Below, piece by piece: positions 1 through 64,000 of a DNA stretch of 64,000 nt; positions within the stretch are counted from its first letter, which is position 1, and the number at the start of each line of letters is the position of its first letter. Below the pieces are notes generated by a model. The model worked only from the letters and a program-made list of their open reading frames with translations, searched no databases and had not been told where the DNA came from. Source of the stretch: Armatimonadota bacterium (GTDB lineage Bacteria; Armatimonadota; HRBIN16); assembly GCA_963677485.1 (NCBI GenBank), contig OY781964.1, positions 4,928,001 to 4,992,000 of the forward strand. Direction: 5' to 3'. Made by a program: the position numbers and the translations under genes.

Positions 1-1111
1 AATTCATATTATTATGCGTAAGTGAAAACACAACCATGGCTACGAACATTAGGCCGATGGATAACGACGAGTTATGAGAGTAGTTGACTATTCTATTATA
101 TTGCTGAGATAGATAGATTAATATGACGGCAAATCCAGGGATGCCGCATTCACCTAGTATACGCAGATAGTCATTATGTGTGACGTACAACGTATTACCA
201 TATTGAACTAATAGGTTTCCGTATCCGACACCATAGACAAGGTTATCAAGAATGACCTTCCAGGCACCACTCCAAATGGACATTCTACTGAATCCTTCTC
301 CCTTCGCGAAACTTTGTATCAACGCCGAGTTTATTGTTTCGGCGGAAGCTACACTATAAACATAGTATATACCGATGATCAAGAGTGATGCTCCATAAAT
401 CCGAGTTAGAAACCTTCTTCGGAAATATAAAGCAAACCAGTAAAAGGCCGACACCAATACAATCAGTGAAATCGTGTTCGATTGTGTTAGGTAGATAGAG
501 TATCCAACCGTGGTAATATACATAAACGTGTTGATCCTGCTAATTGGAAATATATACAAATAGAACAATATTGAGATATATGCATATAATGCATAATAAT
601 TTGGATTCCCAAAAGTCACTTCAGGCCTCACATTGCCAGTCGCGTATCGTTCGACTACCACGCAGAATGACAATATCCACGAATTAATAACAAACAACTT
701 CATAATTTGGCGTAAATGTAACGATGTCAGAATAACATTGTATGCATAAAAACTAAATACCAGCACAAACATAAGGTTAACAGTATTAAGGCTCATGTTT
801 GACCTATTATCACTTCGAGCATTCAAAATAGATGAAACCATGGCTACGCAAAAAAAGGTGATCTCATATGGATTCAACTTACATCTCACTTTTGATATAA
901 ACAAAGTTATCAACCCATACAATAAGGCGCATTTAAGCAATATATCTTGAAATGAAAACAACGAATCCATCTTATACGGAAACATGGCCATGTAGATGTA
1001 AATCGGAAATGAGATTTTGGCTGGTCCGAGCTTTTTGTATTCTATTATATAATAGAAAAGCATAAACACCCCTATGACCGTGGTAATATATCTGAACTGA
1101 TCGTAACTCAA
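1..1111 (-). CDS. O-antigen ligase/polymerase (Wzy_C-like) membrane protein, runs off the window start
   Basis: Not in the ORF track. Hand-translated from TTG at 1111 (MSYDQFRYITTVIGVFMLFY...). Many hydrophobic segments plus FGNPN, R..IW, GVGYG and THNDYLRILGECG motifs typical of O-antigen ligase/polymerase proteins. Confidence 0.75.
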   Translation of the reverse strand, partial: MSYDQFRYITTVIGVFMLFYYIIEYKKLGPAKISFPIYIYMAMFPYKMDSLFSFQDILLKCALLYGLITLFISKVRCKLNPYEITFFCVAMVSSILNARSDNRSNMSLNTVNLMFVLVFSFYAYNVILTSLHLRQIMKLFVINSWILSFCVVVERYATGNVRPEVTFGNPNYYALYAYISILFYLYIFPISRINTFMYITTVGYSIYLTQSNTISLIVLVSAFYWFALYFRRRFLTRIYGASLLIIGIYYVYSVASAETINSALIQSFAKGEGFSRMSIWSGAWKVILDNLVYGVGYGNLLVQYGNTLYVTHNDYLRILGECGIPGFAVILIYLSQQYNRIVNYSHNSSLSIGLMFVAMVVFSLTHNNMN

Positions 1112-1150
1112 CTATCTATACACCTTGATTGTTTGCTTACCATGTAACTT

Positions 1151-2248
1151 TTATTCTGCTTTTCCAATACAACTTGTATATATATCCTGTAACCTCATGA
1201 TCTCATTTGAAATGGTAAATCCAGCAGCTTCTATATATTCCGAATAGCACTCTCGGTTCGTTACTAGATTTATGCTAGCTATTTTGGAGGCCCATACACC
1301 TGCAGGCACCGCTATCGATAACTGATGACATACATCTGTAACGATAACTTCTCTAGTAATGCGATCTGAAATAATGCATGGGAGTCCTGATACCTGAGCT
1401 TCCATAACAGCATTCGGAAATCCTTCGTAAAATGATGGAAAGGCGAAACAATCCATGGCCGACAAAATACGTTCCACATCGCTTCTCGTTTCTAGTATCA
1501 TAATATATCTATTTAGATTCAACCTTGTTATGTTTGATTTCAGTTTATATATCAAGGGCCCATTTCCTATCAACAATAGTATAGCGTCATTACGCAATAT
1601 AGATAATTGTTTCATAATATCCAAAAGGTATGCATGATTTTTAACCCAAGACAGCATACCTACATGGCCCAAGACGAATTTATCGTTAATACCTAGTTCA
1701 CGCCTGACAGAAATTCTTGCACGATCGTCGTAACGATATCTTAATGTATCGACGCTGTTGTTGATGACTGCATATTTGCCTTTTGGACCAAATAACGACT
1801 CTCCCGCAAGGTCAGAGACAGCAACTTTTAAGAACTGGTATCTATGAACTATTCGACCATTGATTTTATGTAATAATTTGGTGGCCATAGATTGCGGAAC
1901 TCCAGCGCTTCTACTGTGTACAATCACTTTACACCCGTATCGAATCGCGGAATGAATAGGCGTGATATCGCTCCATGTGTTAAGATGGCAATGTAATATA
2001 TCATACTTACCTTCACGCATTACAGCGTCTATGTCCATCCTATGCTTGATCACCGAAGATGATCTTGAAGATACAGGAAAGATACTGCTACCAAGCTTCA
2101 ACAATTCGTTTTGAAAACAGGCATTTCCATCATTCACTATAAAATCGAAATGATACGCACTTCTATCAATATTATTTGTCAGCTTTAAAAGATATGTTTC
2201 TATCCCGCCCATATTACTACTGAGCCCATAATGTAATACCCGAACCAT
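1151..2248 (-). CDS. glycosyltransferase family 4 (EpsF-like)
   Basis: N-terminal GGIE, GHVG...KNH and FPSFYEGFPNAVMEAQ (EX7E) GT-B motifs. Confidence 0.9.
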   Translation of the reverse strand: MVRVLHYGLSSNMGGIETYLLKLTNNIDRSAYHFDFIVNDGNACFQNELLKLGSSIFPVSSRSSSVIKHRMDIDAVMREGKYDILHCHLNTWSDITPIHSAIRYGCKVIVHSRSAGVPQSMATKLLHKINGRIVHRYQFLKVAVSDLAGESLFGPKGKYAVINNSVDTLRYRYDDRARISVRRELGINDKFVLGHVGMLSWVKNHAYLLDIMKQLSILRNDAILLLIGNGPLIYKLKSNITRLNLNRYIMILETRSDVERILSAMDCFAFPSFYEGFPNAVMEAQVSGLPCIISDRITREVIVTDVCHQLSIAVPAGVWASKIASINLVTNRECYSEYIEAAGFTISNEIMRLQDIYTSCIGKAE

Positions 2249-2303
2249 ACCTGATCCCCCCTGTAATAACCTTAAACCTAGACAGCTGAGATCCTAGCTG
2301 ATA

Positions 2304-3413
2304 CTAAATGTCAAGTATATCAAGTAATTCGGCTCTATATTTAACGAATGACCTATCCCATTCATAAAATCCAACAATATCATTGTAGGCGTTGATGGCC
2401 AGACTTTCTCGAAGATCTTGATCACGCACTAGAACCAGTAATGCCTCAACCATTTCATCAACACTTCCTGGACTGATGAGCATTCCATTTTTCATGTCAT
2501 GAATAACACCAGGTATAGTACCTACATTTGTAGTAATCAATGGAAGTTTGACTGCCATTGCCTCCAGCAATGCTCTCGGCATACCTTCCCGTAATGACGG
2601 TTGTATATAAATATCAGCATTACTAAGAATTTCCGATATAGTCTCTTGTGGCAAGTCACCCACGAATTCCACATCACACTGTTCAAACGCTAATTCTTGA
2701 AGCTTGGACTTTTCCGGTCCATCCCCTATTAGTAATAAACGAATATTTAAATGATAATGGGTACGTAATTTAATTATTGCAGAAATGGCAATATGATACC
2801 CCTTTCGTTTAACAAGAGAGCCGATGCTGATGATAGTAGTTTGTTCACCTATTTTATGACTCGTTTTTCGATGTTTAAATATGGCAAGATTTACCCTGTT
2901 AGGGATAATAGCGATTTTAGCATTTGGTGCTATTTCTAAAATCATAGTAGCCATCATACCATTCAGTGCTCGGATTTTTTTTGCATGGTTCAACGATATC
3001 ATAATGATCTTCCCTAACAACATGTGCAGTAATCTATGACTTCGCAAAATATCAAAATAGAATGTATCGTGTATTTCTTGCATGTAAGGTATTTTATATA
3101 ATTTATCGATAACAGCGGCGGTCAATCCCCCAAATATTGGGCACTGAACAAGGCATAAGTCGATGGAATACCGAGGGACGATAATGAAAGCGTAAAGACT
3201 CGTAAAGATAAAAGAACAAGTATGCCCTCCATGGGGCACAAGATGCAAGTAGATATTTCCTTCATTATGTGTATGAAACAAATTGTCTTGTGATCTACCT
3301 AAAACGTGATACTGCTTAAATCCTTTAGCCAACTCCACCCAGATTTTTCTAGTATGGGTATCCTCGTTAAGAGGACCAAAAACATTAGCACTAATATGAA
3401 GTATTCTAGACAT
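2304..3413 (-). CDS. glycosyltransferase family 4
   Basis: GSLVKRKG, IGDGP, PSLREGMPRALLEAMA motifs. Confidence 0.9.
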   Translation of the reverse strand: MSRILHISANVFGPLNEDTHTRKIWVELAKGFKQYHVLGRSQDNLFHTHNEGNIYLHLVPHGGHTCSFIFTSLYAFIIVPRYSIDLCLVQCPIFGGLTAAVIDKLYKIPYMQEIHDTFYFDILRSHRLLHMLLGKIIMISLNHAKKIRALNGMMATMILEIAPNAKIAIIPNRVNLAIFKHRKTSHKIGEQTTIISIGSLVKRKGYHIAISAIIKLRTHYHLNIRLLLIGDGPEKSKLQELAFEQCDVEFVGDLPQETISEILSNADIYIQPSLREGMPRALLEAMAVKLPLITTNVGTIPGVIHDMKNGMLISPGSVDEMVEALLVLVRDQDLRESLAINAYNDIVGFYEWDRSFVKYRAELLDILDI

Positions 3414-4561
3414 TACTGAAGTATTTTTTCAATATACATATTCGCAACACTTTTAGTAGAGTATCGTTGTACATATTCTATATTCTCGTCTGATAACTCG
3501 GCCATGTCATTCACATTGCATATTAACATTTCAAGACAACTCGTGAAATCTTCAACACGAGTCCGATCGACAATATACCGACGTTGTTTCAAGCCCACTA
3601 TGTCCAATGTACCTCCTGCATCCGTAGCGACAATCGGTAAACCACAAGCCATTGCTTCAATCACTACTCTAGGAAATCCTTCAGTATATGATGGATTAAT
3701 AAACACATCGGCGCACATGTAGTACTTATGAATTTCTCGATTTGGTAATGCCCCTAGAAAACTAACGTTATCTTTGAAGGATGATGCAGCAACCAGATTC
3801 TCAAGATGCCGCCTATCTGGACCATCACCTATTATTAAAACATGAAACTTTAGATTTCTAGTCATCAAATGATCAAAAACATATGGAATATACAAGCCCG
3901 TTTTTCGGACAGGAGATAACCTATGCACCATGATAATAACTATTTCGTCACGATCTAGTCTCAGCTCCTCGCGGATAGCAAGCTTTTCTTCTGTTGTTGC
4001 TTTATGAAACCTACTGATATCAATATCGTTATATAACAACATCATTTTATCATGTTTTATTTTTACGACATTTTCATAATAAGATATCATTGACTCCGGA
4101 CCTGTGACAAAATAATCAATATGCCGATATACAAAGGTATCTTTTGGATTACGTGTGTATTTCCATATTATATTCCTAAGTAGTTTTTGATTACTATCAA
4201 TCTCGTATGTCTTCCCACTCTGCCAGTAATAAATATGAGCACCATATACCTTACCGACGATAATAGATATAATTGCAGCGTTAATAGTTATTCTGATGAA
4301 TATACGGTTGTACCCCAATCTTATATACTTTATCAGTAATGAGATCAGCTCTACTGCTCGAGTAAGTCTATTCCTACGACTTTGGCATACGACTTTTATA
4401 TTCGAATGTACCTTTGGAATTGGGCCATGACACTTCTCGATGATCAGCACGATATAAACGCCCATATCAGCAATTGTGTTTAATAGGTTGATAATATGGT
4501 AGAAATGTTGATCCGAATCTTCCGAATATTGATTTAGCAAATATATCAGTTTGTTATTCAT
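3413..4561 (-). CDS. glycosyltransferase family 4
   Basis: IGDGP and PSYTEGFPRVVIEAMACG motifs; start placed at MNNKLIYL (ORF track extends to 4618). Confidence 0.88.
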   Translation of the reverse strand: MNNKLIYLLNQYSEDSDQHFYHIINLLNTIADMGVYIVLIIEKCHGPIPKVHSNIKVVCQSRRNRLTRAVELISLLIKYIRLGYNRIFIRITINAAIISIIVGKVYGAHIYYWQSGKTYEIDSNQKLLRNIIWKYTRNPKDTFVYRHIDYFVTGPESMISYYENVVKIKHDKMMLLYNDIDISRFHKATTEEKLAIREELRLDRDEIVIIMVHRLSPVRKTGLYIPYVFDHLMTRNLKFHVLIIGDGPDRRHLENLVAASSFKDNVSFLGALPNREIHKYYMCADVFINPSYTEGFPRVVIEAMACGLPIVATDAGGTLDIVGLKQRRYIVDRTRVEDFTSCLEMLICNVNDMAELSDENIEYVQRYSTKSVANMYIEKILQ

Positions 4562-4757
4562 GTAAATGAGCCGCATGAAATGAAACAGACCCGGGCAAGT
4601 GTAAATCCAAATAAACATTGGTAATTTACGTACTGAGTGGAGCCTGCATAATTTTTCTCGCGATAAAGTCCTTTCGTAGAATCTTCAGCCAAAGACATTA
4701 AGCCAAATACAGGATCCTGGTAAAACTCATGATGTATCCTCATGAACAAAGTATACA

Positions 4758-5927
4758 TTATTGGTCAGCTCGCATTGTTTCAGGCAAATTTGTATGGTCG
4801 AAAGAATGCAATTTTGTTGAGTATGCTTGAACATAAAATTGCTGCAGCCATGAGGAGTTTATTTTTACGTCGTATCCTGACCGGCGTATTTCATTATGGT
4901 GATCATTGCGTGAAACTTCATTAACACACTTTAGTATACGGTTAGCCCACGTATTACAAGATATACTTAACGGCATGAACTCTATCAGGTCTGTGATTGC
5001 TACGTCCCTAGTCACCGCATCTGATGCAATAATTGGTAGTCCTGCGCATTGTGCCTCAATAAGAGACACAGGAAGCCCCTCATACAATGATGGAAATACC
5101 AACACATCTATAGCTTGTAGATAATCGGCTACATTATGTACTATACCGACTAGTAACGCATTGTTTCGCATTTTTGATTGCTCTATCTCTCGTTCAATCC
5201 TCGTTCTTAACGGACCGTCACCCACCAGCAATAGAATGGCATTTTTATCTTTTTCGAGAATGCTCTTGAATGTCTGTATCAGATATTTGTGGTTTTTCGG
5301 ATAAGTAAAACTGCCAACATGACCTATTACTAAATGTCCATTTAAGCAAAGACTTTCTCGAATGAGGTCTCTTTTGGCTTGACTAAACGCATACAAACTA
5401 GTATCTATGGAATTGTTTATTACCGTATAATTTTCATTTTTAGTAGCATCTACACCGAACAACCATATTCCGGCATCGTTCGAACATGCAAATAGGTAAT
5501 CGGATACATCCTTAATGCGGGCCTGGAGAATACCTTTAATTAGCCGTTCTAGTATATTTCCCCTTGATGAAACACTATGACTATGAGCTATGGTTACAAT
5601 TCCGTAATTCCTTGCTATACCGAGATATATAGATGCTGTACTTCGATAATGACCATGAATTATTTTATATTCAGTGTGATCACAAAGCAATTTCCGCCAT
5701 AACTTTACGTACATATAGTGATTATAGACCTTATACTTAGGTACTCTGTATATAACCCCACCAAGATCATGGATTTCGTTTTCGTATTCACATATATCGG
5801 TTGTATGTATCACAAAGTCAAATTGAATAACTGAACGATCTAGGTTACGATACAAACTCATGACCATAGATTCAGCACCACCTCGATTGACCCCCCCCAG
5901 AACATGCAATATCTTTACCGCTGGCAT
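4758..5927 (-). CDS. glycosyltransferase family 4 (EpsF-like)
   Basis: RGGAES, GHVGSF..KNH, FPSLYEGLPVSLIEAQ; paralogous to 1151..2248. Confidence 0.9.
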   Translation of the reverse strand: MPAVKILHVLGGVNRGGAESMVMSLYRNLDRSVIQFDFVIHTTDICEYENEIHDLGGVIYRVPKYKVYNHYMYVKLWRKLLCDHTEYKIIHGHYRSTASIYLGIARNYGIVTIAHSHSVSSRGNILERLIKGILQARIKDVSDYLFACSNDAGIWLFGVDATKNENYTVINNSIDTSLYAFSQAKRDLIRESLCLNGHLVIGHVGSFTYPKNHKYLIQTFKSILEKDKNAILLLVGDGPLRTRIEREIEQSKMRNNALLVGIVHNVADYLQAIDVLVFPSLYEGLPVSLIEAQCAGLPIIASDAVTRDVAITDLIEFMPLSISCNTWANRILKCVNEVSRNDHHNEIRRSGYDVKINSSWLQQFYVQAYSTKLHSFDHTNLPETMRADQ

Positions 5928-5931
5928 TGTA

Positions 5932-6657
5932 TCATATCCTCATTACTACAGACCTTAATGATCTCATCGCAAAGTAGATTGACTTCAAAGTCATATCCGC
6001 GACGTTATATCTTCTTTCAGTGAGCTGTATGTTACAAAAACTTGATCTATGCTTACTAATAAATGACTCAAAGATATCAAAATCTTTATCATTCATACTA
6101 TTTGGATGGTAGCAGAATGTTGATACCCGAAACGGTAATCTACTAAAGTGACCAGACTGAACCGGTAGAAAGTAGAACTCCTTCATCTTGTACACATCAT
6201 ATGCTATCGTATCACTAATGATACGAATATCACTTTCCATTTTTAGTGCAAGTAACGTATTCCTATCAAAAGTATGCGAAGGAGCAAAAAACACTTTTGC
6301 ATCGAGACGATGATATTTCAGAATTTCTATACCGGCGTGGATCTTTGATCTTTGAATATTCAATGAAACGCCCGCGAATTCGGACCGGGCTTGAACAGGG
6401 TTCAAGCCCCCACATCGCGTTATATAAACATGATCGTATCCATGTAAAGCAATTATCCACTTATTATCTTGCCATGATAGTGCCAGATCCCAAAACTTAT
6501 CATTTCTAGAATAGCGTTTTACGATGTCGCTATCTTGACAATTCGGAATGATCCCGACAATTGGCTTGATAGAATATCGATTAACTATATTTTCAATCCT
6601 TTGCCAATTGTTGATATCCATATTCTCACAAGCATCATCAATTCGTAGTATGTACAT
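5932..6657 (-). CDS. polysaccharide deacetylase-like protein (DUF2334-type)
   Basis: LRIDD, LHGYDH, SEFAG, FFAPSH and YHP motifs of the NodB-like fold. Confidence 0.75.
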   Translation of the reverse strand: MYILRIDDACENMDINNWQRIENIVNRYSIKPIVGIIPNCQDSDIVKRYSRNDKFWDLALSWQDNKWIIALHGYDHVYITRCGGLNPVQARSEFAGVSLNIQRSKIHAGIEILKYHRLDAKVFFAPSHTFDRNTLLALKMESDIRIISDTIAYDVYKMKEFYFLPVQSGHFSRLPFRVSTFCYHPNSMNDKDFDIFESFISKHRSSFCNIQLTERRYNVADMTLKSIYFAMRSLRSVVMRI

Positions 6658-7447
6658 GTTTAACAAACCGTGTAATTCTATTTACTGACTTCATACAAAT
6701 TACTGTCACTTTTCCAAAGACAGTATTTCCGATGATATAGTTGTCATAACTATGCATTTTACCACCAAATGAAATTTTAAACTGATCAATGCCATTCGGG
6801 TCGTCAAGACTAGAGATCCCCCCCCAATCATAGTCACTAATACCTTGACTTCGAAATGAAACCATATCCTTATAATGTAGATATTTATTAAGCCTACCGA
6901 TTTGTGCTTTATCATGACTACTGCTTCTAAAATTCGATGCAGAATGTAAAAGTCGCACTTTACTACCATCCGTTATATATGAATGGAAGACTAACGGAGT
7001 GTTATCAACTAATCCGATCGTGATGACAGCAACGTTATTTCGTATATATTCTAAAAACAATCTATAGTTAAACTTAACTTTCAATCCTTTCTCGAAATAC
7101 ATTTGCTCGTAAACATCACGCAATCCTCTAACACATTCTAGATTGCTCATTATTTGGCTAGATTCATGAAATTCGATCCTAGCCCCTTCCTTTTCACAAC
7201 GATGAATCTCATATCTTACGTTCTTTTTTACACCTGCCATTAAACTTGTTTCTTCAACTTTTAGGTCTGTTATCAATGTGTATTGTTTATTCCTAATGAA
7301 TATTCCATCTACATTCTGGGCATCGACTCCATGAACAATAATTAAATCAGCCCCACTCACTTTCCCCGTAATCGATGACATAATGTCTTGGCTAAACCAC
7401 ACATTCGATAACGTCAACATGCCTTTTCTGTATTTCACAGTGATCAT
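6638..7447 (-). CDS. FemAB-like GNAT transferase
   Basis: TLITDL..EE.L....KKNVRYEI, YDWGGI and GIDQFKISFGG, typical of FemAB/GNAT proteins in glycan loci. Confidence 0.7.
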   Translation of the reverse strand: MITVKYRKGMLTLSNVWFSQDIMSSITGKVSGADLIIVHGVDAQNVDGIFIRNKQYTLITDLKVEETSLMAGVKKNVRYEIHRCEKEGARIEFHESSQIMSNLECVRGLRDVYEQMYFEKGLKVKFNYRLFLEYIRNNVAVITIGLVDNTPLVFHSYITDGSKVRLLHSASNFRSSSHDKAQIGRLNKYLHYKDMVSFRSQGISDYDWGGISSLDDPNGIDQFKISFGGKMHSYDNYIIGNTVFGKVTVICMKSVNRITRFVKHVHTTN

Positions 7448-8388
7448 GATAATAACTCCTTATACCAGCTCACCGCACGTTCAATCCCACACTCGAAACT
7501 AGACTTTGGTTCATACCCAAACGCATATTGAGCGGCACTCACGTCCGCATTGCTATGCCTGATATCGCCGGGTCGGTCAGAGCCATACTCCGGCGGCAAC
7601 TCAATGTGCAGCAACCGGCAAAGCGTGAAGTAAAGCTCATTCACCGTCACCTGCCCGCCGTAAGCGATGTTGTAGGCGCTGCCGCAAGCCGCCTCTGGTG
7701 CCTGCATGGCCTTCAGGTTGGCCTGGATCACATTATCGATGTAGGTGAAGTCGCGCGACTGCTCGCCATCGCCATGGATGGTGGGCGCCTGCTTGCTCAG
7801 CAGTGCCTTGACAAACCTGGGGATCACCGCAGCGTAGTAGCTATCCGGGTCCTGCCGTCGCCCAAACACATTAAAATAGCGTAAACCCACCGTGTGCAGA
7901 CCATACAGGTTATGGTACAGCCGACCGTATTCCTCATCCACCTTCTTGGTCAGCGCATAAGGCGAAAGAACCTGCCCCTCCTGGCCTTCCTTTTTGGGAA
8001 GCGTGGGGCTGTCACCGTATACTGAAGAGGAACTGGCATAAACAAATCGTTGCACACCCTGCCGTCTGGCGGCCTCCATCATGTTCAGCGTGCCACGGAT
8101 GTTCACCTCTTCGTATTCCAGCGGCATCTCGATGCTGCGCGGAACACTGCCCCACGCCGCCTGGTGGCTGACCGCTTGAACGCCTTCGCACGCCTGCAGG
8201 CAGGTGTCTAGGTCGCGGATATCACCTTCAATGAGCTTGAACTGCGGGTTGGAGAGTAGATGCTGGATGTTTTCCCGTTTGCCCGTGGTGAAGTTATCAA
8301 GGCAGACCACGGTATCGCCGCGCTCTATCAGCGCATCGCAGATGTTCGAGCCTATGAAACCAGCACCGCCACTAACTAAATATAACAT
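7444..8388 (-). CDS. wbpP: UDP-GlcNAc(A) 4-epimerase, WbpP/TviC-like SDR
   Basis: GGAGFIGS, HQAAWGSVPRS, YASSSSVYGD, YALTK, RYFNVFGRRQDP. Confidence 0.88.
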   Translation of the reverse strand: MLYLVSGGAGFIGSNICDALIERGDTVVCLDNFTTGKRENIQHLLSNPQFKLIEGDIRDLDTCLQACEGVQAVSHQAAWGSVPRSIEMPLEYEEVNIRGTLNMMEAARRQGVQRFVYASSSSVYGDSPTLPKKEGQEGQVLSPYALTKKVDEEYGRLYHNLYGLHTVGLRYFNVFGRRQDPDSYYAAVIPRFVKALLSKQAPTIHGDGEQSRDFTYIDNVIQANLKAMQAPEAACGSAYNIAYGGQVTVNELYFTLCRLLHIELPPEYGSDRPGDIRHSNADVSAAQYAFGYEPKSSFECGIERAVSWYKELLS

Positions 8389-8395
8389 TTCCAGA

Positions 8396-9436
8396 CTATC
8401 TCCTCCCCGTGTCTCTAGATTGGACAAGATGCATTACATGCTGTCTTAGCTTCTTGCGGCTTGTCTCTTCTACATAGACATGAACAACACTGGCTAGCAG
8501 TATTGATATTGTGAAAGCAATGATGATTCCTGCTATCCTGCTTAAACCCAGCATGCTACAATATCGAATGACAATATAGCCAATGTTTTGATGTAATAAA
8601 TAGAGAGGATAGCTGATCGCTCCAAGCCATATGACGATTTTAGGAATTCGAATTTGAGCTTTCATCATAGATAATGCGGCAATGATACCGGCAGACAAGC
8701 CAATCACTACGACCTCAGATCCCTTAAATAAGGCAGAAGCAACCAATAAACATGCAAAGACAAGTGCAACATCGGACTTCCTCACCCTATTCTTCATAAG
8801 CTGATAGCACAATATCCCTAACACAAACAATGGCGTATAGTTTAATAAGAGGCCAACATGTAACATTTTTAGAAACACCAATCCCGATCTATCAATGAAC
8901 GTAATAACTGCTGACAAAACTAGCCATATCCAACACATGACGCGCCACCTTGTTTCCAGTTTTAACAACCATAAACCGTAAACAAGAACATAAAATATCA
9001 TCTCTACGCCCAAAGACCAATACGCTCCATCAACAGGCTTCACACCGAATGTCGGTCCAACAATCGTCATATTACCTAGGTATTGTGTGATCGAAGTTTC
9101 GCGTCCTGGTAAACCACAAATACTAACTAATAACCATGTGATTGTGCAACAAACCCAAAAGGTGGGATATAAACGTGTTAAGCGCCCGACAGGAAAATCC
9201 ATTACGGTTTTCGATCGTTCAACAGTCATAAAAATCACAAAACCACTAATGATGAAGAATACATGAACACCAAGATAACCATATTTCGTCCACGCATACG
9301 CTGTAGCATTCGGAAATATGTGGGTGTATCTCCAACAATAGTGATAGAGAAGAACACCAACAGCCGCTAGCCCCCGCATGGCGTCTAGGAATGTCAGTCT
9401 ATTTGATGGCGCATTGGCTGCTCCAATGGCGGACAT
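8396..9436 (-). CDS. membrane acyltransferase, family 3 (OafA-like)
   Basis: LDAMRGLAA, GVHVFFIISGFVI, RLTRLYP, YWSLGVE, LGAISYPLYLLH; ATG overlaps the upstream TGA. Confidence 0.9.
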   Translation of the reverse strand: MSAIGAANAPSNRLTFLDAMRGLAAVGVLLYHYCWRYTHIFPNATAYAWTKYGYLGVHVFFIISGFVIFMTVERSKTVMDFPVGRLTRLYPTFWVCCTITWLLVSICGLPGRETSITQYLGNMTIVGPTFGVKPVDGAYWSLGVEMIFYVLVYGLWLLKLETRWRVMCWIWLVLSAVITFIDRSGLVFLKMLHVGLLLNYTPLFVLGILCYQLMKNRVRKSDVALVFACLLVASALFKGSEVVVIGLSAGIIAALSMMKAQIRIPKIVIWLGAISYPLYLLHQNIGYIVIRYCSMLGLSRIAGIIIAFTISILLASVVHVYVEETSRKKLRQHVMHLVQSRDTGRR

Positions 9437-10698
9437 CACAAGCTCCAGTAGTGCAGGTTTGCATTGTCGGCTAGCTCGCGACGAAGGCTTTTCACATCCA
9501 ATACCACCGCACCAGCCTTGCACATTCCAGCTATGTCTAGATCGATGTATGCCATGTGCGGAACCGCGATCACGAGGCCGTCAAGCTGTTGCATCTCGGG
9601 CAGGGTGGTCAGGCTAATCCCATACTCATGGTGCACATCGTCAGCATCTGCATGAGGGTCGTGCACCAATGGGGTGACGCCGTAGTCTTTCAACTCAGCA
9701 ATAATGTCAGGCACCCGGCTGTTGCGGATGTCCGGAACGTCCTCTTTGAAGGTCAAACCCAGTATGCCCACCTTGGCGGTGTTCGGGCACACGCCATTCT
9801 GCAACAGCAGTTTGATCATCTTCTGTGCGATGAAAGCGCCCATCCCATCGTTAATCCGGCGGCCGCTGATAATCACCTGCGGGTGGTAGCCCAGCTGTTC
9901 CGCTTTGGTGGTCAGGTAGTATGGGTCAACACCTATGCAGTGACCGCCCACAAGTCCTGGTGAGAACTTCAAGAAATTCCATTTCGTGCCCGATGCCTTC
10001 AATACATCGGTGGTGTTGATACCCATGCGGTCAAAAATCATCGCCAGCTCATTCATGAGGGCTATGTTGACATCGCGTTGGGTGTTTTCGATCACCTTAG
10101 CAGCTTCTGCCACCTTTATCGAAGGTGCACGGTGCACGCCGGCGGTCACAACAGAGCCATAAACATCGGCGACAGTGTTCAGTGTGGCTTCGTCTTCGCC
10201 AGACACAATCTTGGTGATCTTACGAATGGTATGCTCTTTATCGCCGGGGTTAATGCGTTCAGGGGAATAGCCAAGTTTGAACTGATCACGCCTCAAGCCA
10301 GAAACTCTGGCAAGCACCGGTCCGCAAATTTCTTCGGTCACGCCTGGATACACAGTGCTCTCATACACCACGATATCGCCTTCACAGAGCGTCTTCCCAA
10401 CTGTTTCCGATGCACAGATTAGTGGGCGCAGATCCGGCTGTTTGAACTCATCAATGGGGGTAGGAACCGCCACGACGTAGAAGTTGCAGCCACGAAGATC
10501 GTTCAGGTCACTGCTAAACTTGATGGAGCTTTTTCGAAGCTCATCAAGATTGGCTTCGCCAGTGCGGTCGTTGCCGGACGATAGCTCATTCACACGTGCC
10601 TGGTAAATATCAAATCCAACGGTGCCTTCATAATTCTCAGCAAAAGCTAACGCAAGCGGCAACCCCACATAACCCAATCCAATCACAGCGATCTTCAT
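9436..10698 (-). CDS. tviB: UDP-N-acetylhexosamine dehydrogenase, TviB/WbpO-like
   Basis: GLGYVGLPLA, VPTP, ESTVYPG, YSPERINPGD, GGHCIGVDPYYL, LGLTFKE. Confidence 0.88.
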   Translation of the reverse strand: MKIAVIGLGYVGLPLALAFAENYEGTVGFDIYQARVNELSSGNDRTGEANLDELRKSSIKFSSDLNDLRGCNFYVVAVPTPIDEFKQPDLRPLICASETVGKTLCEGDIVVYESTVYPGVTEEICGPVLARVSGLRRDQFKLGYSPERINPGDKEHTIRKITKIVSGEDEATLNTVADVYGSVVTAGVHRAPSIKVAEAAKVIENTQRDVNIALMNELAMIFDRMGINTTDVLKASGTKWNFLKFSPGLVGGHCIGVDPYYLTTKAEQLGYHPQVIISGRRINDGMGAFIAQKMIKLLLQNGVCPNTAKVGILGLTFKEDVPDIRNSRVPDIIAELKDYGVTPLVHDPHADADDVHHEYGISLTTLPEMQQLDGLVIAVPHMAYIDLDIAGMCKAGAVVLDVKSLRRELADNANLHYWSL

Positions 10699-10841
10699 AC
10701 TTATCACTCCCTGCCTTTCGTTACCTCACAGCCACGGTTCTGTGCTCACACAAGCACGACCAACACAGTTATAATACCATATGTATGGTCATGTGGTGGC
10801 ACCACATAATCTTTTCACTCACGACTATATGCCCAGAATGC

Positions 10842-11102
10842 CTATGGTGAAATGTTGGCCGTTGCTTCCCTCACCTTCTCATTCGCCCTCCTAACTTGCT
10901 CCCCCTCTATTACAATCCGCCCCATCACCCTCGCGAACTCCTCCGCCAAACCCGTCGGCATACCTGCCCCCTGCTCGATGCGCCGAATTCGCTCATCGAG
11001 GTTCGCCAATAAATCCAGCACATGGTTACGGATCGCGCCATCTCGTTTTTCAGATGGCGACGGGATGAGCTCAATCATCCCGCCGTTACGCCTGGTTATC
11101 AA
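10842..11102 (-). CDS. small coiled-coil phage protein, possibly a fibre chaperone
   Basis: 4-bp overlap with the upstream gene; last gene of the tail operon. Confidence 0.55.
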   Translation of the reverse strand: MITRRNGGMIELIPSPSEKRDGAIRNHVLDLLANLDERIRRIEQGAGMPTGLAEEFARVMGRIVIEGEQVRRANEKVREATANISP

Positions 11103-14100
11103 CTGAGTGTCGCTCCTAAAGTATGGATGCGTGGGTAGATCAGGCTGCTACCAGACATCACCGCCTTATAGCGAATTGAGTTACCAGCCGGACTGGTGAA
11201 CACGCGCAGATACAGATACTCAGTCCATGTCTGATCGACCTCACGAGTGGAATCCAGCGTCATCTCTTCCCACGTCACTCCCCCATCATTGGATGCAAAC
11301 CAGATGATCAAACACCCGCTGGGTATGCTCATCTCCGCATAGACCTTGGTCGACTCGACGCCCTGGGTGAGTTCGTTTGCCCTGGAGACATAGGTGCCCT
11401 CGGCATTGTTCAAATAGCCTACCAGGTTCACATCCCCGAAATTGAGGGCAGGCGAGTCATTACCGGAGCTGCCGGTGAATTTCGCTCGTAGTAGCACCCG
11501 CGTGGCCACACTTGGTAGCCGCTCCTCCTCGGCAGGCACGACCGCATCCCAAGTTGCACCGTCATCAGACGAGTAATCCCAGCTCATCGATGTGCCCTGA
11601 GGAATCGCTGAGTATTCATCCACGTTCATCTCCGAAAACTGCACACCCGTAACTGGCTGGAACCGGACCTCTCCAGACGCATCAAACTCATATCCGTAGA
11701 TACGCATGGTAAGGTCAGAGCCGTTAAGCGGTGTCCAGGTCTCCGCGTTAGAGCTTTCGAGCAGCACACCAGCGGCATATGTCTGCCTGGTGATGACGCC
11801 GTTTCGTCCCATCTGACCGAGGCTGGCAATCCGCACGCGGTAGTTTGCAGAGTTAGTAAGCAGCACAACGGCGAAACTGCGGTTGGCAGGAACATAGAAT
11901 GGATCACCGAATGTGACCTTAGTCTGAGTATCCAGTGCAATCTCAGATGGCGAGATCACTTTCTCAGCCAGCACCGTCTCATTTGGCAGGCCTGTGGTCA
12001 CCCCACGTATCTGCACTGTCACAGGGGTCGACGCGTCTTTACGCGTGAAGAAGAGCCCAATCGAGGATATGATCCTGTTCACCGGGAAGCTAAACGTCTG
12101 GGCAAGCGGGTCACGCCGCACGAGAACGGGACGCTCTCTCCAGACGATGCGTTCTACCGGCACTCGTATAACGCGCGGATCCTGATATACGATCGTCTGC
12201 TGAGTGATCGTGTTTGTCACTTCATACCGCTCTATACGGGTGATCACCAGTGGGTCGTTCACCTGTAACATCGCCTGAGCGGAGTATGTGCCGTCGGTCA
12301 TCTCGACAATTCGGTTACCGCTACGAGCCGTCTCAGGAATGGTAAACGCCGTGCTCAATCGTCCGGCCTCATCGCAGTGCACATCGCTTACGACCACCTG
12401 GCCGTCACAGCGAACGGTTATGTTTGTAACAGAAGGAGTGAAGTTAGCACCTGTGACAGCCACCCCGGTCTGTCCCATACGGCCAATATTTGGGGTCACC
12501 TCTATCATCGCAGGCGGCTTATCAAACACCGCATATGGGTTGATGTTCTTCTCTTCAGACCAGTCAAGCTGCTCCACAAGAACCTGCTCGGTTGCCGGGA
12601 GCAGGGCCAGGCTGCCTGTGAAGAGTGCGTTACTGCTCACATGGTCGACCTGTAAGACGTGAGCTGAAGCCACTCGGTCAGGTGCAACAAACCTGCGAAG
12701 TCCGTCTATTCGTGCACTCCACTCGCTGTGAAACAGGTCCGACTGCGCCTCATTTGAAAAGTCATCGGAGTAGATGCCTTTTTTAGTCTGAGCATCCCTG
12801 TTCTGCAGGCTGCTATTCATCTGAGACAGTGCGTCGTTATACTTCAGGTTTTCTACGTCCTGCATCACCTGGTGGATCTGGGGCATTGTCACTCGGCTTA
12901 GTCCGTAGTTGCGGATCGCCATATCCACCGAGTTAGCTGGGCAGTCTACACTCGCAAGAGCCAGAGTGCCCTCCGGCACGACCGGGAGTTTCGGGAAATC
13001 CGAGGATGCACCCTCGATACGAAGAATCTCCCTAGCAGTGGCATAAATGATGTCTTTGCGGCCGAGGTAGTAGTCATAATCCACGCTGCAGTTGGAGCCA
13101 TCTACCGGTTCACCTCCGCCGTCATTTCTGCCGAAGTTAATGATGCTGGTGTTACCGGATGTGATCACAGGCGCGGGAGCGGTCAGCCCGCTTGTGTTTA
13201 CGGCAGGGGGGCTATTGTTGCTCGTTACGTCCACTCCGTCATCCACGAAGGTCGTCACGCCAGAACCCGGTTCCGCTATCCGCTTGAAGTCGGTCAACGC
13301 GGAATTTTGAACACCGCGGTATACCCGGTAGCCAGTGGCGCCAGAAACAGGCCTCCATGTGACCTGATTTATCTCTCCCGCACCAGTCTGACGTGACACC
13401 ACATTGCCACTGGCGTATTCGCTCTCACCCGCCGCAGACATAACGGTCACCAGATAGAAATACTCACCAGCAACTGTATATGCCGTTTGGCCAAACCATC
13501 CCCCGTCCACGTAGTCTACGCCTTTTACCATCTGCTTGACGTATGTCCAGCGCACGGTGTATGTGGTGCCTATCGCAGGTTCGCTACCAGTGCCCAGCCA
13601 GTCGACATGGTTTCCAGACTGCTGCCAGTCAGTGCCCTCCATGAAGATGGTGGCGCCTTGGCTGACTTCCAGTATGTCCACGACGGGGTTAGGTGCGAGC
13701 AGGTCATCCCCTCCCCCGACCGAGCCGCGTGTGACGTTTGCAGAGTTCTCGACGATCGCTTCAAGCTGTGTGGTCTCCTTTAGCGGAACACTACTTAGGG
13801 CATATCGGCGTTGGCCCGCGTTATATGTCTTCTGTTCACCGCGCACGGACTTTGTGGCCACAGACTTAGGCACTACGGTAGTAGACGGTAAATCCTTCTG
13901 CAGCCTGATCCCCTGCACGTAGGCTCTGCCGGCGTTTGTAATGACAGACACTCCTGCACCGTCACCTGCGCCTATGAAGCTGTCAAAGCCGCGCACCAAA
14001 TAACTACCCGCCTGGTCATATGTGCGTTCTGCCAGGTTCTGTAATAGCGAGTTAAGCCCCTCGGCCGCAGCGAAGTCTAGTTGATCTTCGGTAATCGACG

Positions 14101-14695
14101 AAACGGTAATTCTGCTGCCGGGCAGCGTGCCCAGAAAATTCTGCAAATATAGATTCGATTTCTCGAGCACCGTAGCACTCACTTCACCGCTCGCACGGTC
14201 GAACTTATAGATAGGTACAACTCGGCGTGCCGTGACGTTACTCGGCAGAGCTTCGGCAGAGGTATCACGCTCCCTCAGCACCAGCACCCACTTTTCGCGT
14301 TCTGCCGTCGGCTCACCCGTTGCGGGGTTAATCAGCACGGCGTCCTGGTTGTGCGCGAAGTTATACATCAGCAGTTCAACATATACGTAGTCCACACCAC
14401 TGGTTTTCGCAGGATCAAAACTCAGCGTGGCACCAGGCACCTGCTCTATGTGCCCGTCGATATATACAACGCCTACGGAAAGAGTCACGGCGTTACTGGC
14501 GTTACTGGCAACTTGGGGCACAAGACCACCGATAATTGCGCCCTCTTTGAACAGCAGATCGGAGAGTTTCTTCCGCTCGGAGATGCTGATGTCCTGGACC
14601 TCATTTAACTCCGATTCCAGTAGATCGCGGTCCTGATGATACCTTACCCGCTTGTAATTCTTCGCCGGGTCGAACGTGTTTCTAGATATGGACAT
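11099..14695 (-). CDS. large virion tail/baseplate protein (DUF4815-like) with Fn3/Ig-like inserts
   Basis: N-terminal FDPAKNYKRV..ELNEVQ, ERTYDQAGSY, KGIYSDDF, DPLAQTF; Fn3-like W..VSGATGYRVYR. Confidence 0.75.
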   Translation of the reverse strand: MSISRNTFDPAKNYKRVRYHQDRDLLESELNEVQDISISERKKLSDLLFKEGAIIGGLVPQVASNASNAVTLSVGVVYIDGHIEQVPGATLSFDPAKTSGVDYVYVELLMYNFAHNQDAVLINPATGEPTAEREKWVLVLRERDTSAEALPSNVTARRVVPIYKFDRASGEVSATVLEKSNLYLQNFLGTLPGSRITVSSITEDQLDFAAAEGLNSLLQNLAERTYDQAGSYLVRGFDSFIGAGDGAGVSVITNAGRAYVQGIRLQKDLPSTTVVPKSVATKSVRGEQKTYNAGQRRYALSSVPLKETTQLEAIVENSANVTRGSVGGGDDLLAPNPVVDILEVSQGATIFMEGTDWQQSGNHVDWLGTGSEPAIGTTYTVRWTYVKQMVKGVDYVDGGWFGQTAYTVAGEYFYLVTVMSAAGESEYASGNVVSRQTGAGEINQVTWRPVSGATGYRVYRGVQNSALTDFKRIAEPGSGVTTFVDDGVDVTSNNSPPAVNTSGLTAPAPVITSGNTSIINFGRNDGGGEPVDGSNCSVDYDYYLGRKDIIYATAREILRIEGASSDFPKLPVVPEGTLALASVDCPANSVDMAIRNYGLSRVTMPQIHQVMQDVENLKYNDALSQMNSSLQNRDAQTKKGIYSDDFSNEAQSDLFHSEWSARIDGLRRFVAPDRVASAHVLQVDHVSSNALFTGSLALLPATEQVLVEQLDWSEEKNINPYAVFDKPPAMIEVTPNIGRMGQTGVAVTGANFTPSVTNITVRCDGQVVVSDVHCDEAGRLSTAFTIPETARSGNRIVEMTDGTYSAQAMLQVNDPLVITRIERYEVTNTITQQTIVYQDPRVIRVPVERIVWRERPVLVRRDPLAQTFSFPVNRIISSIGLFFTRKDASTPVTVQIRGVTTGLPNETVLAEKVISPSEIALDTQTKVTFGDPFYVPANRSFAVVLLTNSANYRVRIASLGQMGRNGVITRQTYAAGVLLESSNAETWTPLNGSDLTMRIYGYEFDASGEVRFQPVTGVQFSEMNVDEYSAIPQGTSMSWDYSSDDGATWDAVVPAEEERLPSVATRVLLRAKFTGSSGNDSPALNFGDVNLVGYLNNAEGTYVSRANELTQGVESTKVYAEMSIPSGCLIIWFASNDGGVTWEEMTLDSTREVDQTWTEYLYLRVFTSPAGNSIRYKAVMSGSSLIYPRIHTLGATLS

Positions 14696-14704
14696 GGTGC
14701 CTCC

Positions 14705-15238
14705 TTATATCTTTATGACTCCGACAAGCTCTACTCGCGTGTCGGAGGTCTTGTTGAAATCTGGGATGTTCTTCACTTCGTATAGATAACCAGGCGTCTG
14801 GACCTGGCCTGCCGGGTTAACAGCAGCGTCATATACGCCGTTTTCGGCGTAGTCGGACTGGTGCTCAGCCAAATACGTCACGCCGCCACCGAAGAATCCG
14901 TATTCCCTGATCGTAATTCCGTTCGCTTCAGCTTCGTCAAATCTAAAGAATAGGCCAAGTGTCTGCGTCGGTAGGCCTGTCTCCGAGTAGCGCACACCGC
15001 TGACTTCAAGCACCCCCTCCGGGTCTTCAGTTAGAAACGTACTCTTGTGGCACCGCTTCCGTGCGAGCTCATGAATAAGCGATGTTTGATCCACGCTTAC
15101 GTCAGGCGGATTGAGCGGATCGGTGAACGTGACATCTCCGTCCCCTACGGCGCAGTGCGTGATTCCATCAATGGGGTCGCCCTTTAGTAGCCTGGCCGAT
15201 AGTATTCGACCGCTTGTTGTGATAAGTCCCTGAGACAT
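14705..15238 (-). CDS. tail-collar/fibre N-terminal-like protein
   Basis: ITTSGR...ITHCAVGDG...L.HE..R...EANGITIREYGFF pattern; position among tail genes. Confidence 0.65.
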   Translation of the reverse strand: MSQGLITTSGRILSARLLKGDPIDGITHCAVGDGDVTFTDPLNPPDVSVDQTSLIHELARKRCHKSTFLTEDPEGVLEVSGVRYSETGLPTQTLGLFFRFDEAEANGITIREYGFFGGGVTYLAEHQSDYAENGVYDAAVNPAGQVQTPGYLYEVKNIPDFNKTSDTRVELVGVIKI

Positions 15239-15266
15239 TGTTTTCTCCTTCTATTTCCATTTCTGC

Positions 15267-16121
15267 CTAAACCCGGATTGAATGCTCTTCGCATACCAGC
15301 AGGTGATAAACAGCCAGTGAGTAGTCGCTATCTGGTGCTTGGCGATGTATGACGTGAATTCCAGTATCCCCACTGGTTTCAAACATTCTGGTCACTCGCA
15401 ATCTCACATCGGTATTAGCTAGACCTGCGTCTGTGATATCAAGCAGCAGATCTGCGGTGATGGTGCGTGCGTTCCACACGGTGATCAGGGCGTATGTACC
15501 CGAATGAACCGAGCTTGATACTCTGGCACATACATCGGCGAAGCATTCAAAAGCACCACTTATGACAACCGCTGCGTCGCAGTGCTGGGTGAGTTGCCCG
15601 CTGATTCGCAGCGCAGAATCACTTGTGGCCAGATCGACATTTTCCAGTCCCGTTCTCGTGGCCTGAAGCAGCGTGTCAACATCCACTAGAAACGCGCTGG
15701 ATATGCAGGCGCTCATGTCACAGAAGAAGTCAACAAGGCTACTGACCGCTACCAAGCTGTCGCAGTCATAGCTAAGTTGTCCACTTACCTGCAAAGATAC
15801 GTCGGCATCAATCCCAAGTGGCCTGTTCACCTGCACCATCGCATCGTAATCTGACTGCACGGCTCCGGTGATAGCGACGCGTGAGTCCGCAAGCAACTCG
15901 CGTGTCCCCACAACGGTCACACCACTGTCCGTATCCACGCTCAGTGCCCGGACCACACTCAGCCTGACGTCCACAGAGATGCTGACTACTTGCGATGCCA
16001 CACCAGGGCCGAGAAGATCATAGATGATGCCCTTATTTCTGGTCCCAAGCATACGAGTGCGTGGCAGCACCTGCCCCGACCTGGTAACAACGGTCTGTTT
16101 TCGACCGCTATGAACTGCCAA
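15267..16121 (-). CDS. beta-repeat tail-associated protein
   Basis: About 14-aa periodic D-x-x-(L/V)-x-(V/I) repeats; TTG start. Confidence 0.55.
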   Translation of the reverse strand: MAVHSGRKQTVVTRSGQVLPRTRMLGTRNKGIIYDLLGPGVASQVVSISVDVRLSVVRALSVDTDSGVTVVGTRELLADSRVAITGAVQSDYDAMVQVNRPLGIDADVSLQVSGQLSYDCDSLVAVSSLVDFFCDMSACISSAFLVDVDTLLQATRTGLENVDLATSDSALRISGQLTQHCDAAVVISGAFECFADVCARVSSSVHSGTYALITVWNARTITADLLLDITDAGLANTDVRLRVTRMFETSGDTGIHVIHRQAPDSDYSLAVYHLLVCEEHSIRV

Positions 16122-16239
16122 GTTTCACCTTGCCCTTGATCACCAGCCCTTTGCCGACAATTTGAAATATCTTATTGCGTGGAAGCACTGGTCCCTTTGG
16201 CGTGTCCACATCTTTAGATTTGCCAGCACGTATCGCCAT
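16108..16239 (-). CDS. 43-aa basic protein, paralogue of the N-terminus of the next gene
   Basis: Below the ORF-track cutoff. MAIRAGKSKDVDTPKGPVLPRNKIFQIVGKGLVIKGKVKLGSS, with AGGGAG upstream, fills the gap between its neighbours. Confidence 0.7.
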   Translation of the reverse strand: MAIRAGKSKDVDTPKGPVLPRNKIFQIVGKGLVIKGKVKLGSS

Positions 16240-16242
16240 TTA

Positions 16243-17232
16243 TCACTCCCTAATCGCTGTCCAACCGCCACTCGTCAGGTTGAACATTTTATAGGTGATT
16301 GTGCCTAAATCTATCACGTCCTCCGAGTCACCTGCCGTGCTTCCTACAGAGAAGACCTCTATTAACTCGCCTCGAAGCTCTTCGTATCCGGTGGATGTGC
16401 AGGCCACAAGCCAGGGAAACATGGTAACAAGGCTGTATCTCATGTCCGGATCACAAGCGCCGGCCAGTGCACCACTGGCAGCTCCGCATGTCATTGTTTG
16501 TCCTGTAGCCGATGGGTAGCCGTTCCATCTGTTGATAGCAATGCAAGCACCGGGCATTGTGTTCCTACCGATGATGACCGGTTGTGGGTCTTCTCCAATC
16601 TTGGCACCTGAGGCGTAACCAGCCACAAGTGTCGCAAGGGTCACACTGTTTGGCGTAGAGCTGGTATCACGCGAGGTCACAAGCACCCGTTCAATGTTGG
16701 CATCATCCTTAATGATGTAGCTCTTATTTACAGTCAGAATCGACGCATCCCCCACTGGCACGACAACACCGCTTCCGGCGGTCACCGCACTTTGCGACAC
16801 TGCTGTCTGTGCCGACCAGAAGCGGGTGATGACCCCGCTGTAGTGTCCGTAGTAGACCGTCACGATCTTTGTCACTACGAAAACATGGTCTTTATCGCCG
16901 TATAACCAGTAGAGGAACTGCGCGGCATCTTTCGTAGAGATTAAAGTGGCACCGGTTGAAAAGGCCACCTTAACTCCTACGTGAGTGGTTGCATTCCAGT
17001 AGAGGTAGCCTTTCACCGTTATGCAGTCTAGATTAACTGTGTCGTTGATAAACTGGATATAGATGTCCTCATTACCCGATTCACCGGTGGACTTGAGCAC
17101 ATAATACGGCTCTGCAGCCCCTGACCCGTCATCATGGAGAGACCAGCCGCAGGTTGTCACCAGGAAATCCTTCAGCTTCACTAGTAGATCAGCTGTATTC
17201 GTAGCGGTGCCTGACGTAGAATGATATGCCAT
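16243..17232 (-). CDS. putative tail fibre/receptor-binding protein
   Basis: DLLVKLKDFLVTTCGWS N-terminus, Thr/Gly-rich beta composition, AGGAG RBS. Confidence 0.55.
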   Translation of the reverse strand: MAYHSTSGTATNTADLLVKLKDFLVTTCGWSLHDDGSGAAEPYYVLKSTGESGNEDIYIQFINDTVNLDCITVKGYLYWNATTHVGVKVAFSTGATLISTKDAAQFLYWLYGDKDHVFVVTKIVTVYYGHYSGVITRFWSAQTAVSQSAVTAGSGVVVPVGDASILTVNKSYIIKDDANIERVLVTSRDTSSTPNSVTLATLVAGYASGAKIGEDPQPVIIGRNTMPGACIAINRWNGYPSATGQTMTCGAASGALAGACDPDMRYSLVTMFPWLVACTSTGYEELRGELIEVFSVGSTAGDSEDVIDLGTITYKMFNLTSGGWTAIRE

Positions 17233-17245
17233 CTGTTTCTCCTAA

Positions 17246-17836
17246 CTAGACCGGGGCCTCTATGCCCATAATGCGTATCTTAATGTCGCTCTTATTCTGC
17301 ACCGGTGTGCCCGCAGGAACAGTGAACCTGCGCCAAAACGAGAGCGTCACGTCATGTAGTTTGTCACCTAGGGTTAGCTCTGCCCCAGGTGTCGCCCCGT
17401 CAAGTGCCGCCTGCGAGAGAGCAAGCTTGCACCAGGACGATTCATCAGTGTCAGCAGAGTCCACAGGCAGCACCTTGAGAGCGGTGAAGCTCAGTGCGGA
17501 GTAGACCGCAGTGCCGCTGGTATGCACTGCAGCTATTGTCCCGTTCTGGCCGCGCTGCACGGTGAGGCTTGTGCTGCCTCCCCCTGCGGTGATCTTCATC
17601 TGCTCAGTTTCCACGATAATGGTGTCACCACTCACAAACCTGGCTGCAGCGATCGTGACGGCCGTCTGCACCGCTGTGATATTTGCGGCAAGCGTGCTCT
17701 GCTCATTGGCGACGAAAAGTTCACGCTCTTTTGTCTGGCCGTCGGTGCCGTTATATGTGTCCGAATCAGGGCTGACAAGCGTGCCCTCAGATATCTGCTG
17801 CGTAAGCGCAGCATCCTTATATAGATGTATAGCCAA
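17246..17836 (-). CDS. putative tail structural protein
   Basis: E.M.IT....SLTVQRGQNGT.AA.H..G module of the kind seen in virion proteins. Confidence 0.55.
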   Translation of the reverse strand: MAIHLYKDAALTQQISEGTLVSPDSDTYNGTDGQTKERELFVANEQSTLAANITAVQTAVTIAAARFVSGDTIIVETEQMKITAGGGSTSLTVQRGQNGTIAAVHTSGTAVYSALSFTALKVLPVDSADTDESSWCKLALSQAALDGATPGAELTLGDKLHDVTLSFWRRFTVPAGTPVQNKSDIKIRIMGIEAPV

Positions 17837-17848
17837 AATGCGGCTCTC

Positions 17849-18925
17849 CTATTCCTGTGGCCACTGAGTGACCGTGTAGAGGTTCGCAGCGGCTTCAATA
17901 CCTGGTGCTACGAATCCTGAGATATCTATCTGCCTGAACACAAACCGGTAAGAAAGGTCCGCGTGTGCCAGTTTTGAGCGGTTCAGATGCGTGCGAGTCA
18001 GGCGGGACAGGCAAGACAGGCGAGAGATAACCGCCTTATCGCCCAGCGGCCCCATGTGCAGCCCCACGTCGACTTCACATTCAAGCTGCAGCCGCCTTCT
18101 GGAGAGTTCCACACGCTTGATCTTGTCTGTTCCAAGCACAAAACAGCCTAGCTTATTGCCAGCCGTTCGCCCGTGCCAGCGGTTAATGATCACGCCTGCC
18201 CCGGTAAAACCCTGTGTCTGCACGCACTGCTGAGTGACCCCCCAGTAGCTCCAGGTGTTCTGCTTCTTTGTCAGTTTGTAACCGAAGTTTACTTTATGCT
18301 GACCCAAAGTAAACACGTCCCTGATACGAGCCGTCGAGTGCAAATCTACCGTTCGTCGAAGGGTTGCAGAGATATCACTGCCCACCGTCTGTCCAGACAA
18401 AAGCCACTGCAAAAAGATTACCCGCGTTCCCGCAGGATGCTGGGTGGACAGAACACGGCGCATCTCGGGCACGATGGATCTGCTCTCCACCCGGTAGACA
18501 CCCAGGCTATAAAGCTGGCCGCAGAGTTTGGACTGAGCAATCACAGCTCGTTTGTTCAGCCGCAGCGCCCCTCGGAAAGTCTCCTCTATCGCCCCTTGCC
18601 AACCCGCGTTTTCCAAAGCACGGCGGACCGCTGGCATCGAACCCTTACGCCGGTAATGTGCGATCACTTCCTTTATCTCGCTGCGCTGGGTGTCGGGGCC
18701 CCTAAGTGGGTCAAAGCAATAACCTACTGTGGCCGCAAGCAGCGGTAGGTATCTTGGGTCACAGCTGTCTACGTCCCATATCTCCGGTAGCTTTTCGATG
18801 AGCTCCTTTATCTCGTCAAGCGTCGCCGCTGGGACCCCCAGGAAGGCGCGAAGATCACCCTCAGTGTCGCGCTCCCTGTAGATGGCCGGTAAAAGCTCCA
18901 GCAGCTTCTCCTGGAAGTAGCTCAC
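17849..18925 (-). CDS. baseplate wedge protein, P2 gpI-like
   Basis: LLPAIYR..D, YLPLLAATVG, YRRKGS, HPAGT. Confidence 0.8.
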   Translation of the reverse strand: MSYFQEKLLELLPAIYRERDTEGDLRAFLGVPAATLDEIKELIEKLPEIWDVDSCDPRYLPLLAATVGYCFDPLRGPDTQRSEIKEVIAHYRRKGSMPAVRRALENAGWQGAIEETFRGALRLNKRAVIAQSKLCGQLYSLGVYRVESRSIVPEMRRVLSTQHPAGTRVIFLQWLLSGQTVGSDISATLRRTVDLHSTARIRDVFTLGQHKVNFGYKLTKKQNTWSYWGVTQQCVQTQGFTGAGVIINRWHGRTAGNKLGCFVLGTDKIKRVELSRRRLQLECEVDVGLHMGPLGDKAVISRLSCLSRLTRTHLNRSKLAHADLSYRFVFRQIDISGFVAPGIEAAANLYTVTQWPQE

Positions 18926-20334
18926 AGTGTAACCCTGTTCATGTCCAGATTAGTCTCACCGAGTGTCGGCAGCTCACCAGCACCGATATCTATGTCAGAC
19001 GTGGGGTAAATCATCTTCACGTGGCTCACCCCGCGCACACCACCTAAAACAAGCACGAGATCCGAGAAATGCACAGACTGTCCGAATGACATCTTCGTAA
19101 ATGAGAAGAAATCACGAAGTGCCGCTTCTGCCTGGCTTCGCACACCGTTCATATCTGCCGAAGGATTTACATAAAGCTCAGCGCAGATATCCACAGGTAT
19201 GTAAATCGCGTCAAACAGGTTCACCTCAATAGTGAGCACTTTGCGGGATTCGATAAACTCAGCAAGCTCACTCTTGAGCACGGGTGAAGGAACACCACCA
19301 CCGTCCGGCGCAATGCTCATATTTACCTGGTAATAGCGGATTCCGGCGTCATCGTTGTGGTCGAGTACCTGCACTTTCGCCACACCAGCAAAGCCTTCAG
19401 CAAGAGCCTTGTAGTCATCCTTGGTGACCGCCTTCCAAAGTGAACGCAGTTCAGCTGGGGCCTGCAGCTTAGCATGTTCCAGGCTTTCACGCTCAGAGCC
19501 GCCTGTGCTTGCGGTGGTGTTGGTCACAGACAGATCGATCCGTGTGCCGTTTTGAGTGACAGGGCTGAGTATCTCCGTCACCAGTCCGCGAGCGATGTTT
19601 CCAGATGCGCCCAGTGTTTCGAGGTACTCAACTTCGACCGCTTCGTTAGCCGGGGGTATCGCGCCGTGAACTGAGTCACCAAATACCACCCAGCACCCGT
19701 TTAGCCCGTCTGTCTCTACCTGGTAGTGAAATGATTCGCAGCCGCTGTCCGCAAAAAGCTGCACCTCATTCCAAGCACTATTCCCCACTCGAAGCTGCAC
19801 GCTGCCCTGGGCAACACTTGTAGACGATAAAGCAAAACGCTGGCCACGCGTTCCGGTCGAGATGAACTGCTCACTCTTTCTCGCGCCTTGACGCGCAGCA
19901 GAATCTACCCATAATTGTCCACGGGGTATGACTGCATCATCTATCGTCTCAAACTGAGCGTCTCCGTCATCCAGCCTGGCGACGCAGATTATTCCTGCAG
20001 CGATAGTTACATCATCCGTCATCACTGAGCCCAAGCTGAACCTCAGCGTGGTCGTTGATGCCACAGGGCTGTCAAGCTTGTAGCCGATCAGCTTGCACAG
20101 ATTGATCACATTCTGGCGCTGCCTCGCAGTTGGCAGAAAAGCCTCCGCTGCCTGCGCGTCAAGGTAGTAGGCGAGCATGTCAGCCGTGCCGCAGAATAGC
20201 TCAAGCAGCACTACCCCCAGGTCCGACTCGTTGAAGTCGGTCCAGCGCTCAGTAAGTAGCGGAATACGGCTAAGCAGTTCCTGGCGAAGCGATTCGTAGT
20301 CTTTGTTTGTGTACGAGATACTCGCTCTACCCAT
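18922..20334 (-). CDS. baseplate J/gp6-like wedge protein
   Basis: YTNKDYESLR, WTDFNESDLG..LLELF, FGD..HG.IP, GG.ERES, AVT.DDY. Confidence 0.9.
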   Translation of the reverse strand: MGRASISYTNKDYESLRQELLSRIPLLTERWTDFNESDLGVVLLELFCGTADMLAYYLDAQAAEAFLPTARQRQNVINLCKLIGYKLDSPVASTTTLRFSLGSVMTDDVTIAAGIICVARLDDGDAQFETIDDAVIPRGQLWVDSAARQGARKSEQFISTGTRGQRFALSSTSVAQGSVQLRVGNSAWNEVQLFADSGCESFHYQVETDGLNGCWVVFGDSVHGAIPPANEAVEVEYLETLGASGNIARGLVTEILSPVTQNGTRIDLSVTNTTASTGGSERESLEHAKLQAPAELRSLWKAVTKDDYKALAEGFAGVAKVQVLDHNDDAGIRYYQVNMSIAPDGGGVPSPVLKSELAEFIESRKVLTIEVNLFDAIYIPVDICAELYVNPSADMNGVRSQAEAALRDFFSFTKMSFGQSVHFSDLVLVLGGVRGVSHVKMIYPTSDIDIGAGELPTLGETNLDMNRVTL

Positions 20335-20785
20335 GCCGATCTGCTCCGCTCGGGGTGGTTATTTGGCCGCCTAGAATTTCGTCACGGTAAAACGGGTAGA
20401 CCAGATTACCAGCCACCTGCGTGTCTATCACCCGGTAGGCTATACATATATATAATGTATGCTGGTCTATCGCCCCCGACGTCTCGTCGAAGGTGACCTC
20501 GGTGACCACAATACGCCGCTCCCACCGCTCCAGAGCATCTAGCACGTAGTGGCGCAGCAGCCCTTTCAGCACCTGATCGCTCGGTTCAAACACCAGCTCC
20601 CTGAGATAGGAACCAAATTCGGGACACATAAAGCGTTCGCCCGGGCGCGTGCCAAGTATTTGCAGAATGCTCTCATGGATGTGCGCATGGTCCCTTGAGG
20701 TCACTGTGGAGACCTGCGCACCGCCGCTCCGCCTGGCAAACGCAAACGGAAAGCGTAGCCCCTTGCCTAGATGATCCATACTCAT
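20327..20785 (-). CDS. baseplate gp25/GPW protein
   Basis: ILGTRPGERFM.PEFGS, WERRI, NLVYPFY. Confidence 0.92.
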   Translation of the reverse strand: MSMDHLGKGLRFPFAFARRSGGAQVSTVTSRDHAHIHESILQILGTRPGERFMCPEFGSYLRELVFEPSDQVLKGLLRHYVLDALERWERRIVVTEVTFDETSGAIDQHTLYICIAYRVIDTQVAGNLVYPFYRDEILGGQITTPSGADRHG

Positions 20786-21639
20786 AACCGGGGCACCTCC
20801 CCCTCGTTGGTGTCACTGCCAGCCTCATCAGGAAAGCGAATCACCAGATCCAGACCGCTCGCGAGAGACAGATGCACAGAGCCGTCTACCTCGATCATCC
20901 CGGCATGTGTGCTTTCTACCGCACGGAAGCTCTTTGCTCCACCAGAGATGCTCCGCGCCTGCACCTCTTCCCCGACGCCCTCTATGCGGTGTAGCCCTAT
21001 CACGTTCACCGTGCCCGTTGGGTTGCTGAGTATCACAAGCCTATCACTCTGCAATACATCTAGACGAACACCATCAGGCAGCACAGCGCTATACCTACCG
21101 TCAGAGGCGAGTGTCGGTTCTACGTCACTGGGAAGTCCCTCGATACCGCACGACTGATGCGTGACGGTGATGGCCTCACGCACTAATATAAGCTCCATGC
21201 CGCCAGGCAGAACCACTTTGCCGGAACGGGACTGCGCGACAGGTGTCACCTCACCGTCTTCACCGACACAGACCATCGCGCTACCGGGCAGCACCCTTAA
21301 AATCATCCCGTCCGAAAAGCTGAACAACCTGCCCCCAGCCGGCAAGTCGCGAATGGTCGTGCCTGCGGGCACTTCCTTAAAGGGATAAGCATCTGCGTCA
21401 TCGTCAAGACTGCGTAGATACTCACCGGCACTCTGCTCGTGTAAAGCAAGTATCCGCTGCGCCTCCCCCCTCATCAGCTCAGATACTGCAAAGCTCTGTT
21501 CAAGCAGCAGCCGTATAGCCCTCACCTCAGCATTCAGATCCGTGACCACGCCGCTCAGAGCCGTCAGCTCGTAATGGCTCTCAGATGAGCTGGTCTGTTC
21601 AAGAATGAGCTGATATGTGCCCGGTTCTACATAGATCAT
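20782..21639 (-). CDS. hypothetical protein (coiled-coil N-terminus, beta-rich C-terminus)
   Basis: AGGAGG RBS, translationally coupled to the gp25 gene; no family recognised. Confidence 0.6.
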   Translation of the reverse strand: MIYVEPGTYQLILEQTSSSESHYELTALSGVVTDLNAEVRAIRLLLEQSFAVSELMRGEAQRILALHEQSAGEYLRSLDDDADAYPFKEVPAGTTIRDLPAGGRLFSFSDGMILRVLPGSAMVCVGEDGEVTPVAQSRSGKVVLPGGMELILVREAITVTHQSCGIEGLPSDVEPTLASDGRYSAVLPDGVRLDVLQSDRLVILSNPTGTVNVIGLHRIEGVGEEVQARSISGGAKSFRAVESTHAGMIEVDGSVHLSLASGLDLVIRFPDEAGSDTNEGEVPRL

Positions 21640-21644
21640 ATGAA

Positions 21645-22361
21645 CTAACCTCCTATCGGGTGAAGAGTGATGCCGCTGACAAACCAGCCATCAAACTTCT
21701 GGTAGAGCTGGTCCCTGGTGTCCCAGTGGAAGCGCAGCGACACAGTTTGCCCCGTGTAGGCAGACATATCGATGCTTTCCGCGTGGCGCATGATGACAAA
21801 CGGCCCGAGCGGTATTCTGGCAGAACCGATTACCGGGTTGAACCGTCTCACTTTCCTCTTATTGATATAGAGATCCAGTGTGTCCATCGTGTCAGGATTC
21901 ATGCTCTCAATCTCCCCCCACACCTCGAAAGTGAGCATATAGTCACGGTCCAGATGGACACCACGCGTCAGGTCGCCCTTGACCTGGACATTACATCCGT
22001 AGGCGTCGTACCACTCCGTGAAGTAGTGGAAGTTCCACGTGCCGCCTGTCAGCTCACGCACATAACCGGTGGATGTCCAATCTGTCGGCACCACGCTGCG
22101 CTTCATCTCCAGCTGCACATATCTGCGAGAGACGACCATTTCGTCACGACTTGCCTCGACGATGATCATGGCGGCACCGGGTGAAACGCCGTAGGTTAAC
22201 TGCCCGTTCTCAACCCTCGCGAGGAGGGGGGCCGTAGAGTGGAACGAAATCTCACCACACGGCTCACCCAGTATAGCAAAAGGCACAGACTTCGCTTCGC
22301 CGTCCCACTGTTCACTAATGCTGCGAGGTGACACGTCCCAGTAGTTGTAAGCCGTGCTAAT
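21645..22361 (-). CDS. Ig-like plus jelly-roll-like baseplate-region protein; probable ATT start at 22361 (first GTG at 22334)
   Basis: N-terminus paralogous to 22361..22639; C-terminal IDMSAYTGQTVSLRFHWDT...DGWFV beta-sandwich motif. Confidence 0.6.
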   Translation of the reverse strand: MSTAYNYWDVSPRSISEQWDGEAKSVPFAILGEPCGEISFHSTAPLLARVENGQLTYGVSPGAAMIIVEASRDEMVVSRRYVQLEMKRSVVPTDWTSTGYVRELTGGTWNFHYFTEWYDAYGCNVQVKGDLTRGVHLDRDYMLTFEVWGEIESMNPDTMDTLDLYINKRKVRRFNPVIGSARIPLGPFVIMRHAESIDMSAYTGQTVSLRFHWDTRDQLYQKFDGWFVSGITLHPIGG

Positions 22362-22639
22362 TAGCCCCCACCTGTGCCGTAGTCATCCACACTGATATGC
22401 ACGTATCGTGCACTGAGTAGCTCAGCGTTCTCGTAGACCGTCACGAAGGTCGCACCAGCCACTTGGCCAAGTGTCACCTTGCCAAACTCGCTAACTGTAG
22501 CGATATTGATGTTTTCACTCATAAATAGTACATCGCCTCTTGGTTCCCCCCGAACAGACAGCGGGATGGTCACAGGAAACTCAGAGAGCGAAATCTTGAT
22601 ATTCTTCGGGAATACATCCCAATAGTTTACTGTTTCCAT
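22361..22639 (-). CDS. small Ig-like (Big-type) protein
   Basis: F.SEN.NIATVSEFGKVT...AGAT.VTV pattern resembles bacterial Ig-like group 2. Confidence 0.55.
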   Translation of the reverse strand: METVNYWDVFPKNIKISLSEFPVTIPLSVRGEPRGDVLFMSENINIATVSEFGKVTLGQVAGATFVTVYENAELLSARYVHISVDDYGTGGG

Positions 22640-22646
22640 ATTCGTC

Positions 22647-22913
22647 TCAGTTCTCACAGACATCTAGGCTGCCGGTCACAATGACCGCTCCGCAGCCAGC
22701 TATATCGCCAAGTCCCGCACTGGGACTGCCGTCAGTTGATATGCTTATACTCCCTGTCACTATTCGGGTCACGCCGTGACCGGGAACGGGGCACACATGC
22801 ATGTCACCCATTCGCGCCACCGGTCGGCCGCCCGTGATGACCGAAAGCGAACCGGTGATGATCGTGCCGCCGTGACTGGAAATGTCGCCAAGTCTTGCCT
22901 GTACCCCTGCCAT
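22647..22913 (-). CDS. PAAR spike-tip protein
   Basis: ARLGD.SSHGG.I.TGS, VARMGD.HVCP.PGHG, AGLGD..GCGA.I.TGS. Confidence 0.9.
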   Translation of the reverse strand: MAGVQARLGDISSHGGTIITGSLSVITGGRPVARMGDMHVCPVPGHGVTRIVTGSISISTDGSPSAGLGDIAGCGAVIVTGSLDVCEN

Positions 22914-22915
22914 GT

Positions 22916-23314
22916 TCAGTTCCTCCCAAAATAGTTGATAATCCCGCTTATGATGCCGCTCAGAATGCCGCCTAAGGTGATAACAAGCCCTATCACCTTC
23001 CACATCGTGTCAGATCCGACCTTGCTCTCAACGGCAGCATGCAGACTCGTGATCTGCTCAGCATGACGCGTAAGCTCATCGTGGATGCCGCGTACGATAA
23101 GGTCGACGTTTTCCTTGTCTGATTTCTTTTCTATCTCTCGTTCAATCTTCTCGAGCCGGTTCTGGATATCCCGGCGATGCTCCTCAAGGATCGATCTGAA
23201 CTCTGAACGCCAGGCATCAAAAGTCTTTGCAAGCATCCTTTCACTGTCCACCCATCCGCATTTGGTCGGCCCCTTACACTGGGTTTGTGTTGACACCTCC
23301 TGTATCTCACTCAT
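22916..23314 (-). CDS. coiled-coil protein with C-terminal transmembrane helix (XhlA/holin-like)
   Basis: Heptad-rich core followed by WKVIGLVITLGGILSGIISGII. Confidence 0.55.
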   Translation of the reverse strand: MSEIQEVSTQTQCKGPTKCGWVDSERMLAKTFDAWRSEFRSILEEHRRDIQNRLEKIEREIEKKSDKENVDLIVRGIHDELTRHAEQITSLHAAVESKVGSDTMWKVIGLVITLGGILSGIISGIINYFGRN

Positions 23315-24345
23315 GGGTTGATTAGCACCTTTCTTAGCGACTTAACAACTATATGTCCTGTCACCCCGTCCATTATGATTTGGCTTCCAGCCCGGTCTTT
23401 CATCCGGATCTGCTGCCTACCAGCAGCCGACATCATTCGAATCTGCTGGGTGCCGCCAAGCCCCCATATGGAGATGCTCTCACGGCCCTTGGTGGTGTCG
23501 ATAAGAATCTTCTGCCAGCGGCCACGCGTCTTGTCGCAGGAGAGAATGTGAATCTTCTCCTTGTCATGCCAGGCTTCCAGGCGTATGGACTGGTGGCAGG
23601 CATCTGTCAGCTCAATGAACGCCTTGGCGCCCTTGATGTCCCGTGCGATATCGATAGGCTGAGCTGACACATCAGCACTAGATTCGTTGCTTAACGAGCC
23701 AGATTCTGCATCATAAGTCCCACGCCTGCGACTGTTACCGCTCTGAACCTCCCGCTTCACAGGGCCGTCCATATGCAGGATTTGTCCTGCCCGGTCTATG
23801 ATCTTCAGGAACTCCTCTTCGTCCCGGTCATCCATCACGATGGTGTGGCCGGTCTCGGTCTTTATGAGCACTTTGCGCCGCGGGCAGTAGTAGTCCGGGT
23901 GAGAATGAAACTTCCGGTGCTCCTTGTTGTCCGAAGCGTCTGAGGCGTGTTCACACTTGTCTTCGCAGTCAAGGCACGTGGTTTCTTTGCACAGCCGCGC
24001 TGCTTCCTCCGGCTGCTCGCCTGGGTTGGACTTCGCTAGCCACACGCCACTCCAGATGGGATACTGCGGGTCGCCGCCTTCAAACTCTGCCCAAACACTA
24101 GCCCCCTCTTCAGGCACCAGGAACATACCGGTATCGTCGCTACCGCCATACGGAAAGCAGGGCCATGCCCAGTCTGAACTGTTCTCATCACCGACTCCAA
24201 GCACTGCAGGCACTTCCATTCGGCATCTGCCCAGTCGCTCTGGGTCGTTGTTGTCTCGCACAAAGGCGCGGTACTTGCCGTACCACTTATTCTTGTAGCG
24301 CTCTTCGTGCTGCTGATCTTCAAACTGGTTTTCAAACTCTGGCAT
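23311..24345 (-). CDS. baseplate spike, gpV/gp5/VgrG OB-fold
   Basis: YGKYRA.V.DN.DPERLGR, SDWAWPC, P..GASVW.EFEGGD...PIW.G, KTETGH.I.MDD. Confidence 0.9.
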   Translation of the reverse strand: MPEFENQFEDQQHEERYKNKWYGKYRAFVRDNNDPERLGRCRMEVPAVLGVGDENSSDWAWPCFPYGGSDDTGMFLVPEEGASVWAEFEGGDPQYPIWSGVWLAKSNPGEQPEEAARLCKETTCLDCEDKCEHASDASDNKEHRKFHSHPDYYCPRRKVLIKTETGHTIVMDDRDEEEFLKIIDRAGQILHMDGPVKREVQSGNSRRRGTYDAESGSLSNESSADVSAQPIDIARDIKGAKAFIELTDACHQSIRLEAWHDKEKIHILSCDKTRGRWQKILIDTTKGRESISIWGLGGTQQIRMMSAAGRQQIRMKDRAGSQIIMDGVTGHIVVKSLRKVLINP

Positions 24346-24362
24346 GGCCCGCTTATCTCCTC

Positions 24363-24674
24363 CTACAGTCTGCGAAACAGTTCAGTTAGAATTCGGTTAA
24401 CGACTGTTCGCTCGGTCTTTTTAGGATCCACCTTAGCGACGGAATCGCGGATGGCATCTTTGGCCACACTGGTGAGAGCCGTTGACGTATCAGCGACCTT
24501 GCCTTTGACGTCCCCTGCACCCACCTGCTCAATGACACCGATCACCGTGTCCAGTGCCTGTGCTTGACCGCGTCCCCATGCGGTGATTTTCACCGTGGTG
24601 AGTAGCGAGATAAGAATCATGAGAATCATGTCCTTATGCTCGTGAAGAAAAGCTCCGATTTCGTTGGTCTCCAT
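24363..24674 (-). CDS. small membrane protein, possible holin
   Basis: One N-terminal hydrophobic helix, charged C-terminus, GAGGAGG RBS. Confidence 0.45.
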   Translation of the reverse strand: METNEIGAFLHEHKDMILMILISLLTTVKITAWGRGQAQALDTVIGVIEQVGAGDVKGKVADTSTALTSVAKDAIRDSVAKVDPKKTERTVVNRILTELFRRL

Positions 24675-24707
24675 TACCTGATTGCCTCCTCGATGTTTAT
24701 CTTGCTA

Positions 24708-26039
24708 TTAATCTAGAATTCGTCCGGTGTTCGCGTCGATACGAACCATCTTTGGTTTCGGTGTCACCGGTCTAGCCTGTTGGTTCAGTTTGGCCGCATT
24801 GGTGGTTACCGTCTTAGGTGCCACCTGCCGCGTAGGGTGCCTAGGCGCTTCGTGTTCATTGCGCTTGCCCTTAGCCTCTGCTGCTTTGCTGCCAGCCCCC
24901 TTTCCGAGTGCATTTCGCCTCAGTTTCAGTTCGCATGAGTAGCCTTCACCAAATACGTGGCGCACCGCAGTGCAGTAGTAGATGCCGGAGAACTTCCGGC
25001 CTACTCCCGTTATCTCGATGTTCTGCTTTGCCGTAAGTGACGGGATGCCAATGGTCACAGCGCTGGCCTCGACCTGTTTTAGCTCCCCCGCCTTGAAAGC
25101 GCTGTCCGCCTTGTCCTGGGCAGGCTCTTGCCGAGGCTCTTCATGGAAGCTTTCGGACCTGTCGTAGCTTGGAACAATCTTGCCGGTTTCGCCTTTACGG
25201 TATTTGAGTTCACCGCTATTCCCGTCCACAAGGTAGGTCTTCTTACCGAGTGAGATTCGCTCAGATGTGTTCGCGTTGCTCGCTGCGTGTAGAGTGGCTC
25301 CTTTCCTGCGCGGGTCGACACCGACCGCCTTAGTCTCGGTGCCGGCACCTTTGGCGCCCTGCGACGCCGTAGACGGAGTAAACGAGCGCAGCACCCCATC
25401 GCGGCTCGTAAAGTATTCAAGCACTAAACCCGGCCGCGCCTCAAGTTTACGAGGATGAAAGTGCAACTCATTATCTTGCACGTAGAATACGAAACCCGCA
25501 GTGCCGCTCCCCTCCTTATCGCGGCTACTGCTGGCAAGCTGCTTTAGTAACAGCGCGTCGGAGATACCACCCTGTGCCACTCTTAGGTGCCGACCCACGC
25601 TCTTTGTCACGACTGGTATGAGCCCGTGTTCGGTCGCGATCTGCTGCGCAATCTCCGAGTAGAGAATGCCGGGAGCCGGTTTCTGCCATACGCGCTGCAT
25701 CTGTTTACCAGAGAGCTTATGTCCCTTGTCGTACGCCTTGACCCTGATGCTTGGCTCTCCACTTTCTGGGAAGTCATAGTCGATATCCTTGATCACCGCC
25801 ACTTTCCTCGCCGAAAGCTCACCCGCATAACCGAAACGTGCCACGATCTCATTGCCCTCCTGAAGGAGCGGATCGTCCACAAACTGAAGATTTCGGTCGG
25901 TGATCGTGATCTCCATCACATCCATCTCCTGTTCGTTGTCCTCGAACACGAACGAGCATATCTCGCTAGTGATATCTCTTGAGAGATGTTTGCCTTCGAT
26001 TTCAATAATAAATACGGGTTCGTATTCGTCCAGTTTCAT
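24708..26039 (-). CDS. baseplate hub, gpD/late control D-like
   Basis: IEIEG...I.SF.FED, ARFGY, Q..ISD...L.QLA, FYVQDNELHF, IG.P.L.A, FSGIYY...VRH. Confidence 0.85.
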   Translation of the reverse strand: MKLDEYEPVFIIEIEGKHLSRDITSEICSFVFEDNEQEMDVMEITITDRNLQFVDDPLLQEGNEIVARFGYAGELSARKVAVIKDIDYDFPESGEPSIRVKAYDKGHKLSGKQMQRVWQKPAPGILYSEIAQQIATEHGLIPVVTKSVGRHLRVAQGGISDALLLKQLASSSRDKEGSGTAGFVFYVQDNELHFHPRKLEARPGLVLEYFTSRDGVLRSFTPSTASQGAKGAGTETKAVGVDPRRKGATLHAASNANTSERISLGKKTYLVDGNSGELKYRKGETGKIVPSYDRSESFHEEPRQEPAQDKADSAFKAGELKQVEASAVTIGIPSLTAKQNIEITGVGRKFSGIYYCTAVRHVFGEGYSCELKLRRNALGKGAGSKAAEAKGKRNEHEAPRHPTRQVAPKTVTTNAAKLNQQARPVTPKPKMVRIDANTGRILD

Positions 26040-26080
26040 GTCATCCGTCCTTGGGGCAAATAATCAATCCCCCCACTTAA

Positions 26081-26112
26081 TATTTACGTGCGATTTTTAG
26101 AAAGTGTCGGAA
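26081..26112 (-). promoter_or_regulatory. element-specific promoter, copy A
   Basis: TTCCGACACTTTCTAAAAATCGCACGTAAATA upstream of the gpD gene. Confidence 0.75.
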
Positions 26113-26148
26113 ACACGCTCGCCCTACGGTTCAGCAACGTTACTCATG

Positions 26149-26439
26149 CTATCCGAGCACTTTCATCTGCACAGTTTCGCGCGATGGGATGCGTAAAATA
26201 GCTCCAGCTTCAAGCTCTAGCGGAAAGGCGATCTCGTTGTAGTCACAGATGACCCACCAGAGCTCCGCGCGGCCAAGATACCGGTACGAAAGCAGATCCA
26301 CGCGGTCACCTTCCACCACGAGGTGAAACTGGTCATCCGCTCGAGGTAAGGTGTCAATGGGCTGCCTTGTACCAAGAAACTCCTGATCTCCGTCGACATA
26401 TAGAACGCACGCGGCATACCTCGAATCCTGCTCTATCAC
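26149..26439 (-). CDS. LysM/gpX-like baseplate protein
   Basis: VVEGDRVDLLSYRYLG..ELWWVICDYN...G.ILRIP. Confidence 0.85.
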   Translation of the reverse strand: MIEQDSRYAACVLYVDGDQEFLGTRQPIDTLPRADDQFHLVVEGDRVDLLSYRYLGRAELWWVICDYNEIAFPLELEAGAILRIPSRETVQMKVLG

Positions 26440-26927
26440 CTACGCACCTGCGTAAAGTCAACAGATCTCTGAACGATCTCTTCTAGGCTGAGATCCACTT
26501 CAGCGTGCTGGGGAAGCAGGGATTCTGCATCAAACATGTGAAAGAAACGGGTTCTCACCTGACGAACGATGCACAGCGTGCCAGGATAAAGCTCACCAAA
26601 GAAGAACAGCACCTTATGCGGGGCATTCCTTAGCATTGTCTTTTCGTGCTGTGGATATAACAGCGACTGCAGCCAGGCCACCTTCGGTTTCACAGGTCCC
26701 TTAAAGAGCGATAGCTTAAACGAGATTTTGCGGGCTTCACCTGATACATATTGATACCTCGGATGGCTCATCCCAGGCACCTTTATGGTGGCGAAATCCG
26801 TGCTCTTGTCATCGGTGATCTCATCCGGGTTATACTGGAACACGAGCGATTCACGGGTAACCACGTCTACGACGTAACCTGTGGTCTTGCCTCTGACAAA
26901 TGCACTGTGGATGTCGGAATTACTCAT
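26436..26927 (-). CDS. tail tube initiator (CIS-tube/gpU-like)
   Basis: FQYNPDEI, VPGMSHPRYQYVSG..R.ISF.L, P.KVLFFFG, P..AEVDLSLEE. Confidence 0.8.
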   Translation of the reverse strand: MSNSDIHSAFVRGKTTGYVVDVVTRESLVFQYNPDEITDDKSTDFATIKVPGMSHPRYQYVSGEARKISFKLSLFKGPVKPKVAWLQSLLYPQHEKTMLRNAPHKVLFFFGELYPGTLCIVRQVRTRFFHMFDAESLLPQHAEVDLSLEEIVQRSVDFTQVRR

Positions 26928-29900
26928 AGTTCCTTACCTTTCTCTCGCGCATATCCTTGTAAACAGCCTGGGCGATCTTCCGACCGTCCAGCTGTGTAGT
27001 CACCGTCACGTCGATGGGCCGGTCGGCCGCGCGGTCGAGCTTCGCGAGGATCGCCTCAAGAAGTGGCCGCAGGTCCTGTAGTGGCCCCCCAGCTTCAGCA
27101 GGTTGAACACTACCTCCTGTGCCTCTGGTGAGAAACAGAAGACGTGACTGCTCGGTCTGCCCAGAACTTTTGTCGCTTCTTGCCCTACTTTGCCCAGCAG
27201 TCACCGGCAAGACCGGTTCCGGCATAGCGCCAGTGAGCAGTGGAGTGAGAGCCAGCGTGCCCGCAAGCGCAGCTGGCAGCACTGCAGAGCTCATATGGGC
27301 AAACGCCTGCTTTAACGCTAAAGAGGGCAGCTGAGACGCCCTGTTAATTCCTGAGCTAAACGTCTCAAGTAGAGCCGTGCCGCTACGAGTAAGCGTTGAA
27401 AGTGGCCCTTCCTTTGCATCCGAAAACGGCAGCAGCTTTCGAAGCCTGAGTAAAGCTAAGCGTAAGGTGTCATATGGCGCCGAAACGGCTGAGCTGATAC
27501 CTGAGGCGATTGTGTTCATAAGCGCCCTACCGCTCTCAAACGCACCTGCCACCAGTCCCCGCAGGCCCGAGAGAACCCTCGAAAACGCACTTGAAGCTGA
27601 ACTGCACACCGAAGACCACGCGGAGGAGGCGAAGGAGGCCAGACTGATAAAAGGCGCTCTTAACCAACCTGTAGCTGCGGATACCATTGCCTGCACACTT
27701 CCCCAAGCAGTCGAGGCAGTGGCTGTCACCTGAGCCCATGCCGTTGCGGCTGCGTCACATATCCACGTGAAGGGTGCTGCCACCATGCTAAAGGCCAATG
27801 CACCTATAGTGGTCACAGCGTTCCACCCTGCAGAGAAGGCAGACAATATTCCCGTCCATACGCTGCGAAGGGCACTCACCATGCCGGGTAACACTGACGC
27901 TAGCGCTCCGAGCAGCGCACTACCAAGAGATTGGAATAAAGCACCCATACCGGTAAACAACCCGCGAAGGAGTTGCCACGCCCCAGATGCTGCGTCTCTT
28001 GCCCACTTAAAAGGTGTCACCAGATACTCGGTGATGGCGTCACGGACGAGTTTCAGGCCGCCGACAACCGAAACCTGGCCAGTCATCATCTGCCACGCGC
28101 TCTCCGCTACACGGCCGACCGTGAGAAAGCTCTGGATAAGCAGCCGCAGAGGTAAATAGAACTTAGCAATGTAAGGCGCCGCCGTGACAAATGCCACCGC
28201 GACGGCCTGACCAAGCCAGACCACAGCCCGCACGACCACCGCCACAACCTTGATGATGAACACAAGCCGGGTGATAATGAACCTCAGCAGATACGCCCCC
28301 ACCTCAAGAAGCACACCGAGGATCTTGCCAAGAGCTTGGCCCAGTGTTCGTAGCGAAGACGAATCCACCGACGCAGCGGCCTCTCCAAAGATGCCGGTCA
28401 CAAAGAGCAGTGCACTGCCAAGCTCAGAAAACGCACCCATCACTGAGCGGATCGCAGGCTCTAGAACCTGGCGAATCTTACCGAACACAGACGAGAAGGC
28501 CTGCCATAGACCTGAGAGGAACTCACGAACTCTGTAATAGACCTGAAACACCGTCGTAACAAACCCCATAAGCCCTGCCGACTGAAGCTTTCCCGCAAGC
28601 TCTGCAGAGATTTGGCCGCTGCCCGCGCTCAGTGAACTGATTAACGCACGTATGCCCTGCACAGCAAGGCTGACTTTATTCCATGCGCCTAAAACCACGT
28701 CCCTGATACCGCCGAAGTTTGTTTCCCAGCCCTTTCGTAGTGAGACTACCGCGATGGCCACAGCGGCGATCACGGCAACTACTGGCCAGAAGTAAGCGGA
28801 GACCGCCGCACCTACGCCGGCCAGTATTGGTCCCAGTGCCGCTATCCCGGCCTGAACAGCGGGCATGACGACACCAATCGTCCCTATCGCAGCGGTCACG
28901 CTACCCACAATTACCAGCACTGCGCCAAGAGAAACGCAGAGTGTCAGCACAGCTCTTGCCACGCCAGGTGCTGCCTTTGCCATATCCTCTAAACGCAGAA
29001 TAAAGCGAGATATCCCCTGAAACACGGGTATCACCACAGGCAGAAGTGTTCGTCCGAGTATCTCAGCGAGGTTCTGCAGCTGCTGCTTGACAAGAGTAAA
29101 CTGCGAGCCGATGTCCATATTCATGGCATTTGCCATCTGCACGGTGACCGCTGTGCCGCCTTTCATCGCGTCCCCTACGCTTCGTATGTTGCCGTCAAGC
29201 TGCTCCATGCCTATAGACATCTGCAGCAGGAAGCGAACAGCCTCGTCAGACCCAAACGCCTTCTTGAGTTTCACCTGGGCCGCAGCCTGGGAAAGGTCCG
29301 GGAACTGTCGTTTTACCTCCTGCAGGATAGGCAGTATGCCCTTTAGCCTGCCGCCAGCATCCACAAATGACAGCCCAAGATCATCCCCCGCCTCGGCCAC
29401 TTTCATCATGAACGCCTTGTAGAGGGTGCCCGCCTCGGAGCCTGGCATCGTGGTCTGAAGCTGACCGAGGATCGCCATCTGCTCCTGCAAAGGCACGTTC
29501 GAGGCGGCCGCTATGGCGCCGATGTTCTTAATGGCCTCTGCCATCTGCGGGCCAGTAGTCTTAAAAACCCCCACCGTCTGCGCAAGTGCTCCGGAGAACA
29601 TCTTGGCCCACTCCATGTCAGGCATCTCTTTTGCAAGCGGCTTAAAGATGCCATACGCCGTGGTGAATGTCTCCACCATCTCCTGAGTGGTGGCTTTCGT
29701 GGCTTTACCGGTGATGGCCGCCATGGCCGCAAATGTGCCGACTGCCGTATCCGATAAGTTTGCGAGGGCTGACTTCACGTCATAGGCCGCGCCGATGAAC
29801 TCGGCTTTGCTCGCTCCGGCCCACTGGTTCGTGAACGCCTCCGCCGCGTCTTCCATAGCCCGGAAATCCTTGACTCCGACTGACGCCAGTTCACCCAGCG

Positions 29901-30132
29901 CCTTCTGCGTCGCTAAGGTCGATGCCACCAGCACCGCGGGCACAGCAAGTAGTGCCAGCCCCGCACCGACCATCATCGTGCCCTTTTCGATAAGGCCGAG
30001 ACTGCGGGTCATGTTCTCACTCGCCTTCGCAACCGATGAATCCAGTGATTCCATAGAGGACTGGATTCGCGAAGCGTTCTGAGTGAAAGCGTCTTTGAGA
30101 CTGACGATTATGCCGAGGCCAAGATCATTCAT
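26920..30132 (-). CDS. tail tape measure protein (TP901-type core)
   Basis: 1070 aa, Ala/Gly-rich helical, GSEAGT motif, Trp-periodic repeats. Confidence 0.92.
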   Translation of the reverse strand: MNDLGLGIIVSLKDAFTQNASRIQSSMESLDSSVAKASENMTRSLGLIEKGTMMVGAGLALLAVPAVLVASTLATQKALGELASVGVKDFRAMEDAAEAFTNQWAGASKAEFIGAAYDVKSALANLSDTAVGTFAAMAAITGKATKATTQEMVETFTTAYGIFKPLAKEMPDMEWAKMFSGALAQTVGVFKTTGPQMAEAIKNIGAIAAASNVPLQEQMAILGQLQTTMPGSEAGTLYKAFMMKVAEAGDDLGLSFVDAGGRLKGILPILQEVKRQFPDLSQAAAQVKLKKAFGSDEAVRFLLQMSIGMEQLDGNIRSVGDAMKGGTAVTVQMANAMNMDIGSQFTLVKQQLQNLAEILGRTLLPVVIPVFQGISRFILRLEDMAKAAPGVARAVLTLCVSLGAVLVIVGSVTAAIGTIGVVMPAVQAGIAALGPILAGVGAAVSAYFWPVVAVIAAVAIAVVSLRKGWETNFGGIRDVVLGAWNKVSLAVQGIRALISSLSAGSGQISAELAGKLQSAGLMGFVTTVFQVYYRVREFLSGLWQAFSSVFGKIRQVLEPAIRSVMGAFSELGSALLFVTGIFGEAAASVDSSSLRTLGQALGKILGVLLEVGAYLLRFIITRLVFIIKVVAVVVRAVVWLGQAVAVAFVTAAPYIAKFYLPLRLLIQSFLTVGRVAESAWQMMTGQVSVVGGLKLVRDAITEYLVTPFKWARDAASGAWQLLRGLFTGMGALFQSLGSALLGALASVLPGMVSALRSVWTGILSAFSAGWNAVTTIGALAFSMVAAPFTWICDAAATAWAQVTATASTAWGSVQAMVSAATGWLRAPFISLASFASSAWSSVCSSASSAFSRVLSGLRGLVAGAFESGRALMNTIASGISSAVSAPYDTLRLALLRLRKLLPFSDAKEGPLSTLTRSGTALLETFSSGINRASQLPSLALKQAFAHMSSAVLPAALAGTLALTPLLTGAMPEPVLPVTAGQSRARSDKSSGQTEQSRLLFLTRGTGGSVQPAEAGGPLQDLRPLLEAILAKLDRAADRPIDVTVTTQLDGRKIAQAVYKDMRERKVRNYE

Positions 30133-30310
30133 TATCTACGGGCACGCTCCATTTCCTGTTTTTCATAGTCAAGCTGCCTTTCTAGCGCTTCGACGAACTC
30201 CCGCCGGATGCGCAGCGGCAACTGGGAGACCTGTGCATACTCCCAGTGCAGCCCGCCGTAAGCTAGAAAGAAGGCATCCCTTATAACCGAACTCCGGGGA
30301 ACAAAAAAGC
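30132..30310 (-). CDS. tail assembly chaperone C-terminal extension, reached by -1 frameshift
   Basis: No good independent start; entered via T TTT TTG. LAYGGLHW.Y..V..LP...RR.F resembles gpT-type extensions. Confidence 0.7.
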
Positions 30311-30958
30311 GGGTTCCGCCTCTAGGCGGGTCCTGATCCGTGCCCCGCACTGCTCGCAGTCGCATTCTATTGTTGTGTCGATACCAGCGTCCACGCGCAG
30401 CATCTCGGCTCTCAGTGCGCTACGGTCACGCATCGACATTTCGCTGAGTGCTTTCTTTGAAGGAGGATTTCCGTCGATGTCGATGATACGCATCAGCATG
30501 GCCGCGGAGATAGAGGGCTCCTGCATCGCAGCGAGCCGCTTTTCTTTGTGACCGTCGAGATAGCCAAACCGCAGCTTTGCACCAGACGCCGGTAGAGTGA
30601 AAGTGAATTTTCTCTCCTCGCCGTAGGGTGTCACGATAAGGTCATTAACGTTAATCAGCTCACGAAACTTTGCCCGGCAGCTGGCATTCGGGCAGGCCAG
30701 CTCAAGCTCCACTTCGTCGCCAAGAGATATCTGGCGCAGTTTCACCAGTGTAAAGAGCCTGTCGCCTGAGAGCATGTCAAGCACGTATTTTGTGGTAATC
30801 TCCCTCGCCTCACCGGTTCGCAGGATGCAGTTAGCAAGCACCTGATTGACCGCGTCACCGGACCTTATGAGGCGCTGGATTGTGAGCAGCTCCTCTTCGG
30901 CCCCTGTCATCTCACGCAGCTCGATCCCGTCGCCACTTGGTAGTTGAAACGCGTACAT
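30281..30958 (-). CDS. tail assembly chaperone (T4 gp26-like, two Cys pairs)
   Basis: LPSG..IELREMTG.EEELL, GDR...LV.LR.ISLG, CPNASC, CEQCG; lies between tube and tape measure genes. Confidence 0.8.
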   Translation of the reverse strand: MYAFQLPSGDGIELREMTGAEEELLTIQRLIRSGDAVNQVLANCILRTGEAREITTKYVLDMLSGDRLFTLVKLRQISLGDEVELELACPNASCRAKFRELINVNDLIVTPYGEERKFTFTLPASGAKLRFGYLDGHKEKRLAAMQEPSISAAMLMRIIDIDGNPPSKKALSEMSMRDRSALRAEMLRVDAGIDTTIECDCEQCGARIRTRLEAEPAFLFPGVRL

Positions 30959-30972
30959 GTGGTTTTCTCCTT

Positions 30973-31434
30973 TTAGTCCCAGTACTGATAGCACAGACTG
31001 ATTTTTTCGATCGTGTTGTCGGAGCTGCCGCCCTCGAGTTCGTCGTATTCAAGCGACTTGATCCACGCGCCGTGCAGCGTCCAGCGCCTGGTTTCGCTGC
31101 CAGAGCGGTCGTAGCGCACGATGTCTACCACCCGCATATACTCGTCAGGTAAAGCGCCTACACCGGCATTCACCTCAGCCTGTTGCCGAACCCAGTTACG
31201 AGCAGCTTCATCGGAGCCGTCTGCCAGCACGCCCTTTTCAAGGGTGATATCCTCAAACTTCATGCGCCCAGCAACCTTCTGGTCAAACATTGAGCCTGCT
31301 GGCGAAAAGGCCACCTCCTCAAACTCGGTCTTTGGCTCCTGGCCTTTGCGAAATAACGCCACGTCAAAGCCATTGATCTCAATAGCGAACTGCCAGTTCT
31401 GATACAGGCTCTGGGGCATAGTGACTTCCATCAC
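30973..31434 (-). CDS. tail tube protein (T4 gp19-like)
   Basis: F.IEING, K.AGR.KFEDITLEKG, RWTL.GAW. Confidence 0.9.
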   Translation of the reverse strand: MMEVTMPQSLYQNWQFAIEINGFDVALFRKGQEPKTEFEEVAFSPAGSMFDQKVAGRMKFEDITLEKGVLADGSDEAARNWVRQQAEVNAGVGALPDEYMRVVDIVRYDRSGSETRRWTLHGAWIKSLEYDELEGGSSDNTIEKISLCYQYWD

Positions 31435-32966
31435 AGCACCTCCCTAAAGTTAGCGCCGGTTGCGGTGAGAATGAAGCTCAGTTCCACGAACTCCGCGGTC
31501 TTGATGGGTTTGACGAACACCCGGGCGACCATCTGGTTTTGGTCTATCACCTGGGGGGTATTGGTCTCATCATCGCACTGCACCCGGAAGTCGTAGAACC
31601 CGCCTTTACCCTTGATGCCCTGCAGGAACGGAGTGATGATACGCACCAGAGCACGCCAGGTCTGAGCGTTATTAGGCTCAAAGAGCACATACCGGGCGGA
31701 CTGAGAGATCGCTTCCTCGACATACATCATGAGCCGTCGCACGTTGATCCGGTCTGTGGCTGATGGCTGGCTCTGCAGCGTCTTCTGCCCCCAGATGTTT
31801 ATGCCCGAATCCACAAACGAGGCAATGACGTTAATGCCCTCCAAGTAGAGTGCGTCACGCTCACCGCGACTTGTCTTGTAAGCTAATGATTGGGCGTTAA
31901 ATATACGCCCCCTATCGATACCGGCCGGCGCGTACCACACCTCGGCCTTCTGGTCATTCCTGGCGATACAACCAGCCACGGCCCCTGATGGTGGAACTAG
32001 CTTTGCTTTAGCGGTCAAAGGGTCCTGAATTTCAAGCCACGGGTAATACATCGCCGCATAAGACGAGTTGAACGCCGAATGGGTGTAGGCCCCCTGCCCC
32101 CTTCGAAACTCAATCACCTCAAGCGGCTCCAGATGAAGGGGTGCTTCGGTGATATATAGAAGGTCCTTTCTGGATTCGGCGTAGCTGCAGCCCGACTGGA
32201 TCACAGAAGCCGAAGTCACTCCAGGCACCAGCAGGATATTTAGCCCATCAATCTCATCAAAGGCGTAGAGCCCGGTATGAAGCGCCGGGTCACCCGTATA
32301 ATCTGCATCTGCCATGCCCGTGACACCGTCTTCACCCGTAGCCAGCGAGAACGTGCCCACCAGGGGCCTGTCCTGCGCAGTATTCAAGGTGGGTGAGAGA
32401 TCTTCGGCAGTAATATACTCAGACACACCGTTCACGGCCATCTCGATATGGTTTAAATCTGCACTGCTCATCGTGAGGTCACGGAATACCTCGACGAGTT
32501 CCCCCTTGCAGCTCACAAGCAGATCAAACTCACTCTCGGCGTCTTCGCGACCATCCGTGATCTCTACAGACAGACCGTTACCCCACTTTCCTTCAGTTAG
32601 TGCAGCAAACTTCAGTGTGTCCAGTGCGGCCTCACCGGCATTACGGTTCTTAACGGTAACGCCCGCACATGTGGCTGTGAGAGTTGCTCTGTCAGTCGGG
32701 TCAGTCATATGCGCCGTTCTGTTTACGTAAAGCACGCTGCCCCCGTTATCATAGAACAGCCGCGCAGCATACGCGAGATAGCCGCCCGAAGTATAGCTGC
32801 CAAACTTCCGGGTGAACTGCTCCCAGCTTGTGACAAGTGTTGGCTGATTGATAGGCCCCTTCTCAGCTACGCCGACAATGCCGCATACGGACGTCGATAT
32901 CTGCTTAATGTAGAAGCTGAAATCTGTCTCCCGGGTATAAACGCCCGGTGAAAGTGCTGTGCTCAC
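31431..32966 (-). CDS. contractile tail sheath protein
   Basis: SPGVYTRETD, GVAEKGP, YYPWL, PPSG.VAG, W.APAG, WGQKTL, INVRRL, FEPN. Confidence 0.95.
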   Translation of the reverse strand: MSTALSPGVYTRETDFSFYIKQISTSVCGIVGVAEKGPINQPTLVTSWEQFTRKFGSYTSGGYLAYAARLFYDNGGSVLYVNRTAHMTDPTDRATLTATCAGVTVKNRNAGEAALDTLKFAALTEGKWGNGLSVEITDGREDAESEFDLLVSCKGELVEVFRDLTMSSADLNHIEMAVNGVSEYITAEDLSPTLNTAQDRPLVGTFSLATGEDGVTGMADADYTGDPALHTGLYAFDEIDGLNILLVPGVTSASVIQSGCSYAESRKDLLYITEAPLHLEPLEVIEFRRGQGAYTHSAFNSSYAAMYYPWLEIQDPLTAKAKLVPPSGAVAGCIARNDQKAEVWYAPAGIDRGRIFNAQSLAYKTSRGERDALYLEGINVIASFVDSGINIWGQKTLQSQPSATDRINVRRLMMYVEEAISQSARYVLFEPNNAQTWRALVRIITPFLQGIKGKGGFYDFRVQCDDETNTPQVIDQNQMVARVFVKPIKTAEFVELSFILTATGANFREVL

Positions 32967-32969
32967 CTG

Positions 32970-33248
32970 TTACCTCCGTTTCTTTGTAATGGGGTCAGTC
33001 GCCTGTTCGACCACTTCCGTCTGCGGCGTTTCAGATTCGTCACCTGCTGTGACCGCTGTGACCGAATGCTTCACCTCAGACATATTGGCAAGTGCCACGA
33101 ATCCCCGGCTAGCTGCGGTGCGCATCTCCGCGGTGACTTCATCACGCCTAAGTATCTGGCGTTCCCTGGGAGAGAGATGCAAACTTGCGCTCTGCCTGGC
33201 TAACTGAAAAGTTAGCGGCTGGTTAAGTAGGTTGCGTATTTCTATCAC
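32970..33248 (-). CDS. small virion-associated hypothetical protein
   Basis: AGGAG RBS; N-terminus resembles that of 35085..35426. Confidence 0.55.
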   Translation of the reverse strand: MIEIRNLLNQPLTFQLARQSASLHLSPRERQILRRDEVTAEMRTAASRGFVALANMSEVKHSVTAVTAGDESETPQTEVVEQATDPITKKRR

Positions 33249-33257
33249 TTTTGTCTC

Positions 33258-33782
33258 CTATAGACTCGTTTCTATCTTCACTCCGGTAGCCAGCTTCCCT
33301 GAGATCACCAGCCCGTCATACACGGGGCAGTCCTCAATGCGGCACTTGCCGGATGCCTGCCGCATGTTTGAGAGGTTCACTCTCTTTAGTCCGCCGAGTG
33401 GCACAAGCTCCGTGAGATGAAGTGCGCTCTGCTCACCGAGCGAAAGCGCCGGGTGTAACTGGTAGAACCGTGCCACCTTCTCCAGCATCTCCAGAAGCTC
33501 AGATTCGAGGCCGGTGGTGACCACGATGTCAAAGTCCAGATGATATAGCCTCGGATGCCGGCACCCCTCGAAGCTCAGGTTTACTTCATCACGCCTCGTG
33601 AGCATAGCAGGTGTCCGTCTGCCACCGTCTTCTGTGAGCACCGGGCCCTGTATGACCACACTTGGCACTTTGGGCACTTCGAACGCGTCATCTGAAGCCA
33701 CCAGCACCGCACCTGAATGCAGCTCCGTCTTCACGAGTCGAATGAACGACTCGACTACGCTACGTAGAACGCTCATATTCAC
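33258..33782 (-). CDS. putative tail terminator/completion protein
   Basis: Position just upstream of the sheath gene; P..Y.L.F.I.V pattern. Confidence 0.55.
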   Translation of the reverse strand: MNMSVLRSVVESFIRLVKTELHSGAVLVASDDAFEVPKVPSVVIQGPVLTEDGGRRTPAMLTRRDEVNLSFEGCRHPRLYHLDFDIVVTTGLESELLEMLEKVARFYQLHPALSLGEQSALHLTELVPLGGLKRVNLSNMRQASGKCRIEDCPVYDGLVISGKLATGVKIETSL

Positions 33783-33785
33783 CCC

Positions 33786-34274
33786 TCATTCCATCACCGA
33801 CAGCAAAGCATCCCTGTAGTTCCTGATAACCTCATCTCGGTATTTGTTCATAGTAGGATGCAGAAACGGTCTTGGCGGGATGACGATCACGGCACCACTG
33901 GGATGGTTGATCGTTGCGCCAAACTCCATCACTGCCCCGATATTTGCTATACTCTCTCCGTCCTTCGATATGCTTGTACGTAGCAGACCCACAAACGCGC
34001 CATCTGAGAGTATCTTCTGAGTGATGCTACTGACTAGAAACCCCGTATCAATCAGCGCTTTGCTTGATCCTTTACGCTTTGTTGTTATCTCGGCCAGCGG
34101 AGTAAACTGCTGGCCGCCTGGTGCCTGGCTCTTGATTCCGCGTTTGATTTCCCGAACGAGCAGAAGCGCGTTCTTTATCGTCGCTTTCCTAACAGCTAGT
34201 GCCAGGCGCTGACTATAGCCGTTTGTCAAAAGCCGCTTGGCCTTCTCCCAGTCACCGAACCGGCTAATCTCCAC
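33786..34274 (-). CDS. virion morphogenesis/neck protein (Mu gpG-like)
   Basis: PLA..T..RKGSSKALIDTG.L, EFGA, IPPRPFL. Confidence 0.85.
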   Translation of the reverse strand: MEISRFGDWEKAKRLLTNGYSQRLALAVRKATIKNALLLVREIKRGIKSQAPGGQQFTPLAEITTKRKGSSKALIDTGFLVSSITQKILSDGAFVGLLRTSISKDGESIANIGAVMEFGATINHPSGAVIVIPPRPFLHPTMNKYRDEVIRNYRDALLSVME

Positions 34275-34299
34275 GGCTAATCTCCACGGCTAATCTCCA
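34261..34299. repeat. 13-bp tandem repeat x3 (CGGCTAATCTCCA)
   Basis: Exact copies at 34261, 34274 and 34287. Confidence 0.95.
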
Positions 34300-34652
34300 T
34301 GTATCTCCACGAGTCTCAGCGTCTTGTGCGTGGTCACCCCGAAATGCTGCTCCGGGGTCACGCTCTGCACGCGGTAGGTTTGGTTACCTACCTGGATCCG
34401 GTCCTGCGCGCAGACATCCTGTTCAGGAAGCACACACGCCGTGGCGTCAATTTTGTTTACCATGTCCTCCCTGGTGGTCAGCTGGAACTCAAGCTTAAAC
34501 ATGCCAAGCTCCGTAAACGCTGCATCATCCGAGCCGTAGAGCCTTTCACCGCTACCAGCTCGAAACAGCAGTGCCTCCTGGCCAGAACTAATCAGCAGCG
34601 CCCGCACGTCATTCGCTGCTGCCTGCTTATCTGTATCCGTCAGCAGGCTCAT
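34290..34652 (-). CDS. putative head closure protein
   Basis: DV...DRI.VG..TYRV..V motif; position in the neck cluster. Confidence 0.6.
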   Translation of the reverse strand: MSLLTDTDKQAAANDVRALLISSGQEALLFRAGSGERLYGSDDAAFTELGMFKLEFQLTTREDMVNKIDATACVLPEQDVCAQDRIQVGNQTYRVQSVTPEQHFGVTTHKTLRLVEIHGD

Positions 34653-35104
34653 ATCTCTGAACCCTGTTCGTAGACCGCGATCGGTATTGACCTGGGTGTC
34701 ATGACGAAATCGTCTACCCCGCTTACGGCCTTTATCTCACCAAGCCGCTGCTGATAAGTAGCCGTCAGGTCCGATTCGAGTTTCGCCCAGTGTTCGGGCT
34801 GGCTCGTTTTGTCTACGCGTTTATCACCAGATGAGAAGGAGAAGGCATTAGCGGTAGCCGCCCTCATGAACTGGCACGCAGCGATCTGAGCTTGCAGTAG
34901 GAGTATCTCTAGCACCTCCCCCTGCGGTGCAGGGATTATCTCGCTGCTTACCACACTCATCTGCGTGCCGGTATCTCGCCCGACCGCAAACGTGCTTCTT
35001 AGGATGCAGCGTTTGAGCACCTCATCTGCGAAGCGCTCAGAACTGGGGTCGGCCAGATCGGTCCTGAGCATGGTGATGAGTTCACTAAGAGCCAACGTTC
35101 TCAC
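34649..35104 (-). CDS. putative head-tail adaptor
   Basis: LI..LR.DL.D....F.DE.L and FSFSSGD..VD pattern. Confidence 0.6.
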   Translation of the reverse strand: MRTLALSELITMLRTDLADPSSERFADEVLKRCILRSTFAVGRDTGTQMSVVSSEIIPAPQGEVLEILLLQAQIAACQFMRAATANAFSFSSGDKRVDKTSQPEHWAKLESDLTATYQQRLGEIKAVSGVDDFVMTPRSIPIAVYEQGSEI

Positions 35105-35426
35105 CCGGAGTATCTATGGGCCTCGCTGCCTGCTTGGCGCCATCTGCGATAGCAGCGCTTTCAGTTACGTTCCCTTTGGCCGCAGATGGGGCCTTTGCCG
35201 CTACTGCCTTGCCAGAGCTGCGCGGAGGCGCCTTCACTCCCGGTTTTGGCTCTGACTCCGGCTCTGGCCCAGTCAACGGCTCTATACGTGTTAACAGCCC
35301 GTCTTCTATGCACCGGTTCATCTGGGGGGTGAGCGTCTCCACGCTCGCAGTCCCACCTGGGGTTAGCTTGAGCCCGGCATCAGCAATGAGCAGCAAGCCG
35401 GGTCTCACGTTCTTTACCTTGATCAC
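35085..35426 (-). CDS. hypothetical protein with Pro/Ala/Lys-rich tail
   Basis: GGAGG RBS; immediately follows the capsid gene. Confidence 0.55.
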   Translation of the reverse strand: MIKVKNVRPGLLLIADAGLKLTPGGTASVETLTPQMNRCIEDGLLTRIEPLTGPEPESEPKPGVKAPPRSSGKAVAAKAPSAAKGNVTESAAIADGAKQAARPIDTPGENVGS

Positions 35427-35438
35427 TTATAGGCCTCC

Positions 35439-36302
35439 TTAGGGCAGAATCTTAATCTTAGCGAGAATCTCTGGGCGGGTGATGCCCTGCCCCAGTTCCG
35501 ACCACACTAGCCAGCCCGTCTTGAAGCGGGTCTTCTGCTCAATGGCCTCGGTCTTCAGCGCCTCGCGGATGGGCATCTTACCGATCTCCTCATCGGGAAT
35601 AATCAGGATCTCATCCATGTCGGCAGACGCGGTCAGCATGATGCCGCCGGTGCCGTAGTTCTTGATCACACCCTTAGTGCGAAACTCAGCCCTGGTTTCG
35701 GGATCAAGGTCCCAGTCACGCATGTCGTTAAACCGGCGGCCACGCATCACGATAAACTTCACCGCTAGCTCCAGGTCCTCAATGATGGAGATCGCCTCGT
35801 TCAAGGCGTCATCGGTGAGCTTGCCGCCGGTGACCTCTATCGTGTTCGCGGCAGGCACCGCCTTCGAAATCACAGAGATGGTGCGCTTATCCATCTCCTT
35901 ACGGATCTCTTTTGCCGCGGATGTCTGGATATCCATAAGCGTGCCGATATTGCCGTGCTTGAGCACAGAGATGTCGACCATGGGCTCTGCGTGAATACGG
36001 TGTGTCGGGAACTCCACTTCGTCCTGACCTACCTCCTGTTCACGTGCCTCACCCTCGGTGCTAATCCAGTAGGCCTTCACCGTGGGCCGCTTCTGGTAGA
36101 CAGGACGCTCACCCGTAGGCAGCGTATGCTGGGTCAGTAGGAGCGAAGATTTCTCCTTACGATCTATCTCCTGAGCGATGGGGCCAGCGATGGCCGCGGC
36201 CAGTGCACGCATACCTTCTGGAGATTCAAGCGCCTCGCTCATAAGCCGCGCCATCGCCTCCATATACTCCTGGCTGTGAATGCTAGTCTGAGATGTGTTC
36301 AT
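35439..36302 (-). CDS. major capsid protein (HK97 fold)
   Basis: 287 aa, follows the protease/scaffold and decoration genes; A...I...MD...I spine helix and E.G..I.RP C-terminus. Confidence 0.8.
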   Translation of the reverse strand: MNTSQTSIHSQEYMEAMARLMSEALESPEGMRALAAAIAGPIAQEIDRKEKSSLLLTQHTLPTGERPVYQKRPTVKAYWISTEGEAREQEVGQDEVEFPTHRIHAEPMVDISVLKHGNIGTLMDIQTSAAKEIRKEMDKRTISVISKAVPAANTIEVTGGKLTDDALNEAISIIEDLELAVKFIVMRGRRFNDMRDWDLDPETRAEFRTKGVIKNYGTGGIMLTASADMDEILIIPDEEIGKMPIREALKTEAIEQKTRFKTGWLVWSELGQGITRPEILAKIKILP

Positions 36303-36323
36303 CTGTTCGTCTATTCCTCCGTC

Positions 36324-36686
36324 CTAAATAAGCAAGCGGTACTTAAGCGTCCCGCTCGAAATAGAGAGCGCTTGAGCGACCACTTTGTCATCCACTCCGG
36401 CGCTAGCGGCGAGCTTACCGCTCACAGCGACCTTGAGACTATCGCCTGCTGTGATGTTGCCCTCGTACACGTCGGTCTCATACACCCCGCCCATGCAGAA
36501 GATGCCGGGCATCTCGCCGTTACTGTAGTCTTTGATGAGCACTCCGAAGCTGCTGACGCTCGGGTCTGTGTTCACTGCAAACAGGTCGTTACCTACGATC
36601 TTCACGAACTGACCGCAAGAACCTGCGCCCTGCATATATCCGTGGCCATATGCTAGCCCTCGATGAGCTGCGTTAAGATATGCCAT
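36324..36686 (-). CDS. capsid decoration/cement protein
   Basis: 120 aa, Gly-rich beta, I.AGD.L.V..SGKL motif; directly upstream of the capsid gene. Confidence 0.65.
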   Translation of the reverse strand: MAYLNAAHRGLAYGHGYMQGAGSCGQFVKIVGNDLFAVNTDPSVSSFGVLIKDYSNGEMPGIFCMGGVYETDVYEGNITAGDSLKVAVSGKLAASAGVDDKVVAQALSISSGTLKYRLLI

Positions 36687-36698
36687 GTTTACTCCTCC

Positions 36699-37298
36699 TT
36701 AGTTGCCTTCGCTAGCGAGACCAACCCGCTCACGATAGGCGGCCATGAATCCGTCCCGGAGCTTATCTTCCAGGGAGGACTTCTTGTCGTCTACACTTAG
36801 GGCACGCACACCTGCGTCTGTCCTGAGTGAATGGGAAGCAGTTGCCGACGACACCGGTGGTGTCAACGCTGCCGTCTTTTCGGCCTGATCTGCTTTGTTC
36901 TCACCAGCCTGCTTTGCCGCGTTCTGGCAATCAGACCTCGACTGGATCACCCTTTCAAACGCGGCTTCGGTAGCCGCAAACGCCTCGTCGGAAAGCGCAG
37001 CCAGCCGGCTAAGTTCCTGCTCCTTATCCTCCTCAGAGCTAAACGGCATGCCGCTTCGTTCGAGCTTCTTTAGTAGCTTCTGTGCTCGTGCTTTGTTCGC
37101 CGCGGCCTTGCTCTGCGCTTCTAGGTCCTGCACCTGCTTTTGAAGCTCAAGAATCTGGTTCTTTAGCGCCTTGTTTTCGGTCTCAAGCTCCTTCACTCGG
37201 GCTTTGTCGTCAACTGGGGGCACGCCGGCGCCGGCTGGGGCCTGTTGCTTCTTTGCAGCCTCAAGCTGCTCCTCGGTGTCTTTGTGAATCTCCTCCAC
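36699..37298 (-). CDS. nested in-frame scaffolding protein (internal start)
   Basis: AGGAGG-N7-GTG in frame at codon 600, just after the protease-like domain; charged coiled-coil product. Confidence 0.6.
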   Translation of the reverse strand: MEEIHKDTEEQLEAAKKQQAPAGAGVPPVDDKARVKELETENKALKNQILELQKQVQDLEAQSKAAANKARAQKLLKKLERSGMPFSSEEDKEQELSRLAALSDEAFAATEAAFERVIQSRSDCQNAAKQAGENKADQAEKTAALTPPVSSATASHSLRTDAGVRALSVDDKKSSLEDKLRDGFMAAYRERVGLASEGN

Positions 37299-39095
37299 TA
37301 GGTTGCCTCCTGTGTTTTTGCAACTGCACTGATGCGCCTCATCTGAGGCGACTTGTGTGATTCGCGCATTTTCATCTGCTCCTTTACGGTCGAGAAGTCC
37401 GAGTCCGGTGAATGTCACTCCGTGAAGGATCTCAAACACCGGCTTACCTTGATACTCCGCACCTTTGAACTTGCGCAGGTGCGTGCAGTAGTCATTCTTT
37501 GAGCTGACCTTCGCGGCGCAGATTGAGCACTCGCCGCTCTCGTAGTCACACTCCATCGAGACCTGCGTAATGATGCCGCGTTTCATAAGCTTGTGAGCAA
37601 GCGAAGCCGTGGGTGTGTCCGCAGTAAATAACTCGCCCACGCACTCGATACGCCCGCCTGCCTCGTCATCCACGAACTCAGCGCCGATGATGCCGCCCAC
37701 GATATCAGTCAGGTCCTGCGAGTGCTTGAGGTCGATCTTCTTGTTGATAGCTGTCGAGTAGCGGGTCGATAGCTCTTCTGGCAGAAAGTGGTCCCCGTTC
37801 TTGTTGGTGCCAGCCCTGCACATCACGAAGCTAAACTGCGGGTCGCCTGCATTGGGGTTCAGGTCGATTGCTGAAGCCGACATACCAGCACCCATGGCCA
37901 TATCCACTGGGATGATGGTGTGACAGTTAGCTGCCTTAGCTAAAGGTAAACTCTGCGCCTGGGCCGACTTAACCCCCTTAGTGCAGATGAATAGCCGCTC
38001 CATGGCCACCGAGTTTTCGGAGTGCTTGGCGGAGATGCTATACTTGTGCTGACGCGACTGCATCCGGCTCTCTTTACCACTCTCCGAGATGATCTGCTTC
38101 ATCTCTACCTCGTTTGGGTAGGCATGGTCACGGTAGGAGATCAGCCAGTTCGCGATATGCTTTGCGCTCCCAAGGAACGTGCTGAAGAACTCATTGGCAC
38201 TCGCTTTGGTGACCGTCTTGTGCTCTGTGGCGTAATGGTGGGTCTTTGAATCTTCGTTAATGACCAGTCCGTCCCAGTAAGTCATAAGGCCCTCTACGAA
38301 GTGGTAACTCTTCTCATAGTTAGTCGTAGAGAACTCAGTCGCATAAGGCGGATCGAAATAGGCCAGGTCGACCTTCGCTTCCGGCAGCACCTCATTGATG
38401 TCTTTGTTAAGCGCCTTACACTCCTTTCCGTTGTCGAAGATGAGGGCGTTGATGCGTGCAATATTGTCAGAGAAGCGCTGTATGAACTCCTCTGGTGTGT
38501 CTTGCCGCTTGCCGTAGTCTGTCGAAGAAGAAAAGTGACCGAAGCCGCCCTTGCCAGACAGGCAAGTCTTACCGAGTGCAAACAGCGCGATGTCCTTCTT
38601 ATACCCTTCCAGTTTGTCTGCATTTGCTCTGATGTCATCTATAACCCCGTGCACTCCGCCTGCGAAGAATAACCCCTTGAAGTTGTCCTGGACAAAGGTC
38701 CCTGCCTTTGGGTTCTTCGCAAGCAGAGCGGCGAGTTCGTCTTCACTAATCCGCACCGCTGTGTTCTCGACGATAGCGCGAGCAGCGTGGTATGAGTAGC
38801 GCAGACGGTCGTTGGCGGTGACCTTAAGACCCTTGGTCTTGTACATGTAGGCCACCACGCCAGATCCGGAAAACGCGTCAATGACTGAGTTCACACCCTC
38901 TGGGGTATGTCTCCATATCCAGTCGATAAGCTTCTGCTTGGAGCCTATGTAGTTGGTGATGTATTTCGGTCGATCTTCGGCGGGCTGCTCCTCAGTGACT
39001 AGCTCCCCCGCTTCAGAAAGAAGCTCAAGTTGACAGGATGCATCAGCCTCAAGTAGGAAGGCCAGCCGGTCACGATCTGTTGCAAATAACTCCAT
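36699..39095 (-). CDS. fusion of N6-adenine DNA methyltransferase (D12/alpha class), prohead protease-like domain and scaffold
   Basis: NYIGSK, DAFSGSG, YFDPPY (aa ~45-370); then TNKNGD, IDLKH, VSMEC, C-x2-C..CTH, GAD..A.I (aa ~420-585); then a coiled coil. Confidence 0.85.
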   Translation of the reverse strand: MELFATDRDRLAFLLEADASCQLELLSEAGELVTEEQPAEDRPKYITNYIGSKQKLIDWIWRHTPEGVNSVIDAFSGSGVVAYMYKTKGLKVTANDRLRYSYHAARAIVENTAVRISEDELAALLAKNPKAGTFVQDNFKGLFFAGGVHGVIDDIRANADKLEGYKKDIALFALGKTCLSGKGGFGHFSSSTDYGKRQDTPEEFIQRFSDNIARINALIFDNGKECKALNKDINEVLPEAKVDLAYFDPPYATEFSTTNYEKSYHFVEGLMTYWDGLVINEDSKTHHYATEHKTVTKASANEFFSTFLGSAKHIANWLISYRDHAYPNEVEMKQIISESGKESRMQSRQHKYSISAKHSENSVAMERLFICTKGVKSAQAQSLPLAKAANCHTIIPVDMAMGAGMSASAIDLNPNAGDPQFSFVMCRAGTNKNGDHFLPEELSTRYSTAINKKIDLKHSQDLTDIVGGIIGAEFVDDEAGGRIECVGELFTADTPTASLAHKLMKRGIITQVSMECDYESGECSICAAKVSSKNDYCTHLRKFKGAEYQGKPVFEILHGVTFTGLGLLDRKGADENARITQVASDEAHQCSCKNTGGNLVEEIHKDTEEQLEAAKKQQAPAGAGVPPVDDKARVKELETENKALKNQILELQKQVQDLEAQSKAAANKARAQKLLKKLERSGMPFSSEEDKEQELSRLAALSDEAFAATEAAFERVIQSRSDCQNAAKQAGENKADQAEKTAALTPPVSSATASHSLRTDAGVRALSVDDKKSSLEDKLRDGFMAAYRERVGLASEGN

Positions 39096-39144
39096 TTATC
39101 TCTCCCCTGCAGATTGAGGGTGATTATCATACCCCTCCACTTGA

Positions 39145-39176
39145 TATTTACGCGCGAAAAATGGAAAGTGTCGGAA
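39145..39176 (-). promoter_or_regulatory. element-specific promoter, copy B
   Basis: TTCCGACACTTTCCATTTTTCGCGCGTAAATA, 49 bp upstream of the MTase-protease start. Confidence 0.75.
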
Positions 39177-39284
39177 ATGGGCTTTTGAGGGGTTTTCGGG
39201 CCGATATTGCTGCCATTTCGAGTGATTGAAGCGGTATTATGGTATCAGTGACGTGACCATGTGGCGTCTGAATGGGGCATTTTG

Positions 39285-39302
39285 ACACTAATTAATTAGT
39301 GT
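39285..39302. promoter_or_regulatory. perfect 18-bp palindrome ACACTAATTAATTAGTGT, operator-like
   Basis: Core CTAATTAATTAG recurs at 63606 and, with 2 mismatches, at 59537. Confidence 0.6.
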
Positions 39303-39517
39303 ATGATGGATTTCAACACAGCCGGATCACCTCTCTTAGAGAGCAGGTTCAGGGTCATAGATTACTCCCCATATTACGATGGACAGAGTAATCAGGTAAA
39401 CTGTGAACATAAAGGCAAAACATTTAAATGAACATATGCAGGTACCGGGCTAACACCGAGCCAAACGTCCGGGCCAAACGTCCGGTGAGCAGTGTTCAGA
39501 ATGGAGTGAATTCATAT

Positions 39518-39838
39518 ATGGATGCAAGTTCATTACCAGAGGGTGGACGGTGGTCTTGTCGCCGTAAGCTGGAGATCGTGCAGCGCATTATTGCTGGCGA
39601 ACCTATAGAAGACGTATCGATGCATATAGGCGTGCCGATTAGTCAGCTTGAAGACTGGCGAGACAAAGCGCTTGCCGGCATGGAAGCGGCTCTGAAGACA
39701 CCTGTTGAGAGCTTAGTAGATCATCAGCTCAAAGTGGCACAGAGGCGTATCAGCGCGCTGTCTATGGAGAATGAACTGCTTTACGAACGCTGCCGCCTGA
39801 TCGACCGCCCTTTTCCCCAGGGGAGGTCGCGAAAATGA
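39518..39838 (+). CDS. IS3-family OrfA-like HTH protein
   Basis: RWS.RRK.EIV.RI..GE.I..VS...GV....L..WR HTH, then zipper MENELL. Confidence 0.75.
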   Translation: MDASSLPEGGRWSCRRKLEIVQRIIAGEPIEDVSMHIGVPISQLEDWRDKALAGMEAALKTPVESLVDHQLKVAQRRISALSMENELLYERCRLIDRPFPQGRSRK

Positions 39839-40209
39839 GCGCTGCAATCTCCCCTTCAACAAATGCTCGCTACGGGGTAGAACGGGTGTGCCGAGTATGG
39901 GAACAACCCCGCTCCACTTACTATTTAAAGACCACAAGAGTGGTTAAGGTTGCTTCCACCACACCAAAACTGAAGCGTGGGCCAAAGACCGTAATTTCCG
40001 ATGAGGAACTATTAGGTGCCATCCAGAAGGAGATTGAAAGCTCACCCTCAAAGGGTAATAGCTACATGAGAATATACGATTCACTTCACTTCGGCCCGCA
40101 GAAATTACGAGTGGGCAAGAGCCGTGTGCTTCGTCTGATGCGTAAATATGAGTTATTTACCACTTCGCAGGTAACGGGCAGAGTGTATACTGATGCAGAT
40201 ACAGATTAA
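39835..40209 (+). pseudogene. IS3-family OrfB N-terminal fragment lacking the DDE core
   Basis: YGV.RVCRVW..PRST.Y, RGP....SDEELL..I, RV.K.RVLRLMR, then a stop before any integrase core. Confidence 0.7.
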
Positions 40210-41062
40210 GAACACGAACGATGTAGTTATTGTTTCAGGGGAATACCCAAATATGAAGGCTGCCGTGCATGCGAGTAGGGACAGTTTACAAGCTGCCAAC
40301 CTGACGGGTGCCGACTTGTCACATACGGATCTGGACGAGGCCAATCTACGTGGTGCCAAACTGGAACACGCTAATCTTGAAGCTGCTCAGCTATGGGGCG
40401 CTAGTCTTCAAGGGGCCGACCTGACAAAGGCGAATCTTAAAGGTGCCAAGCTAATCAGAGCCAATCTGACCGGGGTTAATCTGAGCAGTGCCAATCTGCA
40501 CAAAGCCAATCTGAGTAATACAGATCTAGTGAATGTCTGTCTGCAAGACGCCAATCTGAGTGAGACAAACCTAACAGGGTCTAACCTAAGTGGTGCTAAT
40601 CTGGCGGGGGCAAACCTGAGCGGCACGTGGATGAATTTCACCACACTGTCCGGTGCTGATTTACACGGTGCTAATCTGAGTGGTGCCCAACTCGAAGATG
40701 CCAAACTCACTGGTGCCAATCTTACTGACGCAAACCTGGAAGGTGCCCATCTGTCTAGCACTGATCTACAAGACGCCAATCTGAGCAGATGCAGTCTCAA
40801 ACATGCCATACTAAATGGAGCTAATCTTACCAAAGCCAATCTAACTCATGCTAATCTGAGCAGTGCCGACCTTACTAGTGCCAAGCTTACTGATGCCAAT
40901 CTAGACGGCGCTAATCTGGAAGGTGTAAATTTGTATCGGGCTCATCTAGACCGCGCCAATACGATCTTAATCAAGCGGTTAACACAGGCTGCTGAGAAGG
41001 AAGCTGAGAAGCAAGCTGAGAAGCAAACTGAGAAGGAAACCAATGTCACGCCCACTTTTTGA
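40193..41062 (+). CDS. pentapeptide repeat protein
   Basis: More than 40 consecutive A(N/D)Lxx repeats. Confidence 0.95.
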   Translation: MQIQIKNTNDVVIVSGEYPNMKAAVHASRDSLQAANLTGADLSHTDLDEANLRGAKLEHANLEAAQLWGASLQGADLTKANLKGAKLIRANLTGVNLSSANLHKANLSNTDLVNVCLQDANLSETNLTGSNLSGANLAGANLSGTWMNFTTLSGADLHGANLSGAQLEDAKLTGANLTDANLEGAHLSSTDLQDANLSRCSLKHAILNGANLTKANLTHANLSSADLTSAKLTDANLDGANLEGVNLYRAHLDRANTILIKRLTQAAEKEAEKQAEKQTEKETNVTPTF

Positions 41063-41107
41063 CGTGATAAAGTGCAGTCCATATAAAGGAAGACAGGCAA
41101 TGATCTT

Positions 41108-41584
41108 ATGCAGGTAGAAATTCGGATTATAAGCGGGGCGGTTATAGTTTCAGGAGACTACCCGGATATGAAGGCCGCGGTGCAAGCTAACAAAGACAAG
41201 CTACGCACCGCTAGTCTAGCAGGTGTCGACCTGTCCCATGCAGATCTGAAAGGCGCATTTTTGCGTGATGCCTGTCTGAAGGGTGCCAATCTGCAACATG
41301 CCGATCTTCAGACCGCGGTTCTTTGCAGATCAAGCCTGGATGGTGCTAATCTGACAGGGGCCAACCTACAAGGTGCCGATCTGAAGGGTGCGGATTTAAC
41401 TCATGCGGATCTGAAAGGTGCCAATTTGTGTTATGCGGATCTGCGAGATGCGGACCTGACAGGTGTCAAACTAAGTGGTGCCGTTCTAAAGGATGTGAAG
41501 CTGCGCGGTGCGAAGTCGCATAAAGTCAGGTTTTGCTATTATTGGTTTGCCATCACGTCATTCCTGCGCCTTATGAGGTCATAA
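41108..41584 (+). CDS. pentapeptide repeat protein (paralogue)
   Basis: About 20 A(N/D)Lxx repeats; N-terminus VIVSGDYPDMKAAV matches the upstream gene. Confidence 0.93.
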   Translation: MQVEIRIISGAVIVSGDYPDMKAAVQANKDKLRTASLAGVDLSHADLKGAFLRDACLKGANLQHADLQTAVLCRSSLDGANLTGANLQGADLKGADLTHADLKGANLCYADLRDADLTGVKLSGAVLKDVKLRGAKSHKVRFCYYWFAITSFLRLMRS

Positions 41585-41710
41585 GGGTGAGACACTTTCG
41601 ACACGCCTAACTCTATATGGCGGATATGCATCAACGCTGTTCATGTAGAGGCAGATATGCTTAAGACCAAGACGCTGCTTACCGCCACGACCATGTAATA
41701 GTCACCGTGC

Positions 41711-42046
41711 TCATAGCCTCGATAACCCACCAAGCACACGCGCGGCACATTCCTCAGCTGTCGCGTATTCATCTGTAATAGTGATCTCCCCACGCATGCC
41801 CCGGTACGGTGACATCGTCGCGCGGTGATACGCCAGGAAGCCTTCTGGCAGCGTCTTCACCCCGTTCTCAACAAGTCTATTGAGCACCCAGTCCGCATCC
41901 TCCTGCGCCTCCGCGTTACCAGGCAGATACTCCATCACGATATCAAGCCCAGCGCCATACCCCTGCACCCACACACCTATGGGCTCATAATGGGGGCTGG
42001 TGTCCCGGTCGCGTAGCGTAAATTCCGTCATATAACTCAGTCTCAT
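41711..42046 (-). CDS. small acidic protein, candidate immunity protein 2
   Basis: ATGA-coupled to the upstream gene; second gene after the MuF toxin-like gene. Confidence 0.55.
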   Translation of the reverse strand: MRLSYMTEFTLRDRDTSPHYEPIGVWVQGYGAGLDIVMEYLPGNAEAQEDADWVLNRLVENGVKTLPEGFLAYHRATMSPYRGMRGEITITDEYATAEECAARVLGGLSRL

Positions 42047-42513
42047 TGCCACCCCTCCGCCATAGCGATATGCTCCTCAAGAAGCTGTGCATCTATTTGT
42101 TCAAACAGTATTGCATTAGCCGCTTTGTATTTCTGCCAGTTTTTCCAGTCTGCAAGCAGAGCCAGGTCCTGGTTCGGGCAAAGCAGCTCGATATGATACC
42201 TGCGGCTCCGGTCGTCGGTGACGTCCAGCATGTAGGTATCGTCCTGGTGCCAAGCTATTACCTTGATCGTGTGCGCATATTGCCAGCCGTTATTGTAGCC
42301 AGCCGACTTAAACAGCAGCCAGAAGTCGGTGCTTGTGATGTTTCCCGCCGCATCAAAGTGAGGTGCCACACGTGTGACGGTGTAGCTGTCGATTAGGCCA
42401 AAGCCCAGCGCCTCGTGCTTGTCCTCATTCATCTCCGTCCAGGAGCCTTGACTATTGAACTTCTCGAAGAGCCCCTGGAGCCGCGCCTTCAGCTCCGTGA
42501 TGATCTCATTCAT
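42043..42513 (-). CDS. small acidic protein, candidate immunity protein 1
   Basis: GGAG RBS, starts 11 bp after the MuF stop. Confidence 0.6.
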   Translation of the reverse strand: MNEIITELKARLQGLFEKFNSQGSWTEMNEDKHEALGFGLIDSYTVTRVAPHFDAAGNITSTDFWLLFKSAGYNNGWQYAHTIKVIAWHQDDTYMLDVTDDRSRRYHIELLCPNQDLALLADWKNWQKYKAANAILFEQIDAQLLEEHIAMAEGWQ

Positions 42514-42524
42514 ATTTTGTCTCC

Positions 42525-45500
42525 CTACCTCTCTAACACGATCTGTTCTATTTTGCGGCCGTCGGGCAGCACAGAAATGCCGTGCTTCCTAAATACGTCA
42601 AGCACTCTCGTTCTCTCCTGGGAGCCGCGCACTACGATGCTTTCTAGGTTATCAAGCAGCGTGACCGAGTATTTCAGTATAGTCTCGTTGCCTGACTTAC
42701 TTGAGAAGCTCTTCCATGCCTGTGGATCCGAGCCGCGGTTCTTTGCGACGTAGTCGTCCTTCACTTTACCGAAGGCATCATGGCTGTAGCTTATCGCGTC
42801 CATACGCCTCAGCAGCTGCTTCTTAAAATAGAGCCCCGTCTCCCCTGTTGATGCCGTTGGGGTCTTCTTAATACGCGTGAAGACGTAGCTGGCTCCCCCG
42901 CTATTCATGTCCGATTCGGGGGACATCCCACCAGGAGCTATCCCCGCTCGTAGTTTTTCGACAGTGCTAATCATGGCTCCGTTGTTTTCCAGAACGGTGT
43001 CAAGAAACGAGCTGATGTTCTCACCGTTTGTGAGGCTGTGATGTAAACTGTAGCCCTTCATTTCACGTTCCATATCTGTGTCCGAGATGTCGAAGCGGTA
43101 CTGCTGCCTGTAACCGCCACGCGTGGCACTATCTTTGAATCCAAGCTGATACCGCCCTACCGGGTCATAACCAGGTAGCTTTGTAATATCTGGAGCGCCA
43201 AGCCTGTGCTCCCAGTAGCCGCGCATCGCCTGCACGCGCTCAGTCTTTGTGGCGTTACGACCGTCAAGATCAGAGAGTAGCTGGACATACGCAGGCTCCG
43301 TGTCTGCCTTAGTGACATAAGCCTGCTTTGCTAGATACAGGGCTTCAGAATCCTCGGCAGTGGCAATGTTAGCCTTTACTCCGAGCTTCTCCATGTGCCC
43401 CAGTGCCTTCTCTAAACTTCTCGAATCGGCGTTATTAGGCAGCACAATCTCAAACTCGCCCTGCTGAGCGTAGTGGTTCTTATCTGACCACGGGCGATAT
43501 ATCGCGTGAGTGCCGTCACCGAAGTCTATCTCATACTGCTCACCGTCTAGCATCGAGCGGTTACGAAAGAGCGATGAGTTATCTGCTCCGTCTTGATCAA
43601 CCGAAAGCTCCCCCCGGCTGAGTGTTCGCTTTGTGAGCAGCACCTTTGTTTTCTTCACAGTGTAACCCAGCTCTTCTACCCGCTTCCTAGAAGCAGTATG
43701 CTGCCTTGTATAAGCAGAGAACACGTCGGGGATCTTTTCCCGCTGCTCTACCGACTGCTTTACTCTCTTAAGCCAGGTGATATAACCTTCGGCCATGGCC
43801 TTCACGTCCGGGTCATCTGACTTCGATAGCATTCTCAGAGCATCAAGATGCTTGACTGCCTTATCTATACTCGCCTGGTTATAGGCACCGTCCTGGGCAT
43901 GGTGGTTTACGCTCTTCACCGCAGCGAGGATGTCGGAGGAGAAGCTGTCCTCCTCAAGTAGTTCACCTAGTTTTGGAGCGGTAGTCTGACGATCTGCCTT
44001 CTTTAGAGCCGGCAGTATCTTCAGCTCTGCCTCCGGTCTCAGTTTCATCTTCACCACAGTGCGCGTTTGAGAGTTCACCGTCTCCGTAAAGATAAGAGCG
44101 TTCTGGTCCTCTATGTCACTCTCATCAATGGGTAGTGCTTTACCTTGCCAGCCAAGCTTTCGCGCATCCTCAATCATCTGCTCCTCAGCTTTACCTATGC
44201 GGCCAGCTTTTGGTAGTGACGGCCCGTCTTCAAACCGGAAGCCAGGTTTAGAAAGAACATCTGAATAGAATCCCTCGAAGTTGCTGCGCAGACTATGCTT
44301 TCGCTCGATTGCCAGCTTACTAAACGCCTTCTTCTGGGCGTCAGTGGCAAAGCGTCCCTCCACGTAGGGACGCAGCAGCTCCAGGTAGTCATCATCTGAG
44401 ATGCGCTCTACTTCGCGAATATACCTTAGTGTGACGGAGGGATCAACTGCAACCTTCCCCTGTTTGGCTGCTCTGAACAGCGTGTTATAAAACGGCTCCT
44501 GTTCTCCGCAGGCACCGTTAGGGTGGTAGTCAACAGAGAGTGTGTCTGAGCCGAGGAACTTGGATAGCTGCCCCTTGTCGATGCCGTATACCTTACCGGA
44601 TTTCGCTCTCAGAAACTGCTTGGAGTGGCCGTCATGATTTGAGATGAGCCAGTCAATCACATGCTCACGCTGCACCTGCGATATTTCGTCTGGGGTGAGA
44701 TCACGCGCGTCAAAGCCGGAGAAGTCATACTTTGCAGCTAGATCACTGCGCCATTTCTGGATCGAACCTATGCGCCCGTTGAGACGGATTGTCCGCACCT
44801 CAACGCAGTCGGGGTCTATTAATCTCGCAAGCTTGTAAGCAGCCTCTTCGCCGCGAGCAATGAAGTCGTCTGAAGTGCTGCCTACTGGCTTGAATAGCCA
44901 CTTTTCACCGTTCTGGTCGGTCCAAAACTCCTTCTCATGCGCGCCACCGACCTTAGCTTTACCCTCATACTTGAACTTCTCGGGCTTCCCCATCTCTGAC
45001 CACGCGGAGTCAACATCGAAGAACTCCGAACCCTTCTTAGAAAACGCTGAGGGTGACGCGGTGGTGACGGTCTGCGTGATGGGGTCTGGCTCCGTCTTCG
45101 TTTTTGCAGCTGGGGTTATCGGCTTAGAGGCCTTAACGGAAGCGGACTTGTTCTTTTCGGCCCACTTGGCATGTTTAGCTGCTATGCTATTTTTCGCAGC
45201 ATCTATTTTAGTTTGATCGGTCTCCGTAAACAGCGTGGTCAACTCATCTTTATTAGCCCACTGCCAGTGCGTAAGCTTTGCCTGCTTCGCTGTCTCCTTT
45301 AGGTCACTGGACTTCATGGCAGAAATCTGCTGAGCGAATGTGTGCTTCTTGAGTGCGATTTCCTTTGCGTGCTGCTCTATCACCGCCGCAGGTAGCCCAG
45401 AATCTTTAGCAAGCTGCGTTTCGGCGGCGGACACCGAACTTAGGAAAGATTGATACCCCGCAGGAGAGGACGGCATCACTACCTGCGCCGTGGCTTCCGT

Positions 45501-47120
45501 TAGCGACTGCTCCGCCTTTTTCAGAGCCTCTGCCTTTGCTCCGCTTAGTGCCTGCTGCTTGGCCTGCTCCGCCATCTGCTGACCCGCCGCCTTCTCCAGC
45601 GCTTTTGCTAGCTGCTGCTTGTTCTTAAGCGGAGGGATACCATATTTCTGCTTGGCGGCCAAAAGCATTTGGCCGGATAACCCGCTGTGGTCGATATTTG
45701 GTTCAAGGGTGTCGAGTATCTCGATCACTTCAGACTTTGTGAGGTTGAGTGAGACGCTGTGTTGTTTTGCCATCTCCTTAAGCTGCACTGTCGTTAGTCC
45801 TGACAGGTCTGAGCTTGGCGCCACAAGTTTAGCGGCCTCCTCAAGTGCCTTCGCCTGCTTGAGCGCGGCCTGCTTAGCAGCGAGCAGTTTTACGAGGTCA
45901 TCTTTGCTGCGAAGCGCAGCGATGTTGTATTGCTTGATTTTCGCCTGCAGCGCAGCACCGGAGAGGTCCCCGTGATCCACGCCAGGTTCAGCTACTCCAA
46001 GCAGATGAATGAAGTCAGCCTTAGTGCGGGCCACGCCAATGCCGTTTGCCTTGGCGAGTGTCTGAAGCTGCTTTATAGTAAGCGCGGAGAGATCCGCAAC
46101 CTGACCAGAATCAAAAGCGGACTTAAGCTTCTTCTCTTCTTCCACCTGCTTCTTAGCCTGCTCCTCTATCGCCTGTGGTGGGAGTATGCAGGCAGTCGGC
46201 TCTTCTGCGGCACTCGCTCCAAGTTCACCCCCGCAGACCACAAGCGGCCATGCAGGCAGTGTTGAGCACCGGCAGTTTGGATGCGCAGGTTGACTGGGAA
46301 AGCGGTCCGTATCAAACTGCTTGCCGTCAAGCGCCCCGCAGACAGGGCACATTCGCTCATCTTCCATCGTCATCCACTCTGTCTTTGTCACACCGACCTG
46401 CTGGTGAAACTTAATACGCCCCTGGTTATGCGCGCGCAGCAGTTCTGTGCGAGCGATCATCTCCATGCGGTACTGCGCTTTAGAGAACACCTTACTCCCC
46501 GCGTGGCGGAAAGATTGTTTGTCATCTATCACGCTGCCCATGTCACGGACGATCTCACTTGCACTCTTTCCAGTAGCTATCCCGGCGAAGATGGTCTTCT
46601 TAATGCCGTCTGAAAGCTCCCGGTGCACGTCCCCCGCGAGCACCAAGTTGTAGTTCGCCATAAAGCCAAGCGCATCGGTGTCGATGAGCGTGAACACTGA
46701 GGTAGTGAGTTTGTCAATGCCGCTCGGTGTGAGCTCTTTATAAATCGGCATCTGAGCGGAAGCGAACTCCTCTATCCCGTGATACACCCCTGAGCGAAAG
46801 GATGCGTTACTAGCGCTTTTGAACATAAGGGTCTGCTCACGCTCCAGAGATTTTAGCAGTCCCCCTATCTCGCCGCTTAGCTTCTCAAGACCCAATTTGG
46901 CTGCCAGCTTATTACCGGGTAGCGTCCCGAGTTGCCCGAAGCCTAAGATAGCACTAGATACCAACTTCTGAGCCGATGCGAGTGACTGCTTAAGCCCCAT
47001 CACCACCTGGCTCACATATAGATCGCGGCTAAGCAGGCTTTTATCAGTCGCTTTACGAATGGCCTGGGATTGCGAATTCACATCCGCGATAGCACACAGT
47101 GAAGGCGGTGGAGTATTCAT
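42525..47120 (-). CDS. MuF (SPP1 gp7-like) minor head protein with HeH repeats, HipA/PI3K-like kinase and putative ART-like C-terminal domain
   Basis: IARTE..RA.N.G, DER.CP.C..LDG, P.HPNCRC; WLFKP..EEAAY..GSIQ..DWLISNHDGH..IDKG; start at TGATG overlap with AGGAGG. Confidence 0.85.
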   Translation of the reverse strand: MNTPPPSLCAIADVNSQSQAIRKATDKSLLSRDLYVSQVVMGLKQSLASAQKLVSSAILGFGQLGTLPGNKLAAKLGLEKLSGEIGGLLKSLEREQTLMFKSASNASFRSGVYHGIEEFASAQMPIYKELTPSGIDKLTTSVFTLIDTDALGFMANYNLVLAGDVHRELSDGIKKTIFAGIATGKSASEIVRDMGSVIDDKQSFRHAGSKVFSKAQYRMEMIARTELLRAHNQGRIKFHQQVGVTKTEWMTMEDERMCPVCGALDGKQFDTDRFPSQPAHPNCRCSTLPAWPLVVCGGELGASAAEEPTACILPPQAIEEQAKKQVEEEKKLKSAFDSGQVADLSALTIKQLQTLAKANGIGVARTKADFIHLLGVAEPGVDHGDLSGAALQAKIKQYNIAALRSKDDLVKLLAAKQAALKQAKALEEAAKLVAPSSDLSGLTTVQLKEMAKQHSVSLNLTKSEVIEILDTLEPNIDHSGLSGQMLLAAKQKYGIPPLKNKQQLAKALEKAAGQQMAEQAKQQALSGAKAEALKKAEQSLTEATAQVVMPSSPAGYQSFLSSVSAAETQLAKDSGLPAAVIEQHAKEIALKKHTFAQQISAMKSSDLKETAKQAKLTHWQWANKDELTTLFTETDQTKIDAAKNSIAAKHAKWAEKNKSASVKASKPITPAAKTKTEPDPITQTVTTASPSAFSKKGSEFFDVDSAWSEMGKPEKFKYEGKAKVGGAHEKEFWTDQNGEKWLFKPVGSTSDDFIARGEEAAYKLARLIDPDCVEVRTIRLNGRIGSIQKWRSDLAAKYDFSGFDARDLTPDEISQVQREHVIDWLISNHDGHSKQFLRAKSGKVYGIDKGQLSKFLGSDTLSVDYHPNGACGEQEPFYNTLFRAAKQGKVAVDPSVTLRYIREVERISDDDYLELLRPYVEGRFATDAQKKAFSKLAIERKHSLRSNFEGFYSDVLSKPGFRFEDGPSLPKAGRIGKAEEQMIEDARKLGWQGKALPIDESDIEDQNALIFTETVNSQTRTVVKMKLRPEAELKILPALKKADRQTTAPKLGELLEEDSFSSDILAAVKSVNHHAQDGAYNQASIDKAVKHLDALRMLSKSDDPDVKAMAEGYITWLKRVKQSVEQREKIPDVFSAYTRQHTASRKRVEELGYTVKKTKVLLTKRTLSRGELSVDQDGADNSSLFRNRSMLDGEQYEIDFGDGTHAIYRPWSDKNHYAQQGEFEIVLPNNADSRSLEKALGHMEKLGVKANIATAEDSEALYLAKQAYVTKADTEPAYVQLLSDLDGRNATKTERVQAMRGYWEHRLGAPDITKLPGYDPVGRYQLGFKDSATRGGYRQQYRFDISDTDMEREMKGYSLHHSLTNGENISSFLDTVLENNGAMISTVEKLRAGIAPGGMSPESDMNSGGASYVFTRIKKTPTASTGETGLYFKKQLLRRMDAISYSHDAFGKVKDDYVAKNRGSDPQAWKSFSSKSGNETILKYSVTLLDNLESIVVRGSQERTRVLDVFRKHGISVLPDGRKIEQIVLER

Positions 47121-48658
47121 CAGGCCTCCTTCATGCGCAGAAATCGGCACGCTGGGGTATCAAAGCTCACATCTGCCGACGACACACTACACATGCTGCT
47201 GGGTTCATAGAAGTAACCACACTCGTCGCAGAGTTTGCCGGCATATGACGCCTTCGTAAGCAGGCCGTCCCAGTTCGCAGTGGCCCCGGAGCCAACAGGG
47301 TTCTTCGCCGGGTCTAGTCCAAGCATCTGCTGAGCGGTCTCTATGCTCATAATCCCGGCTACCACCATATCCACAATGGGCTTCACCTGCTTCTCGTCTA
47401 GCAGATCCGCGGACTTTCGTTCGTTCTGGCGATTACCTTCCTCTATCTCAGGGTTCAGATCCATCTTCATCTGCAAAGACGAACGGCTGATGAGCTTTCG
47501 GTCATACAGTTCTATGAGCAGCTTTTTGAAATCCACGGCGTCCGTGGGGTCAAGATCATTAAACAGATACTGGATGCTCTTGCCAGAATGGCCCGCAAGT
47601 TCCAGCCAGTCGGAGTAGATCCAGTCGAGTATCTCGCGGGCCGAATGGGTGATCTCCCTAATCATGACAAGCATCTTCTGCATACTCACAGAGGCTGTCG
47701 CAAAGTTAGGCCCGTCACCTGACACGAGCGAACGAGAAAGTCCCTGGGCGACAACGATGTCTTCCTTCACCTCCTTGACCTTGTCTTCCACGTTTAGCAC
47801 CTGACCCTCGGTGCCGTGCGTTTCGACAGATACATAAAATGGCACAATCATGCCGCTTTTCATGTCCATGTTGTTCATCAAGTCACGCACCTGCTCAAGC
47901 ATCTTCTGATCTGGCATGATCATGCGCTGCTTGAACTCACCGCCCACCTTGATAAACCGGAGCGGCGTGGCCCAGCGCTTAGCGATAGCCTGTTCGGCGC
48001 GCCGGTAGTCACGCAGCAGCTCAATGGACTGGAAGGCCGGAAGCACAAGCGAATTACCTCGCGGTGAGAACTCCGGTGCGTCCCATTTTAGATGTATCGT
48101 CTGCTCCACCGGCAAGGTGATGCCCTCTGCCCCGTTTTGAGCATCATCGGCGTACTGCTTGACTTCTATTAGCTCACCCTGCGAATACTTCACTTTCACA
48201 GATACCGGGTTCACGCAGGTAATCTGTTCGATATCCCGTCCGTCTTTGCTGTAGCGCTTAAAGCCGACCGCGTCCCCCTTAACAAGAAGCTGCAAGATCA
48301 TATCTTTCACAAACCGCGGGATGCGCAGCTGCTTGGCCAGCTCATTTGCTTCAAGTTTCACATGTTCGTCGTCGCTTGTTATCTTCACCTCATCACCCAC
48401 AGAGAAGGTGCGCCATGAGTTCACGCAGTTCTTCACAAGCGGTTCCTCTGTGTAGTATTCCCAGGCCTTCCTTGCCCGGTCTTCCCACGATGCGGGTATG
48501 GCGTCATTCGCACTCACGGCACCAAACGCAGAGGAGCCGAGTGCAGCCATGGTCGCCAGCGGCGTCACTACCTGGCCATATGCCGAGGTGTCCCCCGCCT
48601 CAACTGCGCTGGTATCAGTTATTACCGTGTCATTAATCATCGTGTCGTTATTCACCAT
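47120..48658 (-). CDS. portal protein
   Basis: 512 aa between terL and MuF; L..GDA, NP.SV.V, IHLK......PRG.S...PAF. Confidence 0.8.
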   Translation of the reverse strand: MVNNDTMINDTVITDTSAVEAGDTSAYGQVVTPLATMAALGSSAFGAVSANDAIPASWEDRARKAWEYYTEEPLVKNCVNSWRTFSVGDEVKITSDDEHVKLEANELAKQLRIPRFVKDMILQLLVKGDAVGFKRYSKDGRDIEQITCVNPVSVKVKYSQGELIEVKQYADDAQNGAEGITLPVEQTIHLKWDAPEFSPRGNSLVLPAFQSIELLRDYRRAEQAIAKRWATPLRFIKVGGEFKQRMIMPDQKMLEQVRDLMNNMDMKSGMIVPFYVSVETHGTEGQVLNVEDKVKEVKEDIVVAQGLSRSLVSGDGPNFATASVSMQKMLVMIREITHSAREILDWIYSDWLELAGHSGKSIQYLFNDLDPTDAVDFKKLLIELYDRKLISRSSLQMKMDLNPEIEEGNRQNERKSADLLDEKQVKPIVDMVVAGIMSIETAQQMLGLDPAKNPVGSGATANWDGLLTKASYAGKLCDECGYFYEPSSMCSVSSADVSFDTPACRFLRMKEA

Positions 48659-48793
48659 GTCCTTCGTGATATGTCGTGTCAGTTAGCGCTGCTTCGCTCC
48701 AGATTGCCCGCCCATCCGCGAGTGAGCAAACTCTGGGTAAACGGGCCAAGCGTGCATTTACCTTGCTATTGCGAGCCCCTGGTGGCACACTGT

Positions 48794-48850
48794 TATCGGC
48801 AATATATCGGCAATACAACGGCAATTATCTCGGCCGTTATCGGCAGTTAT
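48794..48850. repeat. five helically phased (AT)CGGC(AAT) boxes
   Basis: CGGC at 48797, 48808, 48819, 48831 and 48841. Confidence 0.7.
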
Positions 48851-48939
48851 GGTGAGCATATGACAACCATTGGTATGCTCTCAGGAGTGATCTCCAGAGC
48901 TACATCAACTCGCATGACTAATACACTCTCCATTCATCT

Positions 48940-50466
48940 CTAGTAAAATATCGGGTTAGTCAGCACAGGCATTAGACACACCATCTGCTCATTCGCTGCC
49001 TCAAGTGAGCCGTGCTCATGCATAAGCACCGCGCATCGCACCGCATCGATGATATGGTCATTACCCTTGGAGTAGATGATATTGCCGTTTGAGAGTGTGT
49101 AAGTATGGGTAGTAAACTGGTCCTCTATCTCGGGGTCATTTACAGGCAGGATAAGCTGCCGTCTTTGCAGGGCACCGGTAATGAGTGTGGTCATCAGCTC
49201 CTTGGTGCGCTTTCGCATCTCACGTCCGTCCCTCACAGAGAGTGTAGTCACACCTCCAAAATCATAGCCGCGTAACCGGCCCTCAAGCTGCATCGGTTTG
49301 TATTTATCAAGTGTCAGCAGCTCTTGAACTACCGCAAGGCCGTTGCCTCCGTTGTCGAGGCCTATCCCGACAGGGGTGAAGTAGCGCTCGAGTAGCGAGA
49401 TAACCTGAGAGATATGCGGATACGTCACATGCTCAAGATGCACGCGCAGAACCATTGAGAGCACGGACCGCTCACCCTGCGGCACCTCCTGAAACACCAC
49501 AATCTCCGTGGGGTCATTTGTATATCCAAGGTCACCGCCCATCCAGAACACCCCGGTCTGCGGCATAAGATTAAGAAGCATCTCAAGCCGGTCATACGAC
49601 TCCTCTTCGGTTTGGCAGCTCCTGATGTCTTCGCCCATGATAGATATCTTCTGGTATTCGATGATTTCCTGTCTGCATAGGGTTAGAACGTCTATGTTAA
49701 ACACACCGTATGACGGCTTACCGTGCTCCCCGGCTACCTCATGCTGCCAGCCAGCGGTCTGCTTACCTCCATAGAACTCAATCAGCTCTGCCTCGCGTTC
49801 GGCGTTCCAGGCAGGGTTAAGCCAGGACGGCCAGCGGAACACTTTGAACTGATCTGAGCTGGTCAGCCTGTAGTAAGTGGTGTCCCTTAAGCCGTTAGGT
49901 GTCGAATAGATACGCAGCGTGCCACCAGCCTTGAGGCACTGTCGAAGCGCCTTCCATGCTTTTTCGGTTAGCCAGGCACCCTCATCAACCCAGACCCGCT
50001 CAACGTGCAGCGAACGAAACGCGTCGCCATATGTACCGGCAGGCCGGAAGTAGAGAATAGAGCCGTTAGAAAACTCAATTCGGAAGTATGGCTTACGGAA
50101 AATTTTGGGTTTTCCATATTTTGTGATGCCAATACTCGCTGAAAGCTCTGGGCTCGAATCTATCTGAAACTCGATCTCCTCGGCGAGAGCGTCGAGATGC
50201 CCCTGGTGGGGGGTGGCAATAAGCCCCTGGCCGCCTCGTTTGGTGAATGCGAAATGCAGCGCATCTGTAGTCAGCGAAATAGACTTACCGGAATCACGGC
50301 CATCTAGGTGGATGATGTTGCGATCCTTACAGTTCATATCCTCAATCTGGTGAGGCCAGTATCCCCGCGCAGAACCGTCCCGGTTTTTAAGGTAATGCTC
50401 ACCAAATGACACAGGATCCCGTAATCGCTTTACAATTTCATCTTCGGAGGAATTTGTATTAGTCAT
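48940..50466 (-). CDS. terL: terminase large subunit
   Basis: GRDSGKS Walker A, VWVDE Walker B, STPNG, GGDLG...DPT and DHIIDA nuclease motifs. Confidence 0.92.
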   Translation of the reverse strand: MTNTNSSEDEIVKRLRDPVSFGEHYLKNRDGSARGYWPHQIEDMNCKDRNIIHLDGRDSGKSISLTTDALHFAFTKRGGQGLIATPHQGHLDALAEEIEFQIDSSPELSASIGITKYGKPKIFRKPYFRIEFSNGSILYFRPAGTYGDAFRSLHVERVWVDEGAWLTEKAWKALRQCLKAGGTLRIYSTPNGLRDTTYYRLTSSDQFKVFRWPSWLNPAWNAEREAELIEFYGGKQTAGWQHEVAGEHGKPSYGVFNIDVLTLCRQEIIEYQKISIMGEDIRSCQTEEESYDRLEMLLNLMPQTGVFWMGGDLGYTNDPTEIVVFQEVPQGERSVLSMVLRVHLEHVTYPHISQVISLLERYFTPVGIGLDNGGNGLAVVQELLTLDKYKPMQLEGRLRGYDFGGVTTLSVRDGREMRKRTKELMTTLITGALQRRQLILPVNDPEIEDQFTTHTYTLSNGNIIYSKGNDHIIDAVRCAVLMHEHGSLEAANEQMVCLMPVLTNPIFY

Positions 50467-51113
50467 CTATCTCCTTGCACGGCTTCGGTCTGCCCGGCAT
50501 CTGCTATTTCGGCTTCAGCTTTTTGAGCTTCCCGTTTATCGGCCTCCAGCTTATCGGCTTCCAGCTTATCGGATTCCAGTTTGGCAACTCTTTCTGACTC
50601 CGTGACCCGCTCAAGAAGCGCGGTTGCCCACTCAGCGGGGGTCGTCTGCAGACCTCTAGGCTCATCCCCCTCGCGGGAAATCTTGGTGGCCTTGAGATCT
50701 TTCAGGTGACAGCGGATCATTCGGTCCAGCCGCTCCGCCCCGTCCCAGTCTTCGGCTTCCTGAGCACGGCCAAGTTTCAGGAAGTAGACCGCCACTAACT
50801 CTACCTGCATGAAGTCAGAGCTCTTGTTGAACACGAAATCCTCTTGCAGCTGGGCTGTGATGGAATCAAAGATCACCCTCTCATCTGCCGAAAGAAAGCG
50901 GTCGGCGTAGATGCCGTGCTTCATCGCGTTGTGACTACCAAGTGGCGCTCCTCCGGCACTCCTGTCTGCACCGCTTCGCCTCCAGCGTTCTACTCGTGCC
51001 GTGTCCTGGGCACCAACGGGATTCGCGTTGCCTTCAGCTATGCAATCTTCGCTCACTACCGGTGCCGGTATAGATTCTGCTTTGCCCTTTGCTGGGCCAT
51101 TTCGGTTGCTCAT
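50463..51113 (-). CDS. terS: terminase small subunit
   Basis: GAP.G..NA.KHG.Y motif; ATGA-coupled to terL. Confidence 0.7.
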   Translation of the reverse strand: MSNRNGPAKGKAESIPAPVVSEDCIAEGNANPVGAQDTARVERWRRSGADRSAGGAPLGSHNAMKHGIYADRFLSADERVIFDSITAQLQEDFVFNKSSDFMQVELVAVYFLKLGRAQEAEDWDGAERLDRMIRCHLKDLKATKISREGDEPRGLQTTPAEWATALLERVTESERVAKLESDKLEADKLEADKREAQKAEAEIADAGQTEAVQGDR

Positions 51114-51190
51114 TGTTTATCTCCCCAAGGGGGTATCCCTATCTGTATCGACAAGATGCGCGTATCGCTAGCTGCCCATCCATCCGTTGC

Positions 51191-53764
51191 CTAATTCCTA
51201 TAATTCTGATAGTCAGCCATGTCCATACTGTCGTTTACCTGCACAAAGATGCCTGCACTGTCGAAATGACCCACTGACTGCACATCCTGTGCACCTTGCG
51301 AACCTTGTGCTCCCTCCGTCGCCAATTTACCGCCTTGTAACGGCACCGTGATGCTGTGCTCACGGGATGCACAACTGGATTCATCTGGGCTTGTTACCAG
51401 AGTTGAACCAAGACTACTACCAAGCGAGAGAGTAATGCCACGCCAGAACCTTGTATACATAGTTCTGTAACTCTCAATATTTCCTCGTTCTGACAGACGT
51501 AACCCGAACCAGCGCTGGGAAAGCGGCTTCTCACCATTTGTATCAGCCCACTGACAGTAAGCCGAGTAGAGTTCCTTAGCTGTAGTCTGCGCACTTTTAT
51601 CAAATACACAACACTCCCCAAGAAACCCACCCAGCACGTCCATATCCTGCTGCAACTTTCCTGTAGCGGCGCGTACTGCTTTTGGTGTTGACAAACCATC
51701 CTTCTGCCAGTCGAGGCACCCCCGAACGAGCCAAGCCAATACCCCTTCGTATTCACCTCTCAGTTTGTCAGAGAGCGACTTGTCCTTATACGGGCCTGTA
51801 GGATGCTCAGGATCTTGAAACTGCACATTGAATGGGATCAACCTTATCCGCCGCCAGATGCCATAATCCTGCCCCTGAACAACCGGCACATGGTTACATG
51901 CCAGCCACAGTTTGAAGACCGGAACGAACGTGAAGAACTCCTGGTAGAGAAACCGAGCTGTTACCGCGTCTTGACCGGTCAGTTCCTTAACAAGCGATTC
52001 TGCCAGCCGCTTACCCGCACTGGTCTCGATCGCACAGACAAGACGGGCACCGCGCAGAGCCGCCAGATCGTTAGTGTTGCTTGAGTTGTTCTTCTCCACA
52101 AGCGTGTCGGTGGAAGTCTTTGTCTCATAGTCGCCCCATATATCACGTAGTGCGGTAATGAACGTCGACTTGCCATTAGAGCCGCACCCATGCAAGATGA
52201 AGAACAACTGCTCGCGTGTATCCCCAGTCAGCGTATAGCCACAGGCCTGCTGCACAAAGCGAATGAGATCTTCGTCATTTTCGAATATCTCCGCGATGAA
52301 CTTCTCCCATGTAGGACACTTCGCCTCTGGGTCATACGCAATAGGGCTCACCTTAGAAATAAGCTCAGCCCGGTCATGCGCATGCATGACACCGGAACGC
52401 AGATCCACTGTCCCGTTAGCGCAGTTCAATGCCCATTTGTCTGAATCGAGCTGTTTAGCGAGAATGCTAATGTTTAGCTCAGATTCAGCCTGTGAGACCT
52501 TTGCCAGTATTCGCCTGTGGTTGCCAGAAGACAGAGCGTGGCGCTCAAAACTCTTTGCTAACTCTTCGCCCTCTGTGTCATTCTCCGCCTCAGCGATTTG
52601 ACGCATGGACACAGCCTGCTTAAGCATATCCTCCACAACGGACTTGGCCTTACGAACGACATCGCTGCTTTCATCCTTGTCCCAGCGTCTTCCATCCCAG
52701 CAGTACCATCTACCCGCATCATGACAGTAGCGAAGTGTTTCGCCGTGTTTACTAACCAGGCGCCTGGCGTTACCCATATCGTTCAACGGCTCGCCGTCTG
52801 GGCCATGAAGACTGATGCCGCCACCTGACGATTCGCAGCTGCGCCTGCCCGCACGCGCACCATAGGTCTCTTTAGTCATCCCAATAGCCGCGTCTATCGT
52901 AATCTGCGCGTAGGTCTGCGTACCTCTTAACTCGTCCCATTTTTCGCGCATTAGCCCCGACATTCGAAAGAGCTTGTCCATCCGCCCGGGATCTTTATCC
53001 GTATAGAACGCAAGCATACAGGCCAGCGCCATATCTGCAGAACTTGCATCGCCGTTGTAATCGCCGACATTCCCGTTCCAGAGCTTGCTGAATTTGATTC
53101 CGTTGGACGCCGACATGGCCTTTTGTATCAGTTGTGAATCAGAAAGATTCCCGCCTGAGGGTTTCTTCCTTTTTCCTTTTGAACCCGCGTGGCTGTCACC
53201 CTTCTCTTCGCTGATGATGTCCCCGAACATCTCCTTATAGATCTCATCGGTCACCTGCTGAGCACCGGTGACTTGTGTCAGATCGTCGTGCCACACCCGG
53301 CCGGTAAACACAACGAGCCGCGTTTCATCGTATATCTCGAACTTCGGTTTGCTGCTTACACGGCATCTGCTACCCGGCTTTTTCGCTCGCGCAATGATAT
53401 GTATCCCTGATCCTGAGCGGCTATATTCCGTATAGGAACCTACCCGCTCAATCATCTCCTGCGCCCATGGTTCTATTTCGCCGTCTTTGATCACGTGATC
53501 GAGATCGATGAAGACGTAAGGATCATCCTTACTTATCACAAACCCAATGCCGTCGAACCTATTCTTTGGCCTGCTTAACGCGTCCACAACCTCATCGAAG
53601 GTGTGCCAGGTTGAAGGGTCATTGGGCCTGGCATGCCCGCGGCCCACCATATCTGTGCGGTAAGGAACCTTTGTCGGATTACCATCCCGTTCTTCAATCC
53701 GGTAGCATACCCACTGCCTTAGCTCTTTTAACTCCTGGGGAATACAATTCATGTTGCTATCCAT
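51191..53764 (-). CDS. primase-polymerase (NrS-1-like) fused to D5/P4-type SF3 helicase
   Basis: QWV, DPSTW, GIGF, IDLDH, E.S.SG.G.H; D.SSAD.AL; D.GNARRL; G.GSNGKST; KELTG.D...ARFL. Confidence 0.92.
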   Translation of the reverse strand: MDSNMNCIPQELKELRQWVCYRIEERDGNPTKVPYRTDMVGRGHARPNDPSTWHTFDEVVDALSRPKNRFDGIGFVISKDDPYVFIDLDHVIKDGEIEPWAQEMIERVGSYTEYSRSGSGIHIIARAKKPGSRCRVSSKPKFEIYDETRLVVFTGRVWHDDLTQVTGAQQVTDEIYKEMFGDIISEEKGDSHAGSKGKRKKPSGGNLSDSQLIQKAMSASNGIKFSKLWNGNVGDYNGDASSADMALACMLAFYTDKDPGRMDKLFRMSGLMREKWDELRGTQTYAQITIDAAIGMTKETYGARAGRRSCESSGGGISLHGPDGEPLNDMGNARRLVSKHGETLRYCHDAGRWYCWDGRRWDKDESSDVVRKAKSVVEDMLKQAVSMRQIAEAENDTEGEELAKSFERHALSSGNHRRILAKVSQAESELNISILAKQLDSDKWALNCANGTVDLRSGVMHAHDRAELISKVSPIAYDPEAKCPTWEKFIAEIFENDEDLIRFVQQACGYTLTGDTREQLFFILHGCGSNGKSTFITALRDIWGDYETKTSTDTLVEKNNSSNTNDLAALRGARLVCAIETSAGKRLAESLVKELTGQDAVTARFLYQEFFTFVPVFKLWLACNHVPVVQGQDYGIWRRIRLIPFNVQFQDPEHPTGPYKDKSLSDKLRGEYEGVLAWLVRGCLDWQKDGLSTPKAVRAATGKLQQDMDVLGGFLGECCVFDKSAQTTAKELYSAYCQWADTNGEKPLSQRWFGLRLSERGNIESYRTMYTRFWRGITLSLGSSLGSTLVTSPDESSCASREHSITVPLQGGKLATEGAQGSQGAQDVQSVGHFDSAGIFVQVNDSMDMADYQNYRN

Positions 53765-53768
53765 GCTG

Positions 53769-55940
53769 CTATTCCTTATCCAGCATATGAGGCATTAGTG
53801 TCCGGCGCTCATCTACGTGTCTTACATGGGCGCAGTTGGCGATCCCTCCTGTGTCACCGATAATAATCGCCGTCTTTGACGCTCGTGTCACACCGGTGTA
53901 GAGAAGATTACGGTGATGCATGAACGAATGCGCACTGTGTATGACCACCATGGAGCACGGATACTCGCTGCCCTGGGCTCTGTGAATCGTCAGGGCATAT
54001 GCCAGCTGGATATCATTACGTTCAGGTGACCCCGCTTCAATCTCGACCAGACCCGATTCAAACTCAATGGAGAGAGAGCCATCACTCCCTGCAGACTTCA
54101 CTATCCCGATCGATCCGTTCATGATATCGAGATTGTAGTTATTCCTGGTCTGTATCACCTTGTCGCTCTTGTATAGCTTCGGTCGCCTTTCTGGCGGGGT
54201 GGGCGTGATTTCGTTACCCCAGAGCTTACTCTGTATGAGCTTTTGCAGCAGCGAGTTGAGCTCAACCGTCCCGAGCGGCCCTTTGTGTGTGGGAGTGAGC
54301 AGCTGCACATCACGCAGAATGTCAAAGCCCAGCCGCTGGTTTAGCACATGCGTAAAGATATCTCTGATATTGTTCTGAACATCCATTACGTTTGAATACT
54401 GATCTACCACGTACCATGCACCAAACTCTGGGTGCTCCCTTGGTGGTGTCTTAGGCACTATACCGGTAAGGACGGCGATGCTGTTCTCTTTGAGGATTCC
54501 AGCCTGCCTGACCACCTGGTCAAGGATCGTCGTAGGCAGCACTTTTGTGCTAATGAGATCCCGCAATATATTCCCCGGTCCAACTGGTGGGAGCTGCGAA
54601 TGATCTCCGACAAGAACTACAGCGGTTCGAGAAAGACAAATTGCCTGGAATAGGCGCGATGCCAGCAGCACATCGACCATGGAGCACTCGTCGACGACAA
54701 GCACATCAGTAACGAGCGGGGTTTCGGCACTATGCTCAAAGCCCTGGCCAGAGTAACCCAGGAGGCGGTGAATGGTCTGGGCAGGTCTACCGGTCGATTC
54801 CTCCATCCGCCTTGCCGCCTTGCCGGTAGGTGCGCAGAGTGCAAAGCTCAAATGATTGGCCTCACAGATATCTGTGATAGCGCGGATGGTGAAGGTCTTG
54901 CCGACACCGGCACCACCGCATATGAGCGATATGGAATGACCAAAGGCCGCATCGACCGCTTGCCGCTGCTTGTTGTTGAGCATGGCGCATTGTTTACTGA
55001 AGTCTTTGATCTTGTGAGGACTAGCACCTCTTCCACCACTAAAGATCTCCACCAGGTCCGCTTCCATCTGCAGGATAGCTGGCTTAACCACCACCAGCAG
55101 GCTGTCTGTTGAGTAGCAGGCAAGATTGTTGTGGTCTATAAGGTAGTCCAGATGCGACTCAATTAGTTCCTTACTTTGAAGACAGTCCATCACAAGCAGA
55201 GAATTCGCTTTCGTGAGCAGATCCTCTAATTCTATCCAGCAATCTCCTCTCTCAAGAGCTTCGTCAACGCAGTACATAATGCATGCACGTATGCGGTTCG
55301 GATCATTCTTGGCAGTTCCCACTTGTCTGGCTATCTTGTCGATCCTCTTAAAGCCAAACCCTTCTATCTCACCGATGAGCACGTAAGGGTTGTGCTCCAT
55401 GATGCCAACAGCGTTGTCACCCAGCTTACTTACAAGCCTGGTGACCTGGTTATGCGTGAGCCCATATGCCGAGAGTGCAGTCATAGCGGCATTGATGTGC
55501 GACGACTGAGTCCACCTGTCGCGCATCCCCACGACCACGCTGAGAGGCACATGGGCCGTCTCGGCAATGAGCTCAGGGGTATCGATGAGCACGCGTTCAA
55601 AGTTACTGGCGAACTTTTCTGCAACCGCCTTAGCCTTTACAGGGCCGATACCTTTAATGTCTGGGTTATTCGAAAGGTAGTTAGCCAGCCCGGTGGCATC
55701 AAGCTGCTTATCATGTTCCATACTGGCCACTTCAAACTGCTGACCATATTTCGGATGGTTCACGAACTTACCGTGCAACACGATCGGTTCATGTTCCCTT
55801 GGGACAGTGATTCCAGCAAACGACACACTTTCACCGCTCTTTGTTATGAACCTCCCCGCGCAGAAGCTTGCGGAAGAGAAGAAGATGTGCTCGACATGTC
55901 CCCGGAGACTGGTATGTGAAACGGAAGCTGTGCTTTGCAA
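53769..55940 (-). CDS. recD2: RecD2-like SF1 helicase
   Basis: HPKYG.QF, GIGP, GFKRID, GGAGVGKT, APTGKAA, DECSM, GDH.QLP.VG, AYALTIH..QGSE; TTG start with GGAG. Confidence 0.9.
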   Translation of the reverse strand: MQSTASVSHTSLRGHVEHIFFSSASFCAGRFITKSGESVSFAGITVPREHEPIVLHGKFVNHPKYGQQFEVASMEHDKQLDATGLANYLSNNPDIKGIGPVKAKAVAEKFASNFERVLIDTPELIAETAHVPLSVVVGMRDRWTQSSHINAAMTALSAYGLTHNQVTRLVSKLGDNAVGIMEHNPYVLIGEIEGFGFKRIDKIARQVGTAKNDPNRIRACIMYCVDEALERGDCWIELEDLLTKANSLLVMDCLQSKELIESHLDYLIDHNNLACYSTDSLLVVVKPAILQMEADLVEIFSGGRGASPHKIKDFSKQCAMLNNKQRQAVDAAFGHSISLICGGAGVGKTFTIRAITDICEANHLSFALCAPTGKAARRMEESTGRPAQTIHRLLGYSGQGFEHSAETPLVTDVLVVDECSMVDVLLASRLFQAICLSRTAVVLVGDHSQLPPVGPGNILRDLISTKVLPTTILDQVVRQAGILKENSIAVLTGIVPKTPPREHPEFGAWYVVDQYSNVMDVQNNIRDIFTHVLNQRLGFDILRDVQLLTPTHKGPLGTVELNSLLQKLIQSKLWGNEITPTPPERRPKLYKSDKVIQTRNNYNLDIMNGSIGIVKSAGSDGSLSIEFESGLVEIEAGSPERNDIQLAYALTIHRAQGSEYPCSMVVIHSAHSFMHHRNLLYTGVTRASKTAIIIGDTGGIANCAHVRHVDERRTLMPHMLDKE

Positions 55941-56359
55941 GAATCTATCTCCATTTGTTGGCTGCGTAATAGGAACTCCGTGACAAACCGGCAAGCGATC
56001 TGCCTGCTAGTGCAGAAGTATACCGGGACACCGTAATCTACAATGATGGACATGGTCGCACCAAAAACTGAGTTTGGGTGAGCTCTGGAGCGATACGTGC
56101 TCGTGAGCAGATCCCCGAGACTCGCTTCGACGACTACGCAGGCGCGGGGGTATGTCTGAAGTATCTTCAGTTCGCGGCTGAACCTCTCGCGTTCATGTAT
56201 AACTGTGTGGACAAAGTCGTTTAATGTCTTTCTCTCCACAGCTACTTGGTCTTCCATTGTTTCAATGGAGTAGTCACCTGCCGCAAGCTTCTTCCGCACG
56301 GTGGGCTCTATAAATGTATAGGCCTCTTGTTCACGGGTGTCGACTACTATCTGCAACAT
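55844..56359 (-). CDS. ERCC4-family nuclease
   Basis: VDTREQ, L.AGDYS, VERKT..D. Confidence 0.9.
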   Translation of the reverse strand: MLQIVVDTREQEAYTFIEPTVRKKLAAGDYSIETMEDQVAVERKTLNDFVHTVIHERERFSRELKILQTYPRACVVVEASLGDLLTSTYRSRAHPNSVFGATMSIIVDYGVPVYFCTSRQIACRFVTEFLLRSQQMEIDSCKAQLPFHIPVSGDMSSTSSSLPQASARGGS

Positions 56360-56400
56360 GAAGTCATCTCATTTATCTCCGTAACCTGCGTAATATATAA

Positions 56401-56436
56401 CGTGCCAGAACCGGCTAAGCAGACAGCCCCGGCACG
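56401..56436 (-). terminator. long RNA hairpin after the SSB gene (terminator or processing site)
   Basis: 15 of 16 positions pair on the - strand RNA, including 4 G-U pairs; GCUU loop; followed by UUAUAUAUU. Confidence 0.55.
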
Positions 56437-56453
56437 ACGTGTAACCTAGTTTT

Positions 56454-56930
56454 TTAGAAGCGGCTCAAACTGGCAGGAGCTTCCACTGCGAAGGGATCCG
56501 CAGTGACGATGCGGCGATTGATATAGATCTGGTCATTTCCTCCCTTGATGCGTTTGTTTATCTCAAGCGTCATGTCGAGTAGCTCGTGAAGCCGACCAGG
56601 AAGATCAGTAAGGTTGACCAGGTCAAGTCCGCATGTGTGCAGGTCGGTCTTGAGGTATTTCATGTTGTCGTGGCTGATCACGGTGTTTTTCCACAGTAGT
56701 CGGCCTACACAGCTGGGAGCAAGCACTTTGAACGTCCACTTGAGCATGGGTTCGTGCTTTGCTTTCGTTCTGACAAGCTCCACCATCTCCACCTTTACTT
56801 GGTATTTACCTTCAGGCAGATCGTCAAAGCCCTGCTCCTGAGCAGCGGCCACTGCATATGTGCTCTGATAGTTCACGAGATCGAAGACGTCGTTACCGGT
56901 ATCCGAACTGGGGGCATAGTCCTGGCTCAT
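56454..56930 (-). CDS. single-stranded DNA-binding protein (DUF669-like)
   Basis: LPEGKYQV.V..VE, PML.W.F.V, GR.LW.N. Confidence 0.8.
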   Translation of the reverse strand: MSQDYAPSSDTGNDVFDLVNYQSTYAVAAAQEQGFDDLPEGKYQVKVEMVELVRTKAKHEPMLKWTFKVLAPSCVGRLLWKNTVISHDNMKYLKTDLHTCGLDLVNLTDLPGRLHELLDMTLEINKRIKGGNDQIYINRRIVTADPFAVEAPASLSRF

Positions 56931-56949
56931 TTGGTATCTCCTTTGTCAG

Positions 56950-57723
56950 TTACTTACTGGTTTTGGGGCTGCTGATTGCAGCTGCTTGATTGGTGCTAAT
57001 ACTGGGGCCGCTAATTGCGGCCACCTGATTTGCGCTAAATGCCTCAATGAACTTAGCGAAATCCAGATCGATGACCTCGGGAATGCGTCCGGTTCTGTCA
57101 CCGGCCTCGTAGTTAGCACTAGGCTTTGTGCGCATCACGCGGTGAACAGTGCTCCGGCCAAGGGTATCGGTTGCGACCTCTATATCGCAGAACAGGATCA
57201 TATCGACCATGCCCAGCACGATCTTACGTGCCTTGTCGGGGAGCGTCGGCACGATGCGCGTATGCTTACCGGTGCGTGTGTCAATCTCCTTCTCCGTGGA
57301 GTGAGATACTAGAAATAGCCCATAGGGCAGGAACGCAAGCTTATTGATCACACGCTGGAACTCGTTGTTAATGAGTGCGTACCCTTTGCCGTAGCCCAGA
57401 TCCGATTCGTGTTCCACCTTGAACTTGCGGCAGACGTGATCTGAGCACATTCGATAGGCGTTATCCACGGTATCGATGATGATCGTCTTATATGGGTGAT
57501 TACCCTCAGCGATCTCACCGCATACCGTCAGCAGATCATCCCAGTTGTTTATGGGCACCTGGAACACCTCAAGCGAGTTAAGACCCGGCTCGGTCGATAG
57601 GAACAGCGCATTATCGGCATGGGAGCACCACTGACTCTTTCCAATCTTCGTGGCTCCGTATACAAGCACAGTCAGGTCAGCAAGGCTGGGTCTGGGCGGC
57701 GTCTTGGTAGTTGGTAGCAACAT
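56950..57723 (-). CDS. Sak4-like AAA ATPase / annealing protein
   Basis: LVYG.TKIGKS, TE.G, TIIIDTVD, GYGKGY, LVSH. Confidence 0.85.
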   Translation of the reverse strand: MLLPTTKTPPRPSLADLTVLVYGATKIGKSQWCSHADNALFLSTEPGLNSLEVFQVPINNWDDLLTVCGEIAEGNHPYKTIIIDTVDNAYRMCSDHVCRKFKVEHESDLGYGKGYALINNEFQRVINKLAFLPYGLFLVSHSTEKEIDTRTGKHTRIVPTLPDKARKIVLGMVDMILFCDIEVATDTLGRSTVHRVMRTKPSANYEAGDRTGRIPEVIDLDFAKFIEAFSANQVAAISGPSISTNQAAAISSPKTSK

Positions 57724-57742
57724 GCATTAGTCTCCTTGCAGT

Positions 57743-58792
57743 TTAGAATGCTGCCATGGCAGCGGACACGGACTCACTGGTTACCGGGTCGCCTAAAAGC
57801 TCCTCATGTGCGGGGGCCTTCTCGTAGAAGCAGTCAATCACGTTCTGACTGTCCCCTGATTTACACAGTGCAAAATAGGCGCATGGCCTGTGGTAGTTAA
57901 AGCAAAACGCGGTGTTACGATAGTAGACACCCCGTCGCCGGCAGTCCAGAAACTGCTGTGTCAGCTCCCAGAGATCTGCTTCCAGTGCGTCATACTGGTC
58001 TCTTGAGATGTAGAGCATTTCACGGTGAAACATGCCGGGTTCATCGAACTTCGCAAGCAGCCGGTTCTGGAAATCATCATCTGGCTCCGGTTCCTTACGG
58101 GTGGCTGTGGTCTTACCGGTCTTTGACTTAGCCAGAAGATCCGCCTTTCGAGATTCGAACTCCCGTTCGTTCTCACCCTTTCCCTGCTGCAGCCTGGCTT
58201 TCACGAGCACGTTGTAGATGATTCCGGTAATCTTAATCCCCTGCGTCTGCTTTATATAGTGGGCATACAAGGTGATCTGGAAGTCGGACCACAGCTTCTC
58301 CAGGTAGTCACCGTCTATCTGCGACGCGGTCTTGTGCTCAAGCAGGTAATATCCGTCTTTCATACGGACCACGCCGTCTACTTTCCCGGCCAGTTCAAAC
58401 GTGCGTGAGGCAAAGCGAGTGACAGGGTTCTTGATCTTACCCGCGAACGTCTTTTCAAGAAACACCACTTCGAACTCCTCGGTTTCATAACGCTTCGCAT
58501 AGCTCTTCATCATCGCGGTGGCCAGATGCCAGTCCGCCATCTGCGATTCGTCCTGCGCTCTACAGGCAAGTGACCGGTCGATGTGCTCAAGCACCTGGGT
58601 AATATCTCTGCACGTGTGCCACTTCTCCAGGCACTCGTGAATGAGCGAGCCGAACATCAGGTTATGGTCCCGCTGGATAGGCACCAGCTCCTTCACGTAA
58701 CGCCAGTCGCAGGCTTTCCGGCAGTTGCGGAACATATTCCACATCGTGTATGTGGTGACCTCGTAGCTCTTTGGATCTCTGCTGTCTGTCAC
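57743..58792 (-). CDS. PD-(D/E)XK exonuclease (AddB/Cas4-like Cys arrangement)
   Basis: FGSLIH..LE, GKVDG, EHKT, Q...Y; one N-terminal Cys plus C-x6-C-x5-C; GTGA overlap start. Confidence 0.85.
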   Translation of the reverse strand: MTDSRDPKSYEVTTYTMWNMFRNCRKACDWRYVKELVPIQRDHNLMFGSLIHECLEKWHTCRDITQVLEHIDRSLACRAQDESQMADWHLATAMMKSYAKRYETEEFEVVFLEKTFAGKIKNPVTRFASRTFELAGKVDGVVRMKDGYYLLEHKTASQIDGDYLEKLWSDFQITLYAHYIKQTQGIKITGIIYNVLVKARLQQGKGENEREFESRKADLLAKSKTGKTTATRKEPEPDDDFQNRLLAKFDEPGMFHREMLYISRDQYDALEADLWELTQQFLDCRRRGVYYRNTAFCFNYHRPCAYFALCKSGDSQNVIDCFYEKAPAHEELLGDPVTSESVSAAMAAF

Positions 58793-59109
58793 GCGCCCGC
58801 CCCTGCAGTGCGCATTTGGCCTTCTGGGCTGCGTTTGCCCGGCTCCGTGCGTTCGACATGGAAGCACTGTTCACCAAAACCGTCTGTAATGAACCCCGTG
58901 AAGATGCGGGCGATGTGAATACCCACCTCAGTCCCTGCATCTATCTCACATTTTCGTGTCTTGCGGTTAAGCCAAAACTTCGCGCTTAACCTAAGTTCAG
59001 ACCGTCCGTGCAGGCTCTCCACAGCCAGAGCTGCGAGCATGAGTGCATCTTCCACGTCTTGCATGGGTATCGACTTCGAGAAGCGGTATCTGAAAACCGA
59101 CTTAGTCAT
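58789..59109 (-). CDS. hypothetical protein, first gene of the replication operon
   Basis: GGAGG RBS; coupled to the exonuclease gene. Confidence 0.7.
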   Translation of the reverse strand: MTKSVFRYRFSKSIPMQDVEDALMLAALAVESLHGRSELRLSAKFWLNRKTRKCEIDAGTEVGIHIARIFTGFITDGFGEQCFHVERTEPGKRSPEGQMRTAGAGA

Positions 59110-59233
59110 ATGTTCCTCCACAGGAATGTTTAGTTGGTATCTTACGCGACCCCCAAAGAACCCGAAAAAAGCCCGAAAATCGTCTATTTCTAGCCTTCAT
59201 ATACCGGCCCAAAAATCATATCCCCCCAATTAA

Positions 59234-59265
59234 TATTTACGCGCGATTTTTAGAAAGTGTCGGAA
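59234..59265 (-). promoter_or_regulatory. element-specific promoter, copy C
   Basis: TTCCGACACTTTCTAAAAATCGCGCGTAAATA. Confidence 0.75.
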
Positions 59266-59390
59266 TCACGCTCAGACTGGAACTGGTCCAGGTGGTTTCG
59301 TGCAGGTGGTTTACGACTTACTTGAGCCTGAAACAACACCCGAAATCTTCGCGACATTTCTGTGCTCCAAAATCACATCCCCCCAATTGA

Positions 59391-59422
59391 TATTTACGTG
59401 CGATTTTTAGAAAGTGTCGGAA
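59391..59422 (-). promoter_or_regulatory. element-specific promoter, copy D
   Basis: Identical to copy A over 32 bp. Confidence 0.75.
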
Positions 59423-59818
59423 ATGGGGATTTCGCACAGTCTTTCTGATCCATCTGAGCACAAACTCGACAGCATCTCCATTTGGGCATTTTCCCAACTG
59501 TTGCCCATTTGAGCTGATATTTCAGGTAAATACGACTTAGTTAATTAGTGGATGGTCATGTCGCGTAGACCTAATGCTGTTTTCTGACACTGCCATAGAG
59601 CAGTTATTCACTAACCCAATCTCTACGAACCTGTTATTTATTGTATATTATTTATAGTGTATATTTATACACCTGTTCTGCAATCTAGATAAACACCTAA
59701 TAACCCATCGATTAGTCAAAGTCACCCTAACCTTGACCCGTAAAAACTGTTAGGAAAGCAGCGGCTATATAACACAGCACCCATTAACCGCATATGAGCC
59801 TTCCAGCTAAAGGAAGGC

Positions 59819-61009
59819 GTGAAAGGACACCAACAATTGGCCAACTTTAACCTTCACCGTTTCTCAAATCCCGGCGCGCTAAAGTCCATCTCCAGCGAGC
59901 ATCTCATCGCTTTTCTATCTCCCTACGAAGACTTCCTGCGTTCTAGAGGTCTTGAGATTCCGAGTGACACCTCTGTAGTGGACAGCTTCCCATATGCCGC
60001 GCTGCTGCAAATTCTCATGACCCCTGACGCGGGTATGCCCAAAGAGCTAATTGAAGCCCTCTACTTCGTGCACGAAATGGCCACAACAGAGGGCATGGAT
60101 ACACTTCTTGCCGCTGCACAGCTCGCAGGTATTACACTTGACAACAGTCCTGATGCCACGCCGATCGATGTGGCTATACAGGTCTGGCTCTGCGCAAGAG
60201 AGATACTCGAATCAAAACATGCTGAGCAGCTACTTGTAAAGGCAAGAACATTCGAGTATTACCAGGCCACAAGAGGGACAGTTGCGGTATTCCCTACTCC
60301 AAATGCTGAGGCCATCACCCAGCTGCAGAATGACCTGGATTCATGGTTTGTCGTAAAGAAGCGTGGACCTGGCACCCGGGTGTTCTGTTTCCCGCGTGAT
60401 GATGCTATCTGGTTCATCGTGAGACATGGTGAGCCGTATAAGCGTGAAGGCAGCATGGAGGCAGGCGAATCCTCGAGCGTGTTCTACCGCCCCGAAAAGC
60501 ATGACGTGATTGTCTACCAGTCGGAAGCGGCGGAGCTGCGGATAAACGCCGGTACAAAAGGCGAGAAGGAGCTATACCGCAGACTAATTGGTTCGCACCT
60601 GTTTGGTAGTGAAGACCACTTCCCAGGGAAGGGCAAATACAGCCTTGATCCGCTAAAGTATGACGGTGAGGCTTCTACGGTCTGCTCGGACGTGGCTGGT
60701 ATCGAGTGGGTGAAACTCAAAGAGGTGCAGTTCCTATGGGGTGGTGCTTACGAGTATGTCGAAGTCTGGAAAGCCGCGGACATCTTCGCGGTGCTGCGTA
60801 GCAGGGGAAAGTCAATTCCCCAGGCTGCACGGATAATAAAGGCCAGTTTCTATGTGAAGTTCGAAGATTCTAAGACGCCTCGCACGGTGTCAGTCCGGCC
60901 ATCTAATATCGCCCAGTTCCAACGAGACGGTGATGGTGAACTCGTGGAAGCATGGCTGCGTGTGCGTGGTTTTGTAATAACGCCTGGGAATGATGATGAG
61001 ACAGAATAG
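59819..61009 (+). CDS. hypothetical protein
   Basis: 396-codon ORF, divergent from the replication operon; start may be TTG at 59837; no family recognised. Confidence 0.75.
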   Translation: MKGHQQLANFNLHRFSNPGALKSISSEHLIAFLSPYEDFLRSRGLEIPSDTSVVDSFPYAALLQILMTPDAGMPKELIEALYFVHEMATTEGMDTLLAAAQLAGITLDNSPDATPIDVAIQVWLCAREILESKHAEQLLVKARTFEYYQATRGTVAVFPTPNAEAITQLQNDLDSWFVVKKRGPGTRVFCFPRDDAIWFIVRHGEPYKREGSMEAGESSSVFYRPEKHDVIVYQSEAAELRINAGTKGEKELYRRLIGSHLFGSEDHFPGKGKYSLDPLKYDGEASTVCSDVAGIEWVKLKEVQFLWGGAYEYVEVWKAADIFAVLRSRGKSIPQAARIIKASFYVKFEDSKTPRTVSVRPSNIAQFQRDGDGELVEAWLRVRGFVITPGNDDETE

Positions 61010-62072
61010 CTTCTGGTCGGCGTGTGAGGAGATACCAGGCGCTACGGCGGTTGAGGCAGAATGGCGGATAAAGGCAGGATCCGGTTATGAAACGGCCAAG
61101 GCATTTCTAAAACCAAGGCAGGAACTTGCTTGCTGCTATCCCTGCACATCAAGGCCGCCATGCACGTGTCATCACCGGGTTGTTGACCACGGTGGGGGTA
61201 GCATTGTGGCGGTCTGTGTCTGCGAGGGTCAGGGATGCCGGAATGAACAACTCACAAAGACAGACCTCGTAATCTATGAACTGAACACCCGCAAACTCTG
61301 TGACGCAATTGGCCAAGCACTTTCGCTGGCGGTGATTTCGGCAGTGATTACTCAAGGCGTCGTGGATTTCTCGCCCATTATAAATACAACGCATGTGGGA
61401 TATGATCAGCCAACTATGGGTTACAGCTTCCCTGTCTATCTCACCGTGCAAAATGACAGCGACGCATTCTACTCGGTAGTGACCACACTCGTGGCGACGA
61501 ACGAGACACCCTTCGTCCTAGTCACTCCTACGCCTGACTGGATCACACCTGGTATTCGCTCGCTGGTCGCTTTGAGGAAATCGCTGCTTCTCACAGTTCC
61601 TGATGTGCTTCTGTTTTCTGAGACTGGGCTAGTCATTGCTAGTCCTGCCGTCCAGATGATGCTGGAGAGATTCCACACAGGAGCCCTTCCATCCGCAAGT
61701 GAACAGTCATCGATGCGGTTCTTCCTCACTCCGGCTGGCTCCTCGTGGGCCGACGTGAAGATTAGCTTTATATATGGTGATAAGGTGGCTATCAAGGTGA
61801 AGCATATAACCGGCACATTCAACTGGGGCGAAATGGGCATGTCGAACAAGAAGAATGGCGATCCAACAGCGCAGTGGGAGCTCCTTACTGCTTTTGCTCG
61901 CGGGCACGGGACGCTGGACTGGACAAGCTCTAATGCACACCTAAACAACCAGAAGCGAAAAGAGATACTGGCAAAGAACCTGCAGGCATTCTTCCGCATT
62001 GAAGGTGATCCCTTCACTTACGACAAACAGATAAAAGGCTGGGAGACCAAGTTCGCTATCGAGCCGGATTAG
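60990..62072 (+). CDS. hypothetical protein with Cys-rich N-terminal module and possible winged-helix C-terminus
   Basis: CCYPC....CTCHH...CVC....C; overlaps the upstream gene. Confidence 0.7.
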   Translation: MMMRQNSFWSACEEIPGATAVEAEWRIKAGSGYETAKAFLKPRQELACCYPCTSRPPCTCHHRVVDHGGGSIVAVCVCEGQGCRNEQLTKTDLVIYELNTRKLCDAIGQALSLAVISAVITQGVVDFSPIINTTHVGYDQPTMGYSFPVYLTVQNDSDAFYSVVTTLVATNETPFVLVTPTPDWITPGIRSLVALRKSLLLTVPDVLLFSETGLVIASPAVQMMLERFHTGALPSASEQSSMRFFLTPAGSSWADVKISFIYGDKVAIKVKHITGTFNWGEMGMSNKKNGDPTAQWELLTAFARGHGTLDWTSSNAHLNNQKRKEILAKNLQAFFRIEGDPFTYDKQIKGWETKFAIEPD

Positions 62073-62192
62073 CACGAAGTGCATCCGCATCCACGTAGCT
62101 CCAGCAAAATAAGGTTGGAGCTACGTGGTAGATATGTTCTAGATAATCATTCTGGCCATCTGTCATATCTTGCACTCATTATTGCAATACCT

Positions 62193-62333
62193 GTGGCGCT
62201 TAGGGCGCTTGTGGCACTATTTCCCTATAACCCCCTATGGTATTTCTATTTGTACATCATACACCCCCTGTACCCCATCCCTCGCGCGTAACGACTCCTT
62301 AGGAAATAGCGCCACAAGAGCAACAAGCGCCAC
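62193..62333 (-). repeat. origin-like unit, type 1: inverted 3x9-bp GTGGCGCTT arms around a conserved core
   Basis: Arms at 62193-62220 and 62306-62333; the core is the reverse-complement homologue of the type 2 cores. Confidence 0.75.
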
Positions 62334-62512
62334 TAAGGCAGTGGGTGAATAATAGATTTCGGGGTAGATACTGTCCATCCCCCCATTGTGGTCACATGGT
62401 GAGATGTTGTTCAACAGGTCGCCGTTCTTTTCGATACAAAGACTCGCCCCTATTATAACCACACGGTGGTTGAGGGGGAGATCTTATGTCTGCTTGTCCG
62501 CTAATAGCCATC

Positions 62513-63389
62513 GTCACGACATGTCTGCAACTCGATACCTATGACACTATGATGGATATGTCACTATACTCTAGGAAGTCGTAATGCGCGCGAGAGTGGG
62601 GTAAAGGAGGTGCTGATATTAGTACCATAGGGACTTATAGGGAAATAGTGACAGATACGTCACTGCGTCATGTTTGATGAATGCTACTTATGCCTAGATC
62701 AATGAGTGCTGACATCCCGATAATGCGGCGGACCTCCCTGATATGCGACGATGTTCGGCCACACACCAGCATTTGAACCCACAATCGGCGTCACATGATT
62801 TGAATACCTGTCGCACGTTTGTGCTACTGACAGTTGACTGTCACGATCATGTTGTATCTCAAGACATATGACACTATGATGGATATGTCACTATACTCTA
62901 GGAAGTCGTAATGCGCGCGAGAGTGGGGGTAAAGGAGGTGTTAATATTAGTACCATAAGGACTTATAGGGAAATAGTGACAGATACGTCACTGCGTCATG
63001 TTTCATGAAAGCTACTTTTGTCTGGATCAACGAGGTCTGACATCCCCCTAATGCGGCTGACCTCCCTGATATGATGCGACGGTGTTCGGCCACACACCAG
63101 CCTTTAAACCCACAATCGGCGTCACTTGATTTAAATTACAGCTTTTAACATGTCGCACGTTTGTGCTACTGACAGTTGACTGTCACGATCATGTTGTAGC
63201 TCAAGACATATGACACTATGATGGATATGTCACTATACTCTAGAAAGTCGTAATGCGCGCGAGAGTGGGGGTAAAGGAGGTGTTAATATTAGTACCATAG
63301 GGACTTATAGGGAAATAGTGACAGATACGTCACTGCGTCATGTTTGATGAATGCTACTTATGCCTAGATCAATGAGTGCTGACATCCCG
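62513..63389 (+). repeat. tandem repeat of ~2.6 units (327 bp, 342 bp, partial), each with a type 2 origin-like unit
   Basis: ATGACACTATGATGGATATGTCACTATACTCTAG starts at 62541, 62868 and 63210. Confidence 0.95.
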
Positions 63390-63730
63390 TTGTTGCAGCA
63401 GAATTCTCTGATCTAATGCGAAGATGCCGCCAAGCGCACCCCATCTTCTGTGGCCATAGTCAGATGATAAGAGTTAACCTTGTGACCCTATATCCCAGCT
63501 ATTTACCGATCCCACTAGGCATATGTGGGTTATACTACCAGCGCCAGGGTAGCCATCTCGAACAGCACAGAAACAGCTCCATGAGGTTCTCAACACGAAT
63601 GTCCACTAATTAATTAGGCCCGATTTCTCCCCAAAATCCGCTCAATATCCAAGATTCCGCTAAGCGACCAAATGGAGCCTCCGTCTGTTTCGTGCTCAGA
63701 GATACCTACCATCTACCCAAATATCACCAT

Positions 63731-63762
63731 TTCCGACACTTTTCATTATTCACGCGTAAATA
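63731..63762 (+). promoter_or_regulatory. element-specific promoter, copy E (points rightward)
   Basis: TTCCGACACTTTTCATTATTCACGCGTAAATA. Confidence 0.7.
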
Positions 63763-64000
63763 TAAATTGGGGGACATGATTAATCACCCCTTTTGGAGAT
63801 GACACCAATGTGTTTGCTGGATATGATACCAAGACAGGAGCCGCGAACCGAGATGATGAGTGGTGGAAGAACAGGTTGCGTCACTATGCCTGATGAAGGG
63901 GGATTGCCAATTGACGCATCTATGCCAAGTTCATTCGACACAGCATCTGTCACATATCCAGGCAGTGAACCAGGCTGCACAGTCCAAACGCCGTATCCCT

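What the first reader, a model, noticed from the sequence alone, without database searches (positions are those of the whole stretch)
36699..39095. DNA adenine methyltransferase fused to the prohead protease and scaffold: a candidate capsid-loaded methylase
Seen: one uninterrupted 798-codon ORF occupies the protease position, first gene after promoter B and upstream of the decoration and capsid genes. It has complete alpha-class MTase motifs (NYIGSK ~38950, DAFSGSG, DPPY ~38350), then a His/Ser protease-like domain with a Zn-finger insert, then a coiled coil. Established: protease-scaffold proteins are incorporated into procapsids and self-process, and phage MTases protect against restriction. 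Inference: the MTase is taken into the head and possibly released by cleavage. It could methylate DNA during packaging (including a pac signal) or be ejected to methylate DNA in the next host. I do not know of a characterised example of this fusion.
Basis: partly seen in the sequence, partly recalled or inferred. Interest (0 to 1): 0.88.

Follow-up and report, generated by a model that had tools for sequence, protein, structure and literature searches.

The report
DNA methylase fused to phage head protease-scaffold
A prophage gene joins a DNA-methylating enzyme to the protease-scaffold protein that builds the inside of the phage head, so the enzyme is probably carried into the head; the fusion is conserved in prophages of many bacterial phyla.

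Summary
The 798-codon ORF (36699-39095, minus strand) is real. It has three parts. Residues 1-385 are an intact Dam-like (D12) N6-adenine DNA methyltransferase. Residues 386-599 are a prohead protease with the herpesvirus-assemblin fold, conserved His458/Ser513 and a CxxC...CxH knuckle. The rest is a coiled-coil scaffold. The gene sits in the Mu gene I slot: TerL, portal, MuF-like giant, two small ORFs, this gene, a 120-aa ORF, major capsid protein.

The fusion is not a one-off. In 76 of 76 related loci that hold the protease part, methylase and protease share one open frame. These loci span many phyla, and many carry two methylase domains.

New here: a conserved in-frame internal start (AGGAGG-N7-GTG at Val600) should yield a nested 199-aa scaffold, as in Mu I/Z. 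No conserved start would yield a protease without the methylase. The gene follows a 30-nt promoter-like element that occurs five times in the window.

Capsid loading is inferred from this architecture, not shown. A scaffold-capsid complex prediction gave only weak support. Where the methylase acts is open. Six literature searches for this architecture found no description of it. I rate it a new variant of known kinds (Mu I/Z protease-scaffold; capsid-packaged P1 DarB).

The parts
36699..39095 (-). Full ORF, 798 aa (87.6 kDa): methyltransferase - prohead protease - scaffold
   Evidence: full-length match to phrog_27806
37941..39095 (-). aa 1-385: D12-class (Dam-like, alpha order) N6-adenine DNA methyltransferase domain. 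It carries a conserved N-terminal helix (aa 1-30, low model confidence). A disordered linker follows from about aa 375.
   Evidence: Pfam PF02086 E 1.3e-25; AF2 pLDDT 82.3; Foldseek top hits 7m6b and E. coli Dam, E 1.8e-7 to 1e-5
38859..38879 (-). Motif I, DAFSGSG (SAM binding)
   Evidence: D73, F75, G77 invariant in 21 sequences
38343..38354 (-). Motif IV, DPPY (catalytic)
   Evidence: invariant; a (D/N)PP(Y/F/W) motif in 76 of 76 related ORFs
37299..37940 (-). aa 386-599: prohead serine protease module (assemblin/HK97-type fold). Conserved N-terminal 'HT..PV' segment, His458, Ser513, Asp574.
37479..37529 (-). Cys523-x2-Cys526 ... Cys537-x-His539: putative zinc knuckle inside the protease domain
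   Evidence: at least 90% conserved in 55 sequences; weak profile matches to C2H2 zinc fingers
37306..37311 (-). Internal Shine-Dalgarno AGGAGG, encoded by the Gly-Gly codons
   Evidence: conserved at DNA level in 71 of 72 loci
36699..37298 (-). Predicted nested in-frame gene from GTG (Val600): 199-aa, 21.6-kDa coiled-coil scaffold, analogous to Mu Z inside I
   Evidence: The Mu precedent is described in PMC4378225 (passages read).
39100..39107 (-). Shine-Dalgarno (GGGGAGAG) of the full-length ORF, 4 nt before the ATG (6 nt if counted from its GGAG core)
   Evidence: GGAG+start at position 1 in 59 of 70 distinct related ORFs
39145..39174 (-). 30-nt promoter-like element CCGACACTTTCC...CGTAAATA, 50 nt upstream of the ATG
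   Evidence: five copies in the window; CCGACA...GGTAnGTA upstream of the gene in 53 of 69 distinct related upstream regions
36324..36686 (-). 120-aa ORF between protease-scaffold and capsid gene: candidate decoration protein, by position
   Evidence: conserved in 70 of 80 loci; only a weak phrog_673 match; no Pfam hit; the positional analogy is in PMC4378225
35439..36302 (-). Major capsid protein, 287 aa
   Evidence: phrog_2522 E 2e-83; 75-87% identical in the 25 aligned locus sequences
42525..47150 (-). 1541-aa MuF-domain giant minor head protein, a polyvalent-type protein that is probably packaged
   Evidence: PF04233 E 6.6e-16; phrog_6577, phrog_115
39428..41584 (+). Opposite-strand insert specific to this window: IS3-type transposase N-terminal remnants plus two pentapeptide-repeat proteins. 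It splits the head operon just upstream of the target's promoter-like element.
   Evidence: none of its 4 ORFs matched any of 80 related loci

Best explanation
The gene is the Mu gene I equivalent (prohead protease plus scaffold) of a temperate myovirus prophage, with a catalytically intact Dam-like DNA adenine methyltransferase fused to its N-terminus. I predict two products. One is the full 798-aa methylase-protease-scaffold. The other is an abundant nested 199-aa scaffold started at GTG/Val600. Both share the same C-terminal coiled coil and capsid-binding tail, so the full-length protein should co-assemble with the scaffold inside the procapsid. Every protease molecule would then bring one methylase into the head. 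After assembly the protease would digest the scaffold and cut the disordered linkers. That would leave a free 43-kDa methylase trapped in the head, too large to leave through capsid pores. My favoured site of action is the next host, by analogy with P1 DarB: the enzyme leaves with the DNA and methylates the incoming genome before host restriction enzymes cut it. Shown here: the ORF, the three domains and their conserved catalytic residues, the conserved fusion, the conserved internal ribosome-binding site and start, the synteny, and the promoter-like element. Inferred: translation of the nested product, incorporation into procapsids, cleavage, retention, ejection and protection.
For: Domains. 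Catalytic residues are conserved: DPPY and F75/G77 are invariant, and His458/Ser513 are at least 90% conserved. The fusion is conserved: in 76 of 76 loci with the protease part, methylase and protease lie in one open frame; the other 4 of 80 loci end before that part. This holds down to 46-48% identity, in Myxococcota loci. The covalent link is therefore under selection, which co-expression alone would not require. Plain protease-scaffold proteins of about 390-410 aa begin exactly at the 'HT' segment where the methylase is joined (P0126, P0133, P0146). The methylase is thus an add-on in front of a complete module. Nested start: the window has only two in-frame GGAG+start sites in 798 codons, at codon 1 and codon 600. 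Among 70 distinct related ORFs these sites map to position 1 in 59 and to positions 599, 600 or 605 in 67, and to any other position in at most 12, including only 3 near the methylase-protease junction. The first Gly codon is always GGA, in 41 distinct contexts, with an 8-nt spacing in 69 of 71. Mu has the same in-frame scaffold start with its Shine-Dalgarno 8 bases from the start codon (PMC4378225, passages). Synteny with portal, MuF protein and capsid protein is conserved. Complex prediction of the capsid protein with scaffold aa 690-798 gave weak support: score 0.48 against a best control of 0.00. The mark was reached by 58 of 80 solved complexes and 2 of 110 mismatched pairs. At 0.60 or under it was reached by only 7 of those 80 solved complexes and by both mismatches that passed. 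Runs agree in at least 40% of contacts; partner pLDDT 46-48. Functional precedents: P1 DarB, a 250-kDa methylase-helicase present at about 40 copies per head, protects incoming DNA from type I restriction (PMC9024508 passages; PMC5512222 passages). T4 internal proteins are loaded through a capsid-targeting sequence.
Against: There is no direct evidence that the protein is in procapsids or virions. No RNA run was listed for this organism. The complex prediction is only weak support, and by the tool's own calibration such a pass is more often wrong than right unless the guess was likely beforehand. The protease might degrade the methylase along with the scaffold. A Dam-like enzyme has one sequence specificity and so protects only against restriction systems with matching sites. 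In this window an IS remnant and a pentapeptide-repeat cassette interrupt the head operon just upstream, so this copy may not yield phage. The locus search was seeded on methylase peptides, so it could not find unfused relatives. In the protease-seeded search, 20 of the 43 closest representatives carry the methylase and 23 do not, so the methylase is not essential for head assembly.
Confidence: 0.55

Rival explanations
1. The methylase is loaded into the head but acts there. Once freed, it methylates the genome as it is packaged, using SAM that diffuses in. Only packaged DNA is then modified, and the lysogen is never exposed to the activity. The methylase is not ejected.
For: The same architectural evidence as the main reading. 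Expression would be strictly late, from a promoter-like element shared with structural genes.
Against: Densely packed DNA is a poor substrate for a base-flipping enzyme. No example is known to me (recalled, not searched). Nothing in the sequence separates this from delivery into the host.
Confidence: 0.15
2. The methylase works only in the cytoplasm late in infection, like T4 or P1 Dam. It would act as part of the polyprotein before assembly, giving protective or pac-site methylation. The fusion would merely tie its synthesis to late gene expression, and anything carried into the head would be degraded or inert.
For: Phage Dam-like enzymes normally act before packaging (established knowledge, recalled). 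The closest solved folds are ordinary free methylases.
Against: Co-expression needs only an adjacent gene. Yet in all 76 of 76 loci that hold the protease part, methylase and protease share one open frame, across many phyla and down to about 46% identity. Forms with two methylases also keep both in the same polypeptide.
Confidence: 0.2
3. The methylase domain has a non-DNA or structural role. It could methylate a head protein or RNA, or serve as bulky internal head protein that sets packaging density.
For: Other N-terminal add-ons occur at the same place: an unassigned domain of about 90 aa in 6 representatives. BFVD lists protease-fold proteins annotated as Dps/ferritin. The slot therefore accepts varied cargo.
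Against: DPPY (not NPPY), FxGxG, a PF02086 match far above its cut-off and the Dam-like fold all point to DNA N6-adenine methylation. Invariant catalytic residues argue against a filler role.
Confidence: 0.05
4. The fusion is an assembly or sequencing artefact, or a one-off gene fusion.
For: None found.
Against: The same single frame occurs in 76 of 76 independent loci. 494 proteins matched at E<=0.001, and all 119 listed homologues are 796-1367 aa long. IMG/VR viral contigs carry 813- and 1163-aa forms.
Confidence: 0.01

Closest known systems
Phage Mu gene I / Z (protease-scaffold with an in-frame nested scaffold); the Pseudomonas Mu-like PaMx73 gene 27 is similar
   Same: Same slot between the portal/MuF genes and the capsid gene. 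Protease domain followed by scaffold. Internal in-frame start with a Shine-Dalgarno about 8 nt upstream. A small gene lies between it and the capsid gene (PMC4378225 passages).
   Different: Mu I has no N-terminal enzyme. Here 385 aa of DNA methyltransferase (or two such domains) precede the protease. The protease has a conserved Cys/His knuckle and does not reach the Pfam S78 cut-off. The phage is not transposable: it has a primase-helicase and a Sak4-type recombination module.
Phage P1 DarB (Dar anti-restriction system)
   Same: A DNA methylase packaged in the head, believed to enter the cell with the DNA and to protect it in cis from restriction (PMC9024508, PMC5512222).
   Different: DarB is a separate 250-kDa methylase-helicase. 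It is loaded through a 30-residue N-terminal signal with helper Dar proteins, not by fusion to the protease-scaffold. The protein here has no helicase.
T4 internal proteins with a capsid-targeting sequence; HK97 protease C-terminal targeting
   Same: Proteins are carried into the procapsid by attachment to the scaffolding core and are then freed by the prohead protease (T4: passages; HK97: recalled, not read here).
   Different: In those cases a short peptide does the targeting. Here the whole protease-scaffold is the carrier, and the cargo is a natural enzyme fusion.
MuF-domain polyvalent proteins (Iyer et al. 2017, PMC5512222)
   Same: Phage multidomain proteins, often including DNA adenine methylases, predicted to be packaged and injected. 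One such MuF giant lies 2.9 kb upstream of this gene.
   Different: In the text I searched, that paper's only mention of a prohead protease is in its reference list, and it never uses the word scaffold. Its supplementary architecture lists could not be seen.
E. coli Dam / D12-class orphan methylases
   Same: Pfam D12 family, motif order FxGxG then DPPY, and fold.
   Different: Only 13-14% identity in the structural alignment. No PDB sequence match even with a profile. The specificity is unknown.

Membership tests
D12-class N6-adenine DNA methyltransferase (Pfam PF02086) | Family HMM above the curated cut-off | tested here: met
   91.1 bits against a cut-off of 22, E 1.3e-25, aa 49-262. The NCBIfam dam subfamily TIGR00571 is NOT reached: 27.8 bits against 114.85.
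D12-class N6-adenine DNA methyltransferase (Pfam PF02086) | SAM-binding motif I (FxGxG) and catalytic motif IV (DPPY), in alpha order | tested here: met
   DAFSGSG at aa 73 and DPPY at aa 248, invariant in relatives
D12-class N6-adenine DNA methyltransferase (Pfam PF02086) | Dam-like fold | tested here: met
   AF2 pLDDT 82.3; Foldseek matches to 7m6b and E. coli Dam chains, E 1.8e-7 to 4.5e-5, probability 1.0, TM (target-normalised) 0.47-0.59
D12-class N6-adenine DNA methyltransferase (Pfam PF02086) | DNA adenine methylation activity and target motif | not testable with these tools
   needs an enzyme assay or methylome data
Prohead (capsid maturation) serine protease, assemblin/HK97-type fold | Herpesvirus-assemblin-like fold | tested here: met
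Prohead (capsid maturation) serine protease, assemblin/HK97-type fold | Conserved catalytic His and Ser | tested here: met
   His458 and Ser513 are at least 90% conserved in 55 sequences. Their proximity in the model was not measured.
Prohead (capsid maturation) serine protease, assemblin/HK97-type fold | Match to Pfam Peptidase_S78 (HK97 family) | tested here: not met
   12.9 bits against a cut-off of 21, E 0.12. It is a separate sequence family, with relatives phage G gp19 and Gordonia phage gp13, so I do not file it under S78.
Prohead (capsid maturation) serine protease, assemblin/HK97-type fold | Gene lies between the portal/minor head genes and the capsid gene | tested here: met
Mu I/Z-type protease-scaffold with nested scaffold | In-frame internal start with Shine-Dalgarno at the protease-scaffold boundary | tested here: met
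   AGGAGG-N7-GTG at Val600; 71 of 72 loci; 67 of 70 distinct ORFs at aligned positions 599/600/605. Translation itself was not shown.
Mu I/Z-type protease-scaffold with nested scaffold | The scaffold C-terminus binds the capsid protein | tested here: inconclusive
   Complex prediction gave weak support: 0.48 against a best control of 0.00 (58 of 80 solved and 2 of 110 mismatched pairs reach the mark; at or below 0.60 only 7 of the 80, plus both mismatches that passed); partner pLDDT 46-48
Capsid-packaged anti-restriction protein (DarB-like function) | Present in virions, ejected, and protects incoming DNA | not testable with these tools
   needs virion proteomics and plating assays

The most novel reading that the evidence does not exclude
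The N-terminus of this protease-scaffold is a natural cargo slot. Through it a lineage of temperate myoviruses loads one or two DNA methyltransferases into every head, one per protease molecule, and injects them with the genome. This gives immediate methylation that does not depend on the previous host. Together with the packaged MuF giant, it would help near-identical phages (96-97% DNA identity over 22 kb) to lysogenise bacteria of different phyla.
Probability: 0.25. Interest if true: 0.85.

Novelty: new variant of a known kind. Interest (0 to 1): 0.66.

Why it matters
If the methylase really rides into the head on the protease-scaffold, this is a third natural route for loading enzymes into phage capsids, beside short targeting peptides (T4, P1) and MuF/portal-associated proteins. 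It would also be a compact anti-restriction device with a fixed number of copies per head. It offers a ready-made design for packing cargo enzymes into HK97-fold shells. The family is widespread, and near-identical copies sit in cultured isolates of different phyla, so the idea can be tested directly. It also bears on how some temperate phages cross large host barriers. On the practical side, databases label these genes only 'DNA adenine methylase', so the head protease and scaffold of this whole phage group go unannotated.

Tried and rejected
Sequence searches against solved structures found no methylase or protease relative, only coiled-coil and zinc-finger noise (single protein; profiles). 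Fold comparison was therefore needed.

A megablast of window 30000-47000 against the phage collection found nothing. A tblastn found only partial, distant matches, 7 records, none covering 80% of the query.

The sigma-70 promoter and terminator scan of 36200-42600 found 3 promoter-like sites against 5.0 expected from shuffles, none upstream of the gene.

Pfam gave no assignment for the other N-terminal add-ons (P0128, P0132, P0138, P0141, P0147, P0151, P0159), for plain P0126, or for the long remote relative P0203.

I looked for the locus of the unfused P0126 in IMG/VR. Five relatives at 42-59% identity came back. The two I opened lie in long ORFs of 1163 and 813 aa; I did not scan those ORFs for the methylase domain. 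P0126's own locus was not found. I therefore could not confirm that the short 'plain' representatives are complete genes.

I considered a conserved internal start that would make a methylase-free protease. I rejected it: only 3 of 70 ORFs have one near the junction.

I considered a Mu-like transposable phage and rejected it: the replication module has a primase-helicase, a helicase, a Sak4-like protein and an exonuclease.

Complex prediction gave 'weak support', 0.48 against 0.00. It is cited with its calibration and not relied on.

The look-up of sequencing runs listed no RNA holder.

Literature: six searches looked for this architecture and found no paper describing a methylase fused to a prohead protease or scaffold. 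Two further searches were for precedents. Only open-access papers and preprints are covered. The supplementary architecture tables of PMC5512222 and PMC7824862 were not seen and may list it.
Full report
OBSERVATION. The window holds one uninterrupted ORF at 36699..39095 on the minus strand, 798 aa. Pfam assigns aa 49-262 to the D12 class of N6-adenine DNA methyltransferases (E 1.3e-25, 91.1 bits against a cut-off of 22). PHROGs has a family, phrog_27806 'DNA methyltransferase', that matches the whole length (1-792 of 798). The architecture is therefore already in databases, labelled only as a methylase.

THE THREE DOMAINS.

(i) Methylase. An AlphaFold2 model of aa 1-385, built on 21 sequences, has mean pLDDT 82.3. 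Residues 1-36 and 376-385 are disordered or uncertain. Foldseek places it nearest to 7m6b and to many E. coli Dam structures (E 1.8e-7 to 4.5e-5, probability 1.0, 13-14% identity). D73, F75, G77 and D248-P249-P250-Y251 are invariant in relatives as low as 37% identical.

(ii) Protease. Sequence models barely see it: Pfam Peptidase_S78 gives E 0.12, below its cut-off, and phrog_18299 'head maturation protease' gives E 1.5e-4. A model of aa 385-600, built on 55 sequences, has pLDDT 87.6, with over 94 throughout aa 415-584. Its best PDB matches are the herpesvirus assemblin proteases (pseudorabies 4v07 E 4.3e-3, VZV, HCMV, HSV; probability up to 1.0 but TM only about 0.4). In the viral model library 195 proteins match at E<=0.001. 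Bacillus phage G gp19 leads at 7.7e-17, and many are named prohead protease, COG3740 or XkdF-type. His458, Ser513 and Asp574 are at least 90% conserved, as are Cys523, Cys526, Cys537 and His539, a probable zinc knuckle. I file this domain as a prohead protease by fold, residues and position. I do not file it under Pfam S78.

(iii) Scaffold. Residues 600-798 give only weak coiled-coil matches. They end in a conserved tail: R758, D770, L775, E776, G782, F783, Y787 and R790 are invariant.

CONTEXT. On the minus strand the order is: small terminase-like ORF, TerL (48940-50466), portal (47120-48658), a 1541-aa MuF-domain giant (42525-47150), two small ORFs, the target, a 120-aa ORF, the major capsid protein (35439-36302), neck, sheath, tube and tape measure. 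This is the Mu/lambda head order, with the target in the gene I (protease-scaffold) slot. The 120-aa ORF sits where decoration genes lie in lambda and PaMx73 (PMC4378225, passages). The replication module is not Mu-like: it has a primase-helicase, a helicase, a Sak4-like protein and an exonuclease. Between the small ORFs and the target, this window alone carries an opposite-strand insert (39428-41584) of IS3-type transposase remnants and two pentapeptide-repeat genes. None of the insert's ORFs matched any of 80 related loci.

IS THE FUSION REAL AND CONSERVED? A word-indexed search gave 494 proteins at E<=0.001. All 119 listed homologues are 796-1367 aa long, and most cover 93-100% of the query. 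Of those 119, 20 have one DPPY-type motif and 99 have two. That list is ranked by bit score, which favours two-domain forms. The alignment shows three layouts. The first is one methylase plus protease plus scaffold, about 800 aa. The second has two paralogous methylases, 36% identical and each with FxGxG and DPPY, about 1190 aa. The third adds an extra domain of about 90 aa between the methylases, about 1280 aa.

A scan of one genome per species found 154 relatives among 238 candidate stretches, and 80 loci were kept. By record title they come from Armatimonadota, Desulfobacterota, Verrucomicrobiota/Kiritimatiellales, Hydrogenedentota, Phycisphaerae, Gammaproteobacteria, Myxococcota, Acidobacteriota, Nitrospiraceae, Anaerolinea, Ignavibacteriales and Treponemataceae. 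Of the 80 loci, 76 contain the protease part, and in all 76 the methylase lies in the same open frame. The other 4 end before that part. Synteny holds: the 120-aa ORF is present in 70 of 80 loci, the capsid protein in 67, the MuF giant in 67 and the portal in 57. The misses are mostly short contigs.

That search was seeded on methylase peptides, so it could not find unfused forms. I therefore also searched 1.84 billion cluster representatives with the protease domain alone: 915 hits at E<=0.001 and 43 at E<=1e-30. Of those 43, 20 carry the methylase and 23 do not. Of the 23:
- 5 are N-terminally cut fragments.
- 2 match only the C-terminal part of the protease domain (P0149, P0157).
- 8 are plain protease(-scaffold) proteins with fewer than 35 residues before the domain. 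P0126, P0133 and P0146 begin exactly at the conserved 'HT' segment where the methylase is joined in the window.
- 8 have other N-terminal add-ons. Six of these carry the unassigned 90-aa domain.

More distant relatives have the protease at the N-terminus of proteins of 800-2460 aa. The methylase is thus an optional cargo placed in front of a complete protease-scaffold module. I could not check the gene context of the short representatives.

A NESTED SCAFFOLD GENE. Just after the protease domain the DNA reads ACAGGAGGCAACCTAGTG. This is an AGGAGG, 7 nt, then an in-frame GTG at Val600 (37298-37296). In 71 of 72 loci with this segment there is an in-frame GGAG, 4-10 nt, then ATG (64), TTG (4) or GTG (3). 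There are 41 distinct sequence contexts, and the spacing is exactly 8 nt in 69. The peptide varies here (GG, GD or GE), yet the first glycine codon is always GGA, so the constraint is on the nucleotides. As a control I mapped every in-frame GGAG+start site of 70 distinct full-length ORFs onto the window protein. Position 1 collected 59. Positions 599, 600 and 605 together collected 67. No other position exceeded 12, and the window itself has only two such sites, at codons 1 and 600. This is the arrangement described for Mu, with an in-frame scaffold start inside the protease gene and a Shine-Dalgarno 8 bases upstream (PMC4378225). I predict a 199-aa, 21.6-kDa scaffold. No conserved start lies at the methylase-protease junction (3 of 70), so every protease molecule should carry the methylase.

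PROMOTER-LIKE ELEMENT. Fifty nucleotides upstream of the ATG lies a 30-nt element, CCGACACTTTCC...CGTAAATA (39174-39145). Near-identical copies lie at 26110, 59263 and 59420 on the minus strand and at 63733 on the plus strand, each in front of a gene block. Related loci have CCGACA...CCGGTAnGTA 77-142 nt upstream of the fusion gene in 53 of 69 distinct upstream regions. A generic sigma-70 scan does not pick it up. Its function is inferred.

MECHANISM. The shared C-terminus of the long and nested products should take the long form into the procapsid together with the scaffold. That is how protease-scaffold proteins work, by established knowledge of Mu, lambda and P2 (recalled, apart). A complex prediction of the capsid protein with aa 690-798 gave weak support: 0.48 against a best control of 0.00. 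The mark was reached by 58 of 80 solved and 2 of 110 mismatched pairs, but at or below 0.60 by only 7 of the 80 and by both mismatches that passed. Partner pLDDT was 46-48. Linkers aa 375-418 and 585-600 are low-confidence and variable, so they are plausible cleavage regions.

The fusion is retained across very distant relatives. The catalytic residues are invariant. A neighbouring gene would be enough for co-expression. From these three points I infer that being carried into the head matters for function. Where the enzyme then acts is open. I favour delivery with the DNA into the next cell, as proposed for P1 DarB (PMC9024508 abstract and passages; PMC5512222 passages). Methylation during packaging, or only before assembly, are the main rivals.

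COMPARISON AND NOVELTY. Each ingredient is known: Dam-like phage methylases, Mu I/Z nested protease-scaffolds, capsid-packaged methylases (DarB), and polyvalent packaged proteins. The combination was not described in any paper found by six searches for it. In the polyvalent-protein paper, the text I searched mentions 'prohead protease' only in its reference list. Supplementary tables were not available. I rate it a new variant of a known kind.

Noticed in passing
L062 compared with L003, L004, L005, L006, L009, L011, L012, L021, L023 (22-kb loci): The head-tail locus carrying the fusion gene in Ectothiorhodospira shaposhnikovii DSM 243 (Gammaproteobacteria) is 96-97% identical in DNA to loci elsewhere. 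The match covers essentially all 22.3 kb for six of the loci and about 16.3-16.6 kb for L003 and L004. They are in Desulfobulbus, Desulforhopalus, Desulfofustis, Desulfosarcina (complete chromosome) and Desulfocarbo isolates and in Verrucomicrobiota, Geobacteraceae and Desulfuromonadales MAGs. Identity to a Hydrogenedentales MAG is 92%. Near-identical prophage DNA in cultured isolates of different phyla implies very recent, very broad spread.
   Followed up: partly
window 39174-39145 (-), 26110-26081 (-), 59420-59391 (-), 59263-59234 (-), 63733-63762 (+): Five copies of a 30-nt element, CCGACACTTT..CGTAAATA, each ahead of a gene block. It is probably the phage's own promoter type. A sigma-70 consensus scan does not find it.
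   Followed up: partly
window 42525-47150 (-): A 1541-aa protein has a Phage_Mu_F domain (aa 182-297), an endonuclease VII-like stretch (aa 291-385) and long unassigned regions. phrog_6577 covers aa 66-1389. It looks like a packaged polyvalent protein in the sense of PMC5512222. It is conserved in 67 of 80 related loci.
   Followed up: no
window 39428-41584 (+): An opposite-strand insert holds two IS3-type transposase N-terminal fragments (HTH_Tnp_1, HTH_21) without a catalytic domain, followed by two pentapeptide-repeat proteins of 289 and 158 aa. It is absent from all 80 related loci. It may have damaged the head operon of this copy.
   Followed up: partly
relatives P0051, P0099, P0102, P0128, P0138, P0141, P0147, P0151, P0159: A conserved domain of about 90 aa (W-E-E-T-x-N-E-I-R-Y ... 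G-V-S-I-I-V-G-K-L ... W) has no Pfam match. It occurs either between the two methylases or alone in front of the protease. It is a second kind of cargo or adaptor in the same slot.
   Followed up: no
BFVD hits A0A6J5N5R9 and A0A6J5RFH1: Viral proteins of 622-679 aa annotated as Dps/ferritin match the protease model at E about 1e-8. This suggests that other cargo-protease fusions exist in other phages.
   Followed up: no
window 1-8000 compared with 9000-62000: G+C is 0.37-0.41 to the left of about 8 kb and 0.49-0.58 across the phage genes. The left prophage boundary lies near 8-9 kb. The low-GC flank was not annotated.
   Followed up: no

Follow-up and report, generated by a model that had tools for sequence, protein, structure and literature searches.

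All coordinates below are positions within the window, the 64,000-nt stretch of DNA that was analysed, and features lie on the minus strand unless noted otherwise. The window holds a putative prophage flanked by host-like genes, with no integrase identified within the 64 kb. All genes lie at the positions given in the initial annotation. The head genes begin in the order terminase-portal-MuF, with the terminase large subunit (48940..50466; PHROG terminase, E 7e-24) as context, a portal (47120..48658) and a MuF fusion protein recognised by domain matches (42525..47150; 1541 aa as listed), whose translation probably begins with the ATG at 47120, which overlaps the stop codon of the portal gene and is preceded by AGGAGG. 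Two small genes follow 3' of MuF, translationally coupled to each other and encoding 156 aa (42043..42513) and 111 aa (41711..42046). Further along lie a 798-aa MTase-prohead protease-scaffold polyprotein (36699..39095; Pfam, PHROG and phage G gp19 homology), a small head gene 5' of the capsid gene, probably decoration by gene order and a weak PHROG head match (36324..36686), which holds the same position as phage G gp26, and an HK97-fold major capsid protein resembling phage G gp27 in profile matches (35439..36302). The strand opposite to the head genes carries a truncated IS3-family element (39428..40209, plus strand), recognised by domain and family-profile matches, and two accessory pentapeptide-repeat genes (40193..41062 and 41108..41584, plus strand). 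Both pentapeptide genes were absent from 80/80 related loci, these being the closest 80 of 147 relatives, and the first scored under the Qnr and MfpA family cut-offs, showing generic pentapeptide repeats only. They were therefore rejected as part of the system, and the 'DNA-mimic' genes once placed in this module are better described as an unrelated one-off insert.

The polyprotein joins a D12/Dam-class N6-adenine DNA methyltransferase (MTase) domain (37971..39008; PF02086, E 1.3e-25, residues 49-262; PADLOC type II MTase, E 1.5e-53) to a prohead serine protease domain of the phage G gp19 type (37341..37868) and a coiled-coil scaffold at its C-terminal end. The MTase carries the SAM-binding motif I DAFSGSG at residue 73 and motif IV DPPY at residue 248, has Dam and DpnM as its nearest, weak, solved relatives and, judged by its sequence, is an intact-looking Dam-class adenine enzyme. 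The protease is 33% identical to phage G gp19 (hhalign 98.9%, E 2e-17), matches the PHROG head maturation protease (E 1.5e-4) and contains conserved H458 and S513, with the His and Ser motifs kept in 73/74 reading frames. No helicase domain was found in this protein by Pfam or PHROG profiles, and a scan of the module genes found no cognate restriction endonuclease gene; relatives carried a few R-M cassettes as variable inserts with an MTase of their own. Word statistics on the prophages gave no MTase target.

An in-frame GTG at 37298 with an AGGAGG ribosome-binding site opens a nested scaffold gene (36699..37298), and an internal start was found in 77/78 loci (ATG in 66, GTG in 7 and TTG in 4), with three of the 81 loci skipped. 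No conserved start preceded the protease (5/76 loci), suggesting that the protease is made only in MTase-attached form, with the scaffold also produced separately. Of 73 loci with at least 1.5 kb of upstream sequence (within the closest 80 of 147 relatives), 72 had the MTase upstream of the protease, and the sole exception also lacked terminase, portal and MuF. Similarly, 112 of the best 120 protein matches carried an MTase Pfam label and the remaining eight start within the MTase. Polyproteins had one or two MTase domains and in some cases an insert, with the motif described below flanking each of these parts. Because this survey covers the closest 80 of 147 relatives, with 66 short protein matches outside the individual check, unfused proteases like that of phage G may exist farther out. 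We found no earlier description of an MTase-prohead protease polyprotein in the literature.

The MuF fusion protein begins with a MuF core, the portal-associated minor head domain (46236..46973; PF04233, E 6.6e-16; TIGR01641 above cut-off), followed by SAP/Rho-N-type helical repeats predicted to act as a nucleic-acid tether (45141..46118; SAP in 16/18 and Rho_N in 15/18 homologues), a HipA-like kinase domain (44226..45008; motifs GGAHEK, K754, NHDGH..Q and IDKG), an uncharacterised domain of ~360 aa (43116..44198) and a terminal ADP-ribosyltransferase (ART) domain (42528..43115). The uncharacterised domain travels with the ART, its N-terminal part being detected in 88/115 long homologues, and gave no clear match in a fold search. 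HipA_C matched 31 of 32 aligned sequences (best E 1.5e-5), with the kinase of this locus at 23.4 bits, below the curated cut-off of 30.5. It shows HipA-type motifs, namely a glycine-rich loop, a Lys, an HDGH for catalysis and an Asp for metal binding, with an invariant Gln where HipA has Asn. The kinase profile search reached no solved kinase, and sequence and profile searches of solved structures gave nothing useful for MuF, the protease protein, the kinase or the SAP region. As first proposed, both head proteins thus carry enzymes that look intact by motifs and folds, an MTase in the protease/scaffold and a kinase plus an ART in MuF.

The predicted structure of the terminal domain (pLDDT 95.9) supports its initial labelling as a putative ART and places it with DarT (Z 10.8, 10.7, 10.6 and 10.0; rmsd 3.3-3.5 over 145-156 aligned residues). 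In a comparison with 48,161 chains, no enzymes other than DarT1 and DarT2 reached Z≥8; the next ART scored 6.3. The H-Y-E residues (H1371, Y1422, E1489), assigned by order and secondary structure, were kept in 116, 121 and 122 of 122 sequences, respectively. This ART is also encoded by phage Pan1, which is without this protease, and together with the kinase it lies on 29 actinobacterial plasmids; the family comprises 1,022 clusters at 50% identity. With it, the DarT fold reaches beyond host defence into the cargo of phages and plasmids. A protein- or RNA-modifying ART, serving host takeover in the manner of T4 Alt or as a weapon against non-lysogens, would be consistent with the 9-13% identity to DarT, a best Foldseek E of 0.019, the lack of a Pfam DarT match at E≤0.1 and the protein targets described for characterised MuF ARTs such as Bxa (PMC11699363). 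This reading is somewhat unlikely, given the exclusive DarT1/DarT2 matches at Z≥8, the SAP/Rho-N repeats on the predicted released piece and R1401, an Arg 21 residues before the Tyr kept in 120/122 sequences, which resembles the catalytic Arg of DarT2 (R51-Y71) by spacing alone.

Complex modelling offered a function for the first small gene. The 156-aa protein scored 0.88 with the ART, against 0.00 for the best of three controls, a mark reached by 116/157 solved complexes and 2/215 mismatched pairs; runs agreed in at least 95% of contacts and the partner had a pLDDT of 90. The modelled contacts lie over H1371 and over loops next to Y1422 and E1489, making the 156-aa protein a predicted plug of the ART active site that, as an immunity protein, would protect the producer cell. 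The 111-aa protein is a candidate kinase antidote by its distribution, which equals that of the cargo. Its model compared with HipS/HipA N-subdomain entries at Z 3.3, 3.2, 3.1 and 2.6, values not above unrelated rows, and gave no fold match above Z 3.7 and no macrodomain or NADAR entry among the matches listed. Neither small protein matched in the ESM Atlas. No Pfam match to macrodomain (DarG) or NADAR families was found in the 40 and 41 homologues of the two genes, a further point in favour of a protein- or RNA-directed ART. On the plasmids, the small genes on either side of the kinase and ART resemble the 156-aa and 111-aa genes by eye; profile-profile tests were all negative (probability ≤3%), so no homology is claimed for them.

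Distribution across relatives was assessed in the closest 80 of 147, from which 19 loci were left out because a contig end, an insert or a deletion hid or removed the MuF core, giving 61 informative loci. The full architecture recurred in 51 of these, which argues against a chance arrangement, and the kinase, ART and both small genes were together present in these 51 and together absent from the other 10. Loss of both small genes with the cargo (10/10) agrees with the original suggestion of immunity genes, the 156-aa protein being the predicted active-site binder. No exchanged C-terminal toxins were found in the 61 loci, which had either the same cargo or none. The cargo-less MuFs examined were 210-534 aa long and reach at most into the SAP repeats, the short ones stopping shortly past the core, ahead of the predicted release site; distant MuFs bearing the same ART differ in their middle domains. 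By comparison, the MTase was kept in all 61 loci, with motifs intact in 10/10 cargo-less ones, and a quick-search tree, which left out 6/61 loci without one intact marker, placed seven cargo gains or losses, at least six of them forced.

These counts bear on the proposal that the two fusions form a coupled system, in which adenine methylation marks phage DNA as self and the injected DarT-like enzyme hits only host DNA. The MTase is indeed present in each of the 51 cargo-bearing loci, as a one-way dependence of the cargo on it would also produce, a newly infected cell would be without immunity protein at injection, and outside this clade the ART again appears in elements with DNA-modification genes, among them Pan1 with an annotated 7-deazaguanine pathway. 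Against coupling, the MTase stays intact in all 10 cargo-less loci, across at least six independent changes. Pan1 has the ART without an annotated MTase or a match to this MTase profile, and the predicted dedicated plug would offer protection of another kind. Characterised DarTs modify thymine or guanine in ssDNA, not dsDNA, as described in PMC11543638, targets that fit N6-adenine marks poorly, and TNTC was neither avoided nor depleted in the prophages by word statistics. The DNA-modification neighbours amount to three anecdotal cases without a control. The plasmid kinase-ART pair adjoins ParB and DUF4417 in 6 of the 8 plasmid loci read; a Euzebya plasmid locus has DUF4417 but no ParB, with a cytosine MTase gene downstream, and the remaining locus lacks both ParB and DUF4417. 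Profile comparison gave DUF4417 no tie to base modification and no link to the Pan1 transglycosylase, and solved-structure searches with it gave nothing useful. Methylation as a shield against the DarT-like domain, the remaining part of the earlier proposal, is accordingly not supported and very unlikely, though it may still act in the newly infected cell, before any immunity protein is made.

A short motif, [LMIF]-x-[ASTC]-x-A, first spotted by eye and then scanned, recurs where domains of the MTase-protease protein meet and occurs once after the MuF core. Across 69 boundary sites, P5 was L/M/I/F in 69, P3 was A/S/T/C in 69 and P1 was Ala in 66. Sequences >90% identical were merged before counting, and because the homologues are related, the shuffle counts given here are not probabilities. 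Predicted processing motifs end the polyprotein leader (39009..39053; residues 15-19 and 25-29, in 10/10 and 8/10 dereplicated homologues), separate MTase from protease (37869..37883; residues 405-409, 104/111 database homologues) and precede the last scaffold helix (36813..36827; residues 757-761, 10/10 and 12/13 homologues). The portal has a boundary motif near its N-terminus in 15/15 dereplicated homologues, and the MuF leader ends in one (47085..47099; residues 18-22, 15/19 homologues, shuffle mean 4.8). The predicted cargo-release site after the MuF core (46209..46223; residues 310-314) was found at the same offset in 16/19 homologues (shuffle mean 5.8, maximum 13, of 5000), and four internal MuF linkers tested gave 0, 2, 0 and 0 of 19. 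The motif was present in only 4/7 of the closest database MuFs (shuffle mean 2.3, maximum 7) and at chance level in MuFs of other phages with the same ART (3/29 versus 3.3 shuffled). It is short, occurring 0.4-0.9 times per 100 residues in these proteins, and was also conserved at five non-head control places (two in the terminase, one in the neck and two in the tape measure) and at one place inside a SAP repeat; sites in the capsid protein fall where the sequence hardly varies at all and were discounted as uninformative. Placement at domain boundaries nonetheless makes release of cargo by the protease plausible. Of the initial proposal that the prohead protease frees the cargo domains, processing itself is likely from the shared boundary motif, but a single cut is predicted after the MuF core and none between the enzymes.

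The same sites bear on whether the MTase enters the virion at all. Were the fusion a late expression route, with the enzyme cut off or left cytoplasmic before packaging, progeny DNA methylated late would be equally protected from restriction; a motif site does split the MTase from the protease, and one conserved site lies within a loop of the second MTase, in keeping with material destined for cleavage. This too is unlikely, as every intact locus retains the fusion, its domains motif-bounded, where a separate late gene would be simpler, no strict-motif site is conserved inside the first MTase, and the scaffold tail should pull the whole chain into the prohead.

We therefore favour, with a probability of roughly 60%, two independent modules that share one maturation route, a fixed MTase-protease and an optional MuF toxin-immunity set; on sequence and modelling grounds, this would be a known kind of MuF module beside the MTase-prohead protease polyprotein, and both enzymes probably ride inside the virus particle without depending on each other. 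In the fixed module, the protease would be produced only as leader-MTase(-MTase)-protease-scaffold, the scaffold tail would carry this polyprotein into the prohead with many free scaffolds from the nested start, and the protease would cut after Ala at the boundary motif, freeing itself. The MTase, ~380 residues, may then stay in the head and methylate the packaged or just-ejected genome against restriction in the next host. In the optional module, MuF would anchor at the portal and one cut would release the cargo as a single SAP-kinase-ART piece of ~1,225 residues, which may stay bound to the DNA, leave the capsid with it and act as an early effector. In the producer cell, the ART would be blocked by the 156-aa protein, and the kinase would probably be restrained by the 111-aa protein.

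Relatives lie in Mb-size contigs and the prophages are labelled with 12 host phyla. Between genomes that carry different phylum labels, head-tail regions of 20 kb reach 97-99% identity, and sister phages that naturally lack the cargo share 91-95% identity over the DNA that aligns. A more ambitious reading, and a rather unlikely one, is a phylum-crossing phage family whose self-processing head loads one or two MTases per capsid, methylating the genome while it is packaged or soon after it is ejected, plus a MuF-delivered DNA ART and kinase, with a new active-site immunity protein and an Ala-specific protease releasing all internal cargo. MTase loading is a candidate reason for the near-identical head-tail regions across labelled phyla, and hard-wiring an MTase to an essential protease-scaffold would be a capsid enzyme-loading route for which we found no description in the literature.

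Each component has a recognisable counterpart among known systems. MuF toxins with small downstream immunity genes are described in PMC5576092 and PMC11699363, and, as in MuF polymorphic toxins (Jamet 2017; Bxa, Apk2), the MuF domain here directly follows the portal, the enzyme is C-terminal, the small downstream genes vanish with it and the immunity protein is predicted to block the active site. Unlike those toxins, two enzymes and DNA-binding repeats share one chain, the cargo is present or absent and never swapped, the ART is DarT-like rather than of the R-S-E type of Bxa and McProf gp54, and the carrier is a myovirus-type prophage outside Firmicutes and Bacteroides. For how MuF toxins act and leave the capsid, this family offers a predicted cleavage site, a modelled immunity complex and the cargo-less sisters. 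The ART shares its fold with DarT1 and DarT2, has H-Y-E residues as in DarT2 and an invariant catalytic Glu, but is fused to a head protein behind the extra ~360-residue domain and, by Pfam matching of the small genes, has neither a DarG macrodomain nor a NADAR gene. The kinase resembles HipA/HipBST toxins through its weak HipA_C match, differing in its predicted virion linkage and in a candidate partner that is only weakly HipS-like. Head-packaged anti-restriction has a precedent in phage P1 DarB (PMC9024508, PMC5512222), likewise a head-carried adenine MTase, as predicted here, for which protection from restriction in cis has been proposed. DarB joins its MTase to an SF2 helicase and has a capsid-targeting sequence at the N-terminus, whereas here a Dam-class MTase is joined to protease and scaffold, helicase-free. 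The Bacillus phage G head module has a homologous protease, a capsid protein with 31% identity and the small gene before the capsid gene, but its gp19 is a 300-aa stand-alone protease with no MTase and zero motif copies. Finally, head proteases that cut ejection proteins at a short motif are described in PMC5694885, and, as for the T4, phiKZ and SPN3US prohead proteases, one short motif here lies at propeptide or domain boundaries of several head proteins, the protease included; those enzymes cut after Glu (A-X-E in SPN3US), whereas the motif predicted here ends in Ala.

The head module of this contractile-tailed prophage has a real and well-conserved architecture, which we read, at a probability of roughly 60%, as a fixed, protease-processed anti-restriction methyltransferase (MTase) accompanied by an optional MuF toxin-immunity cassette, the two sharing a maturation route without depending on one another. 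The prophage occupies about 11–59 kb of the window, with a GC content of 50–58% against 36–38% in the adjoining polysaccharide genes, and no integrase was found within the window. On the minus strand, genes run from terminase through portal, MuF fusion (42525–47150), two small genes (156 aa, 42043–42513; 111 aa, 41711–42046), MTase–protease–scaffold polyprotein (798 aa, 36699–39095) and a small head gene to the capsid gene. The capsid is homologous to gp27 of Bacillus phage G and the protease to gp19, identified in excerpts of PMC12484599 as the head maturation protease; head peptidases of the phage G group are described as divergent in part of PMC7824862. The closest relatives of the window in a quick tree were Armatimonadota records. 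Across 11099–59121, GTAC was strongly scarce (0.27 of expected), and CTAG was scarce clade-wide (0.25–0.33 of expected). The right end of the window (59819–62072, plus strand) contains two long ORFs, of 396 aa and 360 aa, without Pfam or NCBIfam match.

The initial annotation held that two internal head proteins carry enzyme passengers, and this was upheld for both, with an MTase in the polyprotein and a HipA-like kinase and DarT-fold ADP-ribosyltransferase (ART) in the MuF protein. Residues 49–262 of the polyprotein match the D12 adenine MTase family, and neither catalytic motif is disrupted. With the protease part as query, 442 proteins of 438–1397 aa were returned; 112 of the best 120 of these matches carried an MTase label and the other eight began within the MTase. 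When shorter forms were sought, 66 matches emerged, mostly on small contigs, and the 24 aligned were apparent fragments or frameshifts. When a genome scan was anchored on the protease alone, 147 relatives were confirmed; among the closest 80, which were examined, the MTase was present in 72 of the 73 loci with at least 1.5 kb upstream, and the sole locus lacking it also lacked terminase, portal and MuF. Each of the two fusion proteins has its own family in PHROGs, one with no label beyond methyltransferase and the other marked as unknown. In Gordonia phage Stormageddon, a homologous protease domain opens the 1,089-aa gp13 (L004, 9845–13114), the remainder of which has no Pfam match.

Of 78 loci, 77 have a ribosome-binding site and in-frame start (ATG, GTG or TTG) ahead of the scaffold, at 37298 (minus strand, with AGGAGG) in the window, whereas a comparable start precedes the protease in only 5 of 76, without a common position. 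Scaffold is therefore probably made alone in bulk, as is lambda Nu3, and protease solely with the MTase attached. In many homologues the MTase domain comes twice in tandem, and some have an additional insert of ~85 residues; the window has one MTase. The tandem domains are ~40% identical, occur in 31 of 74 reading frames, and the insert is often bounded by the motif described below (homologues P0002, P0013 and P0066). One reading is that the pair may form a two-strand enzyme for an asymmetric site, comparable to M.FokI.

While reading homologues we noticed a short motif, [LMIF]-x-[ASTC]-x-A with Ala at P1, at domain boundaries, and tested it afterwards. At 69 sites across six boundaries of the MTase–protease protein, P5 was L/M/I/F in 69, P3 A/S/T/C in 69 and P1 Ala in 66, and 104 of the 111 database proteins had the motif ahead of the protease. 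It also occurred in the portal leader (15 of 15 homologues), in the MuF leader (15 of 19 dereplicated homologues) and at a single offset after the MuF core (16/19, against a shuffle mean of 5.8), although only four of the seven closest database MuFs carried it. In MuFs of other phages with the same ART it was at chance level (3/29). Against a processing role, the motif is short, and it was conserved also at five sites in non-head proteins, within a SAP repeat and within a loop of the second MTase. Herpes assemblin, which shares the fold of the prohead protease, likewise cuts after Ala. There is precedent for prohead proteases that process several head proteins at a common short motif (excerpts of PMC5694885). 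From these sequence patterns the motif is likely a cleavage site, and cuts there would yield free MTase, free protease and one SAP–kinase–ART fragment. The proposal that the protease frees the cargo domains is supported in part: the motif marks the polyprotein boundaries and the end of the MuF core, but was found at the four internal MuF linkers in only 0, 2, 0 and 0 of 19 homologues.

Downstream of its core, the MuF fusion comprises SAP/Rho-N repeats, the HipA-like kinase and a 557-residue terminal unit. Relatives of the final 342 residues number 1,022 when clustered at 50%, and lie almost invariably at the C-terminus of long proteins; the kinase was detected in 64 of 115 long matches to this end. 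The terminal unit was modelled confidently (pLDDT 95.9). Only four of 48,161 solved chains matched the whole model at Z ≥ 8, the top four rows being DarT1 and DarT2 structures (Z 10.0–10.8, rmsd 3.3–3.5, 9–13% identity), with the next ART at 6.3; Foldseek also ranked DarT first, yet only at E 0.019. The putative catalytic residues were conserved across ART sequences (His 116/122, Tyr 121/122, Glu 122/122). On the modelled structure the terminal domain is DarT-like in fold and a putative ART, although a Pfam search did not place it in the DarT family, and family matching of the small genes gave no DarG or NADAR gene beside it. An invariant Glu and a conserved IEDQ motif mark the domain preceding the ART (43116–44198, minus strand), which has no clear fold match beyond a weak Z of 5.6 to a mimivirus RNA triphosphatase.

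The 156-aa gene starts 11 bases past the MuF stop and overlaps the following gene. Its product, modelled with the ART unit, scored 0.88, against 0.00 for the best of three controls; of 157 solved complexes 116 attained that mark, as did 2 of 215 mismatched pairs. Runs agreed in at least 95% of contacts, partner pLDDT was 90, and the predicted interface is the active-site cleft, involving the first His and loops beside the Tyr and Glu. Since neither partner has a sequence-related solved structure, memorised structures are a less likely source of this score, and the model supports binding of the ART unit by the 156-aa protein. The earlier suggestion of immunity genes was thereby strengthened, the 156-aa gene also being lost with the cargo in 10 of 61 loci. 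The 111-aa protein was confidently modelled (pLDDT 89.8), and a fold search gave nothing good (HipS and HipA N-subdomain, Z 2.6–3.3, not above unrelated rows); by distribution and elimination, it is a candidate kinase antidote.

Coupling of the two fusions, also envisaged initially, was not supported by co-occurrence. In the 61 loci where the MuF core could be seen, the kinase, the ART and the two small genes were all present in 51 and all missing in 10, one of which retained a scar left by the second small gene; the MTase was kept in 61 of 61. A quick tree required seven changes, at least six forced by strong branches and some separating near-identical sisters. Phage Pan1 (L093, 19024–24682), the only cultured phage found carrying this ART, has a MuF–ART without such a protease and without an MTase by annotation or profile; the mycobacterial prophage McProf has a MuF–kinase with a different ART and a head module lacking the protease gene. 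On 29 actinobacterial plasmids, kinase and ART are neighbouring genes, with no head genes in the eight loci read. These large plasmids (L085–L092 among them) carry two small genes flanking the pair, which on Streptomyces plasmids adjoins relaxase, ParB and DUF4417. Given this co-loss, Pan1, McProf and the plasmid distribution, the cargo moves together with its small genes rather than with the MTase. That adenine methylation shields phage DNA from the DarT-like domain (for DarT chemistry, see excerpts of PMC11543638) is accordingly improbable, all 10 cargo-less loci keeping the MTase catalytic motifs; a looser version draws on the MTase in every cargo-bearing clade member and, anecdotally and without controls, on an annotated 7-deazaguanine pathway in Pan1 and DUF4417 beside the pair in seven of the eight plasmid loci.

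Between the small genes and the MTase gene, two pentapeptide genes and the remnant of an IS3 element occupy the plus strand. The pentapeptide genes had been put forward as candidate DNA mimics within the module, an assignment we withdraw, as these genes and the IS were missing from all 80 related loci. The gap (39096–41710; the same gap in L007–L063) is instead an accessory hot spot, which exceeds 400 bp at 22 of the 67 loci. Its contents include defence systems, with AbiE, restriction-modification, dGTPase and AriAB-like genes among the inserts, as well as a reverse-transcriptase/Avd cassette (L017), genes for iron uptake (L036) and efflux genes (L059).

The 71 labelled loci spanned 12 phyla, and members of the family occur in genomes of Desulfosarcina, Desulfofustis and Syntrophus. 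Three cross-phylum pairs (L026 and L031, L038 and L034, L080 and L082) matched over ~20.5 kb of head-tail region: a chromosome of 3.98 Mb assigned to Zixibacteria and a contig of 2.97 Mb from Desulfosarcinaceae at 99.0% identity, Syntrophus and a Nitrospiraceae bin at 97.4%, and a bin labelled Verrucomicrobiota and Desulfosarcina at 97.1%. As most records are metagenome bins, mis-binning is a possible cause; records not marked as bins were Thermodesulfobacteriota and one Kiritimatiellota. A single Bryobacterales chromosome carries four copies.

In the openly accessible literature we found no description of an MTase–prohead protease polyprotein, of a MuF cargo with a DarT fold or of the prophage family itself, although such fusions may appear in the large architecture tables of two papers, PMC5512222 and PMC9503650. 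Its components have precedents: excerpts of the same two papers describe head-packaged ARTs and enzymes fused to MuF, to the portal and to the capsid-processing peptidase (a Nudix enzyme for the peptidase), and P1 DarB is a head-packaged MTase (PMC9024508, in part). MuF toxins accompanied by small immunity genes are likewise established, according to portions of PMC5576092, PMC11699363 and PMC3482391.
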